Under the pieces are notes generated by a model. That model worked only from the letters and a program-made list of their open reading frames with translations, had not been told where the DNA came from and did no database searches. A stretch of 64,000 nucleotides of DNA. Source: Bacteroidota bacterium (lineage in GTDB: Bacteria; Bacteroidota; Ignavibacteria; Kryptoniales; JAKASW01). Shown here piece by piece: positions 1 through 64,000 of the stretch. The position numbers and the translations under genes are program-made. Where the stretch lies: assembly GCA_021789975.1 (NCBI GenBank), contig JAJYIT010000020.1, positions 1,048 through 65,047 of the forward strand, given 5' to 3'. Within the stretch, counting starts at the first letter, position 1; each line of letters opens with the position of its first letter.

Positions 1-329
1 GTCCCACATACAAGGTGAAAAGTTACACCAATTTTGGAATCTACTTGAAATCTCAACATGACTCGATTATACTTTAAAACTCCAATTGATGGAGGGCGCT
101 ATTGTGTGCTTCACGAGTTACCACTCGCGAGGCCGTTATGGCAGTCATCGATTATTGGTACAGCAGAAGGTATGATAGGGACAACGCCAATCTATTCGGA
201 TTGGCACGCGAAGGGTGTGTCTTACTCCCGTTCGTCCTATGGCGAAGAGGGAGGGGGGAAGGTGTTGTCCGTTCGTCTGACTTCCAATGAAACGAATTCT
301 GCCGCGTCAATGTGTGCAAGAGAGGAAGT

Positions 330-3300
330 ATGATGGCAGATAGCTCCCAGGATCAACCGACACTATCCGATGAAAACCTATATCGTTCACTATTCGAGAC
401 GAATCCACTACCTATGTGGATTTATGATCTCGATACTCTGCATTTCCTTGCTGTTAACGATTCTGCGATCCGTCGATATGGTTACACTCGATCTGATTTC
501 CTTAGTATGACTATACATGATCTTCGCCCTCGAGATGAAGTAGAGAAATCTGCACGAGGAAGTCAAGGTGTGGTCTCGATGCGAGAATGGCGCGGCTGGC
601 GCCACCGTCTAAAGAACGGGGAAGTGATAGAGGTGGAAATAACTTCTCACGGTCTGGGCTTCGGCGGACATAGGGCAGCGTTAGTAATCATACGTGAGTT
701 AACGGATAAAGGCAAAACGGGAGAACCGAACCCGGGTCGCGAAGAGGTGTTTCAAAGGATGTTCGAAGAGACCACTCTTGCCATGATCATTTACGATAAG
801 GAGTCAGGCAGAATCATCGACGCCAATCCGTCTGCTGCACTCTTCTATGGTTACGAACGTGACATATTACGAAACATGCGGATGCAAGATCTTTCCTGCG
901 GTTCGCCCGAAGAATTTGCGACGAAGATGGCTGAGGCACTTTCAGGGAGCGCAAAAAATAAAGTCACGATTTCACAGAAGTTGTCGGGTGGACTCACGCG
1001 TGAAGTTGAAATGCAAGTTTCGTCTATTGTGAGCGGCGGAAGGGACTTGGTTTATTCTATTGTCAATGAAATTGCCGCAGCTCCAGTTCATGCCACGAGC
1101 ACATCTGAGCAGGAGCTCAAGTCCCGGAAGATGCTTGAGATGCTGGCCGATGGGTATTACCGGAGCTCGCCAGAGGGCGCTTTCCTCGAAGCGAACGAGG
1201 CATTCGCGAAGATGCTGGGTTATTCACCGAAAGAGTTGACATCCGAAGCAGGGGTCAATGCACTTTACTTTGAAGCCCCGAAACCTCTGATGGAAGAGGA
1301 AGTTTCCGAATTTATCTCGCGTCCGGAAGTCTACCGCCTCAAGGGGAAAGACGGAAATGAAGTCTGGCTCGAGGATTACGCCCGCTACGTAAGAAATGGG
1401 GAAGGAAAGATTATATACCGCGAGGGATACTGCCGAGACATCACACACAAGAAACAGACTCAGCAGCCTCTCAACAGGTACGAGCTATTCTTCAGAGACT
1501 CATCTGACATTATACTTTTCATCCGTCAGGCCGACCGTCTAATTGTCGAAGCAAACCGTGCGGCAGAGCTGGCGCACGGATTTTCTCACGAAGAACTCCT
1601 CGAAAAGACAATCTATGATCTGCGTGCTCCAGAAACCTGGGGGTCAGTGAGAAACCAGATGGACACGACTGACGCGAGCGGAATAATATTCGAGACTGTT
1701 CATCGACGCAAGGACGGTTCACCCTTTCCTGTAGAAGTTCGACTTCAGGCTCTGCTCGCAGGCGGCGACGGTATTGTCGTTATAATTGCGAGAGATTGCA
1801 CAGAGCGCAAGCAGGCGGAATCGGCGCTCCGGCAGAATGAAGAGAAGTACAAATCAATATTTGAGAGCTCGCCGCTCGGCATCTTGCACTTCGATCGGAA
1901 TGGAGTCGTTACCGAATGCAACGAGAGTCTCGCGTCCATAATGGGGACTTCCAGAGAATCCATCTTGGGACTCAAGCTTCTTGAGCTGCCGAGCCAGGAT
2001 CTTGCCGACGGAATTCGAAATGTACTTGAACGAAAGGTGCGTGTATACGAGGGTGAATATCGCTCTCGCACCGATGCCAAGAATATCAGAGTCAGGACGT
2101 TTTTCTCCGCCCTTCCTACTTCCACTGGACAGGTTACCGAGGGAATCGGAATATTTGAGGACATAACGTCAAGCGAGAAAAATGAAAAGGAGCTGCGCGA
2201 AAGTGAGCTCCGCTATCGTCTCTCTTATGAAGCTTCCCCTGTGCCTTTTGTGATTCTGGACCCCCAATGGACTATAACGGAAGCGAACCCTGGCTTTGCA
2301 ACCTTACTCGGTTATTCGAAGGAGGAATTGGTCGGGAAGCCATTTCCAGAGTTTCTTTCCCCGGACTATGCTTTAGTATTCGGAGAGAAGATTCAACAAG
2401 TCCGGTCATCGGGGTATGTCCGCGATCTGGAGATCGAAGTAATGCACCAGAACGGCAGGAGAATCAGCGTCCTTGTGGAGGCAAAGGCCGGGTTAGATCA
2501 CCAGGGGAATTTCCAGCAGACTCAGCTTGTCCTATTCGATACAACCGAGCGCAAACATGCCGATGCTGCACTCAGAGAAAGCGAACAAAAATTCAGGCTC
2601 CTCGCCGAGTCGTCGTCTGCTGCCATCTTCATGTATCAGAATAACAAGGTGGGATATGTGAATCGCGCATGCAGCGAGATGACCGGATTCCCTGATGACG
2701 AGCTATTGCAAATGGATTTTTGGGAAGTAGTTCACCCCGATTTTAGAGAACTGGCTAAGGAACTTGGTGCCGCCCGGCAGCGGGGCGAATCGGTCCCCAG
2801 TCATTTTGAAGTCAAGATACTTACAAAGTCTGGCGACTCGCGATGGGTCGACTACTCCGCATCCACGACTATGTATCGCGGGGAATTCGCGGTGTTCGGA
2901 ACTGCATACGACATAACCGAACGTAAGAACGCTAAGAGAAAGCTTGAAGAGAGCGAGGAACGCCACCGACTACTAGTGGATAAGTCTCCAGATGCGATAA
3001 TGGTTTTGACAGACGGAAAGCTTGTCTACCTCAACCCTGCCGCTCTCGAATTGCTGCGTGCAGATTTCTCAGAGATGCTCCTTGGCAAGTCGATGATCGA
3101 AATTGTTCACCCCGATTCGAGGTCCAAAGTAACAAACGGTATCAACGAGATCAGAAAGACTCTACGTCCGATGGAGCTTCATAATGAGAAGTTCATTCGC
3201 CTTGACGGATCTGGCTTTGACGTGGACATCGTGAGTGCCCCGATAACCTATCTCGGGAAGCCCTCCATCCAGGTGGTTGCGCGAGACATTACGAATCGAC

Positions 3301-4826
3301 GTTTTGTTCAGGAGCAGTTAAGACTCCAGAGCGCAGCTCTAAATACCGCGGCAAATGCTATTGTGGTCACGGACCGGAATGGGACTATAGTCTGGGCGAA
3401 CCCCGCATTCGAGTCTCTTACCGGGTACTCAACTTCCGAGGCAATCGGCAAAGAAGTGAGCGAACTCATAAAGTCCGGCAAACACGATAAGAAGTTTTAC
3501 AAGTATCTCTGGGATACCATACTCTCAGGCAAGATCTGGCACGGCGAGCTGGTTAATCGCCGGAAGGATGGTACAACTTACACGGAAGAAATGACAATAG
3601 CTCCAGTGCAAGATGAGAAAGGGACTATCTCGCATTTTGTGGCCGTGAAGCAGGACATCACGATGCGGAAATCCTTGGAGGATCAGCTTCTCCAGGCGCA
3701 GAAACTCGAGGGGATAGGCCAACTTGCCGGCGGCGTGGCGCACGACTATAACAACATACTTGGGGTAATCCTGGGTTATGCGGAGCTGCTGAGGCGGAAG
3801 TTGAACGATCAGGATCCGGCTCGCATGCCTGTCGAAGCCATTTTAACCGCGACCAAGCGCGGGGCCGACCTGACCAAGCAACTCCTCGCCTTTGCGCAAA
3901 AGGGTGCCATCTCGCCGAAAGTCGTCGATGTCAATTCAGCCATTGACGGCGTGAGAGGTATGCTCCACAGGATTGTCGGCGAAAACCTGAAGCTGGATTT
4001 CTTACCCGGCAGAGATGTCTGGAACGTCAAGGTCGATCCTACGCAGCTCGATCAAATGCTGGTCAACCTGGCCACGAATGCAAGAGATGCCATCACTGGC
4101 GGGACCGGAAACATAACCATCACTACGTCGAACGTTGTGGCCGATGAAACATTTGTACACAACAATATCGGCTTTGTTCCGGGGGAATACGTTTTGATCA
4201 CTTTTGCCGATACGGGTCAGGGCATGGATGCCGCGATGCTGAAGAAGATATTTGAGCCGTTCTTCACGACTAAGCCAAAGGGCGTATCTGCCGGACTCGG
4301 ACTCGCGACGGTTTACGGAATTGTAAAACGCGCTAACGGCGTAATCACAGTTACAAGCGCGCCTGATGCGGGTACCACATTCTATGTCTATTTGCCCCGG
4401 CATTCCGAGCCGGCTTCCAAGCCTGTCGAACAGTTCGTCTCAGACGAGTCGCTAAAAGGGAATGCTACCGTCCTGCTGGTGGAAGACCAGGCCGACCTGC
4501 TCCAGCTTGTCAAGACCAGCCTGGAAGAATACGGGTACAAGGTAATGACCGCTCTCGGTCCGGAAGAGGCATTGACATTCTGTGAAGCTTACGGCGACAA
4601 GATCCATTTGCTCCTGACCGACGTGATAATGCCTGGAATGAGCGGTAAGGAACTTGGCGAAAAGATTTCAAAGCTAAGACCTGGTATCAAGACTATCTTC
4701 ATGTCGGGCTACACGGAAAACGTTTTAGCGCCGGAAGGTGTTTTGGGCGAGGGAGTCGAATTCCTTCAGAAGCCCTTCACTGCCTATGAACTCGCAAAGA
4801 AAATTCACAAGCTTCTGAATCAGTAA
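330..4826 (+). CDS. Hybrid sensor histidine kinase / response regulator with about nine tandem PAS domains
   Basis: ORF 312..4826 (1504 aa). The ATG at 330, preceded by GAGGAAG, is the likelier start. Repeating PAS units are separated by ...RD(I/C)TERK...-type linkers. H-box GGVAHDYNNIL; ATPase boxes LVNLATNARDA, FADTGQGM, GLGLATVYG. C-terminal receiver VLLVEDQ...LLLTDVIMPGMSG...QKPF. Confidence 0.9.
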   Translation: MMADSSQDQPTLSDENLYRSLFETNPLPMWIYDLDTLHFLAVNDSAIRRYGYTRSDFLSMTIHDLRPRDEVEKSARGSQGVVSMREWRGWRHRLKNGEVIEVEITSHGLGFGGHRAALVIIRELTDKGKTGEPNPGREEVFQRMFEETTLAMIIYDKESGRIIDANPSAALFYGYERDILRNMRMQDLSCGSPEEFATKMAEALSGSAKNKVTISQKLSGGLTREVEMQVSSIVSGGRDLVYSIVNEIAAAPVHATSTSEQELKSRKMLEMLADGYYRSSPEGAFLEANEAFAKMLGYSPKELTSEAGVNALYFEAPKPLMEEEVSEFISRPEVYRLKGKDGNEVWLEDYARYVRNGEGKIIYREGYCRDITHKKQTQQPLNRYELFFRDSSDIILFIRQADRLIVEANRAAELAHGFSHEELLEKTIYDLRAPETWGSVRNQMDTTDASGIIFETVHRRKDGSPFPVEVRLQALLAGGDGIVVIIARDCTERKQAESALRQNEEKYKSIFESSPLGILHFDRNGVVTECNESLASIMGTSRESILGLKLLELPSQDLADGIRNVLERKVRVYEGEYRSRTDAKNIRVRTFFSALPTSTGQVTEGIGIFEDITSSEKNEKELRESELRYRLSYEASPVPFVILDPQWTITEANPGFATLLGYSKEELVGKPFPEFLSPDYALVFGEKIQQVRSSGYVRDLEIEVMHQNGRRISVLVEAKAGLDHQGNFQQTQLVLFDTTERKHADAALRESEQKFRLLAESSSAAIFMYQNNKVGYVNRACSEMTGFPDDELLQMDFWEVVHPDFRELAKELGAARQRGESVPSHFEVKILTKSGDSRWVDYSASTTMYRGEFAVFGTAYDITERKNAKRKLEESEERHRLLVDKSPDAIMVLTDGKLVYLNPAALELLRADFSEMLLGKSMIEIVHPDSRSKVTNGINEIRKTLRPMELHNEKFIRLDGSGFDVDIVSAPITYLGKPSIQVVARDITNRRFVQEQLRLQSAALNTAANAIVVTDRNGTIVWANPAFESLTGYSTSEAIGKEVSELIKSGKHDKKFYKYLWDTILSGKIWHGELVNRRKDGTTYTEEMTIAPVQDEKGTISHFVAVKQDITMRKSLEDQLLQAQKLEGIGQLAGGVAHDYNNILGVILGYAELLRRKLNDQDPARMPVEAILTATKRGADLTKQLLAFAQKGAISPKVVDVNSAIDGVRGMLHRIVGENLKLDFLPGRDVWNVKVDPTQLDQMLVNLATNARDAITGGTGNITITTSNVVADETFVHNNIGFVPGEYVLITFADTGQGMDAAMLKKIFEPFFTTKPKGVSAGLGLATVYGIVKRANGVITVTSAPDAGTTFYVYLPRHSEPASKPVEQFVSDESLKGNATVLLVEDQADLLQLVKTSLEEYGYKVMTALGPEEALTFCEAYGDKIHLLLTDVIMPGMSGKELGEKISKLRPGIKTIFMSGYTENVLAPEGVLGEGVEFLQKPFTAYELAKKIHKLLNQ

Positions 4827-5083
4827 GCTGAGTCATTAGGCCTGGCTTTTGTGACCCCTGCCGATAGCGGGGAGGGAGAGCCTGCCGGTGTTCTTGTCTC
4901 AGCCGTTCCTAGACCTTCGGCGTCCTTCCCGTTTCTGTCAGCCCTAACGTCTCCCGTCGAGCGATCTTATTCAATACACCTCGTTTCCCTTCGACGCAAC
5001 ACTCAGATGCGCTGCCAGGTGAATGGGGGAACCGCGAGAGGGTTCCCTCTGAAATCAATTTTGATTAATATTTCTCCTGGCAG

Positions 5084-6231
5084 ATGGCTCACATCCCAAG
5101 AGTAATATTGTTTATTGAAACCTCACGGGCATTCGGTCGGGGTCTCCTCTACGGTATAGCAAAGTACTCGAAATTGCATGGCCCATGGGCGTTCTACAGG
5201 GAGCCTCGGGGGCTTGAGACTCACATTCCTCGAATCAGGAATTGGGGAGCTGACGGAATCATAATGAGGGATTCGCTAATCAGCAGGCAGCTGCTGGACT
5301 TGGACCTTCCGACCATAACCGTTATCCACGGTCCGAGCAGAGCTGTAAAGTCTTCCTCGGTAATTACCAACTCGTACGCGATTTCCGTTTCAGCTGCAGA
5401 ACATCTTCTTGAAAGAGGCTTCAGGTCCTTTGCCTACTGTGGTTTCAGCGGATACTATTGGTCGGAAGAAAGGGAGAGGTTTTTTTCGAAAATCCTGAAA
5501 GACGCCGGTTACATGACCGCAGTTTATCGGCGCCCCCAGCCTAAGAAAATAGAGTCTTGGCTCAGTGAGCAACGGAGGATTGCAGCGTGGTTGAAATCCC
5601 TTCCAAAACCTCTGGGCGTGATGGCATGCAACGACGATAGGGGACAGCACGTTCTGGAGGCGTGTAAGGTAGCAGGTCTCGGGGTCCCCGAAGATGTTGC
5701 AGTGGTGGGAGTCGATAATGATTCTGTCATTTGCGACATCTGCGATCCCCCCTCACAAGCGTGGCACTCGATACCGAGAATGGCGGTTTTGCTGCCGCCG
5801 CGCTTTTGGACAGGATGATGAATGGCCAGAAAGCAGGGAATCAGGAAATTGTAGTTAATCCATCGCATGTCTACACGCGACAAACCACAGACATTACTGC
5901 GGTTGACGATCCTGAGGTAGTAAAGGCGATATGTTTCATAAGGACAAATGCCAGAGAGCGGATAAGTGTAATTGAAGTTGTCGGAAGCACTTCACTAAGC
6001 AGGCGGGGTCTCGAAACCAGGTTCGGAAGAGCGGTAGGTCGCTCCATCCATCGGGAAATAAGGAGGCGGAGAGTGGAACTGATCGAACAACTCCTTATAG
6101 AGACAAGTATGCCGATAGCTGAGATCATATCCCGATACAATTTTTCGGATGCGGAACATATAGCACGATATTTCCGCAAAGAAAAGGGAATAGGTCTACG
6201 CGAATTCCGGAGACTGCATTCGGCGCCCTGA
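5084..6231 (+). pseudogene. xylR: XylR-type regulator (sugar-binding PBP-like domain + AraC-family HTH) split by a 1-nt frameshift in a C6 run
   Basis: Two overlapping ORFs (5084..5818 and 5731..6231) lie in different frames. The N-part is a periplasmic-binding-protein-like sensor (VILFIETSRAFGRG, VMACNDDRG, VPEDVAVVGVDND). The C-part is an AraC HTH (ICFIRTNA..., IAEIISRYNFSDAEHIARYFRKEKG). One extra C in the C6 run 5747..5752 gives a contiguous ...DICDPPLTSVALDTENGGF..., matching E. coli-type XylR architecture (recalled from memory). Confidence 0.8.
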
Positions 6232-6330
6232 CTGACTTCGTTCGTGTCGAGAGTTCTTAACGCTGAACGGATCTGGCAGGACGTAAGATGGGGGCTTGCG
6301 CAATTTGGTTAATGATCGGCGTGAATGGGC

Positions 6331-6351
6331 TTTCATTTGAGCGGAATGAAA
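6331..6351. promoter_or_regulatory. Inverted repeat TTTCATT-N7-AATGAAA upstream of galM (candidate operator)
   Basis: A perfect 7-bp inverted repeat lies ~80 nt upstream of the galM start, in the xylR-galM intergenic region. No binding data. Confidence 0.2.
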
Positions 6352-6430
6352 CTTAATATTCTTCTGGTTTGGACCTGGAAATTCGTTTCTTAGACTCATT
6401 TCTCAACTGTCATCTTGAAAGGAGCAAAAG

Positions 6431-7567
6431 ATGCTATCCAAAATTTCTGTCTTTCCGGCTCTATTCTTTTGTATGGTACTCTCATCCAATGCAAATGGAA
6501 AGTCGATGAAAGGCGTCAGCGAAGCATTATTCGGAACTCTTCAAAACGGTGAGAAGATTCACGCCTACACTCTCACCAACGACAAGGAAATGAGCGCAAC
6601 CATTATTAATTATGGCGCCACAGTCGTGAGGTTGAAAGTACCGGATAAAAACGGGAAGGTTCAGGATATCCTGCTCGGGTATGATAATCCGACCGACTAT
6701 GCAAACGGTAATTCGTATTTCGGCGGACTGATCGGCCGATATGCCAACAGGATTGAAAAGGGAAGGTTCGTTCTCGATGGAAAGACCTACCAGATACCGG
6801 TCAACGATCGAGGGAATATGCTGCATGGTGGTACGATCGGCTTCAACAAGAGAATATGGAAGGCGGAAGTTGTAAAGGATGCCAAATCGCCGACCATTGA
6901 GATGTCTTACGTTAGTCCGGATGGCGAGGAAGGTTTCCCCGGAAAAGTCGTTGCTCACGTCTGGTATTCGGTGAACGATCAGGACGAACTGGTGATCAAG
7001 TACGAGGCAACCACAAGCAAGCCGACGGTTATAAACTTGACAAGTCACTGTTATTTCAATCTCTCAGGCGACCCGGCGAGTTCGATTCTCGATGAGGATG
7101 TGATGATAAACTCCGACAAGTACACGCCTACGGACAGCCTTTCGATTCCTACCGGACAAATTGAAAGCGTGAAGGGAACTCCATTCGATTTTAGAAAACC
7201 TACCGAAATCGGACTTAGAATCAACGAAGACAACATCCAGCTTAAGTATGGAAAAGGGTACGATCAAAATTGGGTGTTGAACGACTATACCGGCAAAGTG
7301 AGAGTGGCTGCGACCGTCTACGATCCGAAAAGCGGCAGATTCATGGAAGTTCTGACCGATCAACCCGGAATACAATTCTACACCGGAAACTACCTGAACA
7401 GCTCGGTCATAGGAAAGGGCGGAATACATTATCAATACCGGTGCGCGCTTTGCCTTGAAGCCCAGCATTATCCTGATTCGCCGAACCATAAGAATTTCCC
7501 GTCTACCGTCTTGAACCCTGGCCAGGTGTACCACCAAACCACCATCTACAAGTTTTCAACCAAGTAA
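6431..7567 (+). CDS. galM: Aldose 1-epimerase (mutarotase), apparently exported
   Basis: 378 aa. RBS GAAAGGAG. Family motifs GGLIGRYANRI, NMLHGG, SHCYFNL, EAQHYPDSPN. Hydrophobic N-terminus MLSKISVFPALFFCMVLSSNANG looks like a signal peptide. Confidence 0.88.
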   Translation: MLSKISVFPALFFCMVLSSNANGKSMKGVSEALFGTLQNGEKIHAYTLTNDKEMSATIINYGATVVRLKVPDKNGKVQDILLGYDNPTDYANGNSYFGGLIGRYANRIEKGRFVLDGKTYQIPVNDRGNMLHGGTIGFNKRIWKAEVVKDAKSPTIEMSYVSPDGEEGFPGKVVAHVWYSVNDQDELVIKYEATTSKPTVINLTSHCYFNLSGDPASSILDEDVMINSDKYTPTDSLSIPTGQIESVKGTPFDFRKPTEIGLRINEDNIQLKYGKGYDQNWVLNDYTGKVRVAATVYDPKSGRFMEVLTDQPGIQFYTGNYLNSSVIGKGGIHYQYRCALCLEAQHYPDSPNHKNFPSTVLNPGQVYHQTTIYKFSTK

Positions 7568-7583
7568 CCGAAGGTCTGATGGA

Positions 7584-9071
7584 ATGTTGACCATCGGGTA
7601 TGACATTGGAAGTTCGTCGATCAAAGCTTCGCTTTACGACGTAGACTCTGGCGAGCAGGTTTCGCATAGCTCACATCCGAAAGCCGAAATGCAAATCCAA
7701 TCTTCAAAACCTGGATGGGCAGAGCAGGATCCTCAATCATGGTGGGATGCGGTGAAAGTCGTCACTGCCTACTTGTTGAGAGATTCAAGCAGACCGCCGT
7801 CGGAGATTGCGGGCATAGGTATAACGTATCAAATGCACGGGCTTGTGATCGTCGATCGGGAGAATAGAGTCTTAAGGCCATCGATAATCTGGTGTGACAG
7901 CCGGGCGGTGGAAATCGGAGATAGAGCATTCAAACAGGTGGGAGAAGAGAAGTGCCTCAATTTTCTTCTTAACTCACCGGGCAACTTCACCGCTTCAAAG
8001 CTGAAATGGGTCATAGAAAACGAGAAGTCGATCTTCGACCGCACTTTCAAGTTCATGCTGCCCGGCGACTATATTGCCATGAAACTGACGGGGGAAGTCA
8101 CGACCACGGCGGAAGGCCTTTCGGAAGGCGTCCTCTGGAATTTTGTGGAGGACGGGCCTGCCGAGTTCATGATGGAGCACCTCGGTATTGGTGCCGATAT
8201 GCTCCCGGAGATTGTGCCGACCTTCGGTGATCAGGGTAAACTGTCGGAAGCTGCAGCTTCTGAGCTTGGATTGAAAAAAGGGACACCTGTCACTTACAGG
8301 GCAGGTGACCAGCCCAACAATGCTTTTTCGCTGAACGTCCTGAGATCGGGCGAAGTCGCCGCGACAGCCGGGACTTCCGGTGTGGTTTACGGCGTCAGCG
8401 ACCAGGTGAAGTTCGATAGGCAAGGCAGGGTGAATACATTTGCGCACGTCAACCACTCACATTCTGAAAAGCGACTTGGGATACTTCTTTGTATCAATGG
8501 GACGGGAATCTCGTATAACTGGATTAGGAAGATGTTCTTCGATTCTGGTCTGAGTTACGAAAAGATGAATGAGAGTTCCGAGAACGTCAGGGTCGGTTCG
8601 GATGGACTTATATTCTTGCCGTTTGGAAATGGGGCAGAGCGGATACTGGGGAACAGAAATCCCGGGGCCTCTTTTGCAGGACTCGATTTCAACAAACATA
8701 CGAGAAAACATTTGATCAGGTCTGTGATAGAAGGCGTCGGATTCTCGTTCTATTACGGAATGAATATACTAAAGGAATTGTCCGTGAACTCATCAGTCAT
8801 CCGGGCGGGGATGGCGAACATGTTTCTGAGTTCTACATTCAGAGAGACAATCTCCACTTTGAGCGGAACATGCATCCAATTGTACAATACTGACAGCGCA
8901 CTCGGTGCCGCCAGGGGCGCAGCATACGGTGCGGGATTGTATCACTCTTTCGAAGAAACTTTCAGTGGGCTCCGATGTCTGGCGACGGTGGAACCCAACC
9001 TGATGAGGGCGGATTCCTTTTCTAATGCCTTCGACAGGTGGCTTGTTGAATTACAAAAGCGACTAAAATAG
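7584..9071 (+). CDS. xylB: Xylulokinase (FGGY carbohydrate kinase)
   Basis: 495 aa. N-terminal LTIGYDIGSSSIKASLYD. Typical FGGY length, with GTSGVVYGV and GGGA-like C-terminal motifs. Sits between galM and xylA. Confidence 0.88.
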   Translation: MLTIGYDIGSSSIKASLYDVDSGEQVSHSSHPKAEMQIQSSKPGWAEQDPQSWWDAVKVVTAYLLRDSSRPPSEIAGIGITYQMHGLVIVDRENRVLRPSIIWCDSRAVEIGDRAFKQVGEEKCLNFLLNSPGNFTASKLKWVIENEKSIFDRTFKFMLPGDYIAMKLTGEVTTTAEGLSEGVLWNFVEDGPAEFMMEHLGIGADMLPEIVPTFGDQGKLSEAAASELGLKKGTPVTYRAGDQPNNAFSLNVLRSGEVAATAGTSGVVYGVSDQVKFDRQGRVNTFAHVNHSHSEKRLGILLCINGTGISYNWIRKMFFDSGLSYEKMNESSENVRVGSDGLIFLPFGNGAERILGNRNPGASFAGLDFNKHTRKHLIRSVIEGVGFSFYYGMNILKELSVNSSVIRAGMANMFLSSTFRETISTLSGTCIQLYNTDSALGAARGAAYGAGLYHSFEETFSGLRCLATVEPNLMRADSFSNAFDRWLVELQKRLK

Positions 9072-9083
9072 TCGGAGCTAAAT

Positions 9084-10418
9084 ATGAAACTAAAACTGAC
9101 AATAGGTGACAAAGAATATTTCAAGGGAATCGGGCAGATCAAATACGAGGGGAAAGAGTCGAAGAACCCGCTCGCATTCAAGTGGTATGATGCAGAAAAA
9201 GTCGTCGCGGGGAAGAAGATGGAGGATCATTTCAGGTTTGCCGTTGCGTACTGGCATTCCTTCGGTGAGAGCGGTCAGGATCCTTTTGGGCCGAGCGCCC
9301 GAGAGCTGCCCTGGTTGAAACACTCTGATCCCGTAGGTCGGGCGAAAGAGAAGATGGATGCGGCTTTTGAGTTCATAACGAAGTTGGGTGCTCCGTTCTA
9401 CTGCTTCCATGACTTCGACCTTGTCCAGGAGGGCGATACGGTCGCTGAGTCGGAGAAAAGGCTGGCCGCATCGGTAGATTACGCCAGGACGAAGCAGAAA
9501 GCATCGGGCGTAAAACTCCTTTGGGGTACGGCGAATCTGTTCTCAAACATCAGGTACATGAACGGTGCAGGCACTAATCCTGATTTCTCTGTCGTTGCGT
9601 ACGCAGGCGCGCAGCTTAAGAACGCAATCGATGCCACAATCGCACTCGGTGGAGCGAACTACGTCTTCTGGGGAGGAAGAGAAGGATATATGTCGCTTCT
9701 CAACACGAACATGAAGCGGGAACTCGACCACATGGCAATGTTTCTCCACATGGCCGCAGACTATGGCAGGAAGCAAGGATTCAAAGGAACTTACCTGATC
9801 GAACCGAAGCCGATGGAGCCGATGAAGCACCAATATGACTTCGACGCCGCCACCGTGATCGGGTTCTTGCGGCAGTATGATTTAACGAAAGATTTCAAAT
9901 TGAACATCGAGGTTAATCACGCGACGCTTGCCTCTCACACATTCCAGCATGAACTGCAGGTCGCTGCCAACTCCGGTTTTCTTGGCAGCATAGACGCGAA
10001 CCGCGGAGATTACCAGAACGGCTGGGATACAGACCAGTTCCCGACAAACATTTATGAGCTCACCGAAGCCATGATTGTCATGCTCGATGCCGGCGGGTTC
10101 AAGACCGGCGGCACGAACTTCGATGCGAAGGTGAGAAGGAACTCTACGGATCCCGAAGACATGTTCATCGCACACATATCGGGCATGGATAATTTTGCAC
10201 GCGCACTGATAGTAGCCGATCGTATTCTGAAAGAATCTGATTACACTGAGCTTAGAAAGAAGAGATATGCTTCCTTCGACTCGGGTAAGGGTGCTGACTT
10301 TGAGAAAGGCAAGTTGAAGCTGGAAGATTTACACGTTTACACGTCGAAGAATGGCGAGCCTAATAAGACAAGCGGCAAGCAGGAACTCTTCGAAGCATTG
10401 GTGGCGAATTACCTGTAA
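9084..10418 (+). CDS. xylA: Xylose isomerase
   Basis: 444 aa. Hallmarks [59 protein letters not shown] 8 nt upstream. Confidence 0.95.
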
Positions 10419-10430
10419 TTGAAATGAAGG

Positions 10431-10474
10431 CGACTCACCTGTGGCATCGTCGGAGAAAGTGAGTCGAAGTTTTT
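10431..10474 (+). terminator. Hairpin + T-run after xylA
   Basis: CGACTCAC (10431..10438) pairs with GTGAGTCG (10459..10466), with a 20-nt loop, followed by TTTTT at 10470..10474. Confidence 0.5.
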
Positions 10475-10588
10475 CCTCTTCCTGCTTGAAATCTCTTTCG
10501 GAACAGAGCCCTGATCCCATGTCTTTGTTGTACAATTCGGAGTTACCGGTTAAGTTTTTATCATTAACATCATTGGAAGGACGGGACT

Positions 10589-11593
10589 ATGAAGAAAGAG
10601 AAGTTGATGTGGGCATTCACATTGTTGTTGTCTTTCCCTTTTCTGGGCGGTACGCCTCCGTCGAGAGATCCCATTGTTGACGAAAAATTCTCGGCCGGCA
10701 ATTCCAGTTACGAAATCGTCGTCGCCAAAGATGGTTCGGGGAATTTCGTCACGATCCAGGCTGCGATAAATTCCGTTCCCGACTTTGCCCAATCACCCGT
10801 GAAGATTTTTGTGAAGAATGGCGTGTACCATGAAAAAGTCATGGTGCCGTCATGGAAAACGAATGTATGGCTTATCGGCGAAAGTAAAGACAGCACGGTA
10901 ATTGAGTACAATGATTACCACGGAAGAGACACGATAAACACTTTTACTTCATATACCTTCCTTGTCCGCGGGAATGGGTTCCATGCAGAGGATGTTACGT
11001 TCGAGAATTCTGCCGGACCCGTGGGGCAGGCAGTTGCCCTCGATGTCGAAGCTGACAGGTGTGTCTTTGTCAACTGCAGGATTGTCGGCGATCAGGACAC
11101 GTTGTTCGCCGGGATCGATTCAAGTCGCGAGTACTACAGACATTGCTATATTGAAGGGACTACCGATTTTATTTTTGGCGCGGCCACCGCCGTGTTCGAT
11201 GACTGTGTCATAAAGAGTAAAAAGAATTCATACGTGACAGCGGCCTCTACGACAGAATCCCAGAAGTATGGTTTTGTGTTCCGCAATTGCAGGTTGATTG
11301 CGGCTTACGGTATTACCAAAGTCTTTCTCGGAAGACCCTGGAGGCCGTACGCGGCGGTGGCTTTCTTGAACTGCTATCTCGGAGCGCAGATTGATCCGGC
11401 GGGATGGTTCAACTGGAACAAACCTGAACGTGAAAAGACAGCGAGGTACTCGGAGTTCGAGTCGACAGGTCCGGGCGCAGATCCTGCCGCGAGAGTGAAG
11501 TGGTCCAGTCAACTTAGCGCTTCAGAGGCAAAGGAGTACACACTGAAAGCGATCTTTGCAGGAAATGGCGGCTGGAATCCGAAGGAGCGATAG
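10589..11593 (+). CDS. Pectinesterase (carbohydrate esterase family 8), secreted
   Basis: 334 aa. Signal-like N-terminus. CE8 motifs IVVAKDGSGNFVTIQAAI, GQAVALDVEADR, GDQDTLF, GTTDFIFG, LGRPW. Confidence 0.92.
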   Translation: MKKEKLMWAFTLLLSFPFLGGTPPSRDPIVDEKFSAGNSSYEIVVAKDGSGNFVTIQAAINSVPDFAQSPVKIFVKNGVYHEKVMVPSWKTNVWLIGESKDSTVIEYNDYHGRDTINTFTSYTFLVRGNGFHAEDVTFENSAGPVGQAVALDVEADRCVFVNCRIVGDQDTLFAGIDSSREYYRHCYIEGTTDFIFGAATAVFDDCVIKSKKNSYVTAASTTESQKYGFVFRNCRLIAAYGITKVFLGRPWRPYAAVAFLNCYLGAQIDPAGWFNWNKPEREKTARYSEFESTGPGADPAARVKWSSQLSASEAKEYTLKAIFAGNGGWNPKER

Positions 11594-11734
11594 GTGATAA
11601 AAACAGTAGATTGTTTGAATGGCAAATTGTTGTGAGGTTGGAATGAAAGGCACGGTCAATCGTCGCAAATTTCTTTCCATCTTCATTCCATTATCCCGTT
11701 ACCGCATCATTCCCTTTTTTGTCTCGTCTTCTTT

Positions 11735-13339
11735 TTGCTTGGATCCACTTCGCGAACGCCTGCCCAAAAGCTTTCCGATGCTGCCACTGCACCGGCTTAC
11801 GACCCGGACGGTGGACACGGCATGTACCGCAATCCTATTATCTTCGCCGACTATTCCGATCCGGATGTCATAAGAGTAGGAGCTAATTTTTATCTTGTCT
11901 CATCAAGTTTCAATGCTGTGCCCGGCCTGCCGATATTGCGTTCCAGGGACCTAATAAATTGGACAATAATCGGGCACGCGCTCCCTAGAATCCCGCCATA
12001 TACTTACTATGACAAAGTACATCCTGGGGAAGGAGTGTGGGCTCCCTCCATCCGATATCATGAGGGTGCGTTCTATATTTATTATCCCGACGTCGAATAC
12101 GGGATCTATATGGTGAAGGCGAAGAACCCGGCAGGACCGTGGTCTGCTCCCATACTGGTGCAGGCAGGAAAGGGGTTAGAGGATCCATGTCCTTTCTGGG
12201 ACAAAGACGGCAGGGCATACCTAATTCACGCTTTCGCGGGAAGCAGGGCGCACATCAGGAGCGTGCTGGTGATGAACATGATGAATGCCGAAGGCACCAA
12301 AGTCCTTGATGCAGGGGTAATAGTTTATGATGGACACGGACTTGACCCGGGCATTGAGGGCCCGAAGCTGTATTTTCGAGGCGGATACTACTACATCTTT
12401 TCACCAGCCGGCGGAGTAGAACTTGGTTGGCAGGTAGTTCTGCGTTCAAAAAATATATACGGCCCTTATGAAAGAAGAGTTGTGCTTGCTGAGGGCAAGA
12501 CTGCCATTAACGGGCCGCATCAAGGTGCATGGGTAACTGCGGAAGACGGGCAATCTTGGTTCATACACTTCCAGGATAGAGGCCCATACGGAAGAGTTGA
12601 TCTGCTCGAGCCGATGAAATGGCTTGACAACTGGCCGGTGATTGGAGTGAATCAGAACCGCGACGGTGTCGGTGAACCGGTTATCGAATACAAAATGCCG
12701 GAAGCGAAAAGTGGACATCGACTAGAGGTGCCACAGACATCGGATGAATTCAACGAGAACACTCTTGGTTTACAATGGCAGTGGCAGGCTAACCCGGAGG
12801 CGACCTGGGCGTATTGTGCCGGGAACCTCGGCTACCTCCGGCTCTATGCCCGGATGATTCCAGATAACCTAAAGAACTATTGGCTTGTCCCGAATTTATT
12901 GCTTCAGAAGTTCCCCGCTGAAGAGTTCCAGGCGACCACGAAGGTTACTTTTACGCCGCTGCTTCGCGGGGACAGAACGGGTTTGATTGTGATGGGAAGA
13001 AGTTATGCGTATTTGTCCCTCGTTGAAAGAGATAGCGGTCTTTATTTGGCTTATGCGACCTGCGAACATGCAGATGAGGGAACAAGCGAGAAGGAGCGGA
13101 TAATCTGCAAAGCGCATAGGACTACGGTGTACCTCAGGCTGATAGTCGCAAAAGGCGCAACATGCCAATTCGGTTATAGCTTCGATGGAAAGGAGTTTAC
13201 CAACGCCGGCGCGGCGTTCATGGCTCAACCCGGGGAGTGGGTCGGCGCAAAATTGGGAATTTTCTGCACAGGAAGAATCCAAACTAACGACTCAGGGTTT
13301 GCTGACTTTGATTGGTTCAGGGTCACCGGCAAAAAGTGA
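11735..13339 (+). CDS. GH43 family glycoside hydrolase (beta-xylosidase / alpha-L-arabinofuranosidase type)
   Basis: YRNPIIFADYSDPDVIRVGANFYLVSSSF is a typical GH43 N-terminal blade. EGPKLYFRGGYYYIF is also present, with a C-terminal beta-sandwich region. The start is uncertain: TTG 11735, ATG 11822, or ATG 11643 if a homopolymer frameshift is repaired (see findings). Confidence 0.85.
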   Translation: MLGSTSRTPAQKLSDAATAPAYDPDGGHGMYRNPIIFADYSDPDVIRVGANFYLVSSSFNAVPGLPILRSRDLINWTIIGHALPRIPPYTYYDKVHPGEGVWAPSIRYHEGAFYIYYPDVEYGIYMVKAKNPAGPWSAPILVQAGKGLEDPCPFWDKDGRAYLIHAFAGSRAHIRSVLVMNMMNAEGTKVLDAGVIVYDGHGLDPGIEGPKLYFRGGYYYIFSPAGGVELGWQVVLRSKNIYGPYERRVVLAEGKTAINGPHQGAWVTAEDGQSWFIHFQDRGPYGRVDLLEPMKWLDNWPVIGVNQNRDGVGEPVIEYKMPEAKSGHRLEVPQTSDEFNENTLGLQWQWQANPEATWAYCAGNLGYLRLYARMIPDNLKNYWLVPNLLLQKFPAEEFQATTKVTFTPLLRGDRTGLIVMGRSYAYLSLVERDSGLYLAYATCEHADEGTSEKERIICKAHRTTVYLRLIVAKGATCQFGYSFDGKEFTNAGAAFMAQPGEWVGAKLGIFCTGRIQTNDSGFADFDWFRVTGKK

Positions 13340-13396
13340 TTGTCCTTGATATTTGCTATCTATGGTAGCAACTTTTTCAAATTCGTTGGACTGAGG

Positions 13397-13990
13397 ATGC
13401 CTTTGCAGAGAATAGTGATCGATCCAGACATCAAGGCTTTGATCTTTGATTGTGACGGGACTCTTGTGGATTCCATGCCGACACACATGCATGCCTGGCG
13501 GGAGGCTTTTGTCAGGTTTGGTGTGAATCTCGATGAGCGGTTCATTGCTGCGAGACGCGGCATGAAAGAAACGGAGATCGTCCGGCAATACAACGACGCT
13601 TTCCGAACTGGAATTGACCCGGAAAGAATTGTCGATCTTAAACATCAGATTTTCTTGTCTCACCTTGATCAAGTGGCGGCGATAGAACCGGTGGTCGCAG
13701 TTGCAAACTTGTTCCACGGGAAGCTGCCTCTTGCCGTTGTATCGGGCGGAGTGAAGAAGGTGGTTCAGTCAGAGTTGCTTGCGGTAGGGATCCTGGATCT
13801 TTTCGAAGTAATACTTACGGCAGATGATCCTTATAGACCTAAACCTGATCCTGAAATATTCCTTGAAGCTTCACGAAGGATGAAGGTCGATCCGTCGTTC
13901 TGCCTGGTGTTCGAAGATGGTGATGCAGGATTGATAGGCGCCGCAGGTGCAGGTATGAAAGCCCTTGATGTCAGGAGTTACATGAAGTGA
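13397..13990 (+). CDS. HAD-superfamily hydrolase (phosphatase / beta-phosphoglucomutase-like)
   Basis: Motif I LIFDCDGTLVDS, motif II VVSGG, then K..PDP and FEDGDAG. ATG at 13397 preferred over the track start at 13340. Confidence 0.8.
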   Translation: MPLQRIVIDPDIKALIFDCDGTLVDSMPTHMHAWREAFVRFGVNLDERFIAARRGMKETEIVRQYNDAFRTGIDPERIVDLKHQIFLSHLDQVAAIEPVVAVANLFHGKLPLAVVSGGVKKVVQSELLAVGILDLFEVILTADDPYRPKPDPEIFLEASRRMKVDPSFCLVFEDGDAGLIGAAGAGMKALDVRSYMK

Positions 13991-15054
13991 AAAAGGCAGT
14001 GCTGTCAGGCGTTCGCAAATTCGAGATAGTCGAGATCCGAAAGCCGACCATCGCGGATACCAGCGAAGTCTTGCTGCGGGTGAAAACCGTGGGCGTTTGC
14101 GGATCTGATCTTCACTACTTCAAAGAAGGGAGAATCGGGTCGCAAGTCGTCAAATTTCCTTTCACTATCGGACACGAATGTTCTGCGGTAGTGGAGGAAG
14201 TTGGCAATAACGTTCAAAGGGTCAAGCCTGGTGATATGGTTGCGATAGACCCTTGTATCTCATGCGGCCAATGTTCGCAATGTCTGAATGGCAGGGAACA
14301 CACTTGCTTGAACCAGCGATTTCTCGGATCCCCGGGGCAAGCCGAAGGTTGCCTTCAGGAATTCTTAGTTATTCCGGAGAAGAACTGCTATCCGGTGCCG
14401 GCAAGATTCACTCCGGAACTGGCGGCACTGGTCGAGCCGTTGTCGATTGGTCATTATGCAGTGAAGCTCATGGTCGCGGCGGTGGCCAGCCAGCGCTCAT
14501 CGGCGATCGGTGATGGTCACCTGACTTCGGCGGTGCTTGGTGTCGGACCTATCGGGCTTGGGACGTTGATGTTCTTGAGGAGAGTACTTCGTGGCACGAT
14601 CATGGTCACCGACAGGTTAGGCTATAGACTTGGTGCCGCCCGGAAGCTCGGTGCGTCATTGACGGTGAATGCCGACAGCGGGGACGTAATCGGGTCGGCG
14701 ATGAACGTGAATCCGGAAATGTTTGATGTCGCGTTCGAGTGCTGCGGTCAGCAGGAGGCGCTTGACCAGGCGATTGAACTGCTGAAGCCCGGTGGATTGC
14801 TCTTCATCGTCGGAATTCCAGAGCTGGACAGAGTCTCCTTCGATATGAACCTGTTGAGGAGAAAAGAAATTGCGATCTACAACGTAAGGCGTCAGAACAA
14901 GAGTATGCAACCGGTGATCGATGCAATTGCGTCTGGAGAGTGCACACCCGAGATGCTGGTTACCCACAGGTTTACACTTGAGAGGACGGCAGCGGCGTTC
15001 AGCACGGCGGCCAATTATCAGGATGGGGTTCTGAAAGCGGTCATTGAATTGTAA
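13987..15054 (+). CDS. Zinc-dependent medium-chain sugar/polyol dehydrogenase
   Basis: 355 aa. Catalytic Zn ligands in GVCGSDLHYF and GHECSAVV. Structural Zn CISCGQCSQCLNGREHTC. Rossmann GVGPIGLG. The GTG start overlaps the HAD stop (GTGA), suggesting translational coupling. Confidence 0.85.
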   Translation: MKKAVLSGVRKFEIVEIRKPTIADTSEVLLRVKTVGVCGSDLHYFKEGRIGSQVVKFPFTIGHECSAVVEEVGNNVQRVKPGDMVAIDPCISCGQCSQCLNGREHTCLNQRFLGSPGQAEGCLQEFLVIPEKNCYPVPARFTPELAALVEPLSIGHYAVKLMVAAVASQRSSAIGDGHLTSAVLGVGPIGLGTLMFLRRVLRGTIMVTDRLGYRLGAARKLGASLTVNADSGDVIGSAMNVNPEMFDVAFECCGQQEALDQAIELLKPGGLLFIVGIPELDRVSFDMNLLRRKEIAIYNVRRQNKSMQPVIDAIASGECTPEMLVTHRFTLERTAAAFSTAANYQDGVLKAVIEL

Positions 15055-15151
15055 GGATGCCGCCGGAAAGTTGGTTGCTGCTTCCGGAGTCGGTTTGCGA
15101 ATAAAAAATAACTTGACAATGAATCTTTATTTGTCCAAATTTCTTCGCATA

Positions 15152-15167
15152 AAGTAACCGATTACTT
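15152..15167. promoter_or_regulatory. Palindrome AAGTAA-CCGA-TTACTT downstream of a TTGACA box (15113..15118); candidate operator of the TBDR operon
   Basis: Perfect 6-bp arms. Located in the 376-bp intergenic region upstream of the TBDR gene. The same AAGTWA hexamer recurs at 25501 and 28630. Confidence 0.3.
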
Positions 15168-15430
15168 AATCGAAAACTTTATCGGAAACATTGAAAGGAA
15201 AGGGCAAAATTCGCGTTTTGGTACGGCAATCGTTCTTCCGCAGATTCTTCAAATCCAAATCACTCAAAGCTCGTTTTGGAGCCACACCTCTCGTCAACAG
15301 CTTGCCTTACCAGCTCTTTCAAATGGCGACCGAACATTTTGTGCTGGCCGTCCCCGGCCAGGAATCTACATCTCGGTAAATTTCCGGATCCCAGAGTTGA
15401 TCCGGGAATAAAAATGCTTAGGAGTAAGAC

Positions 15431-18400
15431 ATGAGGAGCATTGTACTTCCTAAAACTTTTCAAATTCTCTTCTCATTCATGATTGTCATATCGCTGTCCT
15501 CAGTCGCGGCCTATTCTCAGTCTCGTAGCCGTATCCAGGGCACTGTTGTGGACGCGAAAACCGGAGAGGCACTTCCCGGTGTGAACGTTCTTGTTGTCGG
15601 GACAAACCTCGGTGCGGTTACAGATCTCAACGGTAAATATTTTGTTGTGAATGTTCCCGTCGGCACGTACGAGGTTAAGGCATCCATGGTTGGATATACC
15701 CCGATGCTTGTAAAGGATGTGCTTGTTTCCCTTGACAGAGTAGCTACTGTGGATTTCCAACTTCAATCTTCTGAAATACAGACTAAGGAAGTGGTCGTGG
15801 TAGCCCAGCGGAACCAGCTACACCGTGAAGTCTCGAGTACGCAGTTGGTTTCTACCGGTGCACAAATTACGAATACTGCTGGCATAAGGGAGATCAATGC
15901 TTTTCTCGCAAAGCTGCCGGGGGTTTCGACGACCGGCAACGGGTTCCTTACAATCAGGGGCGGGTCCGCAGACCAGGTGGGAACATTAGTGAATGGTTTG
16001 GCTTACGACAATGCCGCCGTGGGTAATGCGGAGACGAGCATCCCCCTAAGCGCTATTGAGCAAGTCTCAGTATTGTCAGGAGGCTACAGCGCGGAGTACG
16101 GAAATTTCAGGTCCGGGCTAATTAACATCACGACAAAAACGGGAACCGAGAATGCGTATCATGCGACCCTCGACATCTCAGCCGACCAGTCCCATATGAG
16201 AAGGTTCGGACAATCGCTATATGATCCGACAAATCCTTTCCTTGCACCTTACCTCAACCCGTCCGTGGCCTTCTCCGGGACACAATCCGGTGTTTGGGAC
16301 CAGTACCAGCAGAATCAACACGCAGCTTTCCTTGGATGGGACCACTATGCCGCGCAATATAATACAGGTAAGCCTCTTGCCCAGCAGGCGTCTCCTCTGG
16401 AATTGTATCTGCTGAGTTCCTGGATGACGATGTCGGTTCCGGACTATCAAGGTCTTCAGCAACAGATTGCGAAAGATCCGACGATCCTCGGAAACATGAC
16501 TATGGCACAAGCAGATTCGTTACTCGGTGCGACTGACAATGCATTTCAGAACCACGCCAATCATGAACAAGGAAGCGACTATAACCTCGACGGAGGTTTC
16601 GGCGGACCTGTTCCGTTCATCGGAAAGGCACTCGGGGGTGCCACCTTCTACGTTTCGAACAATACTAAGAGCTCCAATTATATAGAGCCGGTGACTCTCG
16701 ACAATAGTTTCACCTCCACGTCTCTTCTCACGGTCAAGTCAGCTCCATCAAGTGATATAACGGTTACCCTGAACGGTCTTTGGAAACGCGAGATCGGGGT
16801 GAGTCCCATAAGGCCAGCCTCCGGTGACGCACCGGATATTTCCGGCCGCGGCGGATTCATGCTTCAAGATAATCTCAATTACATCTTCGATAATTCCGGT
16901 ATTACCGGAGACAATTACAACTATCTCTATGACCAGGCGTATTTCCCCATCCTTAATCAGACGACGGTCATGACCGGAGTGACATTAAACCAGTTAATCA
17001 GCTCCAAAACATATTACCAGTTTACCGTGAGCAGACTTGGGATCTCGGATTATTCGCCTACCGGTATGAATAGAGATACAACTCAGATCACACAGATCGG
17101 GCCGTTCAATCTCGATGAATCCCCCTATGGCAAGTTCGCACTCTCGGGCACTCATGATGTCAATGGCTATACGTTTCCAAGCTACGATACTCCAATTGGA
17201 ATGTCGACATTCAGGTTCAGAGGTAAAGAGGGTGATCTCCACGATAACTCGAAGACATACCAGTACGAGTTGAAGTTCGATTTGTCATCCCAGATCGGCG
17301 ATCACAACTTCGTGAAAACGGGAGTTGAGTTCAACATGTTCGACCTTCAGCATAATTTTTGGGAACAGTGGAACAACAACGCTTACAACACTTATGAGTT
17401 CAACTACCATCGCACGCCGAGTCAAACGGGAGTGTACGTTCAGGACCAGATAAACTACGAAGGGATCGTAGCGAATCTGGGTGTCAGGTTCGATTACTAT
17501 TTCGGCGGCGGCGGTCTCTGGCCGGCGCAGCCTTTTGCCCCGATCTTCCGGCCGCAGACGGTCGATACTTCTCTCTATTCATATCTCAACTCGGGGAATT
17601 CGTACATATGGCATCTGTGGTACGCGTATAACGACTCGGTACCCGGCTTCCTCCAGGAAATAAAGAACTATTTGACGGTGAGTCCGCGGATCGGAGTATC
17701 GTTCCCGATAACGGATCGCTCGAAGTTCTATTTCAATTACGGTCAGTTTAGATCCAACCCTCCATACTTTTCTATGTATGAGTTTACCTACCGGTACACA
17801 AAAAACGGTCTGTATCAAATGTCGAATCCTAACCTTGAGCCTCCGCTGACGACTTCTTATGAACTCGGTGTCGAGTACAATGTCTACTCCTCACTGATGA
17901 TGCGCGTCTCAGGCTATTACAAAGACGTATCGGGACAGGAAGGGCAGGTCACTTATCAGACCGTCGGATCATCACTCGGTCTCAACTACACCGGTTATCT
18001 CAACAATCAGTACCAAAGCATACAGGGGATTGAAATAAACCTTTCCAAGAACGACAACTCCTGGATAAATGGCTGGTTGAATTTCAATTACATGCTCACC
18101 AAGACCGGCAACACGGGAGTCCAATACATATATGATATTCCGGTCACGGATCAGTCAAATCTTTATCAGGCGAACGAAGTCCCGACACTTCCTCAGCCCC
18201 GGCTGAACGCAGATGTAACTTTCAGGTCCCCGACTCATTGGGGACCTCAACCCGCCGGTCTTGATCTTCTCGGAGATTGGGAGCTAACCTTATTCGGGGA
18301 ATGGCAGGCCGGAGATTATTTCACATGGAACCCGCTAAACGATGTCCACCTGAGCGATAATCTGCAGTGGCCTGCATACTACCGACTCGACATGAAATTG

Positions 18401-18769
18401 ACGAGGATGTTCAGGGTCGGCGGAATAAATATCGCTGCATACGTCAACATCACGAATGTACTGAATCTGAAAGTGAACGAGATGGGGAACATGTACGCTT
18501 TTTCAAGCGAACTCACCTCATCGAATGACTATGCTCCTAACAATTCGGATGAGGCGCAGTATCTGATGTCGCTTCATCTTCCGATGTACAATTCACCCGC
18601 ATACGATCAACTCCGGCAGCAGAACCCCGGTTTGTATATCCCCGGCCACGACCATGTCGGCGACCTGAGGTCGGGCAGCAAGCCGTATATCAATGATCCG
18701 GATTATGCCAGCGTATTTCTGTACGGCCAGCCAAGAGATATTTGGTTTGGAATAAGAGTTGATTTTTGA
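15431..18769 (+). CDS. TonB-dependent outer-membrane receptor with N-terminal carboxypeptidase-regulatory-like domain (SusC-sized)
   Basis: 1112 aa. Signal peptide present. N-domain IQGTVVDAKTGEALPGVNVLVVGTNLGAVTDLNGKYFVVNVPVGTYEVKASMVGY, plug region (LTIRGGSADQ), and a long barrel ending ...IWFGIRVDF. Confidence 0.9.
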   Translation: MRSIVLPKTFQILFSFMIVISLSSVAAYSQSRSRIQGTVVDAKTGEALPGVNVLVVGTNLGAVTDLNGKYFVVNVPVGTYEVKASMVGYTPMLVKDVLVSLDRVATVDFQLQSSEIQTKEVVVVAQRNQLHREVSSTQLVSTGAQITNTAGIREINAFLAKLPGVSTTGNGFLTIRGGSADQVGTLVNGLAYDNAAVGNAETSIPLSAIEQVSVLSGGYSAEYGNFRSGLINITTKTGTENAYHATLDISADQSHMRRFGQSLYDPTNPFLAPYLNPSVAFSGTQSGVWDQYQQNQHAAFLGWDHYAAQYNTGKPLAQQASPLELYLLSSWMTMSVPDYQGLQQQIAKDPTILGNMTMAQADSLLGATDNAFQNHANHEQGSDYNLDGGFGGPVPFIGKALGGATFYVSNNTKSSNYIEPVTLDNSFTSTSLLTVKSAPSSDITVTLNGLWKREIGVSPIRPASGDAPDISGRGGFMLQDNLNYIFDNSGITGDNYNYLYDQAYFPILNQTTVMTGVTLNQLISSKTYYQFTVSRLGISDYSPTGMNRDTTQITQIGPFNLDESPYGKFALSGTHDVNGYTFPSYDTPIGMSTFRFRGKEGDLHDNSKTYQYELKFDLSSQIGDHNFVKTGVEFNMFDLQHNFWEQWNNNAYNTYEFNYHRTPSQTGVYVQDQINYEGIVANLGVRFDYYFGGGGLWPAQPFAPIFRPQTVDTSLYSYLNSGNSYIWHLWYAYNDSVPGFLQEIKNYLTVSPRIGVSFPITDRSKFYFNYGQFRSNPPYFSMYEFTYRYTKNGLYQMSNPNLEPPLTTSYELGVEYNVYSSLMMRVSGYYKDVSGQEGQVTYQTVGSSLGLNYTGYLNNQYQSIQGIEINLSKNDNSWINGWLNFNYMLTKTGNTGVQYIYDIPVTDQSNLYQANEVPTLPQPRLNADVTFRSPTHWGPQPAGLDLLGDWELTLFGEWQAGDYFTWNPLNDVHLSDNLQWPAYYRLDMKLTRMFRVGGINIAAYVNITNVLNLKVNEMGNMYAFSSELTSSNDYAPNNSDEAQYLMSLHLPMYNSPAYDQLRQQNPGLYIPGHDHVGDLRSGSKPYINDPDYASVFLYGQPRDIWFGIRVDF

Positions 18770-18792
18770 AAGCTCAATCAATGGAGATTCTC

Positions 18793-20985
18793 ATGAGATT
18801 TTTTGAATTCAGAAAACCCGAAGGCACGTCCAGAGGGATCCCCGCGATTGTATTGTTAATGCTGTTGTCTACAAGTGCACTCGCACTCGCCCAATCTCAG
18901 TCGCCCGAGCTTCAAACAACAACGATACGTCTCGGCCGCTTGTGGCTCGGCATGGCGGCAAACGGCGGGAAAATGAACTTCGATCCGCGCGGCGGTTTCT
19001 TCCCGAATGACTATGGCATTGCGGCCGACAGGTCTCAATATGCGCAGGCATTCACCGGATCAGGGATCTACCTCACCGCTACTCACTGGTTTAACCCGCT
19101 AACAGACTCAATTGAGAATGTGGCGGTGTATTCGACCGTAACTGACTCTATGCCGATCGGAAGGGTCATACAGACTTTAACCAATTATCTCAGGTACAAA
19201 TACCCGACAATTCAGATCGGTGGCGCCTCAGGAAATATTTCACTTTTCGGAACTTATAATCCTGATTACCCCGGCTTCGCGAACCACACCTACGACGAAG
19301 CGGCCGAAGTTGTCGATTCGACTATCCTTGGTGTGACGATAGATAGAAAAGTCTATGCCTGGTCGCAGAATTACAATAACGATTACGTTATCACTGATCT
19401 GGTGTTCACAAATGTTGGAGGCGATACCCTCGACAGTCTCTACATAAACATGCAGGAGACGGGTGCCAACATGTATTACTCTAACGGGAACAATCCGCAG
19501 GGGACGTTCGACCCTACCATGGTGTGGCAGCATTACTACGGCGGACGGCCCGGCGATACGATGCGTGTCTTTTATGAGTATAGTGCGGATAATCCCAAGC
19601 TTCCCGGCGATGACATGGGAGCGCCACAAGTGTCCCAGAACGGCAGGCTCCTTATGCCGAACATGAATTATTATGCGATCCTACATGCGTCTAGAGAGCC
19701 GTATACGGATTCTACACAGGATATCGATGATCCGCTTGAACCAAAAGTAACGTACATGGGTGTTGCCACTGCCATTCCATTTAACCAGGCAAGTGATCTG
19801 TATGGCAACAAAAACTTTTATGCAATCAGGGGAGCATTCTCGAACGTCTATCCGATGACCGGCGAAACCACGGGTGCATATCATGGATTCAACAATGATG
19901 AACTTGGTACAGCCGACTACACCGCTAATCCGGCAGGGCAGTACGAGGGCATCTCTTACCGGAGCTGCAGCTTTGGTCCGTATACTTTTTATCCGGGACA
20001 GAAACTTCATATCGTTTACGCGAGTGGTTTTGCCGGCATAGGTTATCGTATGGGTCAAGAGATAGGTCAGGAGTGGCTTGACGGCACTCTGAAAGATCCG
20101 CCGAATGCGTCACAAATCCCCGGGTGGAATGCCAGAACGGGCTTGTTGCCCAGCAACTTCGCATTTCCTGCCGGAGCTACAGATGAGGACATGATAAAGG
20201 ATCGCTGGATCAGTTTGGGAATTGATTCGGTAATGCTGAGCGCCTGGCGGGCAAAATGGAATTACGAACATGATTATAGCATACCACAAGCTCCCCCTCC
20301 GCCGCAAACTGTAACTATTGCGCCGACGGCGGGTGCAATTCAAATCCAGTGGTCCGACCCTGCGGCTGAACAGATGCCTGATTTCGCCGGCTATAGAATA
20401 ATGAGAAGAGTTTCGAATTTCGATACGGTCTTTTACCAGCCGATCTACAATTCTGATTCGACTGACCTGGGTGTCACTCACCTATTCAATGACTCGATTG
20501 CATACTATGGAGCACAAGTTTATTACTATGTCCAGGCAAAAGCAAGGATACCCTACAACGACCCCGCCGCCGATCCTACCACACGAGGGAAGATCATATA
20601 CAGCGGACGGGCAATGTATCCGAATTTCTATTTTGCCAGGCCCACCAATTTTGCCCAGGACGACCTCTCGAAAATCAGGATTGTACCGAATCCGTATAAC
20701 ATCAAAGACCCACTACTATATTCTGCTAGCCGCGGATTGGGTGCAACAGATGGAAGAGCAATAGTCTTTTACAATTTACCTGCTGTCTGTACCATCAAAA
20801 TATACACGGAGAATGGAGATCTAGTCCAGACTATCAATCACCCGACCCCGGGAACGAGCGGAGGATCGGAAACTTGGACGATGCTTACTTCCAGCCAGCA
20901 GGTAATTTACAGCGGTGTGTACATCGCGGTCTTCCAGACACCCGATGGAAGAGTGTCGTATCAAAAATTCCTGGTTGTGAGGTGA
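18793..20985 (+). CDS. Secreted protein of unknown function with an FN3-like domain and a divergent T9SS-CTD-like C-terminal beta-sandwich
   Basis: The track ORF 18766..20985 overlaps the TBDR stop. ATG 18793 (GGAG 6 nt upstream) gives signal peptide MRFFEFRKPEGTSRGIPAIVLLMLLSTSALALAQS with no lipobox Cys. FN3-like PPPPQTVTIAPTAGAIQIQWSD...GYRIMRR. The C-terminus IVPNPYN...CTIKIYTENGDLVQTI...SGVYIAVFQTPDGRVSYQKFLVVR parallels the CTDs elsewhere in the window. Confidence 0.75.
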   Translation: MRFFEFRKPEGTSRGIPAIVLLMLLSTSALALAQSQSPELQTTTIRLGRLWLGMAANGGKMNFDPRGGFFPNDYGIAADRSQYAQAFTGSGIYLTATHWFNPLTDSIENVAVYSTVTDSMPIGRVIQTLTNYLRYKYPTIQIGGASGNISLFGTYNPDYPGFANHTYDEAAEVVDSTILGVTIDRKVYAWSQNYNNDYVITDLVFTNVGGDTLDSLYINMQETGANMYYSNGNNPQGTFDPTMVWQHYYGGRPGDTMRVFYEYSADNPKLPGDDMGAPQVSQNGRLLMPNMNYYAILHASREPYTDSTQDIDDPLEPKVTYMGVATAIPFNQASDLYGNKNFYAIRGAFSNVYPMTGETTGAYHGFNNDELGTADYTANPAGQYEGISYRSCSFGPYTFYPGQKLHIVYASGFAGIGYRMGQEIGQEWLDGTLKDPPNASQIPGWNARTGLLPSNFAFPAGATDEDMIKDRWISLGIDSVMLSAWRAKWNYEHDYSIPQAPPPPQTVTIAPTAGAIQIQWSDPAAEQMPDFAGYRIMRRVSNFDTVFYQPIYNSDSTDLGVTHLFNDSIAYYGAQVYYYVQAKARIPYNDPAADPTTRGKIIYSGRAMYPNFYFARPTNFAQDDLSKIRIVPNPYNIKDPLLYSASRGLGATDGRAIVFYNLPAVCTIKIYTENGDLVQTINHPTPGTSGGSETWTMLTSSQQVIYSGVYIAVFQTPDGRVSYQKFLVVR

Positions 20986-20988
20986 GCG

Positions 20989-21999
20989 ATGAAGATTACT
21001 ATGATAAATAATTTGAAGAACTTCCTGCTCATTTCAATCCTATCTCTGTCCGTTTCGACAGTTCGAGCTCAAGTGACGATCAATAAGGTGGCACAGAGCA
21101 CAATGAACTTCCAGTTGGTGAGTATCTCTCCCGTGGCTAGTGGAATGGGCGAAGCATATTATGCTGTCGGTACCGGGGCAGATGCGATATTCTATAACCC
21201 GGCGGGAATGGCTGAACTGACGGGGAAAGTGAACGTGGTACTCGACTACACACAGTGGATTGCGGACATAAATTACTATGCCGGTGCGGTGGCCTGGAAC
21301 ATCGGGAATTACGGCTCGGTCGGCTTCAGCGTCCTGTCGGTCAACTATGGGACTATCAACGGCACCAGTCTCAATCCACTTGGCGGCTATATTGACAATG
21401 GTCCGGTGAAAAATGTAGGTGCGTATTCAGTAGGGTTGACTTACGCAAAACATATAAATACTCAATTCGAAGTAGGAGGCAACGCCCGCTTGGTTGGTCA
21501 GGACCTTGGCGATAATACGTTTGTTGACGGGACGACCGCGAAGAACGACGCAACGAAACTTGCATTCGACCTCGGGGTGAAGTACATCACCCTATTCAAC
21601 GACTTCAGATTCGGAATGGCGATTAGAAACTTCTCGTCGGATATCACCCGCGAAGTCATCGCCGAACAACTCCCCCTTACTTTTACAATGGGTGCGGCAA
21701 TCGACTTAATGGACTTTGTTAATAAGAGTCATTCAAAGGGAACGGCATTCACACTTGCGGTAGATTTTCTTCATTCCAATAGTTATTCAGAACGGTTCAA
21801 CATGGGGGTGGAGTACAAATTCCTCGGCATGCTTGCCTTGAGGGGCGGATACCAGACGAACAGAAGTCTGCAGTCGTGGTCGGCTGGCATTGGATTGAAC
21901 ACGATTGTTGCGGGGAATGAATTGCAGGTGAATTATTCGTACTCCAAGATGCAGATCTTTAGCGGTGTAAACAGAATTTCCATAGCTATGTCTTTCTGA
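20989..21999 (+). CDS. PorV/PorQ-family-like outer-membrane beta-barrel protein
   Basis: 336 aa. Signal peptide ...SVSTVRAQ. The N-terminal motif FQLVSISPVASGMGEAYYAVGTGADAIFYNPAGMAEL resembles the PorV/PorQ signature (recalled from memory). Alternating beta-strand pattern, with terminal ...ISIAMSF. Confidence 0.6.
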   Translation: MKITMINNLKNFLLISILSLSVSTVRAQVTINKVAQSTMNFQLVSISPVASGMGEAYYAVGTGADAIFYNPAGMAELTGKVNVVLDYTQWIADINYYAGAVAWNIGNYGSVGFSVLSVNYGTINGTSLNPLGGYIDNGPVKNVGAYSVGLTYAKHINTQFEVGGNARLVGQDLGDNTFVDGTTAKNDATKLAFDLGVKYITLFNDFRFGMAIRNFSSDITREVIAEQLPLTFTMGAAIDLMDFVNKSHSKGTAFTLAVDFLHSNSYSERFNMGVEYKFLGMLALRGGYQTNRSLQSWSAGIGLNTIVAGNELQVNYSYSKMQIFSGVNRISIAMSF

Positions 22000-22003
22000 T
22001 TGA

Positions 22004-23953
22004 ATGATGAAAATAATTGTTCCTCCTCTTGTTGTGTTGGTGATAGCTGTGAGCGGTTCCGGCTTGTCCGGGGCCGCTTGCGGTTCTGCGGCCGCGGCAA
22101 ACATTCCTGTCGATCCAGTGAAGTGGTCCAGGGAGTTGGCCGGAGCAGTGATTGCAAAGTACCCGACCTGTCTTCCGTGCGACACTACGATGACTTGGAA
22201 CTATGAACAAGGTGTGATTCTCAACGCGCTATGGAGAGTTTGGCGGGCAACCGGCGATAGTGCTTACTTCGATTACGTAAGGAGGAGCATCGACTACTAC
22301 CTGGCAGACGAGGGCTCGATCAAAACTTATGATGCCAATTTATTCAGGCTGGATGATGTTGCGCCGGGAAGAGCGGTGCTCGATCTCTACCGCTCGACAA
22401 GAGAGCCCAGGTATAAATTGGCAGCGGAAAGATTGAGGAAGCAACTGCTTGAGCAGCCGCGCAACAAGGATGGTGGTTTCTGGCATAAAAAGATTTACCC
22501 GCACCAGATGTGGCTCGATGGTCTTTACATGGCCGAGCCGTTCTATGCAATGTACGCGAAAACATTCGACGAGCCCTCGGTTTACCGCGATATCGCCAGG
22601 CAGTTTATCCTTATGGCGCGTCATGCGAGGGATCCAAAGACCGGCCTTTTCTATCATGGCTGGGATGAGTCCAGAACCCAGAAGTGGGCGAACCCCGCTA
22701 ACGGTAACTCTCCGACTTTCTGGGGAAGGGCGATGGGTTGGTATGTTATGGGGCTGGTGGACGTGCTCGACTATTTGCCGGAGGAGCAACCTGAGAGAAA
22801 TGAATTGGTCACGATATTTCGCAATCTCTCCTCGTCCATCCTGAGGTATCAAGATAAGAAAACTCATCTTTGGTGGCAGGTAGTTGATAGAGGCGACGCC
22901 GGCGGCAATTACCTAGAGAGTTCTGCCTCTGCGATGTTCGCATATGCTTTTGCGAAGGGTGTGAACAACGGATATCTTCCGGCGAGGTATCTCCGCGCAG
23001 CAAGGGCAGCCTTCGATTGGCTGGTACAGTATGAAATCAAGATGGTGAATGATTATCCCGTCTTGCTGAATACATGTGCGGGCACGGGGCTTGGTGGGAT
23101 GCCGTTTAGGGATGGTTCCTTCAACTATTACGTGACAGTTCCGAGACGAGATGACGATTTCAGAGGGCTCGGGCCGGCGATAATGTCGGCGCTGGAAATC
23201 GAAAAGGCTTCAAATGCCGACAAGGTGGTTTATCTCGACTCTTATCATAACAATGAATGGGTGCGGTCTAAGCAAGGCAAAGAGATTCGCTATCACTATA
23301 TTTGGGAGGACACGGCGAATTCCGGATATTCCCAGCTGGGCAAGATAATCCGCTCGCTCGGAGCCAGGATCAATGAGTCACGTGAAGTCATCAGCAGCCG
23401 AATCCTTGCTAAAGCGAGCGTGTACATGATAGTCGATCCCGATACTCGTCGGGAAACAAGACATCCTCACTATATCGACAACGATGAAATATCGGCGCTA
23501 GTTGGCTGGGTTGAGAAAGGCGGAGTCCTTGTAATCTTTGCCAACGATAGCGGGAATTGCGAGTTCGAACACCTCAACAAACTCGCCGGGCAATTCGGCA
23601 TCGGTTTCAATTACGATAGCCGCAACGACGTGGTTGGAAAGAATTATGAAATGGGAGCCTTCGCCAGCCTTCCGCAGAAACCGATGTTCGAAAATGTGAG
23701 GAAGATTTTTCTTAAAGAGATCTCCACACTAACCGTTCATAAACCGGCAAGGTCGGAACTCGTTAGAGACAAAGACGTCATAATGGCATCGGCAAATTAT
23801 GGGAAGGGCCTTGTGTTTGCGGTAGGTGATCCATGGTTCTATAATGAATATATTGATAATCGAAAACTCCCCGCGGGATTCGATAATTATGATGCTGCCC
23901 GTAGTCTGTTCGCCTGGTTGCTTAAGAAGGCGAAGCCGGTCACACATCGGTGA
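22004..23953 (+). CDS. GH105 unsaturated rhamnogalacturonyl hydrolase fused to a ~250-aa C-terminal domain (DUF4350 / class-I glutamine-amidotransferase-like fold suspected)
   Basis: 649 aa. The N-half has YteR/GH105-type features (WNYEQGVILNALW, GGFWHKKIYPHQMWLDGLYM, TFWGRAMGWYVMGL). The C-half (from about 23220) reads VVYLDSYHNNEW...VYMIVDPD...GGVLVIFANDSGN...GLVFAVGDPWFYNEY. Confidence 0.8.
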   Translation: MMKIIVPPLVVLVIAVSGSGLSGAACGSAAAANIPVDPVKWSRELAGAVIAKYPTCLPCDTTMTWNYEQGVILNALWRVWRATGDSAYFDYVRRSIDYYLADEGSIKTYDANLFRLDDVAPGRAVLDLYRSTREPRYKLAAERLRKQLLEQPRNKDGGFWHKKIYPHQMWLDGLYMAEPFYAMYAKTFDEPSVYRDIARQFILMARHARDPKTGLFYHGWDESRTQKWANPANGNSPTFWGRAMGWYVMGLVDVLDYLPEEQPERNELVTIFRNLSSSILRYQDKKTHLWWQVVDRGDAGGNYLESSASAMFAYAFAKGVNNGYLPARYLRAARAAFDWLVQYEIKMVNDYPVLLNTCAGTGLGGMPFRDGSFNYYVTVPRRDDDFRGLGPAIMSALEIEKASNADKVVYLDSYHNNEWVRSKQGKEIRYHYIWEDTANSGYSQLGKIIRSLGARINESREVISSRILAKASVYMIVDPDTRRETRHPHYIDNDEISALVGWVEKGGVLVIFANDSGNCEFEHLNKLAGQFGIGFNYDSRNDVVGKNYEMGAFASLPQKPMFENVRKIFLKEISTLTVHKPARSELVRDKDVIMASANYGKGLVFAVGDPWFYNEYIDNRKLPAGFDNYDAARSLFAWLLKKAKPVTHR

Positions 23954-24008
23954 CTCTGGATTTGTCAATGCGCAAATGCTTACAACAAACTGAAAGCAAA
24001 TAGATTCT

Positions 24009-25421
24009 ATGTCTGACAAGAGTTTAAACGATTACCGATTCTTTGACCCTCACGAGACTGTTAGAAAAACCGCTTTTGAGCTTTATGAAAGCGTAAGAAA
24101 TCTTCCAATCATCAGTCCTCATGGCCATGTTGATGCGAGAGTTCTGGCGGAGAACAAGCCGTTCCCTGACCCCGCGGAGCTGATCATAATACCTGATCAC
24201 TATATTTACAGAATGCTCTACTCTCAGGGAATTCCCCTGGAGTCGCTGGGAGTCCCGACGCAAGATGGTACAGTAGTCGAAAAGGATCACAGGAAAATAT
24301 GGCAGATTTTTGCAGATCACTTTTACCTCTTTGCGGGTACACCTACAGGCGTGTGGCTTTCGCATGAGGTTGCAGAGGTGTTCGGTATTGAAGAGAAACT
24401 GGAGTCGGCGAATGCGATGAGGGTTTACGACCGGATAGCTGAGAAGCTGCAGACGAAGGAATTCCTTCCGCGAGCCTTGTTCGAGAGATTCCGATTGGAG
24501 GTCCTCACGACTACCGATGCTCCGGGAGACACGCTAGAGTATCATAAGACCCTGCAGAAATCCGGCATGAAAGGCAGAGTGGTACCGTGTTTCAGACCGG
24601 ATCCGGTCGTGAATATCAAATCCACTGGATGGAGAAATGCGATCCGCGATCTCAGTAGAGAATCAGGGGTAGAAGTTAAGTCTTACAAGAAATATATCGC
24701 CGCACTCGAAAAGAGGCGTGAGTTTTTCAAATCGATGGGCGCAGTCTCGACGGATCAGGGTGTTGAGAGTCCTTATGCACATAAGCTGTCGCCGATAAGA
24801 GCCGAGGCAATCTTCAAGAACGCGCTGAGCGGGAAGGCGACCGAAAAAGAATCGCAAGAGTTCACTGCCAACATGTTGATGGAAATGGCGAGGATGAGTG
24901 TAGAGGACGGGTTGGTGATGCAGATCCATGCGGGGGCAATGCGGAACCACAACGTTGCCGTGTTCAAGAGGTTTGGTCTCGATAAGGGCGGAGATATTCC
25001 GGTTCAAACTGAATACACCAGGAATATGCACGAGCTATTGAACGCATTCGGCAATAATCCGGGTTTCACGGTTGTGGTTTTCACTCTGGATGAATCAACT
25101 TATTCACGTGAGCTTGCACCGCTGGCAGGACATTACCCCGCGATGAAACTGGGTGCATCGTGGTGGTTCCACGACAGCATCCAAGGAATGACGAGGTACC
25201 GGGAGAGAGTATTGGAAACCGCGGGGGTGTATAATACGGTTGGCTTTACTGACGACACCCGGGCTTTCCTTTCAATTCCTGCTCGACACGATCTCGCCAG
25301 GCGGATCGACTCAAACTATCTCGCAGGCCAGGTCGCACGTCATATTATCAATGATAAGGAAGCGGCTGTGATCATAAAGGACCTTGCTTACGGACTGGCC
25401 AAGAAATCGTACAAACTGTGA
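24009..25421 (+). CDS. uxaC: Uronate (glucuronate/galacturonate) isomerase
   Basis: 470 aa. NLPIISPHGHVDARVL, IIPDHYIYRMLYSQG, WWFHDS. Full-length UxaC architecture. Confidence 0.93.
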   Translation: MSDKSLNDYRFFDPHETVRKTAFELYESVRNLPIISPHGHVDARVLAENKPFPDPAELIIIPDHYIYRMLYSQGIPLESLGVPTQDGTVVEKDHRKIWQIFADHFYLFAGTPTGVWLSHEVAEVFGIEEKLESANAMRVYDRIAEKLQTKEFLPRALFERFRLEVLTTTDAPGDTLEYHKTLQKSGMKGRVVPCFRPDPVVNIKSTGWRNAIRDLSRESGVEVKSYKKYIAALEKRREFFKSMGAVSTDQGVESPYAHKLSPIRAEAIFKNALSGKATEKESQEFTANMLMEMARMSVEDGLVMQIHAGAMRNHNVAVFKRFGLDKGGDIPVQTEYTRNMHELLNAFGNNPGFTVVVFTLDESTYSRELAPLAGHYPAMKLGASWWFHDSIQGMTRYRERVLETAGVYNTVGFTDDTRAFLSIPARHDLARRIDSNYLAGQVARHIINDKEAAVIIKDLAYGLAKKSYKL

Positions 25422-25500
25422 GCACATCAATCCATCGTATGCTTATTGGAAGCAGCGCACCATGATGATGAATCCTTCCTTAGCAGGAGTTATATTCGTA

Positions 25501-25518
25501 AAGTTATCGGGAAAGTAA
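25501..25518. promoter_or_regulatory. Direct repeat AAGTTA-N6-AAGTAA (12-bp phasing) 29 nt upstream of the LacI-family regulator start
   Basis: AAGTTATCGGGAAAGTAA. It shares the 9-mer AAGTTATCG with the site at 28630..28638. Confidence 0.3.
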
Positions 25519-25546
25519 ATTTGTCGATCCAGCGAGAGGAGATTTT

Positions 25547-26596
25547 GTGAATAGCAAGTCGCACATCACACTTAGCGATATCGCAAAGAAGTTGAACGTC
25601 TCGAAGGTTACTGTGTCCAAGGCTTTGCGGGGGCATCCGGATATTTCTAAAGAGACGACAAAGCGTGTTAAGAAGACGGCGGAGGAACTCGGCTATACTC
25701 CAAATTTCGCGGCCCGCAATCTATCATCCCGGAAGTCGAACACAATTGGGGTCGTCGTCCCGAAAATTGCGCATTTCTTTTTCAGCGCAATCATAGAGTC
25801 GGTCTATGACACCGCGTTTGTTAACAACTATGACATCGCTCTGACTGTTTCGCAAGAAAACGCCGAACGCGAGCGAAAGCACGTGGAGACTCTGCTCGCG
25901 ATGGGGGTCGACGGTATTGTCGTGTCGGTTTCTCAGCAAACTAAGGATAAAGCGATATTCGAAAAAGTGCTCGACAGAGGTGTGCCGCTTGTGTTCATGG
26001 ACCGTGTGATGGAAATTAAGGGAACGAGTCATGTCACGGTCGATGATCGCGGTGGTGCATTTAATGCCACCGAGCAGGCGATCAAAAACGGCTACAGGAG
26101 AATTGCCCACTTCGGCGGATATAAAGAGATTAATATCGGTAAGAACAGGTATGCAGGCTTTGCCGACGCCATGAAACAATATGGTGTACCTATTGACCCC
26201 GAGTTGGTCATTTACGGTGGATTCGGCGAAAGCTATGGCTACGAAGGATTCATGAAGCTATACCATAAAGGGAAACTCCCTGAATTTATTTTCACCGTCA
26301 CCTATCCGGTCGCCTTAGGAGTGTATGCCGCAGTTGCAGAGGTTGGCATGAAGATACCTGATGATATCGATATAATTTGCTTCGGTAACAGTAACATAAG
26401 CCGTTTCATAAAGCCGGAAATGTCTTTCGTGAATCAACAGACGGAGCTTATAGGAAAGACCGCCATCGAGTTGGTACTGGAGCATATCCGTGATTCCGAT
26501 GAGTTCAAACCGAAGCATGTCCAGATTCCGACCGAGCTCGTCCTCCGTGAGACCTGCGTAAAGAACAAGCGTGTCGACGCCCCAGTTAGTTTCTGA
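25547..26596 (+). CDS. LacI-family transcriptional regulator
   Basis: 349 aa, GTG start. HTH ITLSDIAKKLNVSKVTVSKALRGHPDISKETTKRVKKTAEELGYTPNFAARNLSS, followed by a PBP-type sugar-binding core. Confidence 0.92.
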   Translation: MNSKSHITLSDIAKKLNVSKVTVSKALRGHPDISKETTKRVKKTAEELGYTPNFAARNLSSRKSNTIGVVVPKIAHFFFSAIIESVYDTAFVNNYDIALTVSQENAERERKHVETLLAMGVDGIVVSVSQQTKDKAIFEKVLDRGVPLVFMDRVMEIKGTSHVTVDDRGGAFNATEQAIKNGYRRIAHFGGYKEINIGKNRYAGFADAMKQYGVPIDPELVIYGGFGESYGYEGFMKLYHKGKLPEFIFTVTYPVALGVYAAVAEVGMKIPDDIDIICFGNSNISRFIKPEMSFVNQQTELIGKTAIELVLEHIRDSDEFKPKHVQIPTELVLRETCVKNKRVDAPVSF

Positions 26597-26615
26597 TGTG
26601 AGGTGATATCTCTTA

Positions 26616-27272
26616 ATGAATAGACAAGAAATTGTGCAATCTCTGGTCGAATGCGGTGCAGTGGCTGTGATTAGACTTTCTGATCCGAGAAAGCTGATAA
26701 ACGTCGCGAATGCTGTCTACGAAGGAGGTGTCTCGGGGATCGAAATCACGATGACCGTACCGAACGCAATAGAAGTAATCGCCAACGCGACCAAAGAGAT
26801 CGGAAGTTACGTGAATGTGGGAGTCGGTTCGGTACTCGATTCTTCGACCGCACAGAAAGCGATCGACGCGGGGGCGAACTATGTGGTAAGTCCAATATTT
26901 AAAATAGAAATTGTGGAAACTGCGCACAAAAACGGAGTGCCTGCGGTGCCGGGGGCCTTCACCCCTACTGAGATTCAAACTGCCTTTGAGGCGGGTGCCG
27001 ATATAATTAAAGTATTCCCAGCAGACGTTGTCGGTATGGCATTCTTCAAAGGCGTGCTCGCACCTATGCCGCATCTGAAGCTCATGCCTACCGGCGGCGT
27101 GACACTTACAAATGCAGGCGATTGGCTGAAAGCCGGAGCTTGCGCAGTCGGCGTCGGAACAGCATTGCTCGACAAGAATGCCATCGAGACCGATAACTAT
27201 CGTACGCTGTCAGAAAATGCGAAGGTATTGATGGAGAGCATACGGGCGGCGCGAGGACAAAAAGCAAATTGA
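26616..27272 (+). CDS. eda: 2-dehydro-3-deoxyphosphogluconate (KDPG) / 4-hydroxy-2-oxoglutarate aldolase
   Basis: 218 aa. VAVIRL, GIEITMTVPNA, IIKVFPA, MPTGGV motifs. Confidence 0.9.
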   Translation: MNRQEIVQSLVECGAVAVIRLSDPRKLINVANAVYEGGVSGIEITMTVPNAIEVIANATKEIGSYVNVGVGSVLDSSTAQKAIDAGANYVVSPIFKIEIVETAHKNGVPAVPGAFTPTEIQTAFEAGADIIKVFPADVVGMAFFKGVLAPMPHLKLMPTGGVTLTNAGDWLKAGACAVGVGTALLDKNAIETDNYRTLSENAKVLMESIRAARGQKAN

Positions 27273-27382
27273 GTCACTTACGCTCTCAGAGGTGCAAGCA
27301 GATGTCCTGTTGGGGAACGGAAGAATCAGTTGTGTGCATAGCTGCGATACAAGTTGGCGCTGTGATCATTGATGGCGGTGAC

Positions 27383-27398
27383 TGTTCGAAAACGAACA
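27383..27398. promoter_or_regulatory. Palindrome TGTTCG-AAAA-CGAACA upstream of kdgK (candidate LacI-type operator)
   Basis: Perfect 6-bp arms, about 45 nt upstream of the proposed kdgK start, within an unusually long (about 160 nt) eda-kdgK spacer. Confidence 0.3.
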
Positions 27399-27440
27399 AG
27401 AGGTTGTTTCTAACGGTTTCTGAGAAACGGAGTGTTAGCT

Positions 27441-28475
27441 GTGTCGGATAAAGTGGTAACCATGGGAGAGTTAATGCTTCGTCTGTCGACTCCCGGCTAC
27501 TCGCGATTTATCCAGTCGCAGTCGTTCGACGTGAACTATGGAGGCGGCGAGGCTAATGTGGCAGTGGCGCTGGCAAACTATGGATTCGAAAGCTTTTTCG
27601 TTTCGAAGCTTCCGAAACACGAGATCGGCCAATCCGCTGTAAACAGTCTTAGGAAATTTGGCGTCAGGACAGATTTCATTGCTCGCGGCGGCGAAAGACT
27701 GGGGATCTATTTCCTCGAGACAGGGGCGAGCCAGCGGGCTTCGAAGGTCATTTACGATCGGGCACACTCTTCAGTCACCGAATTGAGCCCGGAGGAACTT
27801 GACTGGGATTCGGTGTTTTCTGAAGCGAAGTGGTTCCACTGGACGGGGATCACTCCTGCATTGGGAAAGAAGCTGCAGGATACGTTGGTCGCGGCATGCA
27901 AAGCTGCGAAGAAAGTCGGCGCGACTATAAGTGCGGACTTGAATTACAGAGCGAAGCTATGGACTACCCATGAAGCGCAATCGGTGATGGTTCCCTTGAT
28001 GGAATATGTGGATGTCTGCATCGCAAATGAGGAAGATGCAGAGAAGAGTCTCGGGCTTAAAGCCGGATCCAGCAAGGTCGAAAGTGCCGAGCTCGATGAA
28101 GATGCCTATGGCGATCTTGCCGTTAAGCTGAAAGAGAGATTCCGGTTCAATGCCGTCGCGATCACTCTTCGGGAAAGTTATTCCGCGTCGCACAATGGCT
28201 GGAGTGGGTTGTTGCATGATGACAAAGGCTGTAAGGCCCCTTATCGTTCAAAGAAGTACGATATTCAGATTGTCGACAGGGTTGGTGGAGGTGATGCTTT
28301 CGCAAGCGGGCTCGTATACGGCATGCTGAAGAAAGAAAGCAGTAAGGAAGCGCTTGAGTTTGCCGTCGCCGCGTCCTGTCTGAAGCAGACGATTCCCGGA
28401 GACTTCAATCTTGTCTCAACAGATGAAGTTGACAAATTAGTACGAGGGAGCGGGTCCGGAAGGGTGGAAAGGTGA
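27441..28475 (+). CDS. kdgK: 2-dehydro-3-deoxygluconokinase (PfkB family)
   Basis: VVTMGELMLRLSTPG N-terminus typical of KdgK. PfkB signature DRVGGGDAFASGLVYG. GTG 27441 (GGAG 9 nt upstream) preferred over the track start at 27432. Confidence 0.88.
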   Translation: MSDKVVTMGELMLRLSTPGYSRFIQSQSFDVNYGGGEANVAVALANYGFESFFVSKLPKHEIGQSAVNSLRKFGVRTDFIARGGERLGIYFLETGASQRASKVIYDRAHSSVTELSPEELDWDSVFSEAKWFHWTGITPALGKKLQDTLVAACKAAKKVGATISADLNYRAKLWTTHEAQSVMVPLMEYVDVCIANEEDAEKSLGLKAGSSKVESAELDEDAYGDLAVKLKERFRFNAVAITLRESYSASHNGWSGLLHDDKGCKAPYRSKKYDIQIVDRVGGGDAFASGLVYGMLKKESSKEALEFAVAASCLKQTIPGDFNLVSTDEVDKLVRGSGSGRVER

Positions 28476-28477
28476 CG

Positions 28478-28503
28478 AAAGGGCATTGAAGAAGGTGCCC
28501 TTT
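28478..28503 (+). terminator. Hairpin after kdgK
   Basis: AAAGGGCA (28478..28485) pairs with TGCCCTTT (28496..28503), with a 10-nt loop. Only a weak T-tract follows. Confidence 0.4.
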
Positions 28504-28589
28504 ACCGTGGCAACCCCTTCGGATGAGTGAAACTCCGACGAAGCAAGCTCCTCAGAGTTGACCCTCCTCGCTTCCTTGGAATAGAGCAC

Positions 28590-28618
28590 TTGACATTTAC
28601 ACATGAGAAGGGTAAACT
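28590..28618 (+). promoter_or_regulatory. Sigma70-type promoter TTGACA-17-TAAACT for the T9SS-cargo gene block
   Basis: TTGACA at 28590..28595, an exact 17-nt spacer, and TAAACT at 28613..28618, about 185 nt upstream of the 28803 start. Confidence 0.5.
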
Positions 28619-28627
28619 CTTAAGCAG

Positions 28628-28664
28628 TTAAGTTATCGATTAAGTTAACGTTCACTTGAACGTT
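28628..28664. promoter_or_regulatory. Composite operator candidate: direct repeat TTAAGTTA-N4-TTAAGTTA abutting the palindrome AACGTTCA-CT-TGAACGTT
   Basis: An 8-bp direct repeat at 28628..28635 and 28640..28647. A perfect 8-bp-arm palindrome at 28647..28664 containing two AACGTT cores. Lies immediately downstream of the putative -10 box. Confidence 0.4.
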
Positions 28665-28802
28665 TATCTATCGCCTGTCTGCCCTGAGTAACATTCGACA
28701 AGGCTGTTTCCTGATGTTGTCCCTTGTCATCCTCGCTCGTTGTTAGAATTCTGAAAATAAGACCAAATATAGAAACCAGAACAAAACGAAGAAGGAGGAA
28801 TC

Positions 28803-31800
28803 ATGAAGAAAAGAACGACTGCCTTGGGGCTACTAGTTCTAATTACTTTTGCATCTGTTCCAGGAACCAGCTTGCTGTTCGCACAGACTACCGGCGAATA
28901 TCGATCTAATTCACCCGTCGCAACAGGTCCCTGGAACTGGAGCAACCCGGCCGCATGGCAAACATGGAATGGAACGGCGTGGGTGGCTGCGACTGTGGCT
29001 CCCACCGGCAATGAACCGAAGATAACGATCCAATCCACGGACTCGATCTACGCAGGCGCGGTGACAATCACCGATACTCTGGTGAATCAGGGAGAATTGG
29101 TTGCGGACACTAACTCTGCGGGCCAGTCGGTACTGGCTTTCGGCAGCGGCGGAGTGTACCAGCATGCAGAGAATGGCGGCTCTATTCCCTCAGCAACATG
29201 GAACACGGGATCGACCTGCTTGGTTACCGGCGCTACATCAAGTGCACCATCAAATGCGAATCAGAACTTCTACAATTTCGCATGGGATTGTGCGGGTCAA
29301 ACGACTGGTCTCAACGTAGCCTGGAACGGAAACACGATAGGTGGAAACCTTGTTGTCTCTGTTCCTTCGAGTCAACAGTTTCGTATGTCGAACAACAATG
29401 CCAACGGCGGGAATCCGATAACTATCAAGATACTCGGTAATATCGTTGTGAATAGTGGGAAACTCACCCCGACCGGGTCAGGCAGCGCTCAAACCTACAC
29501 GATCATCGACAGCGGAAATATCTATGTCAATTCTGGTGTATTGTACGTCAGCGGAGGAAGCGGCGGAGTTGTAACATGGTACTGCTACGGAGATACGTTC
29601 TCCACGGCAGACGGCACATCGTTGCAAACCTCCAACAGCTCCTCAAAGTGGATTTTTGCTCGCAGCGTTTCGCACGCCTTTACCACAACCGGCACCGTGA
29701 AATACACGGGCGGAATGACGTTTGAAGTTGACACAAACGCAACGCTTGACCTGGGTACAAGTGTCATTGCAGGAAGCTCGGCGAAGTTTGTGCTGGACTC
29801 AGCGGCAAATCTGGTTACTGCTCAGGCCGGCGGCCTCAACGGTAATCTCACAAATGCCGGAGGGAACACTTTCAGCCCTTACGCCAATTATGTCTTCAAC
29901 GGTACCGCGGCACAGGTGACCGGTGCTCTACTGCCGGCGGAAGTGAATGGCCTTACTGTCAACAACCCAGCTGGCCTGACATTGAGTGGATCCGTAAGTG
30001 TCGCTGATACTCTAAATCTTGTAAGCGGTCAACTGATCCTCGACACCAACCATGTCATGGCGACCACTCTCGTCGGCGGTTCATCCGCGAATTATCTAGT
30101 CACAGACAGCACCGGAAGCTATTTAGGAATCCCAAACGTCGGAACGACGAAGGTTCTTTTCCCGGTCGGAACGACTGCGGAAGGATATTCTCCGGTGTGG
30201 GTAACTAATACCGGAACGGCAGATACTTTCTCAGTTTCTGCCATGGCTGATTCTTCAGTCCCTGCAGGTGTCGGACGAGTTAACGTAAAGTGGAATGTCT
30301 TGGAGAGCCACCCTGGCGACGCAGTCTCTACACTGGCGTTCGGCTGGATGGCAGCAGCGGAGAATCCTGCATTCGCATCCGATCCTTCCGCATACGCGCA
30401 GATTTACAGCTTGAGTCCATACTACAAGCAAGTTGGTTTGGGCGCCTACAGCAGCCAATTTACAACTGAACCTTACACGCTTTCACGAATTGGAATTGCG
30501 ACGCTGGGAGAGTTCGGCGTCGGAAAATTTGTCCTGAACGTGACTCCGCAGATTGGAGACTTCGGCTCGGTTCAGAGCGGCCCGTGGAGTTCGCTCTCTG
30601 TTTGGAAACAATGGGACGGTAAAGGCTGGAACACGACACCTGTTGCAGTTCCTGACGGCGAAGTGAACGTGTTCATTAACAGAGGCGACACGGTTACGGT
30701 TGACGCGGTTGACTCAGTAGGCGGCAGTCTTCTCGTCGACGGCTATTTGAAAGATGTTGCGGGCCTCAAAGCAAGTGGCGCCAATGTGGTGTTTGATAGC
30801 GCCAGTGTTTACGAGCTCGCTCATAATGGCGGCGGCGTGGCAGGAATACCGACCGCGACGTGGAAAACCGGCTCCACTTGTCTGATTACCGGTGAGGCGG
30901 GGAAAATTTCCTCCACGACCGGTTTCAACGCAAACCAGGATTTTTATAATCTTGTGATTGATGCTGCTTTCTCTTCGAATAAAGACCTGGCGATGTATGA
31001 TAACACCATCAACGGCAATCTGGCTGTGAACAACACAGGAAGCGCCCGTGTTTATCTGACAAGTCCGGGCGCGGGGACGCCTAACACGATCACTATCAAG
31101 GGTAGCATTCTTTTGACAGCCGGCCAGTTCGCATCGAATGGATCGGGGAGTCCCGCAGACATAACCGTCAATAGCTACGGCAACATCACGGCAACCGGCG
31201 GCAACTTCAGCTTGTCAAGAGGATCCGGCCCAATTGTACTCTGGAATTTCTACGCGGATTCACTGACTCTATCGAATGCCACAACACAGGTATCCGGAAC
31301 GAACGATGTGCTGGTCTTTAAGAAACCCTTAGGCCCGTCCGGCAAGCCTCAATCCGGGTACCAGTATCTAACTTTCCAGAACGTTTCATACAGCGGCGGC
31401 GGACTTCCGATTGAAGTCGATACCGGTGCAACACTAGTTATGGACACGAGTTCTATCGGAGGAAGCGGAAACTTTACCGCCGATTCCGGCTCGACAATCA
31501 TGACGGGGAACTTCCTCGGTTTGAATGGAAGCATTACAACTTCAGGAACGGTAACTTTGAATCCTGGAGCCTCGTTTGTTTTCAACGGCACCGTTCATCA
31601 GATAACGGGCTCAATGCTTCCGGGCGCCGTAAAGAATCTCACGGTAGATAATTCAAAGGACGTATCTCTATCAAAGAGCACAGATGTCACCGGAACGTTG
31701 ACCATGACTAACGGCAACCTCGTTCTCGATACAAATAACGTCGTTGCTGCAGCGGTGTCCGGAGGTTCTCCGACCAGCTATGTCGCAACTGATTCCACCG

Positions 31801-32552
31801 GCAACTTGACGGTACCAAGTGTCGGCGCCACTCAGGTTGTCTTCCCTGTTGGTACAGATTATGGATACGCCCCTGCGTGGGTAACTCTCCCTACCGGCTC
31901 CGATCGCATTTCCGTTTCTGTGAAGCCGGACAGCACGGCGACTACGAACGGAATGGGCCGAGTAAACGTGAGATGGCAAATCCAGAAGACTAATTATACG
32001 ATCCCGTTCACGCTTCAACTCGGCTGGATGGCGTCGGAGGAGGATTCTGTGTTTGCTGAAAACCGTCCCGCCTATTCACAGATATACCTTGTTTCGAGCG
32101 ATACTGTTGTTGAGCAGGGTACCGGGAATTATACAACCCAGTCTACGACTCAACCCTACACAGTTTCTCGAAGCGGAATAACTGCTGAGTTTGGTACCGG
32201 ACCACAGGGAGTTCCTGCATTCGGTACTAATTTTGTCGTTGGTCATTTTACCCTCACCGGGATTGACGGGCCAGCCCAAGTTCCGGTCGAGTTCAAGCTG
32301 TATCAGAACTATCCGAATCCGTTTAACCCGACGACCAGGATACAGTTTACTGTCGCGAAAACCGGGATGGCCTCGCTGGAAGTCTACAACGTCCTGGGCC
32401 AACGCGTAGCGACTCTGTTCTCCGGAAATGCTTTACCCGGTCACTTGTATGCGGTTGACTTCAACGGGAGTGCGTACGCTTCAGGAGTCTACTTCAGCGT
32501 TCTGCAGAGCAGCAGCGAGCGCCAGGTAAAGAAGATCGTTTTAATGAAGTAG
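28803..32552 (+). CDS. Large secreted beta-helix-like protein of unknown function, internally duplicated, with T9SS C-terminal sorting domain
   Basis: 1249 aa. RBS GAAGGAGG. Signal peptide MKKRTTALGLLVLITFASVPGTSLLFAQ. Two homologous halves of about 580 aa. C-terminus LYQNYPNPFNPTTRIQF...VYNVLGQRVATLF...SGVYFSV...KKIVLMK is a T9SS type-A CTD pattern. Confidence 0.85.
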   Translation: MKKRTTALGLLVLITFASVPGTSLLFAQTTGEYRSNSPVATGPWNWSNPAAWQTWNGTAWVAATVAPTGNEPKITIQSTDSIYAGAVTITDTLVNQGELVADTNSAGQSVLAFGSGGVYQHAENGGSIPSATWNTGSTCLVTGATSSAPSNANQNFYNFAWDCAGQTTGLNVAWNGNTIGGNLVVSVPSSQQFRMSNNNANGGNPITIKILGNIVVNSGKLTPTGSGSAQTYTIIDSGNIYVNSGVLYVSGGSGGVVTWYCYGDTFSTADGTSLQTSNSSSKWIFARSVSHAFTTTGTVKYTGGMTFEVDTNATLDLGTSVIAGSSAKFVLDSAANLVTAQAGGLNGNLTNAGGNTFSPYANYVFNGTAAQVTGALLPAEVNGLTVNNPAGLTLSGSVSVADTLNLVSGQLILDTNHVMATTLVGGSSANYLVTDSTGSYLGIPNVGTTKVLFPVGTTAEGYSPVWVTNTGTADTFSVSAMADSSVPAGVGRVNVKWNVLESHPGDAVSTLAFGWMAAAENPAFASDPSAYAQIYSLSPYYKQVGLGAYSSQFTTEPYTLSRIGIATLGEFGVGKFVLNVTPQIGDFGSVQSGPWSSLSVWKQWDGKGWNTTPVAVPDGEVNVFINRGDTVTVDAVDSVGGSLLVDGYLKDVAGLKASGANVVFDSASVYELAHNGGGVAGIPTATWKTGSTCLITGEAGKISSTTGFNANQDFYNLVIDAAFSSNKDLAMYDNTINGNLAVNNTGSARVYLTSPGAGTPNTITIKGSILLTAGQFASNGSGSPADITVNSYGNITATGGNFSLSRGSGPIVLWNFYADSLTLSNATTQVSGTNDVLVFKKPLGPSGKPQSGYQYLTFQNVSYSGGGLPIEVDTGATLVMDTSSIGGSGNFTADSGSTIMTGNFLGLNGSITTSGTVTLNPGASFVFNGTVHQITGSMLPGAVKNLTVDNSKDVSLSKSTDVTGTLTMTNGNLVLDTNNVVAAAVSGGSPTSYVATDSTGNLTVPSVGATQVVFPVGTDYGYAPAWVTLPTGSDRISVSVKPDSTATTNGMGRVNVRWQIQKTNYTIPFTLQLGWMASEEDSVFAENRPAYSQIYLVSSDTVVEQGTGNYTTQSTTQPYTVSRSGITAEFGTGPQGVPAFGTNFVVGHFTLTGIDGPAQVPVEFKLYQNYPNPFNPTTRIQFTVAKTGMASLEVYNVLGQRVATLFSGNALPGHLYAVDFNGSAYASGVYFSVLQSSSERQVKKIVLMK
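28890..32295 (+). repeat. Intragenic tandem duplication (2 x ~580 aa) within the 1249-aa protein
   Basis: Half A (about 28890..30549) and half B (about 30552..32295) align end to end. Examples: TGPWNWSNPAAWQTWNGTAW vs SGPWSSLSVWKQWDGKGW; SIPSATWNTGSTCLVTG vs GIPTATWKTGSTCLITG; FEVDTNATLDLGTSVI vs IEVDTGATLVMDTSSI; RVNVKWNV vs RVNVRWQI. Confidence 0.85.
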
Positions 32553-32574
32553 CATGTAAGCATCAATAACGATT

Positions 32575-32598
32575 GCGGCTCACCTTCGGGTGAGTCGC
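32575..32598 (+). other. Stable UUCG-tetraloop hairpin between cargo genes
   Basis: GCGGCTCACC-TTCG-GGTGAGTCGC (one mismatch), with no T-run after it. Likely an intercistronic RNA-stability or processing element rather than a terminator. Confidence 0.4.
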
Positions 32599-32625
32599 AA
32601 CTTGAAAGGAGGTACGTAGAGGATC

Positions 32626-34518
32626 ATGGTACAAACAAAATCTTTCGGCAGGCTTCTGTCCTCGGTTTCATCTGGGCGGGGTTCGTCAATCGCTGCGCTG
32701 AGTCTCGCGATTTGTTTCTTCCTCGGATACAATTCTGCGAGGGCACAGTACACAACTAATGGGACTGGTGGTGGATCATGGACTTCGGGTTCCACATGGC
32801 AGGGAGGCCAGGTGCCTCCGGCAGGAAGCGACGTGACGATAGCCTCAAATGACTCGGTCTGGACCAGCCTTTCTGCCCAAACCGGCTGCGGCGCCCTCGA
32901 CATCCAGTCCGGTGCTAAGCTCAATGTGCTCGGTCAAGGAATTGCAATGACGGGTGCATTCAGTGTAGGAGCAGGTGCAGTTTACATCAACAACACCGAC
33001 TCCGCTAAAGCATGGCCTGCAGGTGCGACAGGATACACAATTGACCCGACAAGCACTTTTATCCTCGGTCCTAGCGGCAATCCTACTTTGGGTTGGAGCC
33101 AGTCGGACTCCACTTTTGGAAATGTAATTATCGAGCCGAACAGCAATTCGAGTGGGCCGGCCTGCGGTGCCAATCTGACAATCCAGGGAAATCTGACGGT
33201 TGCCGTTGGGCAAGGCAATTACTTTAGAGGGATTGCTGTTAGCACAGCCGCCAGTGCCGGAGTTACCAGCTTCATTCACCACATCCTGGGGAACGTTACG
33301 GTTATCAGCGGCAACTGGGCTGCGGTCGACATGGGCGTTAGTGCTACTGTTCCACTGTACTGTACTTGGAACGTTGATGGGAATGTCACTGTCGGAGATC
33401 CCTCCACTGCGGCGCAAATAGCAAGGTTCTCTCCCATAACAAGCGAAGACGACATCGGTGCCCGCGGGACTTTCAACATAAAGGGCAATCTATCTTTCAT
33501 TAATGGTGGTCGCCTTGCTGCCGGGAGTAACTCAGGAAGCAACCAAAGTGCATCTCAGTATGCAACGGTGAATATTCAAGGCAATCTTTCCTTCGACAAT
33601 ACCGCCAAGTTTGGCGTGAACTCGATGGGTAATTTCGATATCAATTTCACAGGCACTAAGCCGCAGACTGTTACGCTCGGGACCAACGTCTCCTTCTCAC
33701 ATTCAGGTCCCCCGCAGTGTTCCGTATGGGACACAATTGCCGCGGGTGCCAACGTGACAATTACCGGCGGGCATTATTGGAGATCGGAGCAGACGCTGGC
33801 GCCTAACGGCACTGGAGCTTTTGTCGTCAACGGCACACTTAACATTGACGCACAAGACACAATCAAAGGAAGCCAGAAGTTCATTGTGAGTCCGGGCGGC
33901 ACGCTCGGCATCGGAGCCACTGACGGCATCACGGCTTCGACCGATGCAAACCCTTACACCGGCAACATTCAGGTCGACTCTGCCCGTGTCTTCAGCAGCG
34001 AAGCCAACTATGTGTACGACGGTACAAGCGCTCAGAAGACTGGAAGCGGGTTGCCGACGACCGTTAACGATCTGACGATTGAGGATACAGCCGGCGTAAT
34101 GCTAACTCAGGCAACAACGATAAACGGTACGCTCGCTTTGAAAGCCGGAGTGTTCGATAATACAATACCTTTCGCACTTGGGCCCGGCGGAAAAATTTCC
34201 TATGAAGGCGGCTCTTTACTGACTGGTGTGAAGAGAAAGGATGTGCTTGTGCCTCAACAATTTTACATGGACCAAAACTATCCGAACCCATTCAACCCGT
34301 CAACAACGATTGAATTCGGAGTGCCGAGCAGATCATTCGTGACGGTGAAGGTGTACAACGTCCTTGGGCAGAAAGTTGCCACATTGTTTAGCGGCGAGCA
34401 GAATGCCGGCGTATACACAGTAGACTTCAATGGAGCTAATTTCAGTTCCGGCGTCTATTTCTATCGAATCCAGGCAGGAAACTGGAGCAAGACGAAGCGT
34501 ATGGTAATGGTAAAATAA
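32626..34518 (+). CDS. Secreted beta-helix-like protein of unknown function with T9SS C-terminal sorting domain
   Basis: 630 aa. Signal-like IAALSLAICFFLGYNSARAQ. N-terminal TNGTGGGSWTSGSTWQGGQVPPAGSDVTIA motif. G/N/T-rich repeats. CTD DQNYPNPFNPSTTIEF...VYNVLGQKVATLF...SGVYFYRIQAGNWSKTKRMVMVK. Confidence 0.8.
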   Translation: MVQTKSFGRLLSSVSSGRGSSIAALSLAICFFLGYNSARAQYTTNGTGGGSWTSGSTWQGGQVPPAGSDVTIASNDSVWTSLSAQTGCGALDIQSGAKLNVLGQGIAMTGAFSVGAGAVYINNTDSAKAWPAGATGYTIDPTSTFILGPSGNPTLGWSQSDSTFGNVIIEPNSNSSGPACGANLTIQGNLTVAVGQGNYFRGIAVSTAASAGVTSFIHHILGNVTVISGNWAAVDMGVSATVPLYCTWNVDGNVTVGDPSTAAQIARFSPITSEDDIGARGTFNIKGNLSFINGGRLAAGSNSGSNQSASQYATVNIQGNLSFDNTAKFGVNSMGNFDINFTGTKPQTVTLGTNVSFSHSGPPQCSVWDTIAAGANVTITGGHYWRSEQTLAPNGTGAFVVNGTLNIDAQDTIKGSQKFIVSPGGTLGIGATDGITASTDANPYTGNIQVDSARVFSSEANYVYDGTSAQKTGSGLPTTVNDLTIEDTAGVMLTQATTINGTLALKAGVFDNTIPFALGPGGKISYEGGSLLTGVKRKDVLVPQQFYMDQNYPNPFNPSTTIEFGVPSRSFVTVKVYNVLGQKVATLFSGEQNAGVYTVDFNGANFSSGVYFYRIQAGNWSKTKRMVMVK

Positions 34519-34526
34519 CTTTATAC

Positions 34527-34556
34527 GGTAGGCGACGGTAACTAACCTCGCCTACC
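34527..34556 (+). other. Intercistronic hairpin
   Basis: GGTAGGCGA (34527..34535) pairs with TCGCCTACC (34548..34556), with a 12-nt loop and no T-run. Confidence 0.4.
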
Positions 34557-34608
34557 ATCTCTCTGCGGAGCCGCGTCCCAGTTTCTCCAACAATCGGAAA
34601 ATTGAAAT

Positions 34609-37095
34609 ATGTTAAAATACGTCGGTTTTTTTTTACTGCTTAGTTTGACTCCAGTTTACCTATTTGCACAGACCGCGGGATTTGTCGGCGACGGTGTTAC
34701 AGATAATACTACGGCAATTCAGGCGGCGATCGACAGTTGCAGCAATGCGGGCGGTGGTGTAGTTGAATTTGCAAAGGGCATTTTTCTCACCGGTCCTATA
34801 ACACTTGAGAGCAATGTCACCCTGAGGATTGACAGCTCGGCCACGCTACTTGGGAGTTCAAATATGAAGGCGTACTACCCGGTGGGTTACGACACGTCTT
34901 ATCCGGTGCCGAGCAAGCTTCAGCCTCTGATCACATCTAACAGAGCCGACAGTTTGACGATCACAGGAGGCGGGACGATTGATGGCAATGGCCAGGAATG
35001 GTGGACCGCGTATGAGAACGGGACTATTTCAACCAGGCCCAGGCTGATTCAGCTAAGTCATTCTCAATATATTTCAATAGAGAATGTAACCCTGCAAAAC
35101 TCACCGCAATTCCATGTATCACTTCAGTATTGTTGGTATGTGAACATTCGCAACGTGAATATCTTCGCACCACCCAGCTCTCCAAACACCGACGGCATCG
35201 ATCCTGCAACGAGTCATTTTGTTTACATAACGGGTTGCCACATCAATACCGGCGACGACAACATTGCAATAAAGTCCGGTAATTATGATTCGTCTAATCC
35301 GAATGCAGGATCGTCGAACATTTTCATTTGGAACAACACCCTTATACACGGCCACGGGATCTCGATCGGAAGCGAGACAAATGGCGGTGTGGACAGCATG
35401 TTTGTCTGGGACTGTACATTCGACAGCACAGACAACGGTCTGAGAATAAAGTCTTATCGTGGAGCAGGCGGAAACGTCAGGCACGTGAGTTATCGCAACA
35501 TTACGATGAATCACGTCAAGCACCCGATTTGGTTCACTGAATACTATCCGAATATTCCTTCGCAATCGGATCCAGCGCAGAAGATTACTGCTGTGACTCC
35601 ATACTTCCACGACGTTACAATAGACAGCCTTGTGTCAGACTCAGGCGGTACTTCATATCCCGGATCTGCCATCGTAGGATTGCCTGAAACGCCGATGAGA
35701 GATATCGTTCTCAAGAATGTCAACATCGGGGGTAAGTACGGCGTTGAAGTGAGGAATGCGAGTGTTTATACCAGCAACACTTCCGTAAGTGTCACAAGTG
35801 GCTCGCAGATAATATATGAAATCAGGGGATCGTTCAGTCCCGCGATTTTTACGAACGGTACGGGTGGAGGGAACTGGGATTCGCCGTCGACCTGGGAAGG
35901 CGGTGCGGTTCCGGACTCCACGAAATACGCAGTCATCCTATGCGGAGACTCGGTAACCGTTGGAGCCGGGCAGTCGACGAAATGCGGCAGCCTTGCCATA
36001 TTTGCAGACGCGGTATTGAATGACGCGGCTCCGCTATCGGTTCCCGATACACTGACAATCGGTGACACGGCTTCCTACTACAATGCCTGCCCGGGCAGCC
36101 CTTCCTTCCCGCGTGCATCGGTCTACGGCATCAGCAATTTGAGCAATTACATTCACACCGCGAGCGCCGATAGCATTCTCGGAGGGCCGGGATATGATTC
36201 AACTTTCGGCAACCTGACTATCGAGCAGGATACCACCGTAGCCAGTTCAAACCTCATAGTCAACGGAAATCTAAATCTTGTCGGTGACAAGCTTTTTATC
36301 GGGCACAATAATATCATTGCGGCAGATGTCAACGGAGGATCCTCCACCAGCTATGTTGTCACCGATAGCGGCGGCGCCCTAAGAATTCCCGGTGTCGGGG
36401 CAACGCAAACGATTTTCCCGGTGGGTACTTCACTTGGATATTCTCCGGTTTGGATCGCGAGTTCGACTTCGCCGGATACTTTCACAGTTTCAGCGGAGAC
36501 GGACACCGATTTGCTTGTCGAAAACAGCGGACGCGTGAATACAAAATGGAATATTTCGAAATCTACGCCGGGAAGCGTCAGTTGCACCTTGAAGTTCGGA
36601 TGGGTGGCTGAAGCTGAAGACGCTGGATTTGCCGCCGACCGCTCCGGCGATGCAAAGATTTTCAATATTAACGATTCCATTGCCACCGCGGAGGCCGGAA
36701 CGGGAAGCTACACCACTCAACTTACATCTGAGCCGTACACAGTCTCGCGCGGAGGGATAACCGCACTCGGTTCTTTCGGTGTCGGGAATTTCACTGTAAC
36801 ATCGGTCGAAGGTCATGGTGCCACGAACCCGACGAGCTTCGGGCTCTACCAGAATTATCCGAACCCGTTCAACCCGTCCACGGTTATCGATTATCAGGTC
36901 GCCTCTTCAGCCCGGGTCACCCTGCGCGTCTTCGATGTCCTTGGCAGGGAAGTAGAGTCACTCGTTGATCAGCGAGAGACTCCGGGTAACTATTCCGTCA
37001 GTTTCGATGGAAGCCGTCTTCCGTCCGGTGTCTATTTTTACAGACTCACTGCGGGAAGCTTCTCCGCCGTGAGGAAGATGATAATTATAAGGTAG
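34609..37095 (+). CDS. GH28 polygalacturonase fused to an uncharacterised module and a T9SS C-terminal sorting domain
   Basis: 828 aa. Signal peptide present. GH28 catalytic motifs NTDGIDP, GDDNIAIKSG, GHGISIGSE, LRIKSYRGAGG. These are followed by TNGTGGGNWDSPSTWEGGAVP, the ~174-aa shared module (36271..36792), and the CTD LYQNYPNPFNPSTVIDY...VFDVLGREVESL...SGVYFYRLTAGSFSAVRKMIIIR. Confidence 0.9.
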   Translation: MLKYVGFFLLLSLTPVYLFAQTAGFVGDGVTDNTTAIQAAIDSCSNAGGGVVEFAKGIFLTGPITLESNVTLRIDSSATLLGSSNMKAYYPVGYDTSYPVPSKLQPLITSNRADSLTITGGGTIDGNGQEWWTAYENGTISTRPRLIQLSHSQYISIENVTLQNSPQFHVSLQYCWYVNIRNVNIFAPPSSPNTDGIDPATSHFVYITGCHINTGDDNIAIKSGNYDSSNPNAGSSNIFIWNNTLIHGHGISIGSETNGGVDSMFVWDCTFDSTDNGLRIKSYRGAGGNVRHVSYRNITMNHVKHPIWFTEYYPNIPSQSDPAQKITAVTPYFHDVTIDSLVSDSGGTSYPGSAIVGLPETPMRDIVLKNVNIGGKYGVEVRNASVYTSNTSVSVTSGSQIIYEIRGSFSPAIFTNGTGGGNWDSPSTWEGGAVPDSTKYAVILCGDSVTVGAGQSTKCGSLAIFADAVLNDAAPLSVPDTLTIGDTASYYNACPGSPSFPRASVYGISNLSNYIHTASADSILGGPGYDSTFGNLTIEQDTTVASSNLIVNGNLNLVGDKLFIGHNNIIAADVNGGSSTSYVVTDSGGALRIPGVGATQTIFPVGTSLGYSPVWIASSTSPDTFTVSAETDTDLLVENSGRVNTKWNISKSTPGSVSCTLKFGWVAEAEDAGFAADRSGDAKIFNINDSIATAEAGTGSYTTQLTSEPYTVSRGGITALGSFGVGNFTVTSVEGHGATNPTSFGLYQNYPNPFNPSTVIDYQVASSARVTLRVFDVLGREVESLVDQRETPGNYSVSFDGSRLPSGVYFYRLTAGSFSAVRKMIIIR

Positions 37096-37120
37096 GGTCG
37101 ATTTTCGCCTATAAGGTTTG

Positions 37121-37783
37121 ATGAACCGACGTGCTTCGACGACATGGTTCGCCGCAGTGTTGTCTGCGGCCTTGACGATGGGTCCTGCCATGATAAAAAC
37201 CATAACGAAGACTGAAGTGATTTGCTTTGGTGATTCTATAACTCACGGTGCTAAGGTTAACGGTCACAGCTGGGTTTACTTCCTCGCGGAGTCGCACTAT
37301 GATATACGATTTATCAACGAGGGGCGCAACGGCAGAAAGACATCCGACAGGGAAGAAATCTTGCCCATCCTGAAAAAATATCCCGATGCCCGTGCCATCA
37401 TGATCTTTCTCGGCGTAAACGATCTAAAAGACGGAAATGACAGCATGGTCTCTATCTGTGTTCGGAACGTTGATTGGATGATCAAGACTGTTCGCGCAGC
37501 TAATCCCGATATGAAGATAGTGGTACTGTCTCCCTGCGAGATAGATTTGGCTGCCATGTCGAGGACTAATATCAGGAAGAAGTACAATCAAAACACTTTG
37601 CGCTCATTGAATACTCTTGATAGACGCTACAAAGCGCTTGCGATGAAAGACTCCGTTGATTTTGTGTCTTTGCTTCACGCAGTGTCGGCCGGGAATTATG
37701 TTGACGGCCTCCATCCGAATTTGCCGGGACAGCAACAGATCGCGAAAATGGTCTGGTCCAAGGTAGGAAAACTATTCAACTAA
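37121..37783 (+). CDS. SGNH/GDSL hydrolase (candidate rhamnogalacturonan/pectin acetylesterase)
   Basis: Block I VICFGDSITHG, block III LGVNDL, block V DGLHPN. Signal-like N-terminus. Sits in a pectin context. Confidence 0.8.
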   Translation: MNRRASTTWFAAVLSAALTMGPAMIKTITKTEVICFGDSITHGAKVNGHSWVYFLAESHYDIRFINEGRNGRKTSDREEILPILKKYPDARAIMIFLGVNDLKDGNDSMVSICVRNVDWMIKTVRAANPDMKIVVLSPCEIDLAAMSRTNIRKKYNQNTLRSLNTLDRRYKALAMKDSVDFVSLLHAVSAGNYVDGLHPNLPGQQQIAKMVWSKVGKLFN

Positions 37784-38029
37784 GGGACTGGGATAAGATG
37801 GGATCCGGGGACGCTTCGAAAGTTCATCACGCTTTTCTTTATCGGTTAAGTCGCACCCAATTGAAAAACTATAAAGCAGGTACCTTTAGTACTGGTGAAA
37901 ATTTCGTATCCCGGCAGAACACAGAAGTCCCTTCAAACTCATGAAAGCAAGACCAGCTGAGCATACGGTTCTTTTGCTCGGGCAATTTATGAAACCCAAA
38001 GTACAATAGATGAAGGAGGCGATATACAG

Positions 38030-41000
38030 ATGAGTGAGAAATCTACGATACTATTTGCGGGTCCAATAGCGCTTCTGCTTGCCGTCTCGGTGCCTGCATT
38101 TGCTCAGACGTCCGCGACGGCTAACTGGCCGCTGACGAGCGCGGCGTCAACCATGACCGTATCAGGAAACATATCAGCATCGCCGGAAGTGATTTTAGGA
38201 TTGACCCCCGCGTACGAGATTCCGGGAGCCGGGACAAGCAACGCCGTCCAGAAACTTAAACCCGATGCGACAACAAGCGGCAGCGGAGGCACAGGTTCGT
38301 GGCCAGCGGACTCTGCCGCTAATGGCGGAAGGTACGTGCAGTTCAGTATTGGGCCGCAAACCAACTTCAATTTGACAGTTGATTCTATTTCAGTGTTGAT
38401 CGGAGCCAAAGGTGTTCACAACCTCAATGCTTCCGTCTATTATTCCACGAGCAGTACCTTCATCGATTCGGTAAAGATCATGGAGCGGGACAGCCTCATA
38501 TCCAACGCCGTCTCGGACACGACGCTCGACAGTCTCAAAATTCCGGTGACCAACGGTCAAACGCTTTACATCAGAATATACCCGTGGGCGAAAGAAGGAA
38601 TAGCAAGCAACACGAAGTATTTGTATGTTGGCAACCTCACGATATATGGTTCCGCTCAGCCGCTGCCGGTTCCGACTGCCGCGGTCTGGCCTGATTCAAC
38701 GGACCTGAATCCCGTTACTACCGGCCTGATTGTCGCGAAGCAGCAAAGCTTCAGCAGTACTTTGTACAGCTACGGTTTCGGGCTTCTCGGTACGACACAA
38801 GGAGACGAGATATTGACGACTCCTGCAAAGAGCACATGGCCCGCGGAAAGTGCACCCGACTCAGCTTACTATGTCCAGTATGCCGCAACGGTTGCTCCGG
38901 GTGGAACACTCTTTGTCGATTCGCTATCACTTCAAATGGGCGCGAAGTATTCTAAGAACCTGAGGGCAGCAGTCTACTACTCCAATGACTCTACATTCTC
39001 AACAAGAACGGTGCTCGTTCAGGATACTTCGCTATCCGAGAGTCAGTTCACAACTTTCGGAAGCATCATACCAACCGATACCGTAGGCACAGGACAGGTA
39101 TTTTATTTGAGAGTCTACCCCTATGATACAAAAGCGGAAGGATATGCGAAGATTGTGTTCCTGGCGAACGTCGTCATCGCAGGTTATACCACGGGAGTCA
39201 GCGCTTCTTTGCCGAGCATTACCACCACAGTCCCTTCTTACATCTCGACAACCTTCGCATACAGCGGTGGTCTTATATCATCAGATGGAGGCGGACTCGT
39301 GACCGGAAGAGGGGTATGCTGGAGCGTTCAACAGACTCCGACAATTGCAGACAGCACGACACAAGATGGTACAGGTACCGGTCCATTTACGAGTAACATT
39401 ACTAATCTCACGCCTGGCATCACTTATTATGTCGCGGCGTATGCGACTAACATTGCCGGAACTGCTTATGGTGTGGTGGACAGTTTTACGACACTCTCTT
39501 CAGTTGTGCCTCCCTCTGTAACGACCGCTGGAGTCACGCAGGTTCTTGCGAAGACTGCACAGGGTGGGGGCAGCGTTACTTCATGGGGAGGCGACTCAGT
39601 GAAAGTACGAGGCGTGTGCTACAGCGTCCAGTCTTCACCGACAGTTGCCGATAGTGTGACTGTCGATGGAAGCGGGTTAGGCACTTTCGTAAGCGGCCTT
39701 GCTAACCTGACGCCTGCTACGACTTATTATGTCCGCGCGTATGCGACAAACAGCGCTGGGACCGGTTACGGGTCGGTAGATACTTTAACTACTCAACCGA
39801 CGGCGCCTACTGTTATCAAAGTTGTCGCTCAGGATGGCAGCGGTGATTACAAAACTATCCAGGCGGCTTTCGATGCCGTGCCGGATTATTATACCGGCGA
39901 ATGGATCATCTACGTCAAGAACGGTAGTTACTATGAAAAAGATACTCTGGCAGCTTCTAAGACCAATGTTGTCCTCGAAGGCGAGAGCCGCGATAGTACA
40001 ATACTGACTTATGACGATTACTCAGGGAGGGTAGTTGGCAATACAACTATCGGGACGTCCAGCTCATTCACACTCGATGTTGCAGCCAGCGACTTCACAG
40101 CCGAGAACATTACCATCCAGAATACGTCACAGGCAGCTCAGGCTGTAGCCGTGATGAACAACGGAGATCGTCAGGTCTTCTATCACTGCAATATCCTCGG
40201 TTATCAGGATACTTACTACAACTGGGGAGGAAGCGGCGTCGGCCGAATTTATAATAAGGATTGTCTGATCCAGGGGTCGGTAGACTTCATGTTCGGAAGA
40301 GACATAGTTGTAACCGACAGCTGCATCATTCATGAGATCCGCAATGGTGGTACGCTGACTGCCGCAAACACAAACGCGACGACCAACTTTGGGTACGTTT
40401 TCCTTAACGACTCGATCCTGGTTGACTCTGTCGGGTTTGACGGGAATCCGATCACTTCGTTTTATCTTGGGAGACCGTGGCAGGCTGCGCCGAGAGTAGC
40501 TTTCATACATTGCTACGAACCGGCAGCTCTCAATACTGCCGGCTGGCTTGCATGGAATGTCACTCCTGCCCTCTACGCCGAGTATAATTGCTATGGACCA
40601 GGTTCGGACACTACCGGACGGGTTAGCTTCTCGACCCAGTTGGATTCTGCCGAGGCCGCGAATTACACACTCGCAAATATCTTTTCAAAGACTTCCGATC
40701 CCGGACTGGCTTATGACTGGATGCCTGTTATACCTCCTTATCTGATGCCGACAGGAATAAAGGAAAAGGATCCGCTGCCGCAAAATTTCGAGCTCTATCA
40801 AAATTATCCTAATCCTTTCAACCCGACCACGACTATTGAGTACTCCATACCGAGAAATCTTAAGGTGACTGTTGAAATCTATGATGTCCTGGGTCAGCGC
40901 GTGGCAACATTGTCCAATCAATATGAATCCGCAGGATATCACTCGGTCGTTTTCAACGCCGATAAGCTGAGCAGCGGAGTGTATTTCTACCAGGTGAGAG

Positions 41001-41044
41001 CTGGCAACAACGTTGCGGTAAAAAAGCTAATGCTAATCAAGTAG
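38030..41044 (+). CDS. Multidomain secreted pectinesterase: 2 x ~190-aa unknown domain + 2 x ~95-aa FN3-like domain + CE8 catalytic domain + T9SS CTD
   Basis: 1004 aa. RBS GAAGGAGG. CE8 motifs (from about 39800): VVAQDGSGDYKTIQAAF, AQAVAVMNNGDR, GYQDTYY, GSVDFMFG, LGRPWQ. CTD LYQNYPNPFNPTTTIEY...IYDVLGQRVATL...SGVYFYQVRAGNNVAVKKLMLIK. Confidence 0.9.
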   Translation: MSEKSTILFAGPIALLLAVSVPAFAQTSATANWPLTSAASTMTVSGNISASPEVILGLTPAYEIPGAGTSNAVQKLKPDATTSGSGGTGSWPADSAANGGRYVQFSIGPQTNFNLTVDSISVLIGAKGVHNLNASVYYSTSSTFIDSVKIMERDSLISNAVSDTTLDSLKIPVTNGQTLYIRIYPWAKEGIASNTKYLYVGNLTIYGSAQPLPVPTAAVWPDSTDLNPVTTGLIVAKQQSFSSTLYSYGFGLLGTTQGDEILTTPAKSTWPAESAPDSAYYVQYAATVAPGGTLFVDSLSLQMGAKYSKNLRAAVYYSNDSTFSTRTVLVQDTSLSESQFTTFGSIIPTDTVGTGQVFYLRVYPYDTKAEGYAKIVFLANVVIAGYTTGVSASLPSITTTVPSYISTTFAYSGGLISSDGGGLVTGRGVCWSVQQTPTIADSTTQDGTGTGPFTSNITNLTPGITYYVAAYATNIAGTAYGVVDSFTTLSSVVPPSVTTAGVTQVLAKTAQGGGSVTSWGGDSVKVRGVCYSVQSSPTVADSVTVDGSGLGTFVSGLANLTPATTYYVRAYATNSAGTGYGSVDTLTTQPTAPTVIKVVAQDGSGDYKTIQAAFDAVPDYYTGEWIIYVKNGSYYEKDTLAASKTNVVLEGESRDSTILTYDDYSGRVVGNTTIGTSSSFTLDVAASDFTAENITIQNTSQAAQAVAVMNNGDRQVFYHCNILGYQDTYYNWGGSGVGRIYNKDCLIQGSVDFMFGRDIVVTDSCIIHEIRNGGTLTAANTNATTNFGYVFLNDSILVDSVGFDGNPITSFYLGRPWQAAPRVAFIHCYEPAALNTAGWLAWNVTPALYAEYNCYGPGSDTTGRVSFSTQLDSAEAANYTLANIFSKTSDPGLAYDWMPVIPPYLMPTGIKEKDPLPQNFELYQNYPNPFNPTTTIEYSIPRNLKVTVEIYDVLGQRVATLSNQYESAGYHSVVFNADKLSSGVYFYQVRAGNNVAVKKLMLIK

Positions 41045-41052
41045 GAATCAGA

Positions 41053-42207
41053 TTGCAACTCGCCCTTAAAAAATATGGACTTTACTTTCGACAGGGTCTC
41101 AGACAGGTGAGTCGCAATCTCATAGATTCGACCCCGGAGTTGTGGTCCCGGCACCTCAAGCAAGCCATAATTGCTTCTGACCCGGTTGCAGCCTTTCTTT
41201 GCGTTTGTTTCTCCTTCTTGTTGGCGGCCGGGACCGCATACTCCTATTCTGGTTCCCTCGTAACCACAAAGCATCATGGCACATCGAACTCGGCAGCAGT
41301 TGTACCTCGTGATACATCATATACACCCTACAGTGCCGCCAGGAAGATGCACAAGCTCTTTCCGTTTGCCAGGCTGGTGACTGAAAAGCTTCCATCGAAG
41401 GTGAGAGAATATAGTGGGATCGTGTACGAGAAATTGGGAAGGAGGAAACTCTGTCTCAATGTGTTCAAGCCGCGGGGTCCAGAGGGTCGGTATTACCCTG
41501 CCGTACTCATGATCTACGGCGGCGGGTGGCGATCTGGCGATACTTCACTTGTCGTTCCCATGGCAGAGAGGCTTGCGGCAAAAGGCTTCGTCACCGTGAC
41601 CCCGGAGTACCGACTTTCTGTCGAGGCGTTGTACCCTGCTGCGGTGATTGATCTCAAAACGGCGGTAAGGTGGATGCGTGCCAACGCTTCGCACTATTCA
41701 ATCGACACCACAAGAATTGCCTCTTACGGCTGCTCTGCCGGAGGCGAACTTGCATCATTTCTCGGAACTACCGGAGACATCAGACATTTCGATGTCGGAG
41801 AATATCTTGATCACTCCAGTGCAGTCGAAGCAGTCGTAAACGTGGATGGTTTGCTCGACTTCACTGACATCAATTCCACCAGGTATGATAAGAATCCGGA
41901 TAAACCCTCCGCGGCGCATTTGTGGTTTGGTGTCTCATACAGGAATGATCCAGGAATCTGGAAAGCAGCGTCGCCTATCTCTTATGTCAGCAACAGCTCG
42001 CCGCCGATGGTCTTCATTAACAGCGGACAAAAGCATTACCATGCCGGGAGGGACAAGTTTACCAGTAAGCTGAAGGAATATGACATTTATCATGAAGTCC
42101 ATACACTTCCAGGAACGCACCATACGTTTTGGCTATTCCAACCATGGTTTCAGGAAACTCTTGGATACACTACGAAGTTCCTGGACAAGGTATTCAAACT
42201 CAGGTGA
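41053..42207 (+). CDS. Alpha/beta-hydrolase carbohydrate esterase (BD-FAE / Abhydrolase_3-like)
   Basis: MIYGGGWRSGD oxyanion-type motif. Nucleophile elbow GCSAGG. C-terminal HTF... His region. Hydrophobic VAAFLCVCFSFLLAAG near the N-terminus. The start is uncertain: TTG 41053, GTG 41107 or TTG 41140. Confidence 0.75.
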   Translation: MQLALKKYGLYFRQGLRQVSRNLIDSTPELWSRHLKQAIIASDPVAAFLCVCFSFLLAAGTAYSYSGSLVTTKHHGTSNSAAVVPRDTSYTPYSAARKMHKLFPFARLVTEKLPSKVREYSGIVYEKLGRRKLCLNVFKPRGPEGRYYPAVLMIYGGGWRSGDTSLVVPMAERLAAKGFVTVTPEYRLSVEALYPAAVIDLKTAVRWMRANASHYSIDTTRIASYGCSAGGELASFLGTTGDIRHFDVGEYLDHSSAVEAVVNVDGLLDFTDINSTRYDKNPDKPSAAHLWFGVSYRNDPGIWKAASPISYVSNSSPPMVFINSGQKHYHAGRDKFTSKLKEYDIYHEVHTLPGTHHTFWLFQPWFQETLGYTTKFLDKVFKLR

Positions 42208-42280
42208 ATCTAACTAAGATGCTCGAGACGAAAAGTAATTTCAGAGCAGAGAATTTTTTCCAATCATTCGGGAGGCTGAC

Positions 42281-43942
42281 ATGAGACTCAAACATTTACG
42301 GCGATTCATTTCTATCTGCGAGGCAGCGGCGCTTGTTATGCTCATGGGCAATTCGGCATGGTCACAGACGAAGCTCGAGACAGAGGTAAACTCCTATCTG
42401 GTCGATCTGCCCTTCAACAGCTTCAGCATTTCCTTGCCGGCTTTTCCTGAGAGATCATTTGATATCAGAAAATTTGGTGCGGTCGGCGACGGACACACGA
42501 TGAACACCGCGAGTTTCAGGAAAGCCATCGATGCGTGCTCGGAAGCGGGGGGCGGAACGGTCATCGTTCCGCCGGGCTTGTGGCTCACCGGCCCAATTGA
42601 ACTCAAGAGTAATGTCAACCTGCATGTCGAGCGTGGGGCGTTGATTTTGTTCAGTCCAAACCATGAGGATTATCCGATCATCAAATCCCCTCACAGGGGC
42701 TTCCTCGTCGCGCCGCCAATCTATGGATTCAACCTCGTGAACATTGCGATAACTGGAACGGGACTTATCGATGGAAACGGAACAACGTGGCGACCGGTCA
42801 AGAGGTACAAAGTTACCGAATCCCTTTGGAAGCAATTCGTAGAATCCGGAGGTGTGGTAAGTCCGGACGGCAAAATGTGGTGGCCGTCGGAAGCGGCGAT
42901 GAACGCACCGCAGGGATTGGCAAAACTTCGCGAGGAAAGGAAGAAGTTGACGGCAAATGATTTCCTCCAATTTCGCGATTTCCTTCGTCCAAAACTTGTA
43001 TTCCTCGACGACTGCAAACGAGTATTGATAGACGGAGTTACTCTGGAAAACTCGCCGGCGTTTGCCTTTAACCCGAATTTCTGTGAAGACATGGTCGTGA
43101 TGAATGTGAAGGTAAACAATGAATACTGGGCACAGAACGGCGATGGAATCGACATCGGCTCAAGCAAGAGAGTTCTGGTCAACAATTGCACCGTGACTGC
43201 GGGTGACGACGGAATCTGCATGAAGTCGGACCGACAGAAAAATTCGAAGGGGCCTGAGCTTGAAAATGTGGTCATTGCAAACTGTGTCGTCTACCATGCC
43301 CATGGTGGTTTCGTGACCGGAAGCAACACAGACGGCGGTATGCACAACATTTACGTGCACAACTGCGACTATGTCGGTACAGATGTGGGACTCCGCTTCA
43401 AGAGCGCGAGAGACAGAGGCGGTGTTGTAGACAACATCTATGTGAGGGACATCTATATGAAGGACATCGTAAGACAGGCGATTTTGTTCGACACGTACTA
43501 CGAGAAGGTGGACATGCAAGCGAAGTCTTTTCCCGTAACGGACAGGACACCGATCTTCAAAGACATTCATATAGATAGTCTCTATTGTGACGGTGCAAAT
43601 GATGCGGCGCTTGTGGTCGGATTGCCGGAGATGCCGATCCAGAATGTCAGCATATCTAACGCATTTATCAAAGCAGATCGCGGATTCCTGTCCGACTACG
43701 CAACCGGTTTTGTCCTTCGCAATGTCAAGATTGTCCCGAAGGAAGGGGCAATCTACAGCTTGAATCAGACGAAAGATATGACGATTGATCGCGGGGCCGC
43801 TCCTGCCGGCACGAAAATTTTCATGAAAGTAGACGGAGCACTTTCAGACAAGATCCTAATTCGGAATACCGGACTGACTTCAGTCAAGATTCCGATAGAA
43901 TACGGTCCTGATGCGAACAAGAACTCTGTGACTCAAGAATAA
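42281..43942 (+). CDS. GH28 glycoside hydrolase (polygalacturonase / exo-galacturonosidase type)
   Basis: 553 aa. Signal peptide present. NGDGIDIGSS, AGDDGICMKSD, AHGGFVTGS, LRFKSARDRGG. Confidence 0.9.
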   Translation: MRLKHLRRFISICEAAALVMLMGNSAWSQTKLETEVNSYLVDLPFNSFSISLPAFPERSFDIRKFGAVGDGHTMNTASFRKAIDACSEAGGGTVIVPPGLWLTGPIELKSNVNLHVERGALILFSPNHEDYPIIKSPHRGFLVAPPIYGFNLVNIAITGTGLIDGNGTTWRPVKRYKVTESLWKQFVESGGVVSPDGKMWWPSEAAMNAPQGLAKLREERKKLTANDFLQFRDFLRPKLVFLDDCKRVLIDGVTLENSPAFAFNPNFCEDMVVMNVKVNNEYWAQNGDGIDIGSSKRVLVNNCTVTAGDDGICMKSDRQKNSKGPELENVVIANCVVYHAHGGFVTGSNTDGGMHNIYVHNCDYVGTDVGLRFKSARDRGGVVDNIYVRDIYMKDIVRQAILFDTYYEKVDMQAKSFPVTDRTPIFKDIHIDSLYCDGANDAALVVGLPEMPIQNVSISNAFIKADRGFLSDYATGFVLRNVKIVPKEGAIYSLNQTKDMTIDRGAAPAGTKIFMKVDGALSDKILIRNTGLTSVKIPIEYGPDANKNSVTQE

Positions 43943-43956
43943 CTATAGGAACTAAT

Positions 43957-45423
43957 ATGAACTTAAGGAATCAACATTTCGGCAAACAGATTCATAGTGT
44001 AATACTCTTCGCGTTTACAGCCTTTGCCGTCTTCTCGATTACCGCAGTCACTGGATCAGTGGCAAGTGTCGAGGCACGGCAAGGTGATGGGACAGGAGAC
44101 TGGAATAGGGTTCCGGGTATTTTGAAAAACATCGTCGCTCCAAAATTTCCTGACCGGGACTTCGTGATCACAAAGTACGGAGCTGTTCCGGACGGGAAGA
44201 CCCTTTGCAGTGCAGCAATCGAGAAAGCCGTGGAAGCCTGTGCGGAGGCCGGTGGTGGAAGAGTGGTGATTCCCCGCGGGACTTTCCTTACCGGAGCGAT
44301 CCACCTCAAGAGCAACGTCAATCTCCACATCTCGGAAGGAGCGGTCCTAAGGTTCAGCACAGATCCCAATGATTACTTGCCTCTTGTGCTTACCCGGTAC
44401 GAGGGCATCGAGTGCATGAACTACTCTCCCCTGATCTACGCTTACGGCCAGAAGAACGTGGCCGTAACCGGGAAGGGTATACTCGATGGTCAGGCTGATA
44501 ATCAACATTGGTGGCCGTGGGTGGGAAATCCGAAGTTCGGCTGGAAGAAAGGCCAGCCGAGCATGAGAGATCGGGGTAACCGACCCGGACTGGCAAAGAT
44601 GAACGATGACGACGTCCCGGTTGCAAAAAGGATCTTCGGTCCTGGTCACTACCTAAGACCGACCTTTGTAGAGTTCTATAAATGTACGAACGTTTTGATC
44701 GAGGGTGTGACATTGGAAAATGCACCGTTTTGGTTTCTTCATCCGACTCTGTGCACGAACGTTACCGTGGACGGAATAAAGACGAACAGCAACGGGCCCA
44801 ACACAGACGGATGCGATCCTGAGTCATGCAAGTATGTGCTGATCAAGAATTGCATTTTCAATGACGGAGATGATTGCATCGCGATCAAATCCGGTCGGAA
44901 CGGTGACGGAAGAAGAATAAATATCCCAAGTGCCGACATTATTGTCGAGGACTGTCAGATGAAAGATGGCCACGGCGGAGTCTCAATCGGAAGTGAAGTG
45001 AGTGGTGGATGCCATGATGTCTATGTCCAGAACTGCAAGATGAGCAGCCCTGATCTTGACCAGGCAATTCGTATCAAGTCCAACAAAAAACGCGGCGGAA
45101 CAGTGAGTGACATTTTCGTGCGCGACATAAAAGTCGGACAGGTAAGGGAAGCAATAGTTCGACTGACTCTGAATTATGACCCGCGTGAAGCAGAGGATTA
45201 CAATTTTCTCCCGACAATGAAAAACATCTTCGTGCAAAACGTGACGAGTGAAAAGAGTGAGTATGCACTCTACTTTGACGGGCTGCCAGATTCAAAGATT
45301 AGGAACGTGGTGATCAAGGACTGCAAATTCAGCGGGGTTGAGAGTGGCGACAGAATCTCGGATGTGGAGGGTTTGCATCTGGAGAATGATTTCATTAACG
45401 GAAGACCTGTAAGCGGAGACTAG
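43957..45423 (+). CDS. GH28 glycoside hydrolase
   Basis: 488 aa. Signal/anchor VILFAFTAFAVFSITAVTG. NTDGCDPESC, GDDCIAIKSG, GHGGVSIGSE, IRIKSNKKRGG. Confidence 0.9.
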   Translation: MNLRNQHFGKQIHSVILFAFTAFAVFSITAVTGSVASVEARQGDGTGDWNRVPGILKNIVAPKFPDRDFVITKYGAVPDGKTLCSAAIEKAVEACAEAGGGRVVIPRGTFLTGAIHLKSNVNLHISEGAVLRFSTDPNDYLPLVLTRYEGIECMNYSPLIYAYGQKNVAVTGKGILDGQADNQHWWPWVGNPKFGWKKGQPSMRDRGNRPGLAKMNDDDVPVAKRIFGPGHYLRPTFVEFYKCTNVLIEGVTLENAPFWFLHPTLCTNVTVDGIKTNSNGPNTDGCDPESCKYVLIKNCIFNDGDDCIAIKSGRNGDGRRINIPSADIIVEDCQMKDGHGGVSIGSEVSGGCHDVYVQNCKMSSPDLDQAIRIKSNKKRGGTVSDIFVRDIKVGQVREAIVRLTLNYDPREAEDYNFLPTMKNIFVQNVTSEKSEYALYFDGLPDSKIRNVVIKDCKFSGVESGDRISDVEGLHLENDFINGRPVSGD

Positions 45424-45446
45424 AAAAATCGAAAGGTCAAATCTAA

Positions 45447-46730
45447 ATGACAGCAACAGATTTCCAAACTGAAACCAGGACGGCGGCGAAGACCGGGCAC
45501 TACCGCTGGACCATTTGCGGACTCCTTTTTTTCGCAACTACGATAAACTATATCGACCGGCAGGTGATCGGTATTCTTGCTCCCGTCCTGCAAAAGGAAA
45601 TCGGCTGGAACCAGATCGATTACGGCTACATAATCACCGCCTTCACTGCGGCGTATGCGATCGGCCTTCTTGTGGTCGGCAGATTCATCGACAAGGTGGG
45701 CACGAAGATAGGTTATGCCGTGTCGAGTGTTGTCTGGAGTTTTGCGGCGATGGGCCATGCACTCGTGAACACTGTATTCGGATTTGGCTTCGCGAGGTTC
45801 ATGCTGGGACTCGGAGAATCCGGAAATTTCCCGGCAGCGATCAAAGGAACTGCGGAGTGGTTTCCGAAAAAGGAGCGGGCACTTGCCACAGGGATCTTTA
45901 ATTCAGGAGCAAATATCGGTGCCGTCATCGCTCCACTGGTAGTTCCGTGGATTACACTGACCTGGGGCTGGCACGAAGCATTCGTTTTTACCGGCAGCCT
46001 CGGATTCATCTGGGTCGCATTGTGGCTGTGGCTATACGAAGTTCCGCAGCAGCACAAGAAAGTCACAAAAGAAGAGCTGGCATATATCGAGAGCGATCCA
46101 CCGGAACCCCAGGCAGAAAAAATCCCATGGCTGATGCTTCTTGCGCACAAGCAAACCTGGGCCTTTGTTATCGGCAAGTTTCTTACCGACCCGGTATGGT
46201 GGTTCTATCTGTACTGGCTCCCGCTCTTCCTTAATCAAAGATATGGGTTGAATCTTGCTCAGCTCGGCCTTCCTCTCATTGCGATCTACACGATGACGAG
46301 CATCGGAAGCATTGGAGGAGGATGGCTATCGGGAGTTTTCATAAAGAAGGGATGGTCGATAAATAAAGGGAGAAAAGTCGTCATGCTGATCTGTGCTCTC
46401 CTGATCGTGCCGATAGTTTTTGCGTCGGTTGTGTCTGAATGGTGGGCTGTCTTCCTGATTGGACTGGCGGCGGCATCTCATCAGGGCTGGTCGGCCAACC
46501 TGTTCACTACTGCCTCCGACATGTTTCCAAAAAGAGCCGTAGGCTCGGTGGTCGGTCTGGGAGGAATGGCGGGGGCAATCGGCGGAATGCTTATCGCTAC
46601 TGCAGCGGGTTTCATACTGCAATTCACAGGAAGTTATGTGATCCTTTTCGTCATCTGTGGCACGGTGTACCTCCTCGCGCTCCTCATTTTCCATTTCCTG
46701 GTTCCCAAATTGGATCCCGCAGTAATCTGA
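45447..46730 (+). CDS. exuT: MFS hexuronate transporter
   Basis: 427 aa, about 12 TM segments. N-terminal YRWTICGLLFFATTINYIDRQVIGILAP is typical of the ExuT/ACS family. Confidence 0.85.
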   Translation: MTATDFQTETRTAAKTGHYRWTICGLLFFATTINYIDRQVIGILAPVLQKEIGWNQIDYGYIITAFTAAYAIGLLVVGRFIDKVGTKIGYAVSSVVWSFAAMGHALVNTVFGFGFARFMLGLGESGNFPAAIKGTAEWFPKKERALATGIFNSGANIGAVIAPLVVPWITLTWGWHEAFVFTGSLGFIWVALWLWLYEVPQQHKKVTKEELAYIESDPPEPQAEKIPWLMLLAHKQTWAFVIGKFLTDPVWWFYLYWLPLFLNQRYGLNLAQLGLPLIAIYTMTSIGSIGGGWLSGVFIKKGWSINKGRKVVMLICALLIVPIVFASVVSEWWAVFLIGLAAASHQGWSANLFTTASDMFPKRAVGSVVGLGGMAGAIGGMLIATAAGFILQFTGSYVILFVICGTVYLLALLIFHFLVPKLDPAVI

Positions 46731-46775
46731 TGGAATAGCATTTGACGGCATCAAACTAATTATTTAGGATTAACA

Positions 46776-48338
46776 ATGAGTACTACAGAAGAGAAGAAAA
46801 CTGAAACATACGCGACGGAGTCTCAGACTCTGTCTGTCGGGAACGGAACATCGATCCCGGCATATCCGGATTCGCTAAACATAGTGGCGGGCGAGAAGAT
46901 TTTTGTCGGAAGACAAAACGGGAAGAAGTACTTGTTTGTCGAATCGCCATCGGATGTTGTCACTGCTGCGCAGATGTTCCAGGGTGAAGAACTTGACATT
47001 GATCCTTCCGGGAATCCGGCTGTCAGAGTCAAGCGATGCCCGATGAATCACTATAATGCACAAATTCTGCAGCAGTTGTTCCCCTTTACACGAGCGGTCC
47101 CTATCGGTCTCCACAACTCCTACGGATTTGGCGACCGGTTGGGGCTTGCCAACGCCGGGCATCTCAGGGCCCTGCAGGGCTTCAATTTCAAACCTGTACT
47201 GGCACAGCAGTCCATCCGCGAATTGACTAGAACCCAGCGCACGCCCGAGGAGGTCATGGATGCGGCAGTATGGGCAGTGTACCAGGAAGGTTACAAAAAT
47301 GGATTCGGCGCCGACGCCGACCATCTGAAGACTACCGACGATGTCGATAGGCTAGTCAAAGCCGGATTCACGATGTTCACTATCGATCCAAGCGATCACG
47401 TCGTCGGTGGAGTTGCGGCACTCCTGGATGCGGAACTCCAAAGAAGGGTTGCCGGGTTACCATGGAAGGATTTTGGCGATGACTGGAGCACTCTGTCGGC
47501 AAGGTACGCTGGCAGGGTGTTCAAGCTTGACTCATCAACTTCCATCCTTGCCGGCGAAAGGGAAATCCGCGAGGCCTGCTTGAAATACATGGCTGCAATC
47601 CTGAATATCAAGAGAATTCATTCACACCTCAAAACAAAATACCCGGACTACAATTGTGAAATCGAGGTCTCCATCGATGAGACCGACACAGTGACGACCC
47701 CGTTCGAGCATTTCTTTATTGTGACCGAGCTACGGAGACTCGGCGTTACCTTCGTCAGTCTGGCTCCAAGATTTGTCGGCGACTTTGAGAAGGGAATTGA
47801 ATACAAAGGCAATATCGAGCTGTTCAAAGACCATTACCTGAAACATGTTGCGATCTCAAGGCACTTCGGAACTTACAAAATCAGTTTTCACTCCGGGAGT
47901 GATAAGTTCAGAGTGTACGAAGCCGTCGGTTCGCTTCCGCAGACATTCATTCACGTCAAGACTGCCGGCACGAGTTATCTCGAAGCGTTAAAGGTGGTTG
48001 CGATCCGCGAGCCGGATCTATTCAGGGAGATACTTGATTTTGCTGTTGGTCTTTATGACGCCGAGAGGAAGAGCTACTTCGTCTCTGCCGACATGAAGAA
48101 GATAAAGCGAGGGAAGGACTACAATGACTCAGAACTCGAAGGACTTTTTGCATCCAACGATGTCAGGCAGGCGTTGCATGTGACTTATGGGAGAGTTCTG
48201 ACGGAGAAGGATGGCAAGGCTGATTTTATTTACAGAGACAGGATTTACAGATGTCTTGACCAAAATGAGGATCTTCATTATGAGGTTCTGACTAGGCACT
48301 TTAGGCGCCACCTCATGCCGTTTAAGAACTGGCAATGA
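46776..48338 (+). CDS. uxaE: Tagaturonate/fructuronate epimerase (UxaE)-like protein
   Basis: 520 aa. SYGFGDRLGLANAGHL, PVLAQQSIRELTRTQRT and GFGADADHLKT match my recollection of the UxaE family. Located directly after exuT. The assignment rests on memory and context, not on a search. Confidence 0.5.
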   Translation: MSTTEEKKTETYATESQTLSVGNGTSIPAYPDSLNIVAGEKIFVGRQNGKKYLFVESPSDVVTAAQMFQGEELDIDPSGNPAVRVKRCPMNHYNAQILQQLFPFTRAVPIGLHNSYGFGDRLGLANAGHLRALQGFNFKPVLAQQSIRELTRTQRTPEEVMDAAVWAVYQEGYKNGFGADADHLKTTDDVDRLVKAGFTMFTIDPSDHVVGGVAALLDAELQRRVAGLPWKDFGDDWSTLSARYAGRVFKLDSSTSILAGEREIREACLKYMAAILNIKRIHSHLKTKYPDYNCEIEVSIDETDTVTTPFEHFFIVTELRRLGVTFVSLAPRFVGDFEKGIEYKGNIELFKDHYLKHVAISRHFGTYKISFHSGSDKFRVYEAVGSLPQTFIHVKTAGTSYLEALKVVAIREPDLFREILDFAVGLYDAERKSYFVSADMKKIKRGKDYNDSELEGLFASNDVRQALHVTYGRVLTEKDGKADFIYRDRIYRCLDQNEDLHYEVLTRHFRRHLMPFKNWQ

Positions 48339-48357
48339 TAGTACGATCTATCGGAAG

Positions 48358-48401
48358 AAAAAGGGGGTCCGCTCGACCAAGGTGGAACCCCTGTATTTTT
48401 T
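48358..48401. terminator. Bidirectional terminator between convergent uxaE-like and T9SS-cargo genes
   Basis: A-run (48358..48362), then stem GGGGTCC / GGAACCCC (one bulge), then a T6 run (48396..48401). Confidence 0.6.
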
Positions 48402-48416
48402 GTACCGTTGACAATC

Positions 48417-49954
48417 TTACTTCAGGAGCATGAGCTTCTTAACCGCTGTGTAGCTTCCCGCGGTCATCTTGTAGAAATAGACTCCGGTGGCAAATCGCCA
48501 ACCATCAAAGCTTACCTCATGATAGCCTGCGGACTCTTCTCCATCCACAAGCGTTGCAACTTCGCGCCCGAGAATATCATAGACTTTGATCGTGACACGG
48601 GAGTCCTTTGGAAGGTGGTAGCGAATCGCCGTCGTCGGGTTGAATGGGTTCGGATAATTCTGATAGAGCGCACAGGAAGATGGTACACCCTTTTTTCAAC
48701 CACTCCCGTTCCTATAGAATACATCTTTATCTTCAAAGTGTCATTCTCAACAAGAGCAATCGTGGGATAGCCTTCGTATGTAGTGAGAGCAACCGACGAG
48801 ATCGAGGAGGTGCTGTCCTCTTCAATAGGTCCATTTAAGTATGTACAATTCTTGCCATCCCACTCGGCAACCCATAGCCTTGGGTTGAGATTTGAATCGA
48901 CAAAGGACATGTAGAGAACCGAATCCAAAGTAGTCGCAGAAATACCGGAAAACTTCCCACTCGTGACGAAACACAACACAAGTTTCCACAACGATCCGTC
49001 CCATTCTGCAACACAGAGCGTGTCTGATTCACCTTCTGTCCAAATGGCAGTCGTTATTCCTGCCCGTAGTGCAACCTGTTCCGGGTGGGGAGAACCCGAA
49101 GAAGATGCAAGTCGGAAACCGTTGCTGCCATTGTGCTGATTGGCGCCATAGTAGAAGTAGCAGGAAACACCAGAGGAGTCATATCCCTTCTGCGCGAAAA
49201 GCCAACCGTTACAGTAAGATAGTACGACCCAACCGTTCTCGTCACCGGTGAATGCCAAACCGGGTCCAATGGGCCAATGTATGTTAGGCATCCAATACCC
49301 CGGATCTGTGACCTTCGGTCCGGAATCCCAAAATGGACTATCCACAAAATACGACGCATAGCCGGCCGGCCCACTAGCCATACCATACATTTCATAACGG
49401 CGGTTCTGCGCAATAGCTACACGAGTTCCCCACTGACCATAGAACCCTCCCATCCCGATCAGCTCCTGCGCTTGCGACGAACCCAGAGTTCCCACCATGT
49501 ACTCAGCCGTTGCCGGATTGAAGCTTGTGATTGAGCCTGCAGCAAAGAGACTATCCTTGAGTGCAATACTGGTACCATTGCAATCGGTGAAGCCGGGAAG
49601 TGAGGACCAGCCACCTCCGGATAAATTCTTAATTGCGCCTGATGGATTAGGCAAGCTTGCATTCCGCCATTGATAAAAAACAACCAAGTTGCTTTCATCT
49701 CCGGCGATTGAACATCCATACACTGGAACAGATGCAGCGGATGGAAGATTAATCCACGTCTCGGTCGATGGTTTCATTAGCCTCCGTATGTCGCTGCTTT
49801 TGATGATCCTACAAGAATCCGGCATAGTAAGATTCGTCCGACTTGCCGAGCTGCAAACAATCTGGCCCTTGGCGGTCGCGGTCCAAAACACGAACATTAC
49901 GGTAGAGATCAAGAGAAGTGCGGCTTGGATTAAATCTCTTCGCTTCATTTTCAT
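48417..49954 (-). pseudogene. Secreted W/G-rich protein of unknown function whose T9SS C-terminal sorting domain is out of frame (1-nt homopolymer frameshift)
   Basis: 480-aa ORF 48512..49954 with signal peptide MKMKRRDLIQAALLLISTVMFVFWTATAKGQ. A complete CTD is encoded just downstream in another frame: ALYQNYPNPFNPTTAIRYHLPKDSRVTIKVYDILGREVATLVDGEESAGYHEVSFDGWRFATGVYFYKMTAGSYTAVKKLMLLK, with its stop at 48417..48419. One extra A in the A6 run (T6 on the + strand, 48691..48696) joins the two frames. Confidence 0.8.
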
Positions 49955-49978
49955 GACTCACCTCGTATTCTTCAATAT

Positions 49979-50644
49979 TTAAATTGTAAAATTAGCCCCT
50001 GCAATCACAGTTCCAGTTAGGATTACTCCATACCTGAAAATGCTGTCGAGTCTGACCATAACCGGGAAAGTCACGTTCCCTGATGAGTAAACATTCTTTC
50101 CTCCTGCTGCCTCGAGTCCGACGTTGGTCTGCGTATTACCCTGTGCGTAGTAATCATCCTCATAAGCCCCGGCAAACGTTCGGGTATGACTCCATGTGAC
50201 GACGTGCAGACCAAGTCCAGCCTGGAGAAAATAACGCTGGTTTGATGGAGTATATTCGGCGAGTCCAAGGATTTGTGCGGCGCTCTCTGCATCCGTGAAG
50301 TTGTCTTTGAAAATGAGAACTCCATCCTCATCGCCCACGTCGAAGACAGAGGAATAAAGCTTCTGCCATCCAAGGTCGAAACCGAATCTCAAGGTGTGAT
50401 CGCTCGATGGATTGGTAAGGGAACCGAACAGCATTTGAAGTCCTCCGCCATAAATAAACCTATTGACCGAGTAATTGCCATAACTCCCGCCACCAACCAT
50501 TACGTATCCTAAATCGGTCGATGACGGCGGCCTGACCGAAAGTCCTAAATTGATAAAAGGTCTAATTGTTTCCTGTCCCTGTACAGCAACTGTCGATCCG
50601 AAGGCTGCTGACAAAAGCACAATTATGGAGCACAGATTCTTCAT
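49979..50644 (-). CDS. Small outer-membrane beta-barrel protein (porin-family-like)
   Basis: 221 aa. Signal peptide MKNLCSIIVLLSAAFGSTVAVQGQ. Alternating hydrophobic/G-Y-rich strands. Lies 24 nt upstream of the T9SS-cargo gene on the same strand. Confidence 0.6.
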   Translation of the reverse strand: MKNLCSIIVLLSAAFGSTVAVQGQETIRPFINLGLSVRPPSSTDLGYVMVGGGSYGNYSVNRFIYGGGLQMLFGSLTNPSSDHTLRFGFDLGWQKLYSSVFDVGDEDGVLIFKDNFTDAESAAQILGLAEYTPSNQRYFLQAGLGLHVVTWSHTRTFAGAYEDDYYAQGNTQTNVGLEAAGGKNVYSSGNVTFPVMVRLDSIFRYGVILTGTVIAGANFTI

Positions 50645-51161
50645 GGAATGATCGTCCCTTGCTAAGTTTATGGTTAGGTGAACGTGCTAACTCTATTACC
50701 TCGCCACAACAGAGCGGAATTAGATAGGGCATACTGCTATACCCAATTCATCAGAAGCTCGATGTAAGCGTTAAGATTTCTTAGATTTTAGCCTTAGCGG
50801 GAAGAACAATCAGTTCGGAATGTTTTGCAGGCGAAACGTCCCCTTGGTGCTTCATCACATGACTCCTTTTTACGTCGATCTTTCCATTCAAGAAAGTTCA
50901 ATCATAACAAAGAAAATCTCGTGCTTCCTTTACCACGAATTCACTTGCCCAGTGCACGAATCGTCCGGGTGTAACATTTCCGGAGATAAAAGTCAAGCTG
51001 ACCGAGCTTTCACTAACATGCTATTCCATCTTATGCTTTGCGCGGTACCGCCAAAGTCTGCCGATAGGCAAGTTTGCGCTTTTTCTCTTTGCATGCCGAT
51101 TTTCCAGCCAGTGTTCTAACCTCGCCTCAGATTCTGTTTCTTTACATTCAGCCCTCATAAA

Positions 51162-51216
51162 TATTTTAGGCAATACCTAAAATAATTGTTGACATTTCCC
51201 CAATAATTCTTAGATT
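51162..51216 (+). promoter_or_regulatory. Palindrome TATTTTAGG-CAATA-CCTAAAATA abutting a TTGACA-16-TAGATT promoter upstream of gltB
   Basis: 9-bp perfect arms (51162..51170 and 51176..51184). TTGACA at 51189..51194 and TAGATT at 51211..51216. Confidence 0.35.
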
Positions 51217-51363
51217 ACTTAAGAAGTTTCAAATTCCGGAGGCTTAACTTTATTAAGTAAAGAGCCGGATCGGCAACTTCCGGAGATTTTTGACTCCGTT
51301 GTATGGTTATATTTCTAAAGGAAGACTAGATGGCAGGTGAAATATCAGAGGAGTAATCGTGAT

Positions 51364-54300
51364 ATGAACGCACCCGGTGATGGAATGGAAAATGGCGGCC
51401 AGGTAGATCAGGCCATGAAACGCGGAATGTATGATCCTTCATTCGAGCACGATGCGTGCGGAATGGGATTCGTCGCAGACGTTAAGGGTCGGAAATCACG
51501 TTCCATCATAGACAAGGGGCTCGACATTCTCAAGAACCTCCAACATCGTGGTGCAGTGGGCGCGGACCCTGAAACCGGCGACGGCTCCGGCATCCTTATT
51601 CAAATGCCTGATGAATTTATTCGAAAGGCAGCTGCCGAGAAGAAAATAAAACTTCCCTCAGAGGGAAAGTACGGAGTCGGTGTGATGTTCCTTCCGCAGG
51701 ACCCGATCAGAAGAAAGGCCGCGGAGAACATCGTCGAGAAGATTGTAATAGATGAAGGACAGAAGTTCCTGGGTTGGAGAGATGTACCTGTCGATCCGAC
51801 TGTACCGGGAAAGGGTGCAAGGGCAACCCAACCCTTCATCAGACAGTGTTTCATCGGTGCTTCGAAAGCAATCGCGAACCAGGATGAGTTTGAGAGAAAG
51901 TTATACACGATCAGGAGAATGATCGACCACCGCGTCCGGGCTGAGCTCGACTGTGACAGAAGTGAATACTACGTGCCATCATTCTCAAGCAGGACTCTCG
52001 TGTATAAAGGAATGCTCCTTGCTCCTCAACTGACGGCGTTCTATAAGGATCTTAATGATAAAGACATGAAGTCAGCGATGACGATGCTCCATCTCCGGTT
52101 TTCCACCAACACTTTCCCGACCTGGGACCTGGCGCATCCTTTCAGAATGATCGCTCATAATGGCGAGATCAATACATTGCGAGGCAATAAGAACTGGATG
52201 ACTGCGCGAGAACATGTGATGGAGTCGCCGTACTTCGGTAAGGACCTCAAGAGGATGCTCCCGATCATCATGGACGGACAGAGCGACTCTGCGACATTCG
52301 ATTCCGTGCTTGAACTTCTCGTCATGAGCGGCCGAAGTGTGCCTCATGCTATGATGATGATGATTCCCGAAGCGTGGTCGAAGAACGATCTGATGGATCC
52401 GGAAAGAAAGGCTTTTTATGAATTTCACGCGACCATGATGGAACCCTGGGACGGTCCGGCGGCAGTAGTGTTTACAGACGGCAATATTATCGGTGCGACG
52501 CTCGACCGGAACGGCCTTCGTCCGTCAAGATATGTCGTTACGAAAGACGGCCTCGTCGTCCTCACTTCCGAAGCAGGGACATTCAGCGTCGATGCCGAGA
52601 ATGTGGCGAGAAAAGGAAAGCTTCAACCTGGTCGTATGTTCATCCTCGACCTGAAGCAAGGTCGAATTATCGAGGATGAAGAAGTCAAGAAAGAAATTGT
52701 CACCCGGAAGCCTTATCGGAAGTGGGTGAACGACAACATGATAAACCTTTCGCACCTGCCGACTCCCGATCAGATTTACAATGCGGATTTCGAGACTCTC
52801 CACATGCGCCAGCGCATTTTCGGTTATACCAAGGAGGACCTGGAAAAGGTTATCCTTCCGATGGCCGCGAAAGGTGAAGAAGCAGTTGGCTCGATGGGAA
52901 CCGATGCTGCCCTCGCAGTGCTTTCGGAGCGGCCGCAGATGCTCTTCAGGTATTTCAAGCAATTGTTCGCGCAGGTCACCAACCCGCCAATCGACTCGAT
53001 CAGGGAAGAGCTGGTCATGGAGTTGACTACGTACGTCGGCCCTGAACAAAACCTTCTTGCTGAAACGCCGCTGCATGCTCACCGTCTCGAGCTTGAGCAT
53101 CCACTTCTTTCCAATTCCCAGATGGAAAAGATCAGGAATATCGCAAAGGGTCATTTCAAATCGATCACCATTCCGCTCCTTTTCAACCCGAGTGTTCGGC
53201 ACAACATGCGCGAACGAATGGACCAGATATGCAATGAAGCCGTCGAGGCAGTGAAGTCCGGCATCTCGTTGATAATCCTTTCGGACAAAGGCGTCGATCA
53301 GAATCTTGCAGCAATCCCGAGTCTGCTTGCCACATCGGGTGTTCACCATGCACTTCTCAAGGCGGGATTGAGGACTAAGACAGGGATCGTAGTCGAGAGC
53401 GGAGAACCGCGTGAAGTTCACCACTTTGCTCTCCTTTGCGGTTACGGCGCGAACGCGATAAATCCCTACGTTGCCTACGAAACACTTGCTTTCCTTACCG
53501 AGAAGAATTTTCTTCCCGGCATAAACGATTACAAGACCGCCAAAAAGAACTATGTCAAGGCGGTAAGCAAGGGCCTCTTCAAGATATTCAGTAAGATGGG
53601 AATCAGTACGCTGCAGTCCTACTGCGGTGCGCAGATATTCGAAGCTGTAGGCCTCGACGGCGAGATTGTGGAGAATTATTTCACCGGGACGCCGACGAAG
53701 ATCGAAGGGTTGAGCCTCGAGATGCTGGAAGAGGAAACTATCAGGCGGCACCGCTATGCGCTTGACCCGCAAGTTGACCAGAGTATCCTCGATGCCGGCG
53801 GACTGTACCACTATAGAAGAGACGGCGAACAGCACCTCTGGAATCCTCTCACTATCTCGAAGCTGCAACTAAGCACGAGCAGAGGTGATTACAAAACTTT
53901 CAAAGAATATACTCATCTGATAAACGACCAATCTCGGAAAAGAGTAACACTGAGAAGCCTGTACCAGCTCGATACCAACGGGTCTGCGATACCGGTTGAA
54001 GAGGTGGAGCCTGCAAAGGAAATAGTCAAGAGATTTGCGACAGGTGCAATGAGCTTCGGTTCCATTTCCCGCGAAGCGCATACGTCACTGGCGATTGCCA
54101 TGAACAGACTCGGTGGGAAATCCAATACCGGGGAAGGCGGCGAAGAATCCGACCGGTTCAAGCGGCTTCCTGACGGCGACAGCATGCGGTCTGCAATAAA
54201 GCAGGTAGCTTCGGCGAGGTTTGGCGTGACGGCCGAATACCTGGTAAACGCTGATGAACTCCAGATTAAGATGGCACAGGGCGCTAAACCCGGAGAAGGC

Positions 54301-55959
54301 GGGCAGCTACCTGGTTACAAAGTCGATAAGATCATCGCAAGAGTACGGCACAGCATTCCGGGAGTGACACTCATCAGCCCGCCGCCTCACCATGATATCT
54401 ATTCTATCGAGGATCTGAAGCAGCTAATTTTTGATTTGAAGAATATTAATCCACAGGCGCGAATAAGCGTGAAACTGGTCTCAGAATCGGGCGTGGGTAC
54501 GATTGCTGCCGGGGTTGCCAAGGCGCATGCCGACCATATCCTGATCTGCGGTCACGATGGCGGCACAGGTGCAAGCCCGATCGCATCGATCCAGTATGCT
54601 GGTACGCCGTGGGAGCTCGGCCTGAGCGACGCGCACCAGACTCTCATGCTTAACGGATTGAGGGATCGCGTGTACCTTGCGGTCGATGGACAGCTAAAAA
54701 CAGGCCGCGACGTTGTTATCGCGGCCTTGCTCGGCGCCGAGGAGTTCGGGTTTGCAACAGCCCCGCTGGTGACTCAGGGCTGCATTATGATGAGGAAGTG
54801 TCATCTTAACACTTGCCCGACGGGTGTGGCGACACAGGATCCAGAACTGAGAAAGAAATTCATCGGTAAGCCTGAGTATGTGGTCAACTTCATGTTCTAC
54901 ATCGCCGAAGAAGTAAGAGAGCTGATGGCCGCCCTCGGATTCCGGACTATCAATGAGATGATCGGTAAGACCGAGAAGATTATTCCGATCAGGCCGAATG
55001 AGCACTGGAAGGCGCGCGGACTCGACCTCACGAAGCCTCTGTTCAAGGCGACTCCGCTCCATGAGACGAACTCTTATCGGACTCGGGCTCAGAACCACGA
55101 GCTTGAGAACCAGCTTGATTACGAGTTTATCGAACTGGCAAAGCTGGCACTCGATGATGGTACACCTGTCCATATTAAGAGAAGAATTCGAAATGTCAAT
55201 CGCACGGTGGGTGCAATGCTTTCCGGCGAGATTGCGAAGAAGTATGGAGAAGAAGGTCTGCCGGACGGTACAGTCAAAATAGAGCTGAGGGGAACTGCCG
55301 GACAAAGCTTCGGAGCTTTCCTTGCGAGAGGGGTCGAGCTCGATCTTACAGGCGAATCTAATGACTACACGGGGAAGGGAATCTCCGGTGGTAGATTGAT
55401 CGTCAAAGTCCCTCCTGAAGTCACGTTCGATCCATCTGAGAACATAATCGTCGGGAACACCTGCCTCTACGGTGCAACGAGCGGAGAGGTCTATATTAAC
55501 GGCGTCGCAGGCGAGAGGTTCGCCGTTCGCAATTCCGGCGCTTACGCTGTCATCGAAGGAGTGGGAGATCATGGATGTGAGTACATGACCGGTGGGAGAG
55601 TGGCGGTTCTCGGTAGGATCGGACGAAATTTCGCCGCTGGAATGTCCGGAGGAATCGCTTACGTATGGGATCCCAACAAGGTGGCTGAAAAGTACATCAA
55701 CCAAGGCATGGTGGCGGTGGAATATCTGATATTCGAAGAGGACATCGCGGAGCTTCACTCCATGATCCTGCGGCATTTCGAATTTACCGGTTCGAAGAGG
55801 GCGCAATATATCCTGAACAATTGGAGCACTGAGAGAGACAATTTCTGGAAGATTATTCCCGAAGAATACAGAAAGGCCTTGGCGCAGATGTCGAGAGAAA
55901 AAGAAGCCGTGGTCAGTCAAGTAAGCGCACCTGCGGAAGGAGTAGCCGTCAATGGGTAA
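51364..55959 (+). CDS. gltB: Glutamate synthase large subunit
   Basis: About 1530 aa. Amidotransferase N-terminus [14 protein letters not shown] and Fe-S regions ([42 protein letters not shown]) and a GXGXG C-terminal domain. ATG 51364 (GGAG 9 nt upstream) preferred over GTG 51337. Confidence 0.95.
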
Positions 55960-57412
55960 ACCGACAGGTTTCATGGAATACAAAAGGGCTAACCTGGAGC
56001 ATCAGCCTCCGGAAGCTCGTCTAAAGAATTTCAAGGAATTCGAGAAGAGGTTCCACAGCGCAGACGCTAAGGTGCAGGCGGCGCGATGCATGGACTGTGG
56101 CATACCATTCTGCCACGGTGACACGGGGTGTCCGGTCCAGAACTACATCCCGGAGTGGAATGATCTGATCTACAAAGGCCACTGGCGTGAAGCTCTCGAT
56201 AATCTCCTTTCAACCAACAACTTCCCGGAATTTACGGGAAGGTTGTGTCCTGCACCCTGCGAGTCGGCATGTACTCTTGGAATTAACGAAGAGCCGGTCG
56301 CAATCAAAGCCATCGAGCGTACCATCATAGATAAAGGATGGGAAGAAGACTGGGTTGTGCCACGCTTGCCCTACGTGATCAGCGGCAAAAAGGTGGCTGT
56401 GGTCGGCTCCGGGCCTTCAGGACTTGCTGCCGCACAACAGCTTTGCCGGGCCGGTCATCTGGTCACTGTGTTCGAAAAGAACGACAGGATCGGCGGACTT
56501 CTGAGATATGGAATTCCCGACTTCAAGATGGAAAAGAAAGTCATTGATCGCCGGTTGGAGCAGATGACAATTGAAGGGGTCGAATTCAAAACCGGCGTGA
56601 ACGTGGGAGTCGATGTCCCGGCAATGAGGCTGGTGGAAGACTACGATGCCGTGATACTTGCCGGCGGGGCAGAGAAGCCTCGTGACATTGCGATACCCGG
56701 AAGAGATATCAAAGGGATTTACTTTGCAATGGAGTTCTTACCTCAACAAAACCGTGTCAATGCAGGTGATGCTGTGAAGGATCAGATTACAGCAGCGGGC
56801 AAAGATGTCGTGATTATCGGTGGTGGTGACACAGGTTCAGATTGCGTCGGCACTTCGAACAGACAGGGTGCAAAGTCGATTACTCAGCTTGAAGTGCTGC
56901 CGATGCCTCCGAACAATAGACCGGAGAGTACGCCATGGCCTTACTGGCCGCTGATCCTGCGAACTTCATCGAGCCATGAGGAAGGTGTCGAGCGAAAGTG
57001 GAGTGTGAACACAAAGTCATTCATCGGAAATGAAAAAGGCGAGGTCACTGCTCTGCAGTGCATCCAGGTGAAATTCGAAAATGGAAAAATCATCGATATT
57101 CCCGGAACGGAGTTCGATCTCAAAGCGGACCTGGTTCTGATAGCAGCAGGGTTCCTTCATCCCGTCCATGAAGGAATGCTCAATGAGCTGAAAGAGGCGG
57201 GACTCGAACTCGACCAGCGGGGGAATGTGAAAGCAGAATTTGGTGAATCAGAAACGGCCCATGCTACCAGTCTTAAAAAAATATTTGCATGTGGCGACAT
57301 GCGACGCGGACAGTCACTTGTGGTATGGGCGATCACGGAAGGTAGGAAGTGTGCCGCGGCGGTGCATAGCTATCTGACTCAGGAAGTTGCGGTGGAGGAA
57401 AACGTAGAATAA
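55952..57412 (+). CDS. gltD: Glutamate synthase small subunit (NADPH)
   Basis: 486 aa. Fe-S cysteine clusters ([18 protein letters not shown]). FAD/NAD folds [14 protein letters not shown] and [13 protein letters not shown]. Overlaps gltB by 8 nt. Confidence 0.95.
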
Positions 57413-57421
57413 GAATGGAAT

Positions 57422-57787
57422 CTATGATTTCGAAAGGCCGTGGCTGCCCAGATCTAAATGAACGGCGATAGCACGTTCAAGTTCTAGAACCTTCTTATCC
57501 GAAAGAAAGCCAATCAACTCCGTCAACCTGTGTTTATCGATTGTACGAATTTGATTTGCCTTAGCCTTTGAATCATATTTCAAACCGCCTTCACCGGATA
57601 GAATTGAAATTTCAAAGGGATAAATGGTCCCGGTTGAGGAAGTAATGGGAACAACCGTGACTATATCTGAGTATTCGTTGTTGGTGTTATTTAAGACTAG
57701 TACGGCCGGCCGTGTCTTTTTGATCTCGCTTCCCATTGTTGGATCCAGTTGTACTATCCAGATATCACCCCGTTTTGGCGTCTGCAT
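57422..57787 (-). CDS. mazF: Type II toxin, PemK/MazF family endoribonuclease
   Basis: 121 aa. PKRGDIWIVQLDPTMGSEIKKTRPAVLV and VVPITSS motifs. Confidence 0.88.
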   Translation of the reverse strand: MQTPKRGDIWIVQLDPTMGSEIKKTRPAVLVLNNTNNEYSDIVTVVPITSSTGTIYPFEISILSGEGGLKYDSKAKANQIRTIDKHRLTELIGFLSDKKVLELERAIAVHLDLGSHGLSKS

Positions 57788-58009
57788 TTATTTCCAATTT
57801 TCCAATGTAGCAGACTCCCACTGTCCATTGACAGCATTGTCTTCCTCCCTCTCTCTCTTATATGCTTCAGCGAGTTTTCTCCTGATATCCTCTCCGGTAT
57901 CCCGTCTGATTCTGTCAATTAATGCCTCTGCGACGTATACGCTTTTGTTTGATTTTTTTTCGAGAAATTCGGCTAATTCATCTGATAACGTGATGTCTAT
58001 TCGCTTCAT
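57788..58009 (-). CDS. Cognate antitoxin (ribbon-helix-helix-like)
   Basis: 73 aa. MKRIDITLSDELAEFLEKKS... Its stop abuts the mazF start (TAAATG). Confidence 0.7.
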   Translation of the reverse strand: MKRIDITLSDELAEFLEKKSNKSVYVAEALIDRIRRDTGEDIRRKLAEAYKREREEDNAVNGQWESATLENWK

Positions 58010-58157
58010 TCACACTCACCTCCAAACGAAGTATAAATAAACTTTCACACACACTCAAGTCTCAACCAGTATGCCTGACAGGAGACTCGTTTATGCTGAT
58101 CGCCTCAATTGATCCATGACAGACATTTGGATTTTCGCAATTGATGAGAGGCCACCC

Positions 58158-58991
58158 CTAACCAACTCTTTTCCAGATTTCGATCCCGTACCTTACCTCT
58201 TCTAAGCACAGCCCCTTTGCAGGTGCGGACATCGATGCCCGCGTTCTATCTTCGGAGCCGACAATTCGTCGAAAATCTTCATCCGATATTTTTCCCCGTC
58301 CGACATCGACCATGGTGCCGACGATCGCGCGTACCATACCGTGGAGGAAACGATTTGCCTCGATGGAGAAAGAGAGAATGGGCGAGACAGGGAATCGCGG
58401 AACTGGCGACGATCCACCTCCGCTATTTATCTCCGGTTCGCCGTCCCTCCCACTCGCTGGTTCTTCTTCTCTCCATTCTGCTCTGAACACATCACAAACA
58501 AATTTTTCTATCTCGGCAGCGTGACTGGTGAAAGCCTTGAAGCTTTTCTTTCCGACCAGTGCTGTCGCTGCCTCGTTCATCTTGCCCACGGACAATTCAT
58601 GAGGAAAGAAAGCTGCACTAGTGCGAATGAGCGGTGATTTACGTGAGATAATTTTGTAGGAATAATGCCTTGCGATTGCGCTAAACCGTGAGTCGAAGTC
58701 GTGGGGTACCTCTGCGGCGTCCCGTACCGCGATGTCTTCCGGCAGATTGCCGTTTAAAGCATAGACTAATTTGCCCGGCTCCCAGGAGCAGCCCGTCTTG
58801 AAATTTGCGACCTGTCCTCGTGCATGCACTCCCGCATCGGTTCTTCCCGACCCGGTGATCTTTACTTCTTCCTGAAGCAGCCTGGAAAGAATCTTCTCGA
58901 TTACTTCCTGAACAGTGTTACTGTTCTTCTGACGCTGCCAGCCCCCGTAGGCTGTACCATCATACTCGATCAGGAGAGCGATGTTGCGCAT
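58158..58991 (-). CDS. truA: tRNA pseudouridine(38-40) synthase
   Basis: 277 aa. IALLIEYDGTAYGGWQRQ, catalytic GSGRTDAGVHA, FLHGMVRAIVG. Contains an extra low-complexity segment (see findings). Confidence 0.92.
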   Translation of the reverse strand: MRNIALLIEYDGTAYGGWQRQKNSNTVQEVIEKILSRLLQEEVKITGSGRTDAGVHARGQVANFKTGCSWEPGKLVYALNGNLPEDIAVRDAAEVPHDFDSRFSAIARHYSYKIISRKSPLIRTSAAFFPHELSVGKMNEAATALVGKKSFKAFTSHAAEIEKFVCDVFRAEWREEEPASGRDGEPEINSGGGSSPVPRFPVSPILSFSIEANRFLHGMVRAIVGTMVDVGRGKISDEDFRRIVGSEDRTRASMSAPAKGLCLEEVRYGIEIWKRVG

Positions 58992-59005
58992 AGAGGGGGG
59001 AATGT

Positions 59006-59034
59006 GGGACCTTGGGACTCTGGGGACGAGGGAC
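59006..59034 (+). repeat. Four tandem GGGAC pentamers (spacing 8, 9, 7 nt) between the four-helix-bundle gene and truA
   Basis: GGGAC at 59006, 59014, 59023 and 59030. The inverted copies (GTCCC) lie at 59506 and 59522, with the variant GTCTC at 59482, on the other side of the gene. Confidence 0.6.
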
Positions 59035-59054
59035 TGACAGATGTCCGAGCAGAA

Positions 59055-59426
59055 TCACACGGACCAGCTTTCAGGTTGATTCGACATTGTTACTAATCTC
59101 CCGATGACTCGGTTGTATTTCGCTTTGATCTCGGTAATCAATTCTCGGCGGGCGTAGCCGCAACTTGCCGCAAACTCAAGCCAGGTCTGAGTTTCTGCAG
59201 CTTCTGCCTCTGCATCGTTTAGCTTTGAGACGAACGATTTTGCGTATCGGCGCTTCCGAAAGGCTTCGGCGATGTTAGCACAGACAGACCTTGATGACCT
59301 TCGCATTTGGTCCGTCATAGAGTATCTTTCCTCCGATGGAAAAGCCTTGGTTATCTCAAGTATCTGCATCGCCGAATCGAATCCTTCTTTGAAGACTTCC
59401 AAGTCCTCGTGCGATCTGATTTTCAT
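59055..59426 (-). CDS. Four-helix-bundle protein (23S rRNA intervening-sequence protein family)
   Basis: 123 aa. LEVFKEGFDSAMQILEITKAFPSEERYSMTDQMRRSSRSVCANIAEAF...AEAEAAETQTWLEFA is the characteristic family pattern. Confidence 0.88.
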   Translation of the reverse strand: MKIRSHEDLEVFKEGFDSAMQILEITKAFPSEERYSMTDQMRRSSRSVCANIAEAFRKRRYAKSFVSKLNDAEAEAAETQTWLEFAASCGYARRELITEIKAKYNRVIGRLVTMSNQPESWSV

Positions 59427-59544
59427 TCCTTATGCCCTCCTATTTCCCATGCTCCCTACCTTCCGGTATATATCTCTCCGAGTCTCACCGTCGCCATATC
59501 CCCGAGTCCCACTTTCGCCCGGTCCCTCTCTCACAGTCTTTCAC

Positions 59545-60330
59545 TCAGAATCCCGCGGACACCTTCAAGTACATTCCTTCCGTTCCAGGAGTCCCATTCA
59601 GCGAAGTAGCAGCCGAGGCATTGATGGCAGATGTCAGCCGTGCGGCATCGATAGCACTTATGATGTGGTTCAGAAAAATAACCGCCAGCGTGTACCTGCC
59701 AATGTTCAGGTAGTTGTCAGCTTTTATCCTGAGATTCTTGAACTCTGCTCGATCGGCATCTGACTGCCACTGCCACTGGTATGTCGCTGCCTGGTATCTT
59801 AATGCTCCTGCATAGTCGCCGTTCTCTATGTGGAGAGCTTGGTAGTCTGCAGTATTCAGGAAATTCCCGACATCGACGAAATACTGACTGGGTTTACCCG
59901 CAACGTTCGCTCCTGCATAAATGCTGGCAAAGTTGATCGCATCGTTTCTCACCTGGTTTGAATACAAACCGACCGCTGTGTAGAATGCCCAGAGTGCCAC
60001 TTCCGAGATCGTGGAGTACTTGCCCACGTCATATCGGCCGGCGTACAGCTCACCGAGGCCGGGTACTGCAAGTGAGGCAAATGCGGCCAGTGCAGGGGAT
60101 TTCTTGTGAAATGCCGTGCTGCCGGATGAAATATCGTCGACTGGGACACCGAGAATTTTATCCCGCAGTTCAAGTGCCGTACTCGTATAGCAGCCGTTGG
60201 TGCTCACTTGAGCCGATGCCATACTGGCTTGAAAGGACAGCAAAGCTACAAGCATGAGGGAAAGAGCGGCCGGACCGTTCCTGTCACGTCTCCGAGTGTT
60301 TGACCCTCTTTCCTTGTCTTCGCCTTCCAT
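59545..60330 (-). CDS. Hypothetical exported/membrane protein (DUF5683-like PGLGxxY motif)
   Basis: The track ORF extends to 60402 (TTG). ATG 60330 gives a basic n-region plus LSLMLVALLSFQASMASAQ. Contains SLAVPGLGELYAGRY. No function assignable. Confidence 0.5.
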   Translation of the reverse strand: MEGEDKERGSNTRRRDRNGPAALSLMLVALLSFQASMASAQVSTNGCYTSTALELRDKILGVPVDDISSGSTAFHKKSPALAAFASLAVPGLGELYAGRYDVGKYSTISEVALWAFYTAVGLYSNQVRNDAINFASIYAGANVAGKPSQYFVDVGNFLNTADYQALHIENGDYAGALRYQAATYQWQWQSDADRAEFKNLRIKADNYLNIGRYTLAVIFLNHIISAIDAARLTSAINASAATSLNGTPGTEGMYLKVSAGF

Positions 60331-60403
60331 CCTCAAGTCTGTCACTGTTTGCTCCCGATTACTTTTTATTGATACTCTGTTCCTTCCGGGCTGTCGCGGC
60401 AAT

Positions 60404-61723
60404 CTATATTACCTGTCCGATAACCGTGCTATCGCTAACGCCGTTTATCAAAACATCCGTTACCTCGTTAAAACGTGCGGTGCCGGCATCCATTTCCACG
60501 CGGATGTAATTTGGAGAAAACCCGAACACTTTGCCGTTCTTCACCTCTTCTTCGACAAGCACACTCGCTATTTTACCGACGTGTCGCCGGTTGAACTCGT
60601 ATCTCTTTCTAAACGAAAGCATTCTCAATATCTCACTGCGCTTGCGTCTGACACGAGGATCGACATGACTCTGAAGACCTGCCGCAGGCGTACCATCTCT
60701 CTCAGAATAAGTGAAAACATGCAGGTATGTGACGGGAAGTCGTTCGATAAAAACGTAACTCTGCTCAAATGCCTCATTCGTCTCACCTGGGAAACCTACT
60801 ATAACGTCTGCACCGATCCCGGCGTCAGGGCAAACCTCGTGAATGTAGTTTATCGTATCCTGATACTGCTTTGTATTGTACCGTCTTCGCATCTTTCTTA
60901 GCAGTTCGTCGACACCGCTTTGGAGGGGAATGTGAAAATGGTTGCAGAACTTTCCCGAACCCAACACAAAATCTATCAGATCTTTCGTAAGTAAGTTCGG
61001 CTCGATTGAACTTACCCGCAGCCGGGAGATGCCCTCGACTTTTTCGAGCGACATGAGTAGGTCAAGGAGTGCGTGCCTGCCGTCGACAGAGAAATCACCG
61101 ACGTTTACGCCGCTCAGCACAATCTCTCTAAATCCACGGTCGGCAATTCTTTTTGCTTCTTCAACAAGCGAAGCGATTGATGGACTCCGGCTTTTTCCCC
61201 TGACGGATGGGATCGTGCAGTACGTGCAATTGAAATCGCAACCGTCCTGTATCTTAAGGAAGGCGCGCGTCCGGCTTCCCTCTGCAGCCGAGTCGGCGGC
61301 TCCGAACTCTACCGCTTCCTCTATCGGCCCGGCAAATACTCTGGCGTGATAGTTTGCTGCAAGGTCTCCGGAAGCCTTCGTAAATCCGTCGACATAGTCA
61401 AATAAATGGAATTTCTCACGCGAACCTAAAACCAGGCTCACTCCTTCTATCTGCGCTACTTCTTCGGGCTTCCCCTGAGCGTAACATCCTGTGACTATCA
61501 CATACGCGTCGGGTGAATTTCGCAAAGCCCGTCTCACAAATTGTCGACAGTCGCTGTCGGCACTCCTGGTGACCGTGCAGGTGTTGATAACGACAACATC
61601 AGCAGGGTCGGTAGCGCTGACGACGTCAAAGCCGCGTCTCCTGAACTCTTTCTCTATTTGAATGGTCTCGGCGTAGTTCAGCTTGCAACCGAGGCTCTCA
61701 AGTGCAACTCGTTTTTGGCCCAT
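60404..61723 (-). CDS. mtaB: Radical-SAM methylthiotransferase, MtaB-like (tRNA t6A37 methylthiolation)
   Basis: The N-terminal UPF0004 domain starts at RVALESLGCKLNYAE. Radical-SAM box CDFNCTYCTIP. C-terminal TRAM-like domain. ATG 61723 preferred over TTG 61810. The MtaB vs MiaB/RimO call is from the N-terminal pattern and length only. Confidence 0.75.
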   Translation of the reverse strand: MGQKRVALESLGCKLNYAETIQIEKEFRRRGFDVVSATDPADVVVINTCTVTRSADSDCRQFVRRALRNSPDAYVIVTGCYAQGKPEEVAQIEGVSLVLGSREKFHLFDYVDGFTKASGDLAANYHARVFAGPIEEAVEFGAADSAAEGSRTRAFLKIQDGCDFNCTYCTIPSVRGKSRSPSIASLVEEAKRIADRGFREIVLSGVNVGDFSVDGRHALLDLLMSLEKVEGISRLRVSSIEPNLLTKDLIDFVLGSGKFCNHFHIPLQSGVDELLRKMRRRYNTKQYQDTINYIHEVCPDAGIGADVIVGFPGETNEAFEQSYVFIERLPVTYLHVFTYSERDGTPAAGLQSHVDPRVRRKRSEILRMLSFRKRYEFNRRHVGKIASVLVEEEVKNGKVFGFSPNYIRVEMDAGTARFNEVTDVLINGVSDSTVIGQVI

Positions 61724-62005
61724 GGATTCAGTAGAGAATTTCAATTCGGAAGCAGTGAAAGTCAAGGCAGAGAGTTGCTTGAAACGTGATGCGAATGTGA
61801 GCAATTTCAAATGATATGATTGAGCTGGAAGTCTTCGGCTGGAATCCCTTCGGTAGAATCCAGAAACTGGATTCCAGCGAGTTTACCACGTGCCTGACAC
61901 GGGGCTGGCATGATCGAACGGTACCTCGACACTTGCTTCAAGAAGTCTTCACGCCTGAAACCATTGAAGAGAGAATGGATAGGTTAACCTAAGGGAAGAT
62001 ACTCC

Positions 62006-62284
62006 TTACTTCGAAGCAGAGCCCCTCAACAAATCTGAGTCGAATCTCTCGCCGATGGAGAAGGTTCTCTTCCCTTCAACCTTTCCGCCCTTCAGATTGA
62101 ATCGCTAAACATCTTTCTGTCCTGAATCGACGATCCAGTATTGCTTCACCCCGTAGGTGAAAATTATCCTTTCTTGAGGTATGCTCATTTCCCTTGGAAT
62201 TTTAGATGTGCTATTACCGCTTGTGGAAAAAGTCAAAGCCTGCCTCGCTTGGTACCCAAGTCTCGAAGTCCTCCCCTTCCTATA
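62006..62284 (-). pseudogene. Remnant of a Uma2-family (DUF820) endonuclease gene, C-terminal part only, with an in-frame TAG
   Basis: The minus-strand frame reads ...ALTFSTSGNSTSKIPREMSIPQERIIFTYGVKQYWIVDSGQKDV*RFNLKGGKVEGKRTFSIGERFDSDLLRGSASK*. GV.(E/Q)YWIVD followed by a beta-hairpin-like tail is the Uma2 C-terminal pattern (recalled from memory). Internal stop at 62105..62107. No N-terminal half is present. Confidence 0.35.
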
Positions 62285-62598
62285 TTATTATTCCACTGTT
62301 CCATCATTCCTTTCTTTCATTTTTGTGTTACCTATCCTACCCGCCTTAGTTACTTTACGGTAATTATTTCAGCCCCACGGAAAATTTTTCAGCACCTGTG
62401 GCGCAAAATCCCAGCATTTGCGCACGTTCTGCACCCTCGCGGGTATTCCATGTCCGGCATCACTCTTGCAACTATGTGTGCAGACAGGCTTGAAGTTCAC
62501 CGGCAAAGAGGCGGGTGGGAGACCTGACCGAGATATAAGACAAATTTGATCAAGGGCGGCAAACGTGTCTACTTTGTGAGATGAATTCGCGCATTAGC

Positions 62599-62627
62599 TT
62601 GACTTTCTTAATGTTTGCCGTTAAAAT
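62599..62627 (+). promoter_or_regulatory. Sigma70-type promoter TTGACT-17-TAAAAT for the pilin-like gene
   Basis: TTGACT at 62599..62604, a 17-nt spacer, and TAAAAT at 62622..62627. Predicts a leader of about 130 nt containing mutually exclusive hairpins (62657..62704). Confidence 0.5.
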
Positions 62628-62761
62628 TCGTTGAGCGTGCTAAGCAGGGCTTCGCGGAAGGTTTCCTTCTTCGGAGCGATGGCTCAGTTGAAGGAAACCT
62701 TCAACCCGGCTCTCAGCGCTAGTTTTCACCGAAGTCCCCAAAAAATCAAAAGGAGGATAAA

Positions 62762-63238
62762 ATGGGACAGCAACAACTTCTTCTTATCGTATTAGGCGTT
62801 ATAATCGTCGGCATCGCCATTGCAGTCGGGATATCGATGTTCAAGAGTAACGCGCAAAATTCCAACCGCGATGCGATCATAAACGATCTGAATAACTTTG
62901 CCGCGGAGGCGCAGCAGTACTTCCGTAAACCTGCGAGTATGGCGGGTGGCGGACAGAGCTTTGCGGGATTCAACCTTTATGGACAAGGCCTGAATGCGAA
63001 TGGCGTGTACCAGGTTTTGACAACGCCTCCTACCCTTTCACCTACTCAGTTGGATACTCTCGGAAAATTGATCGCATACGGCACCGATGCGGCAGGGTCA
63101 TCCACCGCGATGGCACAGGATACTGTTGTCTATATTCTCGGGCAGGGTACAGAGGTCGGTCGAGATGGGACGAGCAAAGTCGAAGCGTACATTATGGTAA
63201 CGCCTACTTTGCCTGGCGCTACTACTGTGCTTAACTAA
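62762..63238 (+). CDS. Small pilin-like protein (N-terminal hydrophobic helix, no canonical prepilin motif)
   Basis: 158 aa. Strong RBS AAAGGAGG. N-terminus MGQQQLLLIVLGVIIVGIAIAVGISMF, followed by the amphipathic NRDAIINDLNNFAAEAQQYF, resembles pilin/pseudopilin topology. It lacks the G-F/M-x-x-x-E signature. Confidence 0.55.
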   Translation: MGQQQLLLIVLGVIIVGIAIAVGISMFKSNAQNSNRDAIINDLNNFAAEAQQYFRKPASMAGGGQSFAGFNLYGQGLNANGVYQVLTTPPTLSPTQLDTLGKLIAYGTDAAGSSTAMAQDTVVYILGQGTEVGRDGTSKVEAYIMVTPTLPGATTVLN

Positions 63239-63258
63239 GAATCACGGAATTCTGATTT

Positions 63259-63301
63259 CTGGGGCAGTTGTTCTGAAAGGAGCTTCTGCCCAGTTCTTTT
63301 T
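63259..63301 (+). terminator. Rho-independent terminator after the pilin-like gene
   Basis: CTGGGGCAG pairs with CTGCCCAG (one bulged G) with an 18-nt loop, followed by TTCTTTTT. Confidence 0.6.
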
Positions 63302-63498
63302 AGAAGGCTGGTTCTTGATTGAGTTTACCGCGAGCCTGCCTGGCGGGCAGTCAGGCGAAGTCGAACGGTAACCTCCAAGTTTGCGCTCAGGAGTCGAACT
63401 CCTGAACATCAGTTCTTTGACATTGCTGTGTGTAAGAGAGTTTAGACTTTCTACCGGCAAGTTGGCATCTTTTCCATTGAATGGAAGTCAGAATCAAG

Positions 63499-63657
63499 AT
63501 GCCAAGTGTCAAAGAGAAGATGGTCGAAGCGATACAATCCCAGCCGGAAGATGCTTCTTACGAAGAGATCATGCGCGAGCTCGCAGATGAAACCTTATCA
63601 CGCTGCAAGGGAGTTGTACTCCCGATGGAACGAGGCAAATCCAATTCTCTTTCATGA
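63499..63657 (+). CDS. Small ORF (52 aa, below the track threshold) resembling orphan antitoxin-like proteins
   Basis: MPSVKEKMVEAIQSQPEDASYEEIMRELADETLSRCKGVVLPMERGKSNSLS. The ...LPEDASYEEIM.EL...ERGK.S pattern recalls small TA-associated proteins (from memory). No partner gene found. Confidence 0.3.
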   Translation: MPSVKEKMVEAIQSQPEDASYEEIMRELADETLSRCKGVVLPMERGKSNSLS

Positions 63658-64000
63658 AAACTCATTAGCTTGAATATCCCAAACTCCGGCTCACTTTCTG
63701 AGAGCGATTCGAAGTTGCGGATATACGCAAGACAGGTAATTTCGCAGAGATACTGGTTTTGCTGCGTTGATAGACACATCGAGGGCGCACAGCAAATTCT
63801 TGAAGTAGATAGACGACAGGTCCAATCGTCATGTTTTAGCTGATTTCCTTTTTGAAGAGTCAAGGGCAAAGAAGAAAGTGGTGAACCACATAATGGAGAG
63901 AGGGCAATGGAGATAAAGAAAAAGTACATTTACTGGTCCGAGGGTTCGCGATCGGAGCGTGAAATCGGATCAGCGCAAGACGGAAGAGTCCTGCTTGGCT

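Follow-up and report, generated by a model that had tools for sequence, protein, structure and literature searches.

Organization of the locus

The window, i.e., the whole 64,000-nucleotide stretch of DNA that was analysed, carries a pectin/hexuronate degradation region of a Kryptonia-like bacterium, in which three closely packed genes (hereafter g1, g2 and g3) are followed by a fourth (g4):

15431..18769, + strand: g1, TonB-dependent receptor, 1112 aa
18766..20985, + strand: g2, secreted protein of an unannotated family, 739 aa from TTG (734 aa from the ATG at 18781)
20989..21999, + strand: g3, outer-membrane barrel of the PorV/PorQ family, 336 aa
22004..23953, + strand: g4, GH88/GH105 unsaturated uronyl hydrolase (PF07470, 354.6 bits) fused to DUF4350 (34.3 bits)

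The positions of these ORFs agree with those in a preliminary description of the same DNA, as do the gaps of 3 nt between g2 and g3 and of 4 nt between g3 and g4. The overlap which that description placed between g1 and g2 depends on the start codon: beginning at TTG 18766, g2 overlaps by 4 nt with g1, whose TGA stop codon occupies 18767-18769; however, P0001, a database protein of 734 aa with 100% identity, begins at ATG 18781, which replaces the overlap with an 11-nt gap. Scans for promoters and terminators performed no better than on shuffled sequence. The g4 product probably acts in the periplasmic processing of imported pectic oligosaccharides, and a GH88/105 gene is also present downstream of the three-gene unit in loci L002-L006, L008 and L010. 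The pectin context of the window further includes secreted GH28, CE8 and lyase-like enzymes, GH28 enzymes without a C-terminal domain (CTD) and an MFS transporter, together with the UxaC/UxaE/KdgK/Eda pathway.

The receptor and the PorV-like barrel

Pfam matches (CarbopepD_reg_2, 72.6 bits; Plug, 44.2; TonB_dep_Rec_b-barrel, 70.9) bear out the earlier identification of g1 as a TonB-dependent receptor with a carboxypeptidase-regulatory-like N-terminal domain. Its layout comprises a signal peptide, this N-terminal extension, a plug and a large barrel:

15533..15799, + strand: carboxypeptidase-D regulatory-like N-terminal extension, aa 35-123 (PF13715)
15827..16108, + strand: plug domain, aa 133-226 (PF07715)

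In a sequence search of the PDB the extension recovers the carboxypeptidase D domain 5aq0 (E 1.2e-5), and the motif KEVVVVAQR just before the plug is a plausible candidate for the TonB box. Membership of the SusC family was rejected: the SusC/RagA model TIGR04056 gives 74 bits, short of its cut-off of 368, with only the N-terminal 226 model positions matched.

The third gene had been proposed to encode a barrel of the PorV/PorQ type, and it indeed scores 157.3 bits against the family model NF033709 (cut-off 90), which is matched by all members of its family (29/29). On the equivalog models it is nearer to PorQ (65.5 bits, cut-off 220) than to PorV (52.2, cut-off 250). Foldseek searches with its AF2 model (pLDDT 80.9), on the other hand, place PorV first, with 8gl6_F (E 1.3e-12) and 6h3i_F (E 4.2e-12, TM 0.70) as the best structural matches; the former, the closest structure, is the PorV of a substrate-CTD-bound T9SS complex, and the best match is the Flavobacterium johnsoniae (F. 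johnsoniae) PorV. Assignment as a FadL-type channel is disfavoured: FadL, TodX and CymD match at E 2e-8 at best, which leaves them about four orders of magnitude behind PorV.

Conservation of the three-gene unit

Loci of homologues bearing the special g2-type CTD (see below) were surveyed among Kryptonia-like MAGs, Melioribacter, Fidelibacterota and unclassified contigs, for which taxon labels are sparse. In L001-L016 and L019-L022 a receptor gene is followed by a g2-like and then a PorV-like gene wherever flanks exist, L018 being too short to judge, and g1 homologues lie immediately 5' of g2 homologues wherever upstream sequence exists. Both the order and the tight spacing hold over a range of g2 identities from 90% to about 28%. 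Thus, synteny, which had been put forward as a test of the unit, extends over close and very distant relatives, and none of the contrary outcomes named in the preliminary description was found among the tests that were run. A chance clustering of genes, or annotation artefacts that would render their adjacency meaningless, found no support and is effectively refuted by this synteny, since no informative special-CTD locus departs from the gene order; the confident AF2 models of g2 and g3 likewise speak against it.

Further, paralogous triads show 29-33% identity for the receptor, 28-30% for g2 and 33-38% for g3. This joint drop indicates that they are cognate sets, and the identities of g2 and g3 to the reference are correlated across 29 contig-matched pairs (r = 0.87). 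Such paralogous triads occur in other settings, e.g., with a LacI regulator, or with RbsD_FucU and a Laminin_G_3 protein. In keeping with the earlier statement that no such system was known to be described, no published account of the triad was found in full-text searches of the literature, and it appears to be a widespread, undescribed three-gene unit.

The g2 family and its N-terminal domain

The g2 protein has no match in Pfam at large; the SusD Pfams in particular were negative, as were other characterised families. More than 250 homologues were found, of which those with names are all 'hypothetical', and the superfamily amounts to 1651 cluster representatives at E<=1e-3. Its AF2 model has pLDDT 84.8 and pTM 0.83, and the protein comprises a signal peptide, a novel beta-rich N-domain without known relatives, a helical hairpin, an FN3 domain and a PorZ-like CTD:

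18766..18891, + strand: signal peptide, aa 1-42, with an inferred type-I cleavage site ALA|QSQSPEL and no lipobox Cys
18892..20295, + strand: N-domain, aa 43-510, mostly beta with helices at its end (427-501; DSSP of the AF2 model)
20296..20565, + strand: FN3 domain, aa 511-600
20668..20985, + strand: CTD-like beta-sandwich, aa 635-739, carrying 14-16 extra aa after PNPYN

The signal peptide ends, as previously noted, in ALA|Q without a Cys, and the sampled N-termini of the family (20 of 120 listed homologues) share the A|Q junction, with a conserved PEL after it. The FN3-like domain reported earlier is supported by a match of the superfamily profile to the solved Fn3-like structure 3mpc (E 1.8e-5), by Pfam fn3 matches in 3 of 39 family members, by Foldseek FN3 matches to the model at probability 1.0 and by a beta-sandwich at aa 515-600 of the model.

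Variation within the superfamily is concentrated in the N-domain, a candidate ligand-binding or catalytic region. It has no sequence relative in the PDB, and neither Foldseek nor the superfamily profile run against the PDB recovers a recognisable carbohydrate-binding fold. Being beta-rich, the N-domain is also unlike the SusD fold, which is all-helical. Block conservation across the superfamily is 0.1-0.5 up to aa 480, rising to 0.53 in the helical block 481-510 and 0.55-0.6 in the CTD.

The N-domain is about 50% identical across phyla and has many invariant D, H, R, W and Y residues. Such conservation exceeds what is usual for a SusD-like binder, and an enzyme would hence also fit. Under such an interpretation, g2 would belong to a new enzyme family (e.g., with lyase, hydrolase or esterase activity) and, anchored on the cell surface beside the receptor by g3, would trim pectic fragments rather than act as a lid or binder. 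A weak Foldseek resemblance to the glycoside phosphorylases 5nz7 (GH94) and 3wiq (GH65), with TMq <= 0.22, points in this direction, as does the presence of the N-domain in large stand-alone T9SS cargo with canonical CTDs (P0385, P0388), a layout of secreted enzymes. However, no catalytic family in Pfam, NCBIfam or the PDB is matched, and G, P, Y, D and N make up most of the N-domain residues kept across the whole superfamily. Moreover, each g2 is strictly paired with one co-diverging receptor in varied contexts, as is typical of transporter partners rather than enzymes. We accordingly regard a purely enzymatic g2 as unlikely, albeit the most serious of the alternatives.

The C-terminal domain of g2

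Comparison of the g2 CTD with ordinary T9SS cargo is made possible by further genes of the window:

28803, 32626, 34609 and 38030, + strand: four intact genes with canonical CTDs
~48420-48680, - strand: fifth canonical CTD, out of frame with its body ORF 48512-49954

The preliminary description had counted five canonical CTDs: four stand in intact genes, whereas the fifth is separated by frame from its body. Together the five indicate that a T9SS is present. With TIGR04183 these CTDs reach 35-48 bits, and the PorZ CTD model is absent from their matches. By comparison, g2 scores 16.7 bits as a whole protein and 20.1 bits as the CTD alone, which is below the cut-off of 23. Nevertheless, its reported CTD-like end holds at the family level: the PorZ CTD model NF052228 is matched by 20 of 20 family CTDs (best 2e-8) and ranks first, TIGR04183 likewise by 20 of 20 (best 1.4e-5) and the PorU CTD by 17 of 20. 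Foldseek recovers PorZ 5m11 (E 6.7e-5) and PorU 6za2 (E 1.2e-3), while hhalign against the canonical CTDs of the window gives E 8e-4 at a probability of only 25%. The insertion after PNPYN (~14-16 residues, aa 643-662) is real and has low pLDDT.

The CTDs of PorU and PorZ, which that of g2 resembles, are kept and stay bound to PorV and PorQ, respectively, and it has been proposed that cognate PorV-like barrels shield CTDs from cleavage (PMC10202324). In the g2 superfamily the CTD is the best-conserved segment, and in one ortholog pair (L009 vs L010) it is 72% identical as against 62% for the body. The reverse is seen in three canonical cargo proteins from the same two loci, with CTDs at 42-48%, below their bodies at 57-64%. 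On the basis of this one pair and three controls, the g2 CTD is inferred to be retained.

These data bear on whether g2 might instead be ordinary T9SS cargo, its CTD cut by PorU and the protein released or LPS-linked, with g3, though in the same operon, acting on its own as a channel or shuttle of the FadL/PorV type. The general type-A motifs of the CTD and its weak TIGR04183 match would accommodate this, as would the resemblance of g3 to the FadL, TodX and CymD channels (E 1e-8 to 1e-6). Yet the conservation pattern of the CTD is opposite to that of cargo, it is nearer to the retained CTDs than to cargo CTDs, g3 diverges together with g2 and structurally favours PorV over FadL. Further, the one canonical-CTD relative examined, P0388, which joins a g2-like N-domain to a canonical CTD (37.5 bits), has neither a receptor nor a PorV-like neighbour. 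We therefore find the ordinary-cargo interpretation distinctly improbable.

The PorZ likeness raises another alternative, namely that g2 and g3 form a locus-specific, PorZ/PorQ-like attachment module that processes or attaches the local CTD-bearing pectinases, with no direct role in import. Apart from PorZ being the first match of the CTD and the higher PorQ equivalog score of g3, the length of g2 (739 aa) is close to the 757 positions of the PorZ model, and several CTD enzymes are encoded in the locus. However, the PorZ match is confined to the last ~65 positions of the model, at 16 bits versus a cut-off of 260, and the N-domain has long strands and helices, with no beta-propeller among its top Foldseek matches. 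A co-diverging receptor is always found directly upstream, even in small loci without a visible CTD enzyme, and the many paralogous triads are at odds with a housekeeping sorting role. This makes such a module very unlikely.

A predicted nutrient-capture module

The reading we favour, and to which we would give about an even chance, is that the three proteins form a three-part outer-membrane nutrient-capture module, with g2 as the T9SS-exported, g3-docked, substrate-capture partner of g1. It builds on what is directly seen, i.e., the families of g1 and g3, the CTD-like C-terminus and missing lipobox of g2, the kept gene order and the joint divergence, whereas export, CTD retention and docking, contact between g2 and g1, and glycan binding are predictions. 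That the CTD is held by a dedicated PorV paralogue is supported by the likeness to PorZ and PorU, by the CTD being the best-conserved segment, by the joint divergence and by P0388 lacking these neighbours; g3 thus probably holds g2 on the cell surface. The variability of the N-domain, along with the paralogous triads in other contexts, favours g2 as a receptor partner over a pectin-specific enzyme.

The triad had been described as standing in place of a SusC-SusD pair. While g1 lies outside the SusC family and g2 lacks a SusD match, a canonical SusCDE operon is reported for the Melioribacter roseus lineage in its genome paper (PMC3534657), so that the triad may occur alongside SusCD and not as its substitute. 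It may still fill the role that SusD has in Bacteroides.

In mechanistic terms, g2 would cross the inner membrane via Sec and have its signal peptide removed by signal peptidase I, leaving Gln43 at the N-terminus, after which the type IX secretion system would recognise its CTD and move it across the outer membrane. Unlike in the five ordinary CTD cargo proteins of the window, the CTD would then be kept uncleaved and dock on the dedicated barrel g3, in a manner modelled on PorZ CTD-PorQ and PorU CTD-PorV. With the FN3 domain and helical hairpin as a stalk, the variable beta-rich N-domain would be displayed at the surface beside the cognate receptor g1. There it could capture, and possibly trim, pectic oligosaccharides freed by the secreted GH28, CE8 and lyase-like enzymes, and pass them to g1 for TonB-powered import. 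The remaining steps would fall to the GH105 enzyme, the GH28 enzymes without a CTD, the MFS transporter and the UxaC/UxaE/KdgK/Eda pathway.

Organization of the locus and its pectin context

The genes of the triad and the gene directly after it are encoded in the same direction with minimal spacing between the four, so that the tight packing of receptor, secreted protein, barrel and GH105 gene reported in the preliminary description is confirmed by the ORF coordinates.

Genes of the triad (g1 to g3) and the gene that follows it (g4)
15431-18769, + strand: g1, TonB-dependent receptor, 1112 aa
18766-20985, + strand: g2, secreted protein ending in a region resembling a T9SS C-terminal sorting domain (CTD), 739 aa, ORF with a TTG start
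20989-21999, + strand: g3, barrel of the PorV/PorQ family
22004-23953, + strand: g4, GH88/GH105 fused to a C-terminal DUF4350, 649 aa

With the TTG at 18766 as its start, g2 overlaps g1 (stop codon TGA, 18767-18769) by 4 nt; alternative starts are the ATG at 18781, used by a 100%-identical database protein (P0001), or the ATG at 18793. A scan of 14900-25600 for sigma-70 promoters and intrinsic terminators gave results at the level of shuffled sequence; hence, the reading of g1 to g4 as a single operon draws on their spacing and conserved order, with spacing as the sole basis for the operon boundaries. The DUF4350 fusion seen in g4 also occurs in three homologous loci (L004, L005 and L008), and in three others (L002, L003 and L010) the alignment with g4 is limited to the GH105 part, the first ~400 residues.

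The window represents a locus for the use of pectin and hexuronates. A CE8 pectinesterase and a GH43 enzyme are encoded 5' of the triad, and the GH88/105-DUF4350 protein, UxaC, a LacI regulator, a KDPG aldolase and a PfkB kinase 3' of it, with a GDSL esterase, a BD-FAE esterase, two CTD-less GH28 enzymes, an MFS transporter and UxaE farther downstream. Canonical T9SS CTDs are carried by four secreted proteins of the window, GH28 and CE8 enzymes among them. The nearest relatives of the window genes come from MAGs labelled Kryptoniota, Kryptonia or 'Bacteroidetes bacterium'. The joint presence of genes for UxaC and for the tagaturonate epimerase UxaE (533 bits), at 24009-25421 and 46776-48338, presumably points to the epimerase branch of galacturonate catabolism.

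The receptor lies outside the SusC family

As first described, g1 is a SusC-sized receptor. Its domains are a carboxypeptidase-regulatory-like extension at the N-terminus (PF13715, 72.6 bits), a plug (PF07715, 44.2 bits) and a large TonB-dependent barrel (PF00593, 70.9 bits). Membership in the SusC family was rejected: on the SusC/RagA model TIGR04056, whose curated cut-off is 368.25 bits for a full-length match, g1 scores 74 bits over model positions 3-226 alone, i.e., the N-terminal extension and plug. It is, therefore, SusC-like at its N-terminus and stands outside that family. Further, an adjacent susD-family gene is absent, as the neighboring g2 has no SusD match in Pfam at E<=0.1.

Domain organization of g2

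The g2 family is without a Pfam or NCBIfam model. A Pfam scan of g2 itself at E<=0.1 recovered zero families, the Pfam matches of 39 scanned g2 members include no SusD family, and NCBIfam models gave weak matches only, all of them C-terminal. A confident AF2 model built with 39 homologues (pLDDT 84.8, pTM 0.83), together with the signal peptide, allows the protein to be divided as follows.

Regions of g2
aa 1-42: signal peptide, ending ALA↓Q, without cysteine
aa ~43-425: N-domain, beta-rich (AF2 model)
aa 427-501: three helices (AF2 model)
aa 515-600: FN3 sandwich (AF2 model)
aa 635-739: C-terminal sandwich, with a low-confidence insertion at aa 643-662 (AF2 model)

The cleavable signal without a lipobox cysteine and the FN3-like domain, both previously noted, are upheld by these data. 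An A↓Q junction followed by PEL is common to 20 sampled g2-family N-termini, none of which has a cysteine at the junction, and sequence comparison confirms the FN3 domain. Signal-peptidase-I substrates of Bacteroidota prefer an N-terminal glutamine, a preference that the g2 junction fits. The N-domain has very weak structural matches; searches of PDB sequences returned noise only with the g2 family profile and, with a profile of 70 superfamily sequences, an FN3 match only and no relative of the N-domain. The possibility that g2 is a SusD homologue was rejected on the basis of the missing SusD Pfam match, the predominantly beta AF2 model as opposed to an all-alpha TPR-like fold, and the lack of a lipobox cysteine.

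A PorZ-like C-terminal domain

The preliminary description had assigned a divergent CTD to g2. On the TIGR04183 model, for which the type A cut-off is 23 bits, g2 scores 16.7 bits as a whole protein and 20.1 bits as an isolated domain, and it has no match to PF18962 (cut-off 27 bits). However, all 20 g2-family CTDs compared match two models, that of the PorZ CTD (best E 2e-8) and TIGR04183 (best E 1.4e-5), and 17 of the 20 also match the PorU CTD. Foldseek retrieves PorZ (5m11, E 6.7e-5, probability 1.0) and PorU (6za2, E 1.2e-3) for g2, and the beta-sandwich of the AF2 model runs to the last residue in a manner structurally like solved CTDs. The assignment thus stands as a PorZ/PorU-like sandwich, although g2 itself remains below the type A cut-off.

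TIGR04183 gives 35-48 bits for the canonical CTDs of the window, whose secondary matches are cargo CTDs, not PorZ. When four of them were aligned with the g2 CTD profile by hhalign, E was 8e-4 but the probability only 25% over 48 columns, which suggests kinship without proving it. A PorZ orthologue was likewise considered for g2 and rejected, as it scores 16 bits on the PorZ model NF052228 (equivalog cut-off 260 bits) with a match confined to model positions 692-755, which correspond to the CTD. Matches to CHU_C, the type B CTD, are found in 4 of 39 g2 members and are weak (best E 0.0034), and g2 and g3 do not present the combination of a type B CTD with a PorP/SprF barrel.

Mean column conservation across 103 superfamily members is highest in the CTD (0.55-0.60), followed by the helical/FN3 region, and lowest in the remainder of the N-domain (0.1-0.5). 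Between two distant loci, L009 and L010 (the latter from Fidelibacterota), g2 is 72% identical in the CTD and 62% in the body; the corresponding values for three canonical cargo proteins from the same loci are 42-48% and 57-64%. Among T9SS proteins, it is precisely PorU and PorZ that keep their CTDs, which stay attached to PorV and PorQ, and cognate PorV-like barrels, including PorP/SprF in the case of type B CTDs, have been proposed to protect and anchor CTDs (PMC10202324).

The barrel is a distinct PorV/PorQ subfamily

The third gene product is a PorV/PorQ-type barrel, as had been recognized: it matches the full PorV/PorQ family model NF033709 with 157.3 bits (cut-off 90), and so do 29 of 29 g3-family members. 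On the equivalog models it scores 65.5 bits for PorQ (NF033711, cut-off 220) and 52.2 bits for PorV (NF033710, cut-off 250), and this pattern of a higher PorQ score, with neither cut-off reached, recurs in every one of the 29. Thus, g3 forms a subfamily of its own that leans slightly to PorQ, and is not a housekeeping PorV or PorQ. The best Foldseek matches of its AF2 model (pLDDT 80.9) are to Flavobacterium johnsoniae PorV (8gl6_F, E 1.3e-12; 6h3i_F, E 4.2e-12, TM 0.70), followed by FadL, TodX and CymD at E 2e-8 or weaker. Its score on the PorV/PorQ model and the precedence of PorV in Foldseek led to the rejection of a FadL-type transporter, and g3 has no PorP_SprF match in Pfam. The profile searches that the preliminary description proposed as a check hence separate g1 from SusC and g2 from SusD, and place g3 in the PorV/PorQ family.

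Conservation and spread of the triad

Sequence searches recovered >250 g2 homologues, of which the best 120 are 50-79% identical to it and the named ones are all called 'hypothetical protein'; they bear the labels Kryptonia, Melioribacter and Ignavibacteria, KSB1, Marinimicrobia and Fidelibacterota. The wider superfamily comprises 1651 cluster representatives at E<=1e-3, a number that falls to 413 and then 116 as the threshold is tightened to E<=1e-10 and E<=1e-30. Gene neighborhoods were compared for seven loci of close relatives (L001-L007, all that a locus search with a single protein reached) and, on contigs encoding homologues, for three distant orthologues in pectin loci (L008, Melioribacter; L009; L010, Fidelibacterota) and eight paralogues of 27-38% identity (L011/12, L013/14, L015/16, L018, L019, L020, L021 and L022), among which L018 is too short for its neighbors to be judged. 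At every locus with flanking sequence, a CarboxypepD_reg receptor lies directly upstream of the g2 homologue and a PorV-like barrel of ~330 aa directly downstream, so that the order of the triad, whose synteny had been put forward as a check, is kept from close to distant loci.

Paralogous triads diverge jointly, with identities of 29-33% for the receptor, 28-30% for g2 and 33-38% for g3. Their contexts vary, featuring a LacI regulator or an RbsD_FucU protein together with a Laminin_G_3 protein, and the module is therefore generic rather than pectin-specific. Triads are found in Kryptonia, Ignavibacteria/Melioribacter and Fidelibacterota, and KSB1 and Marinimicrobia are represented by g2 or g3 homologues only.

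A g2-like N-domain also occurs in P0388 (1365 aa), which carries a canonical CTD (37.5 bits, above the Pfam cut-off) and has neither a receptor nor a PorV-like neighbor. P0385 (1604 aa) combines a g2-type N-domain and FN3 with Chlamydia-PMP-type repeats and a sub-threshold CTD match. Since this pair of domains is present inside much larger stand-alone T9SS cargo, the N-domain is a mobile extracellular module.

In L009 (1589-4665) and L010 (1426-4627), the triad is preceded by a hybrid two-component regulator, then a DUF4957/DUF5123 protein and another of ~560 aa. The DUF5123 proteins of both loci match Por_Secre_tail; the ~560-aa protein has a weak match to it in L009 and none on record for L010, and ends in a PNPFNP-type C-terminus in both. 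These CTD-type ends suggest that several surface components of such PUL-like loci may use T9SS CTDs. In L018 (1-2761), a short contig, there are two tandem g2-like genes, and over its C-terminal 138 aa the upstream copy shares 35% identity with the CTD region of g2; a locus may therefore in some cases carry two partners of this kind.

Comparison with known systems

The SusC-SusD pair is the textbook model of glycan import and is essentially confined to Bacteroidota. The triad resembles it in gene logic: the gene immediately after that of a >1000-aa TonB-dependent transporter with a carboxypeptidase-regulatory-like extension codes for a surface-exposed partner of ~500 aa, and the pair is embedded in a substrate-specific CAZyme locus with a local regulator (LacI in the window, a hybrid two-component system in L009 and L010). 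However, it is homologous to neither partner. The receptor fails the SusC/RagA model, g2 is unrelated to SusD, being beta-rich rather than all-helical and not a lipoprotein, a PorV-like barrel is present as an obligatory third gene, and surface display would rely on the T9SS instead of lipoprotein export. No SusD-family gene occurs among the annotated ORFs of the window. As to the proposal that the triad stands in place of a SusC-SusD pair, one canonical SusCDE operon has been reported from M. roseus (PMC3534657), and hence the triad and SusCD may coexist.

A parallel to the proposed anchoring is offered by the PorZ-PorQ and PorU-PorV pairs from the attachment complex of the P. gingivalis T9SS, in which a retained, uncleaved CTD is docked on a barrel of the PorV/PorQ family (PMC10202324), as is proposed here for g2. 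Among CTD models and structures, those of PorZ and PorU come nearest to the g2 CTD, and g3 belongs to the same barrel family with a lean to PorQ. In contrast, the passenger of g2 is unrelated to either protein, and the triad genes are adjacent, exist in many paralogous copies, are always accompanied by a TonB-dependent receptor and lie in catabolic loci, rather than being housekeeping T9SS components. The SprB-SprF type, with a type B CTD, shares the placement of a T9SS passenger gene beside its own PorV-like barrel gene, and the cognate barrel in type B systems has been proposed to anchor the passenger and protect its CTD (PMC10202324). Here too there are differences: the g2 CTD is type-A/PorZ-like, g3 is of the PorV/PorQ rather than the PorP/SprF family, and SprB-SprF lacks a receptor and functions in motility and adhesion, not import.

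Price et al. described Bacteroides non-SusC transporters with unrelated, adjacently encoded non-SusD lids, which they recognized by conserved proximity; these lids are lipoproteins, nearly all restricted to Bacteroidota and linked to small substrates, and the authors suggest that other diderms are without the machinery for surface lipoprotein export, speculating that lids are limited to lineages capable of it (bioRxiv 10.1101/2023.03.17.533168). The triad likewise joins a non-SusC transporter to its own adjacent, unrelated surface partner, but g2 is T9SS-type and has its own barrel anchor, a SusC-sized receptor and a glycan locus. Full-text literature searches, with most subscription journals outside their reach so that absence is no proof, found no description of the triad, in line with the first impression that its architecture is undescribed. 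It consists of known kinds of parts in a new combination.

A possible tripartite capture unit

The data are consistent with a unit of three parts, in which g2 would be exported by the T9SS to the cell surface, its specialized CTD would be kept and docked on its own PorQ/PorV-like barrel, g3, and its variable N-domain would serve the cognate receptor, g1. The link between g2 and the receptor is drawn from strict adjacency and the joint divergence of the three proteins, and the link to anchoring from homology to PorZ-PorQ and PorU-PorV along with the unusual conservation of the CTD. The preliminary interpretation, a CTD-bearing SusD surrogate next to the receptor on a dedicated PorV paralogue, is thus supported in part: the architecture, homology and synteny of the triad are solid, and the mechanism is one that we infer. 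The main rival takes the N-domain to be an enzyme rather than a binder or cap, and draws on its strong conservation and invariant polar residues.

Under the tripartite reading, a broader proposal can be advanced tentatively: many FCB bacteria outside Bacteroidia might use a non-lipoprotein complex, in which a T9SS-exported g2 with its retained PorZ-like CTD in its own barrel acts as a lid or capture protein for a cognate non-SusC transporter. Such a complex would amount to another SusCD-like paradigm, one that evolved independently and diversified into many paralogues specific for different substrates. If so, type IX secretion and TonB-dependent uptake, hitherto studied separately, would become linked, and the principle that a cognate PorV-like barrel retains a CTD would extend beyond secretion housekeeping and gliding adhesins and take in nutrient acquisition. 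The triad, as a T9SS-based route to the same end, would also settle a point raised by Price et al., namely why transporter lids seem confined to lineages that export lipoproteins to the surface. To our knowledge, SusD-based PUL predictors fail in Ignavibacteria, Kryptonia, Fidelibacterota, KSB1 and Marinimicrobia. The triad offers a concrete, widespread candidate for surface substrate capture in glycan-degrading phyla related to Bacteroidota, and could be used as a marker of PUL-like loci among Ignavibacteria, Kryptonia and Fidelibacterota, and possibly also among KSB1 and Marinimicrobia.

Other CTD proteins and ORFs of the window

The window encodes five proteins with canonical CTDs, which indicate no more than that the organism uses a T9SS. 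This number agrees with the earlier count, except that the fifth CTD (~48420-48680, - strand; TIGR04183, 47.8 bits) is out of frame with its 480-aa body ORF (48512-49954, - strand), which has zero Pfam or NCBIfam matches and a C-terminus of its own resembling frameshifted sequence. The gene at 48420-49954 is thus an apparent frameshift, pseudogene or assembly error. Directly upstream of it, a 221-aa ORF (49979-50644, - strand) has a signal peptide and no family match; its Gly/Tyr-rich composition suggests a small outer-membrane barrel, and the two genes could form another pairing of passenger and barrel.

The gene at 28803-32552 encodes a 1249-aa secreted protein with a large passenger, in which the canonical CTD (aa 1170-1246) is the sole recognizable domain, and the adjoining 630-aa CTD protein has a sub-threshold G8-domain match. 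Lastly, a 244-aa ORF at 5084-5818 contains a LacI/XylR-type periplasmic-binding-like sensor domain without an HTH domain, and may be a truncated regulator gene or the product of a miscalled start.

Follow-up and report, generated by a model that had tools for sequence, protein, structure and literature searches.

The pectin locus of this Bacteroidota bacterium encodes three copies of a module of about 174 aa that follows a beta-helix-like head in cargo proteins of the T9SS. We propose for the module a generic role in T9SS cargo, as a structural or display domain close to the membrane (a pedestal or spacer) and not as a pectin-specific binder, a reading to which we assign a probability of about 0.45. 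The suggestion of a cell-surface display module, made in the first-pass annotation of this DNA, is compatible with all of our observations (43 of 49 full-length homologues carry Por_Secre_tail), whereas the pectin or rhamnogalacturonan specificity that it also put forward is not borne out, as relatives of the module are found on GH10, GH43, GH30-type, NHL, and enzyme-free proteins.

Three Copies of the Module in Two T9SS Cargo Proteins

The three copies that had been noted at about 174 aa each are real and lie where they were placed (table 1): all three segments are in-frame translations (174, 184, and 174 aa) that share 47–50% pairwise identity and 59 invariant alignment columns, and a six-frame scan of the window (the whole 64,000-nucleotide stretch of DNA analyzed here) with module HMMs returned matches at 30012–30530, 31698–32249, and 36271–36792 (i-E 1e-79 to 3e-82) and no fourth copy. 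A BLASTP comparison of the C-terminus of the GH28 protein with half b of ORF1 likewise gives E 2e-73. The list of shared motifs drawn up in the first-pass annotation is broadly right and agrees with the family-wide consensus, but the first motif differs in copy 3 (LNLVGDKLFIGHNNI) and the end of copy 2 reads FVVGHF.

Table 1. Positions of the carrier genes and their domains in the window.
Feature	Position	Strand	Residues	Remarks
ORF1	28803..32552	+	1249 aa	Signal-peptide-like start, two tandem ~560-aa cassettes (long head + module), T9SS type A CTD
ORF1 cassette a, long beta-helix-like head	28917..30011	+	about 39-403	GxW...W motif at start
Module copy 1 (ORF1)	30012..30533	+	404-577 (174 aa)	Internal, no adjoining CTD
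ORF1 cassette b, long head	30561..31697	+	about 587-965	Weak Pfam G8 match at 612-649
Module copy 2 (ORF1)	31698..32249	+	966-1149 (184 aa)	10-aa insertion before last strand
ORF1 T9SS type A C-terminal sorting domain (CTD)	32310..32540	+	1170-1246	PF18962 E 8e-08, TIGR04183 E 1e-08
ORF2	32626..34518	+	630 aa	Short-type G8-like head, extended beta-helix-like region, CTD at 552-627; without module
ORF3	34609..37095	+	828 aa	Signal-peptide-like start, GH28, short head, module, CTD
ORF3 GH28 polygalacturonase catalytic domain	34762..35760	+	52-384	PF00295 (Glyco_hydro_28) E 1.7e-57; PDB 1bhe E 1.8e-36
ORF3 short G8-like head	35761..36270	+	385-554
Module copy 3 (ORF3)	36271..36792	+	555-728 (174 aa)	Sequence used for structure model
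ORF3 T9SS type A CTD	36856..37086	+	750-826	PF18962 E 5e-11, TIGR04183 E 2e-12

The two halves of ORF1 are 40% identical over 557 aa (BLASTP E 4e-103), indicating that ORF1 is a tandem duplication of a unit of about 560 aa, and Pfam and NCBIfam scans recognize no catalytic domain in it. In ORF3 the module does follow a GH28 polygalacturonase, as had been claimed from the sequence, and the nearest solved relative of this catalytic domain is the polygalacturonase 1bhe. ORF2, which lies between them, has an N-terminal head that is 36% identical to the head of the GH28 protein over 149 aa (155 bits with the head HMM) and no match to the module in the six-frame scan of the window.

By the curated cut-offs for the sorting domain, ORF1 and ORF3 are T9SS type A cargo (Por_Secre_tail, Pfam cut-off 27: 32.9 and 43.1 bits, respectively; TIGR04183, cut-off 23: 35.1 and 47.0 bits). 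The module had been described as sitting directly before the CTD in every case, which applies to copies 2 and 3, separated from it by about 20 aa (residues 1149 to 1170 and 728 to 750), but not to copy 1, which is followed by the second unit of about 560 aa. Proximity to the CTD extends to the family: the last module lies within about 125 aa of it in 83 of 90 CTD-bearing representatives, with a gap of 0–49 aa in 52 (<25 aa in 49) and of 100–149 aa in 34. That the module might itself be a diverged or duplicated CTD was ruled out by hhalign (module profile against CTD alignment, probability 0.1%).

A Discrete Domain without Detectable Relatives of Known Structure

Modeled alone with 46 diverse homologues, module copy 3 gives a confident AF2 prediction (pLDDT 94.9, pTM 0.91) that comprises some 14 strands and a pair of short helices; a model built from seven sequences only was unusable (pLDDT 53). 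On this model, the module is an autonomous, discrete, and mostly beta domain. An internal tandem of two Ig-like halves was considered and rejected (hhalign of residues 1–88 against 89–174, probability 0.4%).

The first-pass annotation could match the module to no named family, and the databases agree. No Pfam-A or NCBIfam model reaches its gathering score in the module region of the window proteins (including CBM_4_9, CBM6, F5_F8_type_C, fn3, PKD, BACON, Cleaved_Adhesin, and CARDB), and PDB sequence profiles give no match. Scanned against Pfam at E<=1, the 46 diverse modules yield scattered single-member matches only, the best of which (CARDB, E 0.0036, in 1 of 46) is consistent with chance over 46 scans, and they show no similarity to G8. 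The structure prediction and Foldseek comparison that the annotation had suggested produced a confident model with no significant match in PDB or BFVD. We defined a structural relative by a PDB sequence-profile match or by a Foldseek match at E<=1e-3 or TM>0.5, and found none for the module. A literature search on T9SS and glycoside hydrolases turned up no account of the module, and one on G8 plus T9SS found nothing.

The top-ranked PDB match in Foldseek, the HormR-GAIN structure of BAI2 (8oek), raises the reading of a GAIN-like beta-sandwich whose autoproteolysis would cleave or release the passenger; two CD97 entries stand lower in the list (8ikj and 9mqr_A, chain A of which may be Fab and not CD97). 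The module resembles the GAIN domain of adhesion GPCRs in that subdomain B of the latter is a beta-sandwich built from about 13 strands and two short helices. However, the match is not significant (E 0.18, probability 0.35, TM 0.35–0.44), none of the 46 modules matches Pfam GAIN or GPS at E<=1, and the module lacks a GPS motif, with no conserved His-Leu-Thr/Ser motif or cysteines before the last strand in either the copy alignment or the family consensus. We consider GAIN-like autoproteolysis highly improbable and reject it.

Fusion Partners and the Question of Pectin Specificity

Word-indexed searches returned only 5–6 fragments, as if the family were rare, a view overturned by an exhaustive profile search that recovered 1944 cluster representatives at E<=1e-3 (636 at E<=1e-10). 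Among 49 full-length homologues, the partners of the module are GH10 (three proteins), GH28, GH43, GH30C, a Pel9A-like domain (PL9-like lyase), NHL, and F5/8C; most members of the family have no recognizable enzyme domain, and some are joined to noncarbohydrate partners (NHL propeller, Shr-like HID, and purple acid phosphatase N). These diverse partners and mostly enzyme-free members leave pectin specificity unsupported.

Pectin or rhamnogalacturonan binding nevertheless has to be weighed, since the three window copies, including the one fused to a GH28 enzyme, all come from a pectin locus, and the closest enzyme-free relatives are likewise found in pectin loci. The locus itself is as the first-pass annotation had it, with a pectin and hexuronate gene set of two CE8, three GH28, a GH88/105-type protein, GH43, UxaC, and UxaE, alongside a LacI-type regulator, GDSL and BD-FAE esterases, and an MFS transporter, as well as genes that we take, from reading the ORF translations and not from a family search, to encode KDG kinase and KDPG aldolase. 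Module copies in pectin-linked proteins are 46–54% identical to the GH28 copy, and modules on GH10, GH43 (with F5/8C), and GH30-type beta-sandwich proteins are 39–46% identical to it. Pectin-linked modules are slightly closer to one another (46–62%) than to xylanase-linked ones (30–46%), but this small gap is explained as easily by host phylogeny. Moreover, close relatives reside on GH10 xylanases, GH43, and a GH30-type protein, one GH10 fusion (P0033) lies within a xylan locus, and the family extends far beyond pectin loci: more distant modules are carried by an NHL propeller protein and by many enzyme-free proteins, some of them encoded outside any polysaccharide locus, and P0094 is likewise not in such a locus. 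A module dedicated to pectin or rhamnogalacturonan is therefore very unlikely.

What remains of the pectin link belongs to whole enzyme-free cassette proteins and not to the module. Two orthologues of ORF1 (P0007 and P0009) hold the equivalent position in other pectin loci, and enzyme-free cassette proteins (ORF1, P0007, P0009, P0039, and P0024) adjoin CE8 genes in five pectin loci. No SusD gene is present in the pectin loci with conserved enzyme-free carriers. A single-protein genome scan recovered only one near-identical MAG locus, L001, from "Bacteroidetes bacterium YP1.bin85".

A Head and Module Cassette as a Proposed Surface Pedestal

In the homologues compared, the module is never found alone: a beta-helix-like head, either short (~170 aa) or long (~400 aa), always comes before it, and each head type is common to different enzymes. 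In giant proteins the cassette recurs as many as six times: P0010 of Parasediminibacterium sp. JCM 36343 has six units of head and module of about 345 aa each.

We hypothesize that Bacteroidota place this cassette (a G8-like beta-helix head, then the module) in type A T9SS cargo as a pedestal. Judging by their signal-peptide-like N-termini, the carrier proteins would be exported by Sec and, given the observed CTD matches, would then cross the outer membrane via the T9SS using the C-terminal sorting domain. In Porphyromonas gingivalis, PorU removes the CTD and the newly exposed C-terminus is attached to anionic LPS (PMC11205867); by analogy, the carriers would be cut some 20 residues beyond the module, or beyond an additional domain of about 100 aa in another subgroup, which would leave the module as the folded domain nearest the outer membrane in the mature surface protein. 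There it may cap the head and hold both the head and the N-terminal enzyme (GH28 here; elsewhere GH10, GH43, GH30-type, or PL9-like) clear of the LPS layer, and any glycan recognition by the cassette would be generic to the cassette and not tied to the enzyme carried.

The pedestal reading faces objections of its own. Modules in internal positions (copy 1 and the inner repeats of the giant proteins, for example) do not lie next to the membrane, and carbohydrate-binding modules directly before the CTD are common in T9SS enzymes (locus L004, for example, encodes a CBM4_9 plus CTD protein). A pure spacer also leaves unexplained why enzyme-free cassettes are conserved beside CE8 in five pectin loci, which suggests that the cassette itself binds or acts on something. 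One form that such binding could take is a new CBM family of broad or plant-cell-wall-general specificity, the module targeting enzymes and enzyme-free surface proteins alike to polysaccharide. Like CBM4_9 and CBM32 (F5/8 type C), the module is a beta-rich accessory domain, often near the C-terminus, on GH10, GH28, GH43, GH30-type, and PL9-like proteins; it is claimed by no known family, and enzyme-free carriers are conserved in pectin loci that have no SusD gene. Some polar residues are also conserved (N64, D69, E97, E116, R124, and T31) and could form a ligand or Ca2+ site. On the other hand, the module resembles no CBM with a Pfam model or solved structure, by sequence profile or by Foldseek, and it never occurs without the head. 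Conservation within the module is highest at Gly, Pro, and aromatic or aliphatic residues (G52, P50, P59, F49, Y57, W93, W111, and F120), and W93 and W111 are predicted to share the register of hydrophobic strand residues, a pattern that fits the core and not a binding surface. In addition, the module is found with non-CAZyme partners, in enzyme-free proteins, and outside polysaccharide loci. We regard a broad CBM as rather unlikely.

Alternatively, head and module may be one inseparable binding or catalytic unit, for instance a beta-helix domain, acting on polysaccharide or as an adhesin, that carries a beta-sandwich at its C-terminus, in which case ORF1-like proteins would be unrecognized pectin-active or pectin-capturing surface proteins. 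The strict co-occurrence of the two parts, their repetition as a pair, weak G8 matches and a subsignificant match to the beta-helix of pertactin (E 0.4) in the head, and the retained position of ORF1-like proteins by CE8 in five pectin loci all point this way. However, the module alone is predicted to fold confidently, ORF2 has a head without a module, and no catalytic family is detected; the long head type is, moreover, common to GH10, GH43, and ORF1 proteins, so that the unit is not pectin-specific either. These points leave an inseparable unit somewhat improbable. A bolder proposal, which we think unlikely, is that the cassette is a new class of surface glycan-capturing protein for SusD-less loci of Ignavibacteria-like Bacteroidota, the module founding a new CBM family and its fold a new carbohydrate-binding architecture; enzyme-free ORF1-like proteins would then be T9SS-anchored glycan binders that feed the adjacent TonB-dependent receptor, their organization possibly depending on the PorV-family paralogue of the locus.

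Comparison with Known Architectures

In the degradation of polysaccharides by environmental Bacteroidota, a central part falls to multimodular glycoside hydrolases and surface proteins anchored through the T9SS, much of whose noncatalytic sequence is unannotated. Defining this family, with about 2,000 representatives and no Pfam or NCBIfam model, would annotate much sequence now called hypothetical. Should the cassette bind glycans, it would represent a new CBM or surface-glycan-binding family that could explain substrate capture by SusD-less pectin and xylan loci; should the module be a pedestal, it would lend itself naturally as a scaffold for displaying enzymes on the cell surface through the T9SS.

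In the P. gingivalis gingipain RgpB and similar T9SS cargo, an Ig-like (IgSF) domain separates the catalytic domain from the CTD. Like it, the module is a noncatalytic domain of beta-sandwich type just N-terminal to a type A CTD, and it would be membrane-proximal after CTD removal. Unlike it, the module is about twice as large (about 174 aa, with 14 or so strands and two short helices predicted); no Pfam match of Ig, FN3, or PKD type passes threshold; and the module always has a beta-helix-like head upstream and can be internal or repeated.

Any likeness to G8 (PF10162) beta-helix proteins would lie in the head and not in the module. The region upstream of each module opens with a GxW...W...P...D..V.I motif, and G8 scores are weak: ORF2 reaches 30.1 bits over the whole protein (cut-off 22.9) with no single stretch passing, ORF1 stays below the cut-off at 16.7 bits, ORF3 has no match in the Pfam scan, and 3 of 49 homologues match at E<=1e-4. 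We rejected the idea that the head tracks substrate specificity, as the long heads of ORF1 are as close to their counterparts in GH10 and GH43 fusion proteins (30–36% identity over ~400 aa) as they are to each other (37%). The short head of ORF3 is 50% identical to the head of a GH28 homologue (P0034) and 46% identical to that of a PL9-like protein (P0044), and the short heads of GH28 and PL9-like proteins cluster together.

Three Modules from an Undescribed Domain Family

The three ~174-aa modules encoded in the window belong to a genuine domain family that is widespread and has so far gone undescribed; its general kind is a familiar one, namely the non-catalytic accessory modules found in multimodular T9SS cargo. 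All three copies are translated in frame and can be aligned over ~174 residues (59 invariant columns, 47-50% pairwise identity), and their carrier proteins match one another with BLASTP E-values of 4e-103 and 2e-73. When two module HMMs were run against all six frames of the entire 64-kb window, they returned exactly these copies, at the positions assigned by the first-pass annotation, and no fourth; the motifs listed there also correspond essentially to the family consensus (LxLxxGkLxLGxNxLT, YvvTxGxGxL, FPvGTxxxYxPvxIxNxGtxDxFxVxV, VxxxWxIxE, GGsNxtLxFxW, ExxxFxxxR, PYT and GItxFxxFxVG). That annotation further placed every module directly before the type A C-terminal sorting domain (CTD; Por_Secre_tail/TIGR04183), which holds for copies 2 and 3 but not for copy 1, because ORF1 is a tandem duplication in which copy 1 ends the first unit. 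The solved structure nearest to the GH28 domain of ORF3 is the polygalacturonase 1bhe; ORF2 has a weak G8 match and a CTD, and the module HMMs find no module in it.

Coordinates of the features discussed in the text
Feature	Position (nt)	Length (aa)	Description
Hybrid sensor kinase	312..4826	1504	Left edge of window, upstream of sugar-utilisation genes
TonB-dependent receptor region	15431..21999		SusC-like N-terminus; no SusD gene follows it
PorV/PorQ-family paralogue	20989..21999		NF033709, 157 bits (cut-off 90)
ORF1	28803..32552	1249	Enzyme-free two-cassette protein; ~560-aa unit in tandem duplication (40% identity over 557 aa, BLASTP)
Module copy 1	30012..30533		ORF1 aa 404-577; closes first ~560-aa unit, second unit follows
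Module copy 2	31698..32249		ORF1; ends 20 aa ahead of CTD (aa 1170-1246)
ORF2	32626..34518		N-terminal ~170-aa region shared with ORF3 (36% identity over 149 aa)
ORF3	34609..37095	828	GH28 (aa 52-384; Pfam E 1.7e-57), ~170-aa region, module, CTD
Module copy 3	36271..36792		ORF3; ends 21 aa ahead of CTD (aa 750-826)
CE8 pectinesterase with CTD	38030..41044	1004	~590-aa N-terminal extension
Two adjoining ORFs	48512..50644 (- strand)	480, 221	Just past the pectin locus

Word-indexed searches retrieved only a handful of metagenomic fragments; an exhaustive profile search of 1.84 billion representatives retrieved 1944 proteins at E<=1e-3, of which 636 reach E<=1e-10 and 66 reach E<=1e-30. The members that carry names belong to Saprospiraceae, Chitinophagaceae, unclassified Bacteroidota and the cultured Parasediminibacterium sp. 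JCM 36343; their annotations do not go beyond "T9SS type A sorting domain-containing", "putative Ig domain-containing" or "hypothetical". We consider that the family deserves a formal definition. No Pfam or NCBIfam model matches the module region of the window proteins, and 46 diverse modules scanned singly against Pfam at E<=1 gave scattered one-member matches at chance level. Module profiles built from 3 and from 46 sequences matched nothing among PDB sequences, and a profile of 49 full-length homologues matched CTD structures alone at E<=0.001, with a few weak, non-significant matches (including pertactin, E 0.4).

With the 46 diverse sequences, AlphaFold2 predicted the module confidently, with a pLDDT of 94.9 and a pTM of 0.91 (seven sequences gave a poor model, pLDDT 53), as a structure of ~14 strands with two short helices at residues 118-127. 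This predicted fold has no solved relative that Foldseek detects, nothing in the PDB being returned at E<=1e-3; the top BFVD match is an unnamed protein (E 0.014, TM 0.49). The module is not related to the CTD, and no internal repeat is detectable within it.

The Head and Module Form a Cassette

A beta-helix-like head stands before the module in all cases examined and comes in two types: a short head (~170 aa) in ORF3, ORF2, the GH28 protein P0034 and the PL9-like protein P0044, and a long head (~400-470 aa) in both ORF1 units, the GH10 proteins P0033 and P0050 and the GH43 protein P0023. This constant pairing, together with the six repeats of a ~345-aa head and module unit in the homologue P0010, indicates that the cassette (head plus module) is the evolutionary and structural unit, of which the segment originally described is the C-terminal half. 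Por_Secre_tail is present in 43 of 49 full-length homologues, the majority of which have no recognisable enzyme domain; partners among the 49 are GH10 (3), GH28, GH43 with F5/8 type C, a GH30-type beta-sandwich, a Pel9A-like beta-helix, an NHL propeller, a Shr-like HID and a purple acid phosphatase N domain. Among 119 representatives whose last module is complete, a small HMM built from four sequences detected the CTD in 90; of these, 52 have 0-49 aa between the last module and the CTD (49 of them <25 aa), and 34 have 100-149 aa. Giant proteins carry two to six copies remote from the C-terminus.

About one-third of the family, among homologues P0080-P0156, has an extra ~100-aa stretch, not assigned to a family, that separates the last module from the CTD (e.g., P0082 aa 682-795), with a C-terminal offset of ~190 rather than ~100 aa.

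Possible Roles: A Pedestal, a Binding Module or Part of a Larger Unit

The genes around the module carriers form a pectin/hexuronate locus encoding two CE8 (one with a CTD), three GH28, a GH88/105-type hydrolase, GH43, UxaC, UxaE, a LacI-type regulator, GDSL and BD-FAE esterases, an MFS transporter and a TonB-dependent receptor, as well as KDG kinase and KDPG aldolase (both from reading ORF translations rather than family searches). A syntenic, 98% identical locus occurs in the MAG "Bacteroidetes bacterium YP1.bin85". From this setting and the GH28 fusion the first-pass annotation suggested a new pectin/rhamnogalacturonan-binding or cell-surface display module, in each case directly before the CTD; the specific claim of a pectin binder that invariably abuts the CTD is not borne out. 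Identity to the ORF3 module is 46-54% for pectin-linked carriers and 39-46% for GH10, GH43 and GH30-type carriers; moreover, P0033 sits in a xylan locus (GH10, CBM4_9, GH8, GH115, GH43) and one member from Chitinophagaceae is not encoded in a polysaccharide locus at all. Binding specific to pectin is therefore unsupported for the module, and we judge it improbable. The idea that the head carries the specificity instead also fails, since the long head of ORF1 resembles GH10/GH43 heads (30-36% identity) as closely as the two ORF1 heads resemble one another (37%).

We tentatively favour (probability about 45%) a generic structural pedestal or display domain. The module is predicted to be an autonomous beta-rich domain, is constantly paired with a head, adjoins the type A CTD or lies one domain away, and has many kinds of partner; its best conserved positions are Gly, Pro, aromatic or aliphatic residues, and W93 and W111 appear core-like, in register with hydrophobic strand residues. 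Together, these features argue for the pedestal role. By analogy with Porphyromonas gingivalis (PMC11205867), PorU would cut off the CTD after T9SS export and the new C-terminus would be linked to anionic LPS; CTD removal would leave the terminal module as the outer-membrane-proximal domain. There are two serious rivals, both consistent with a handful of conserved polar residues in the module and with the finding that pectin loci conserve enzyme-free cassettes: a new CBM that is not pectin-specific, which we hold to be possible if rather doubtful, and a head and module that are functionally inseparable as a putative binding or catalytic unit, which seems similarly doubtful. ORF1-related enzyme-free cassette proteins (37-46% identity to ORF1) lie directly downstream of CE8 in pectin loci from another four genomes or metagenomes, and this conserved position indicates a conserved role there for the whole protein. 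No catalytic family gives a match to the ~400-aa heads of these proteins; the heads could be beta-helices that bind or act on pectin and have escaped recognition. A GAIN-like autoproteolytic module, suggested by the top PDB match in Foldseek (a HormR-GAIN structure, E 0.18, TM 0.35), is very improbable.

Other Features of the Pectin Loci

In loci L002, L003, L007 and L008 from other genomes or metagenomes, an ORF2-like CTD protein and either a CE8-CTD or a PL9 gene usually come after the ORF1-like protein. In the window, SusD was not found among the scanned ORFs of at least 180 aa. After the TonB-dependent receptor comes a 739-aa protein without a family and with a faint CTD-like C-terminus (E 0.005). 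The PorV/PorQ-family paralogue is encoded near this receptor, and such a PorV-family barrel, encoded as it is among polysaccharide genes, might hold CTD cargo close to the transporter. The N-terminal extension of the CTD-bearing CE8 pectinesterase differs from the ~174-aa module; it contains an internal repeat and FN3-like stretches, and aa 497-589 weakly match the N-terminus of an NCBIfam arabinanase model. The two minus-strand ORFs match no Pfam family at E<=0.01. The hybrid sensor kinase combines ~8 PAS domains with HisKA, HATPase and receiver domains.

Follow-up and report, generated by a model that had tools for sequence, protein, structure and literature searches.

It is well known that secreted multi-modular CAZymes can carry non-catalytic appendages; in the FCB group the CBM-type accessory modules of T9SS CAZymes lie beside catalytic domains and a type-A C-terminal sorting domain (CTD), are shuffled among GH, CE and PL enzymes in variable copy number, and have no catalytic residues. 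SusE/SusF-type SGBPs are enzyme-free, multi-domain and surface-exposed lipoproteins of Ig-like or CBM-like domains, encoded next to SusC/SusD in substrate-specific loci with a TonB-dependent transporter, and tandem homologous binding units are common among them. The tapirins of Caldicellulosiruptor are non-catalytic beta-helix surface proteins encoded next to degradative machinery, and they bind plant polysaccharide as cellulose adhesins. Pectinases are typically right-handed beta-helices. The pectin locus described here lies in a 64-kb stretch of DNA (the window) from a Kryptoniota/Ignavibacteria-like bacterium and holds secreted CE8, GH28 and esterase enzymes, a GH88/105 and a TonB-dependent transporter. 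It also encodes a 1,249-residue protein in which a two-part module that matches no described family was duplicated head to tail long ago.

The gene is a complete ORF of 1249 aa (28803..32552, plus strand, as are all features of this gene and of its two neighbours given below) with the order SP-A1-B1-A2-B2-CTD, hereafter the ABAB protein. Public assemblies contain an identical protein (P0001), besides which at least 10 full-length orthologues were found; a scan of species-representative genomes gave one full-length relative (L002), most of its matches being to the generic T9SS tail pattern QNYPNPFN. The start at 28803 is supported by a Shine-Dalgarno motif, GGAGG, read from the sequence at 28794..28798, 5 nt before the ATG. 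By inspection, the N-terminus runs from MKKRTT through a hydrophobic core to LFA/QT, so that a Sec/SPI signal peptide of aa 1-27 (28803..28883) is predicted to be cut at the slash with Gln at +1, and this Q28 is invariant in 11 orthologues. Since the signal peptide has no Cys, the protein is not a lipoprotein. The A/Q cleavage agrees with the Bacteroidetes Q-rule (PMC5837995). Module A1 (aa 31-390; 28893..29972), designated alpha type, combines a W-rich G8-like cap with a beta-solenoid body, and B1 (aa 391-582; 29973..30548) comprises the last solenoid turn and a beta-sandwich of ~165 aa. They are followed by A2 (aa 583-952; 30549..31658), which is of beta type with a weak G8 match at aa 612-649, and by B2 (aa 953-1150; 31659..32252). 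The type-A T9SS CTD (aa 1170-1246; 32310..32540) scores 32.9 bits with PF18962 (cut-off 27) and 35.1 bits with TIGR04183 (cut-off 23), which, together with the pectin context, bears out the original prediction that the protein is exported or displayed at the surface and belongs to a degradative locus. The only T9SS machinery gene in the window is of the PorV/PorQ family (20989-21999; NF033709, 157 bits; cut-off 90), the core PorK/L/M/N and Sov genes lying outside the 64 kb.

Internal tandem duplication is in itself ordinary. The original prediction had described the span 28890-32295 (aa 30-1165), which is the duplicated part, as an old end-to-end duplication of a ~580-aa unit with both copies maintained. 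A self-BLAST of the whole protein returned the identity match only, and the halves were therefore split for comparison: BLASTP aligned aa 39-574 with aa 590-1133 at 40% identity over 557 columns (E 5.7e-103), and the Smith-Waterman score was 928 against 79 +/- 13 in 200 shuffles (z=65), with z=41 for A alone and z=45 for B alone. A 12-residue dot-plot placed nearly all matches at offsets 549-563, on a single long diagonal with small indel shifts, and the similarity is end to end, as every 50-column window of the alignment is 28-57% identical. The duplicated units are aa 31-582 (552 aa) and aa 583-1150 (568 aa); duplication at this scale stands, but the ~580-aa stretch is not itself the evolutionary unit, being a cassette of two modules, A and B, each of which is also found independently and in other numbers in other proteins. 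An old age is supported by the halves no longer matching at the nucleotide level (blastn, word 7, E<=1e-3) and by the separation of the alpha and beta A types into two clades that keep their positions in most orthologues. Maintenance of both copies is likewise borne out, every module being 39-78% identical to its counterpart across 10 orthologues.

The novelty lies in the modules themselves, A of ~370 aa and B of ~190 aa, which are confidently foldable (pLDDT 92-94) although searches of the PDB, Pfam and NCBIfam gave no significant relative for either; B is very widespread, with 4,440 representative clusters at 50% identity. AF2 gave the whole A-B unit a pLDDT of 91.9 and a pTM of 0.88, with pLDDT 96-98 across the A/B junction, which argues for a rigid architecture; the body of A was modelled as an all-beta solenoid with short strands every ~25 residues, and B reached pLDDT 94.0 and pTM 0.90. 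Sequence and profile searches of PDB chains returned chance matches only (nanobodies, YdhK, UmuD; E >= 0.037). With Foldseek, the whole unit matched PDB entries at E >= 0.07 and BFVD viral models at E >= 1e-3, with TM <= 0.25, and the weak neighbours were mostly right-handed beta-helices, including autotransporter passengers, Ag43 and tailspikes. The best Foldseek matches of B were MYDGF-, GAIN- and ZU5-type sandwiches (E >= 0.02), with no CBMs among them, and at TM 0.35-0.45 a kinship of B with these was too weak to build on. Neither A nor B matched any CBM family in Pfam. The G8 profile (PF10162) gave 16.7 bits on the 1249-aa protein against a cut-off of 22.9, covering profile positions 5-41 of 124, and matched weakly in 12 of 26 homologous units. 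No description of A or B, or of the receptor and PorV-paralogue arrangement considered below, was found in the literature.

Two neighbouring genes had been predicted to encode further paralogues of the same unit, and each does so in part. The first (32626..34518) encodes a partner of 630 aa with a signal peptide, a G8-like cap scoring 30.1 bits (above the 22.9 threshold, over profile positions 1-43 of 124), a diverged A body and a T9SS CTD; its kinship extends to part of module A (profile E 2.6e-24), and B is missing. The second is a GH28-T9SS fusion (ORF 34609-37095). Its C-terminal half contains a copy of module B (aa 535-732; 36211..36804) that shares 45-48% of its residues with B1 and B2 (profile E 1e-70); of A it has a weak cap and the final turns, most of the body being absent. 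ABAB orthologues are without exception followed by an orthologue of the partner (627-786 aa), which lies directly 3' of the ABAB gene in L001, L082, L083 and L084, the gene pair being kept down to 39% identity.

Upstream of the ABAB gene, a 327-bp gap contains a sigma-70-like site, TTGACA-17 nt-TAAACT (28590..28618, plus strand, 10/12 matches), which is a candidate only, because 11 such sites occur in the region against 8.3 expected, and which is plausible as a promoter because it falls in the only long intergenic gap, directly before a perfect palindrome. This palindrome, AACGTTCA-ct-TGAACGTT (28647..28664), is unique in the window and would be an operator for a LacI-family protein; a LacI-family regulator gene is at 25547-26596. 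Variants such as ATCGTTCACTTGAACGAT stand just upstream of the CE8 gene in L001 (7364), L082 (7280) and L084 (7075), where that gene heads a CE8-esterase-ABAB operon. Co-regulation is thus likely, from the promoter-like site and from the palindrome behind it, which recurs at the head of the operon in three orthologous loci. Rfam gave no matches in the window.

It is proposed, with moderate confidence, that the ABAB protein is a LacI-controlled, non-catalytic, surface-displayed pectin-binding protein; we infer the binding itself, the ligand, the retention at the surface and the regulation. Sec would export the protein, with cleavage before Gln28, and its type-A sorting domain would then direct it through the outer membrane, to stay at the cell surface or, possibly, to be released. 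In the mature part, each of the two rigid A-B units would consist of a beta-solenoid, capped by a W-rich G8-like segment, and a beta-sandwich behind it, and the protein would serve to capture pectin, as a surface glycan-binding protein or an adhesin. The polysaccharide may be bound by a conserved, uncharged aromatic and polar patch of A (in A1, Y119, P129, W133, S137, N151, Q154 and F156, with corresponding residues in A2). The divergence of the A types would provide two binding sites, possibly for different pectin substructures, and pectin would be held at the surface near the TonB-dependent transporter and the CE8, GH28 and esterase enzymes secreted from the same locus. This reading is favoured by a signal peptide together with a CTD above curated cut-offs, and by the behaviour of an accessory module, since A-B or B is appended to enzymes of unrelated specificity and varies widely in copy number. 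The lack of any catalytic signature, the rigid architecture of the models and the likely co-regulation speak for it as well. The link to pectin comes from the enzyme-free A/B proteins, which lie in pectin loci in 7/7 genomes examined, and from the conserved ABAB-partner pair. Against it, neither module resembles any known carbohydrate-binding module, and A1 has few basic residues (K+R 2.5%), although a protein that binds polyanionic homogalacturonan would be expected to have more, except where its ligand carries methyl esters or is a neutral side chain.

Because xylan-active enzymes and a phosphatase carry the cassette too, the family as a whole agrees equally well with a structural role that does not depend on the substrate. 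A and B could be an inert stalk or spacer that projects T9SS cargo off the outer membrane, and the ABAB protein a surface or fibril component without a specific ligand, an explanation that is unlikely for this protein and yet carries some weight. The A-B cassette or B alone is fused to GH10, GH43+CBM32, CE8, GH28 and PL9, also to GH30 and a purple acid phosphatase, partner enzymes with unrelated substrates, and T9SS cargo shows such arrangements as A x4, A-A-B, B alone, and as many as 6-8 B repeats in giant proteins, the longest of which has 5,935 aa. Furthermore, the unit is modelled as a rigid, rod-like solenoid, whose weak structural neighbours may point the same way, and in many carriers B is near the CTD, the last B ending <=130 aa from the C-terminus in 45 of the 85 proteins with a CTD motif. 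A definition of B as a mere pre-CTD domain was rejected, as B1 is internal, P0045 and P0047 have an N-terminal B, and the giants have internal repeats. However, an enzyme-free protein would have nothing to display, such forms keep to pectin loci with a conserved partner gene, and the conserved Trp/Tyr/Phe/Gln/Asn/Ser cluster, located in the loop-rich N-terminal third of A, exceeds the needs of a spacer.

The presence of a GH88/105, which needs unsaturated substrates, in a 64-kb window with no recognised polysaccharide lyase leaves room for an unrecognised one, and A might then found a new beta-helix family of pectin lyases or hydrolases, supplying the activity that the locus seems to lack; this is improbable. 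Its solenoid would suit the typical pectinase fold, and L086 combines GH88, KduI and KduD with an A-A-B protein and no recognised PL; still, the lyase may simply lie beyond the window, as other orthologous loci carry PL1, PL2 or PL9. The absence of a catalytic pectate-lyase or hydrolase motif, first noted by eye, was confirmed and extended to families with the PL, GH and CE models of Pfam and with NCBIfam, neither the 1249-aa protein nor 26 homologous units matching any enzyme family. A cryptic relationship of A to GH28, PL or CE8 was rejected by hhalign, the probability of homology to a catalytic beta-helix being 0.09 for the GH28 profile, 0.12 for PL1 and 0.25 for a CE8 protein; a PL9 protein aligned with A-B (probability 100, E 1e-58) only through its own appended cassette, outside the catalytic part. 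Over 65 A modules, the conserved positions are Trp, Tyr, Phe, Gln, Asn, Ser, Gly and Pro only, with W46, W52, P67, W133, S137, Q154, G238, G344 and Q371 at 100% and no acidic or basic column at >=85%, and such conservation of uncharged positions argues against a hidden lyase or hydrolase. The beta-type A does keep charged positions within the orthologue group (D629 and K841 invariant; R806, D819 and D894 nearly so), but these are not conserved across A modules generally, and in that group none of the charged residues of the alpha-type copy is invariant. Moreover, the cassette is appended to bona fide pectinases, including the PL9 lyase, as well as to xylanases, and it is found in 2-4 tandem copies.

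Equally improbable is a scaffold, in which A and B would mediate protein-protein assembly (homotypic A-A or B-B, or to the PorV/PorQ paralogue of the locus) and the ABAB protein would organise B-bearing enzymes (GH28-B, PL9-A-B, CE8 fusions) into a surface complex near the TonB-dependent transporter: the modules are common to the enzyme-free protein and the locus enzymes, a SusC-like receptor 10 kb upstream of the ABAB gene is followed by a 739-aa protein and the PorV/PorQ-family protein in a trio conserved in L082 and L086, and a beta-helix with a C-terminal sandwich is, by analogy, the architecture of oligomeric tailspikes, but the models are of monomers only, oligomerisation or interaction finds no support, and not all locus enzymes could dock, since the window's CE8-T9SS enzyme has neither A nor B.

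If pectin binding by the ABAB protein is confirmed, new carbohydrate-binding families would be defined by A or B, annotation would improve for the thousands of proteins in environmental FCB-group genomes now labelled 'hypothetical T9SS', and it would become clear how bacteria that lack SusD-type systems capture pectin; if A is catalytic instead, it would found a new family of pectinases whose active site is non-canonical. A far-reaching extension, and a quite speculative one, is a SusD-less, T9SS-based form of polysaccharide utilisation in these Kryptoniota/Ignavibacteria-like bacteria, in which CTD enzymes and enzyme-free A/B proteins would be kept at the cell surface and arranged around a SusC-like transporter with its own PorV/PorQ paralogue. 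A would then be the first carbohydrate-binding family built as a beta-solenoid, and B, a beta-sandwich with a new fold, would serve as a general building block of T9SS cargo.

Compared with known systems, A and B share with the CBM-type accessory modules of T9SS CAZymes their placement, shuffling, variable copy number and lack of catalytic residues; they differ in having no Pfam or NCBIfam CBM match and no significant match to a solved fold, in the size of A, a ~370-aa solenoid far larger than typical CBMs, and in forming, in the ABAB protein, a whole protein without an enzyme. The pectate-lyase-fold enzymes (GH28, PL1, PL9, CE8) resemble the ABAB protein as predicted all-beta solenoids in a pectin-locus context, several of them T9SS-secreted, whereas A has no HMM or profile-profile similarity to them and no conserved Asp/Glu/Lys/Arg constellation. 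In the G8 and beta-helix ectodomains (PF10162; PKHD1, CEMIP/KIAA1199, TMEM2), a W-rich start of the form W..W..G..P..V.I leads into a beta-helix, as it would in A, and several homologues pass the G8 threshold as the 630-aa neighbour does; however, only profile positions 1-43 of 124 are covered, the 1249-aa protein stays below threshold, and no G8-containing structure was among the Foldseek matches. The tapirins differ in phylum and secretion route, show no sequence similarity, and were reached by Foldseek at chance level (6n2b, rank 34, E 1.3), but they are, as the ABAB protein would be, non-catalytic beta-helix surface proteins beside degradative machinery, with a polysaccharide binding of the kind proposed here. 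Like SusE/SusF-type SGBPs, the ABAB protein is an enzyme-free, multi-domain and probably surface-exposed protein of tandem homologous units in a substrate-specific degradative locus with a TonB-dependent transporter; unlike them, and in a locus without detectable SusD, it joins an SPI signal peptide free of a lipobox Cys to a beta-solenoid and a T9SS CTD.

A single long open reading frame occupies the region (28803-32552, + strand), with a GGAGG Shine-Dalgarno sequence 5 nt upstream of its ATG, and encodes a product of 1249 aa, here called the ABAB protein; the span first singled out, 28890-32295, corresponds to aa 30-1165, its repeated portion. When the two halves were aligned, aa 39-574 and aa 590-1133 were 40% identical (E 5.7e-103), with a half-against-half Smith-Waterman score of 928 versus 79 +/- 13 when the second half was shuffled 200 times (z = 65), and sub-regions of the halves were each significant alone (z = 41 and z = 45). 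Identity is 28-57% in each 50-column block, so that the similarity spans the halves end to end. Furthermore, a windowed dot-plot of the protein against itself places almost all matches at offsets 549-563, and the end-to-end tandem duplication of the original prediction is upheld, long diagonal included. No nucleotide-level similarity was left when the halves were compared as DNA.

The protein starts with a classical SPI signal peptide whose end reads LFA/Q, and Q28 is unchanged in all 11 orthologues. The A/Q is present in 3/3 T9SS proteins of this stretch and matches the 'Q-rule' for Bacteroidetes SPI substrates (PMC5837995). A type-A T9SS C-terminal sorting domain (CTD) lies at aa 1170-1246, scoring over the curated threshold in Pfam as well as in NCBIfam, and between these signals are unit 1 (aa 31-582) and unit 2 (aa 583-1150). 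Mapping of unit profiles onto 108 homologues splits the unit into a cassette of two modules: A, of ~370 aa, with a W-rich cap followed by a G/N/S/T-rich body, and B, of ~190 aa, a domain of its own. Among homologous proteins in public assemblies, four A modules without B occur in P0017-19, A-A-B in P0025, P0027 and P0032, and a lone A-B in P0016, while in others A-B is joined to catalytic domains. The duplicated ~580-aa unit is therefore real but is not a single evolutionary module, A and B being separable across the 108 homologues.

In module trees, two types of A, alpha and beta, each form a clade, with A1 of the window being alpha and A2 beta. The order alpha then beta is kept by most orthologues (P0002, P0003, P0006, P0007, P0008, P0009), whereas both A copies are beta-type in P0004, P0005 and P0011, and the alpha type comes second in P0012. 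This places the duplication before the split of these genomes, with modules swapped afterwards. Across ten orthologues, all four modules keep 39-78% identity to their counterparts, and purifying selection therefore acts on both copies; the duplication is thus as old, and its copies as well maintained, as had been supposed. The statement that two downstream neighbours are further paralogues is half right for each. The 630-aa protein (32626-34518) shares with A a G8-like cap, a body that has diverged, and the 'LP.TVN.LTI...GV.L' turns that close the module (unit profile E 2.6e-24, positions 145-375), but sequence and profile comparison found module B absent from it; its longer orthologues, of 783-786 aa, have a diverged B-like domain in addition. 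In the GH28 fusion (34609-37095), B is 45-48% identical and the profile match (E 1e-70, aa 509-729) includes the last A turns, but the cap motif is weak and most of the A body is missing.

The duplication as such is ordinary, and what deserves attention is a pair of undescribed modules that are confidently folded in prediction, widespread and tightly tied to pectin loci. An exhaustive profile search, with clusters counted at 50% identity, retrieved B from 4,440 representative clusters at E <= 1e-3 and from 2,532 at E <= 1e-10. A T9SS tail is present in 35/41 mid-sized B members, the last B lies <=130 aa from the C-terminus in 45/85 proteins with a CTD motif, and A is also present in 59 among the 145 B members listed. 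From the cluster numbers, the tails and the proximity to the CTD, module B is an unannotated building block in general use among T9SS cargo proteins. The largest carriers reach 5,935 aa; the search output shows as many as 6-8 matched stretches in such giants, or up to 6 copies per protein when longer matches alone are counted, which suggests that B also serves as a repeat in surface proteins of very large size. Giants of 2,000-5,900 aa with repeated B include P0140, P0144, P0146 and P0228.

Unit 1 was modelled in AlphaFold2 from 26 homologous units, with a pLDDT of 91.9, a pTM of 0.88 and the A/B junction at pLDDT 96-98. In this model A is a beta-solenoid of short strands alone, recurring about every 25 residues, and B is a beta-sandwich; modelled by itself (40 sequences), B reached pLDDT 94.0 and pTM 0.90. 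Foldseek returned no significant neighbour for the whole unit or for B. The best PDB matches of the whole unit were generic beta-helix proteins (E >= 0.07, TM <= 0.2), namely phage tailspikes, Ag43, autotransporter passengers and a tapirin, with a similar picture in a viral model library (E >= 1e-3); for B, MYDGF came first (E 0.02, TM 0.35-0.45) and sandwiches of the GAIN and ZU5 types next. Against PDB chains, sequence searches and profile searches alike yielded chance-level matches only, and Pfam and NCBIfam recognised nothing in A or B apart from a partial G8 in the A cap (profile positions 1-43 of 124), which scores 16.7 bits in the ABAB protein, under the 22.9 threshold, and above threshold in the 630-aa partner and some homologues.

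The window is a locus for the utilisation of pectin and uronates. It encodes CE8 (10589), GH43 (11735), a 649-aa GH88/105 with a C-terminal DUF4350 fusion (22004-23953), UxaC (24009-25421), a LacI-family regulator (25547-26596), KDPG aldolase and KDG kinase, and then the ABAB protein, its 630-aa partner and the GH28-B-CTD fusion, a GDSL esterase, CE8-CTD, a BD-FAE esterase, two further GH28 proteins, an MFS transporter and the tagaturonate epimerase UxaE (46776-48338). In the orthologous locus L083 the DUF4350-like region is joined to a GDSL esterase instead of GH88/105. In the CE8-T9SS pectinesterase (38030-41044, 1004 aa), the N-terminal ~597 aa have no family assignment, with weak fn3/Ig-like matches alone near aa 557-594, and are unrelated to A and B. 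UxaC, UxaE, KDG kinase and KDPG aldolase together indicate, at the level of gene content, galacturonate catabolism by the epimerase route rather than the UxaB/UxaA route. The substrates of GH88/105 are unsaturated lyase products, and neither a recognised polysaccharide lyase nor KduI or KduD was found within the 64-kb window; lyases of the loci compared are PL9 (L001, L084), PL1 (L083) and PL2 (L085), and that of this locus may lie outside the window or be unrecognised. In place of SusC/SusD stands a conserved trio (15431-21999) of a 1112-aa SusC-like TonB-dependent receptor (15431), a 739-aa protein without Pfam family whose tail resembles a T9SS CTD below threshold, and a PorV/PorQ-family protein of 336 aa (NF033709, 157 bits, cut-off 90), also found in L082 and L086; in the literature searched, no PorV paralogue linked to a transporter is described. 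At the margins, a xylose/arabinose-type sugar gene cluster (aldose epimerase, FGGY kinase, isomerase-like) has upstream of it a 1504-aa hybrid sensor kinase (312-4826) that combines about eight PAS domains with HisKA, HATPase and receiver domains. Two neighbouring ORFs (48512-50644, - strand), 480 aa and 221 aa long and neither with a Pfam family at E <= 1e-3, separate the pectin locus from glutamate synthase genes. For the housekeeping protein GltD, the nearest named relatives come from a Candidatus Kryptoniota MAG and a 'Bacteroidetes' MAG (84%), and Ignavibacteriaceae follow at ~75%.

Orthologues of the ABAB gene in four other genomes (39-60% identity) lie within pectin loci in 4/4 cases, each with a partner of 627-786 aa directly 3'. 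The enzyme-free A x4, A-A-B and P0021 genes lie in pectin loci as well, with CE8, PL2, GH88, KduI/KduD and GH28 as neighbours, so that enzyme-free A/B proteins are in pectin loci in 7/7 loci inspected. Upstream of the ABAB gene (28590-28664), a promoter-like TTGACA-17-TAAACT precedes a perfect palindrome (8+8), AACGTTCActTGAACGTT, of the form AACGTTCA-nn-TGAACGTT. Close variants occur 5' of the CE8 gene heading the CE8-esterase-ABAB operon (L001:7364, L082:7280, L084:7075), and the palindrome is thereby suggested as a candidate operator for the LacI-family regulator.

The reading we favour, with about even confidence, is that of a non-catalytic, T9SS-exported, probably surface-retained, pectin-binding protein. 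Across 65 full-length A modules, W46, W52, P67, W133, S137, Q154, G238, G344 and Q371 are 100% conserved, and Y119, F156 and W259 are additional aromatic columns. This uncharged aromatic and polar cluster looks like, and may be, a carbohydrate-binding surface. An inert stalk, for which a regular predicted solenoid would be suited, is unlikely beside such a cluster. That A founds a new catalytic family is quite improbable. Catalysis by known pectate lyases depends on a base, Arg or Lys, together with several carboxylates that bind Ca2+, and GH28 requires three Asp. As originally noted for pectate-lyase and hydrolase motifs, no PL, GH or CE family HMM (Pfam, NCBIfam) is matched, and no acidic or basic column reaches 85% among the 65 modules. 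Profile-profile probabilities against beta-helix enzymes of these loci are 0.09 (GH28 profile), 0.12 (PL1) and 0.25 (CE8 protein). In fact, a PL9 (Pel9A-like) T9SS pectate lyase of 1114 aa (L084:19029-22373) contains a full A-B cassette at aa 414-1019 and aligns (hhalign probability 100, E 1e-58) solely through it, after the catalytic helix, so that here the cassette is appended to a true lyase; it is also attached to GH10, GH43+CBM32, CE8, GH28, GH30 and a purple acid phosphatase. Judged from these sequences, the ABAB protein is probably not an enzyme. A scaffold or docking role, possibly via the PorV/PorQ paralogue of the locus, is likewise quite improbable.

As a pectin-binding protein, its two diverged solenoid units would cooperate with the secreted enzymes (CE8, GH28 and esterases), and it would act together with the TonB-dependent transporter of the same regulon. 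Although the ABAB protein is not a member of the surface glycan-binding proteins of Bacteroidota PULs and stands outside the tapirin family, it would be like both in its proposed function.
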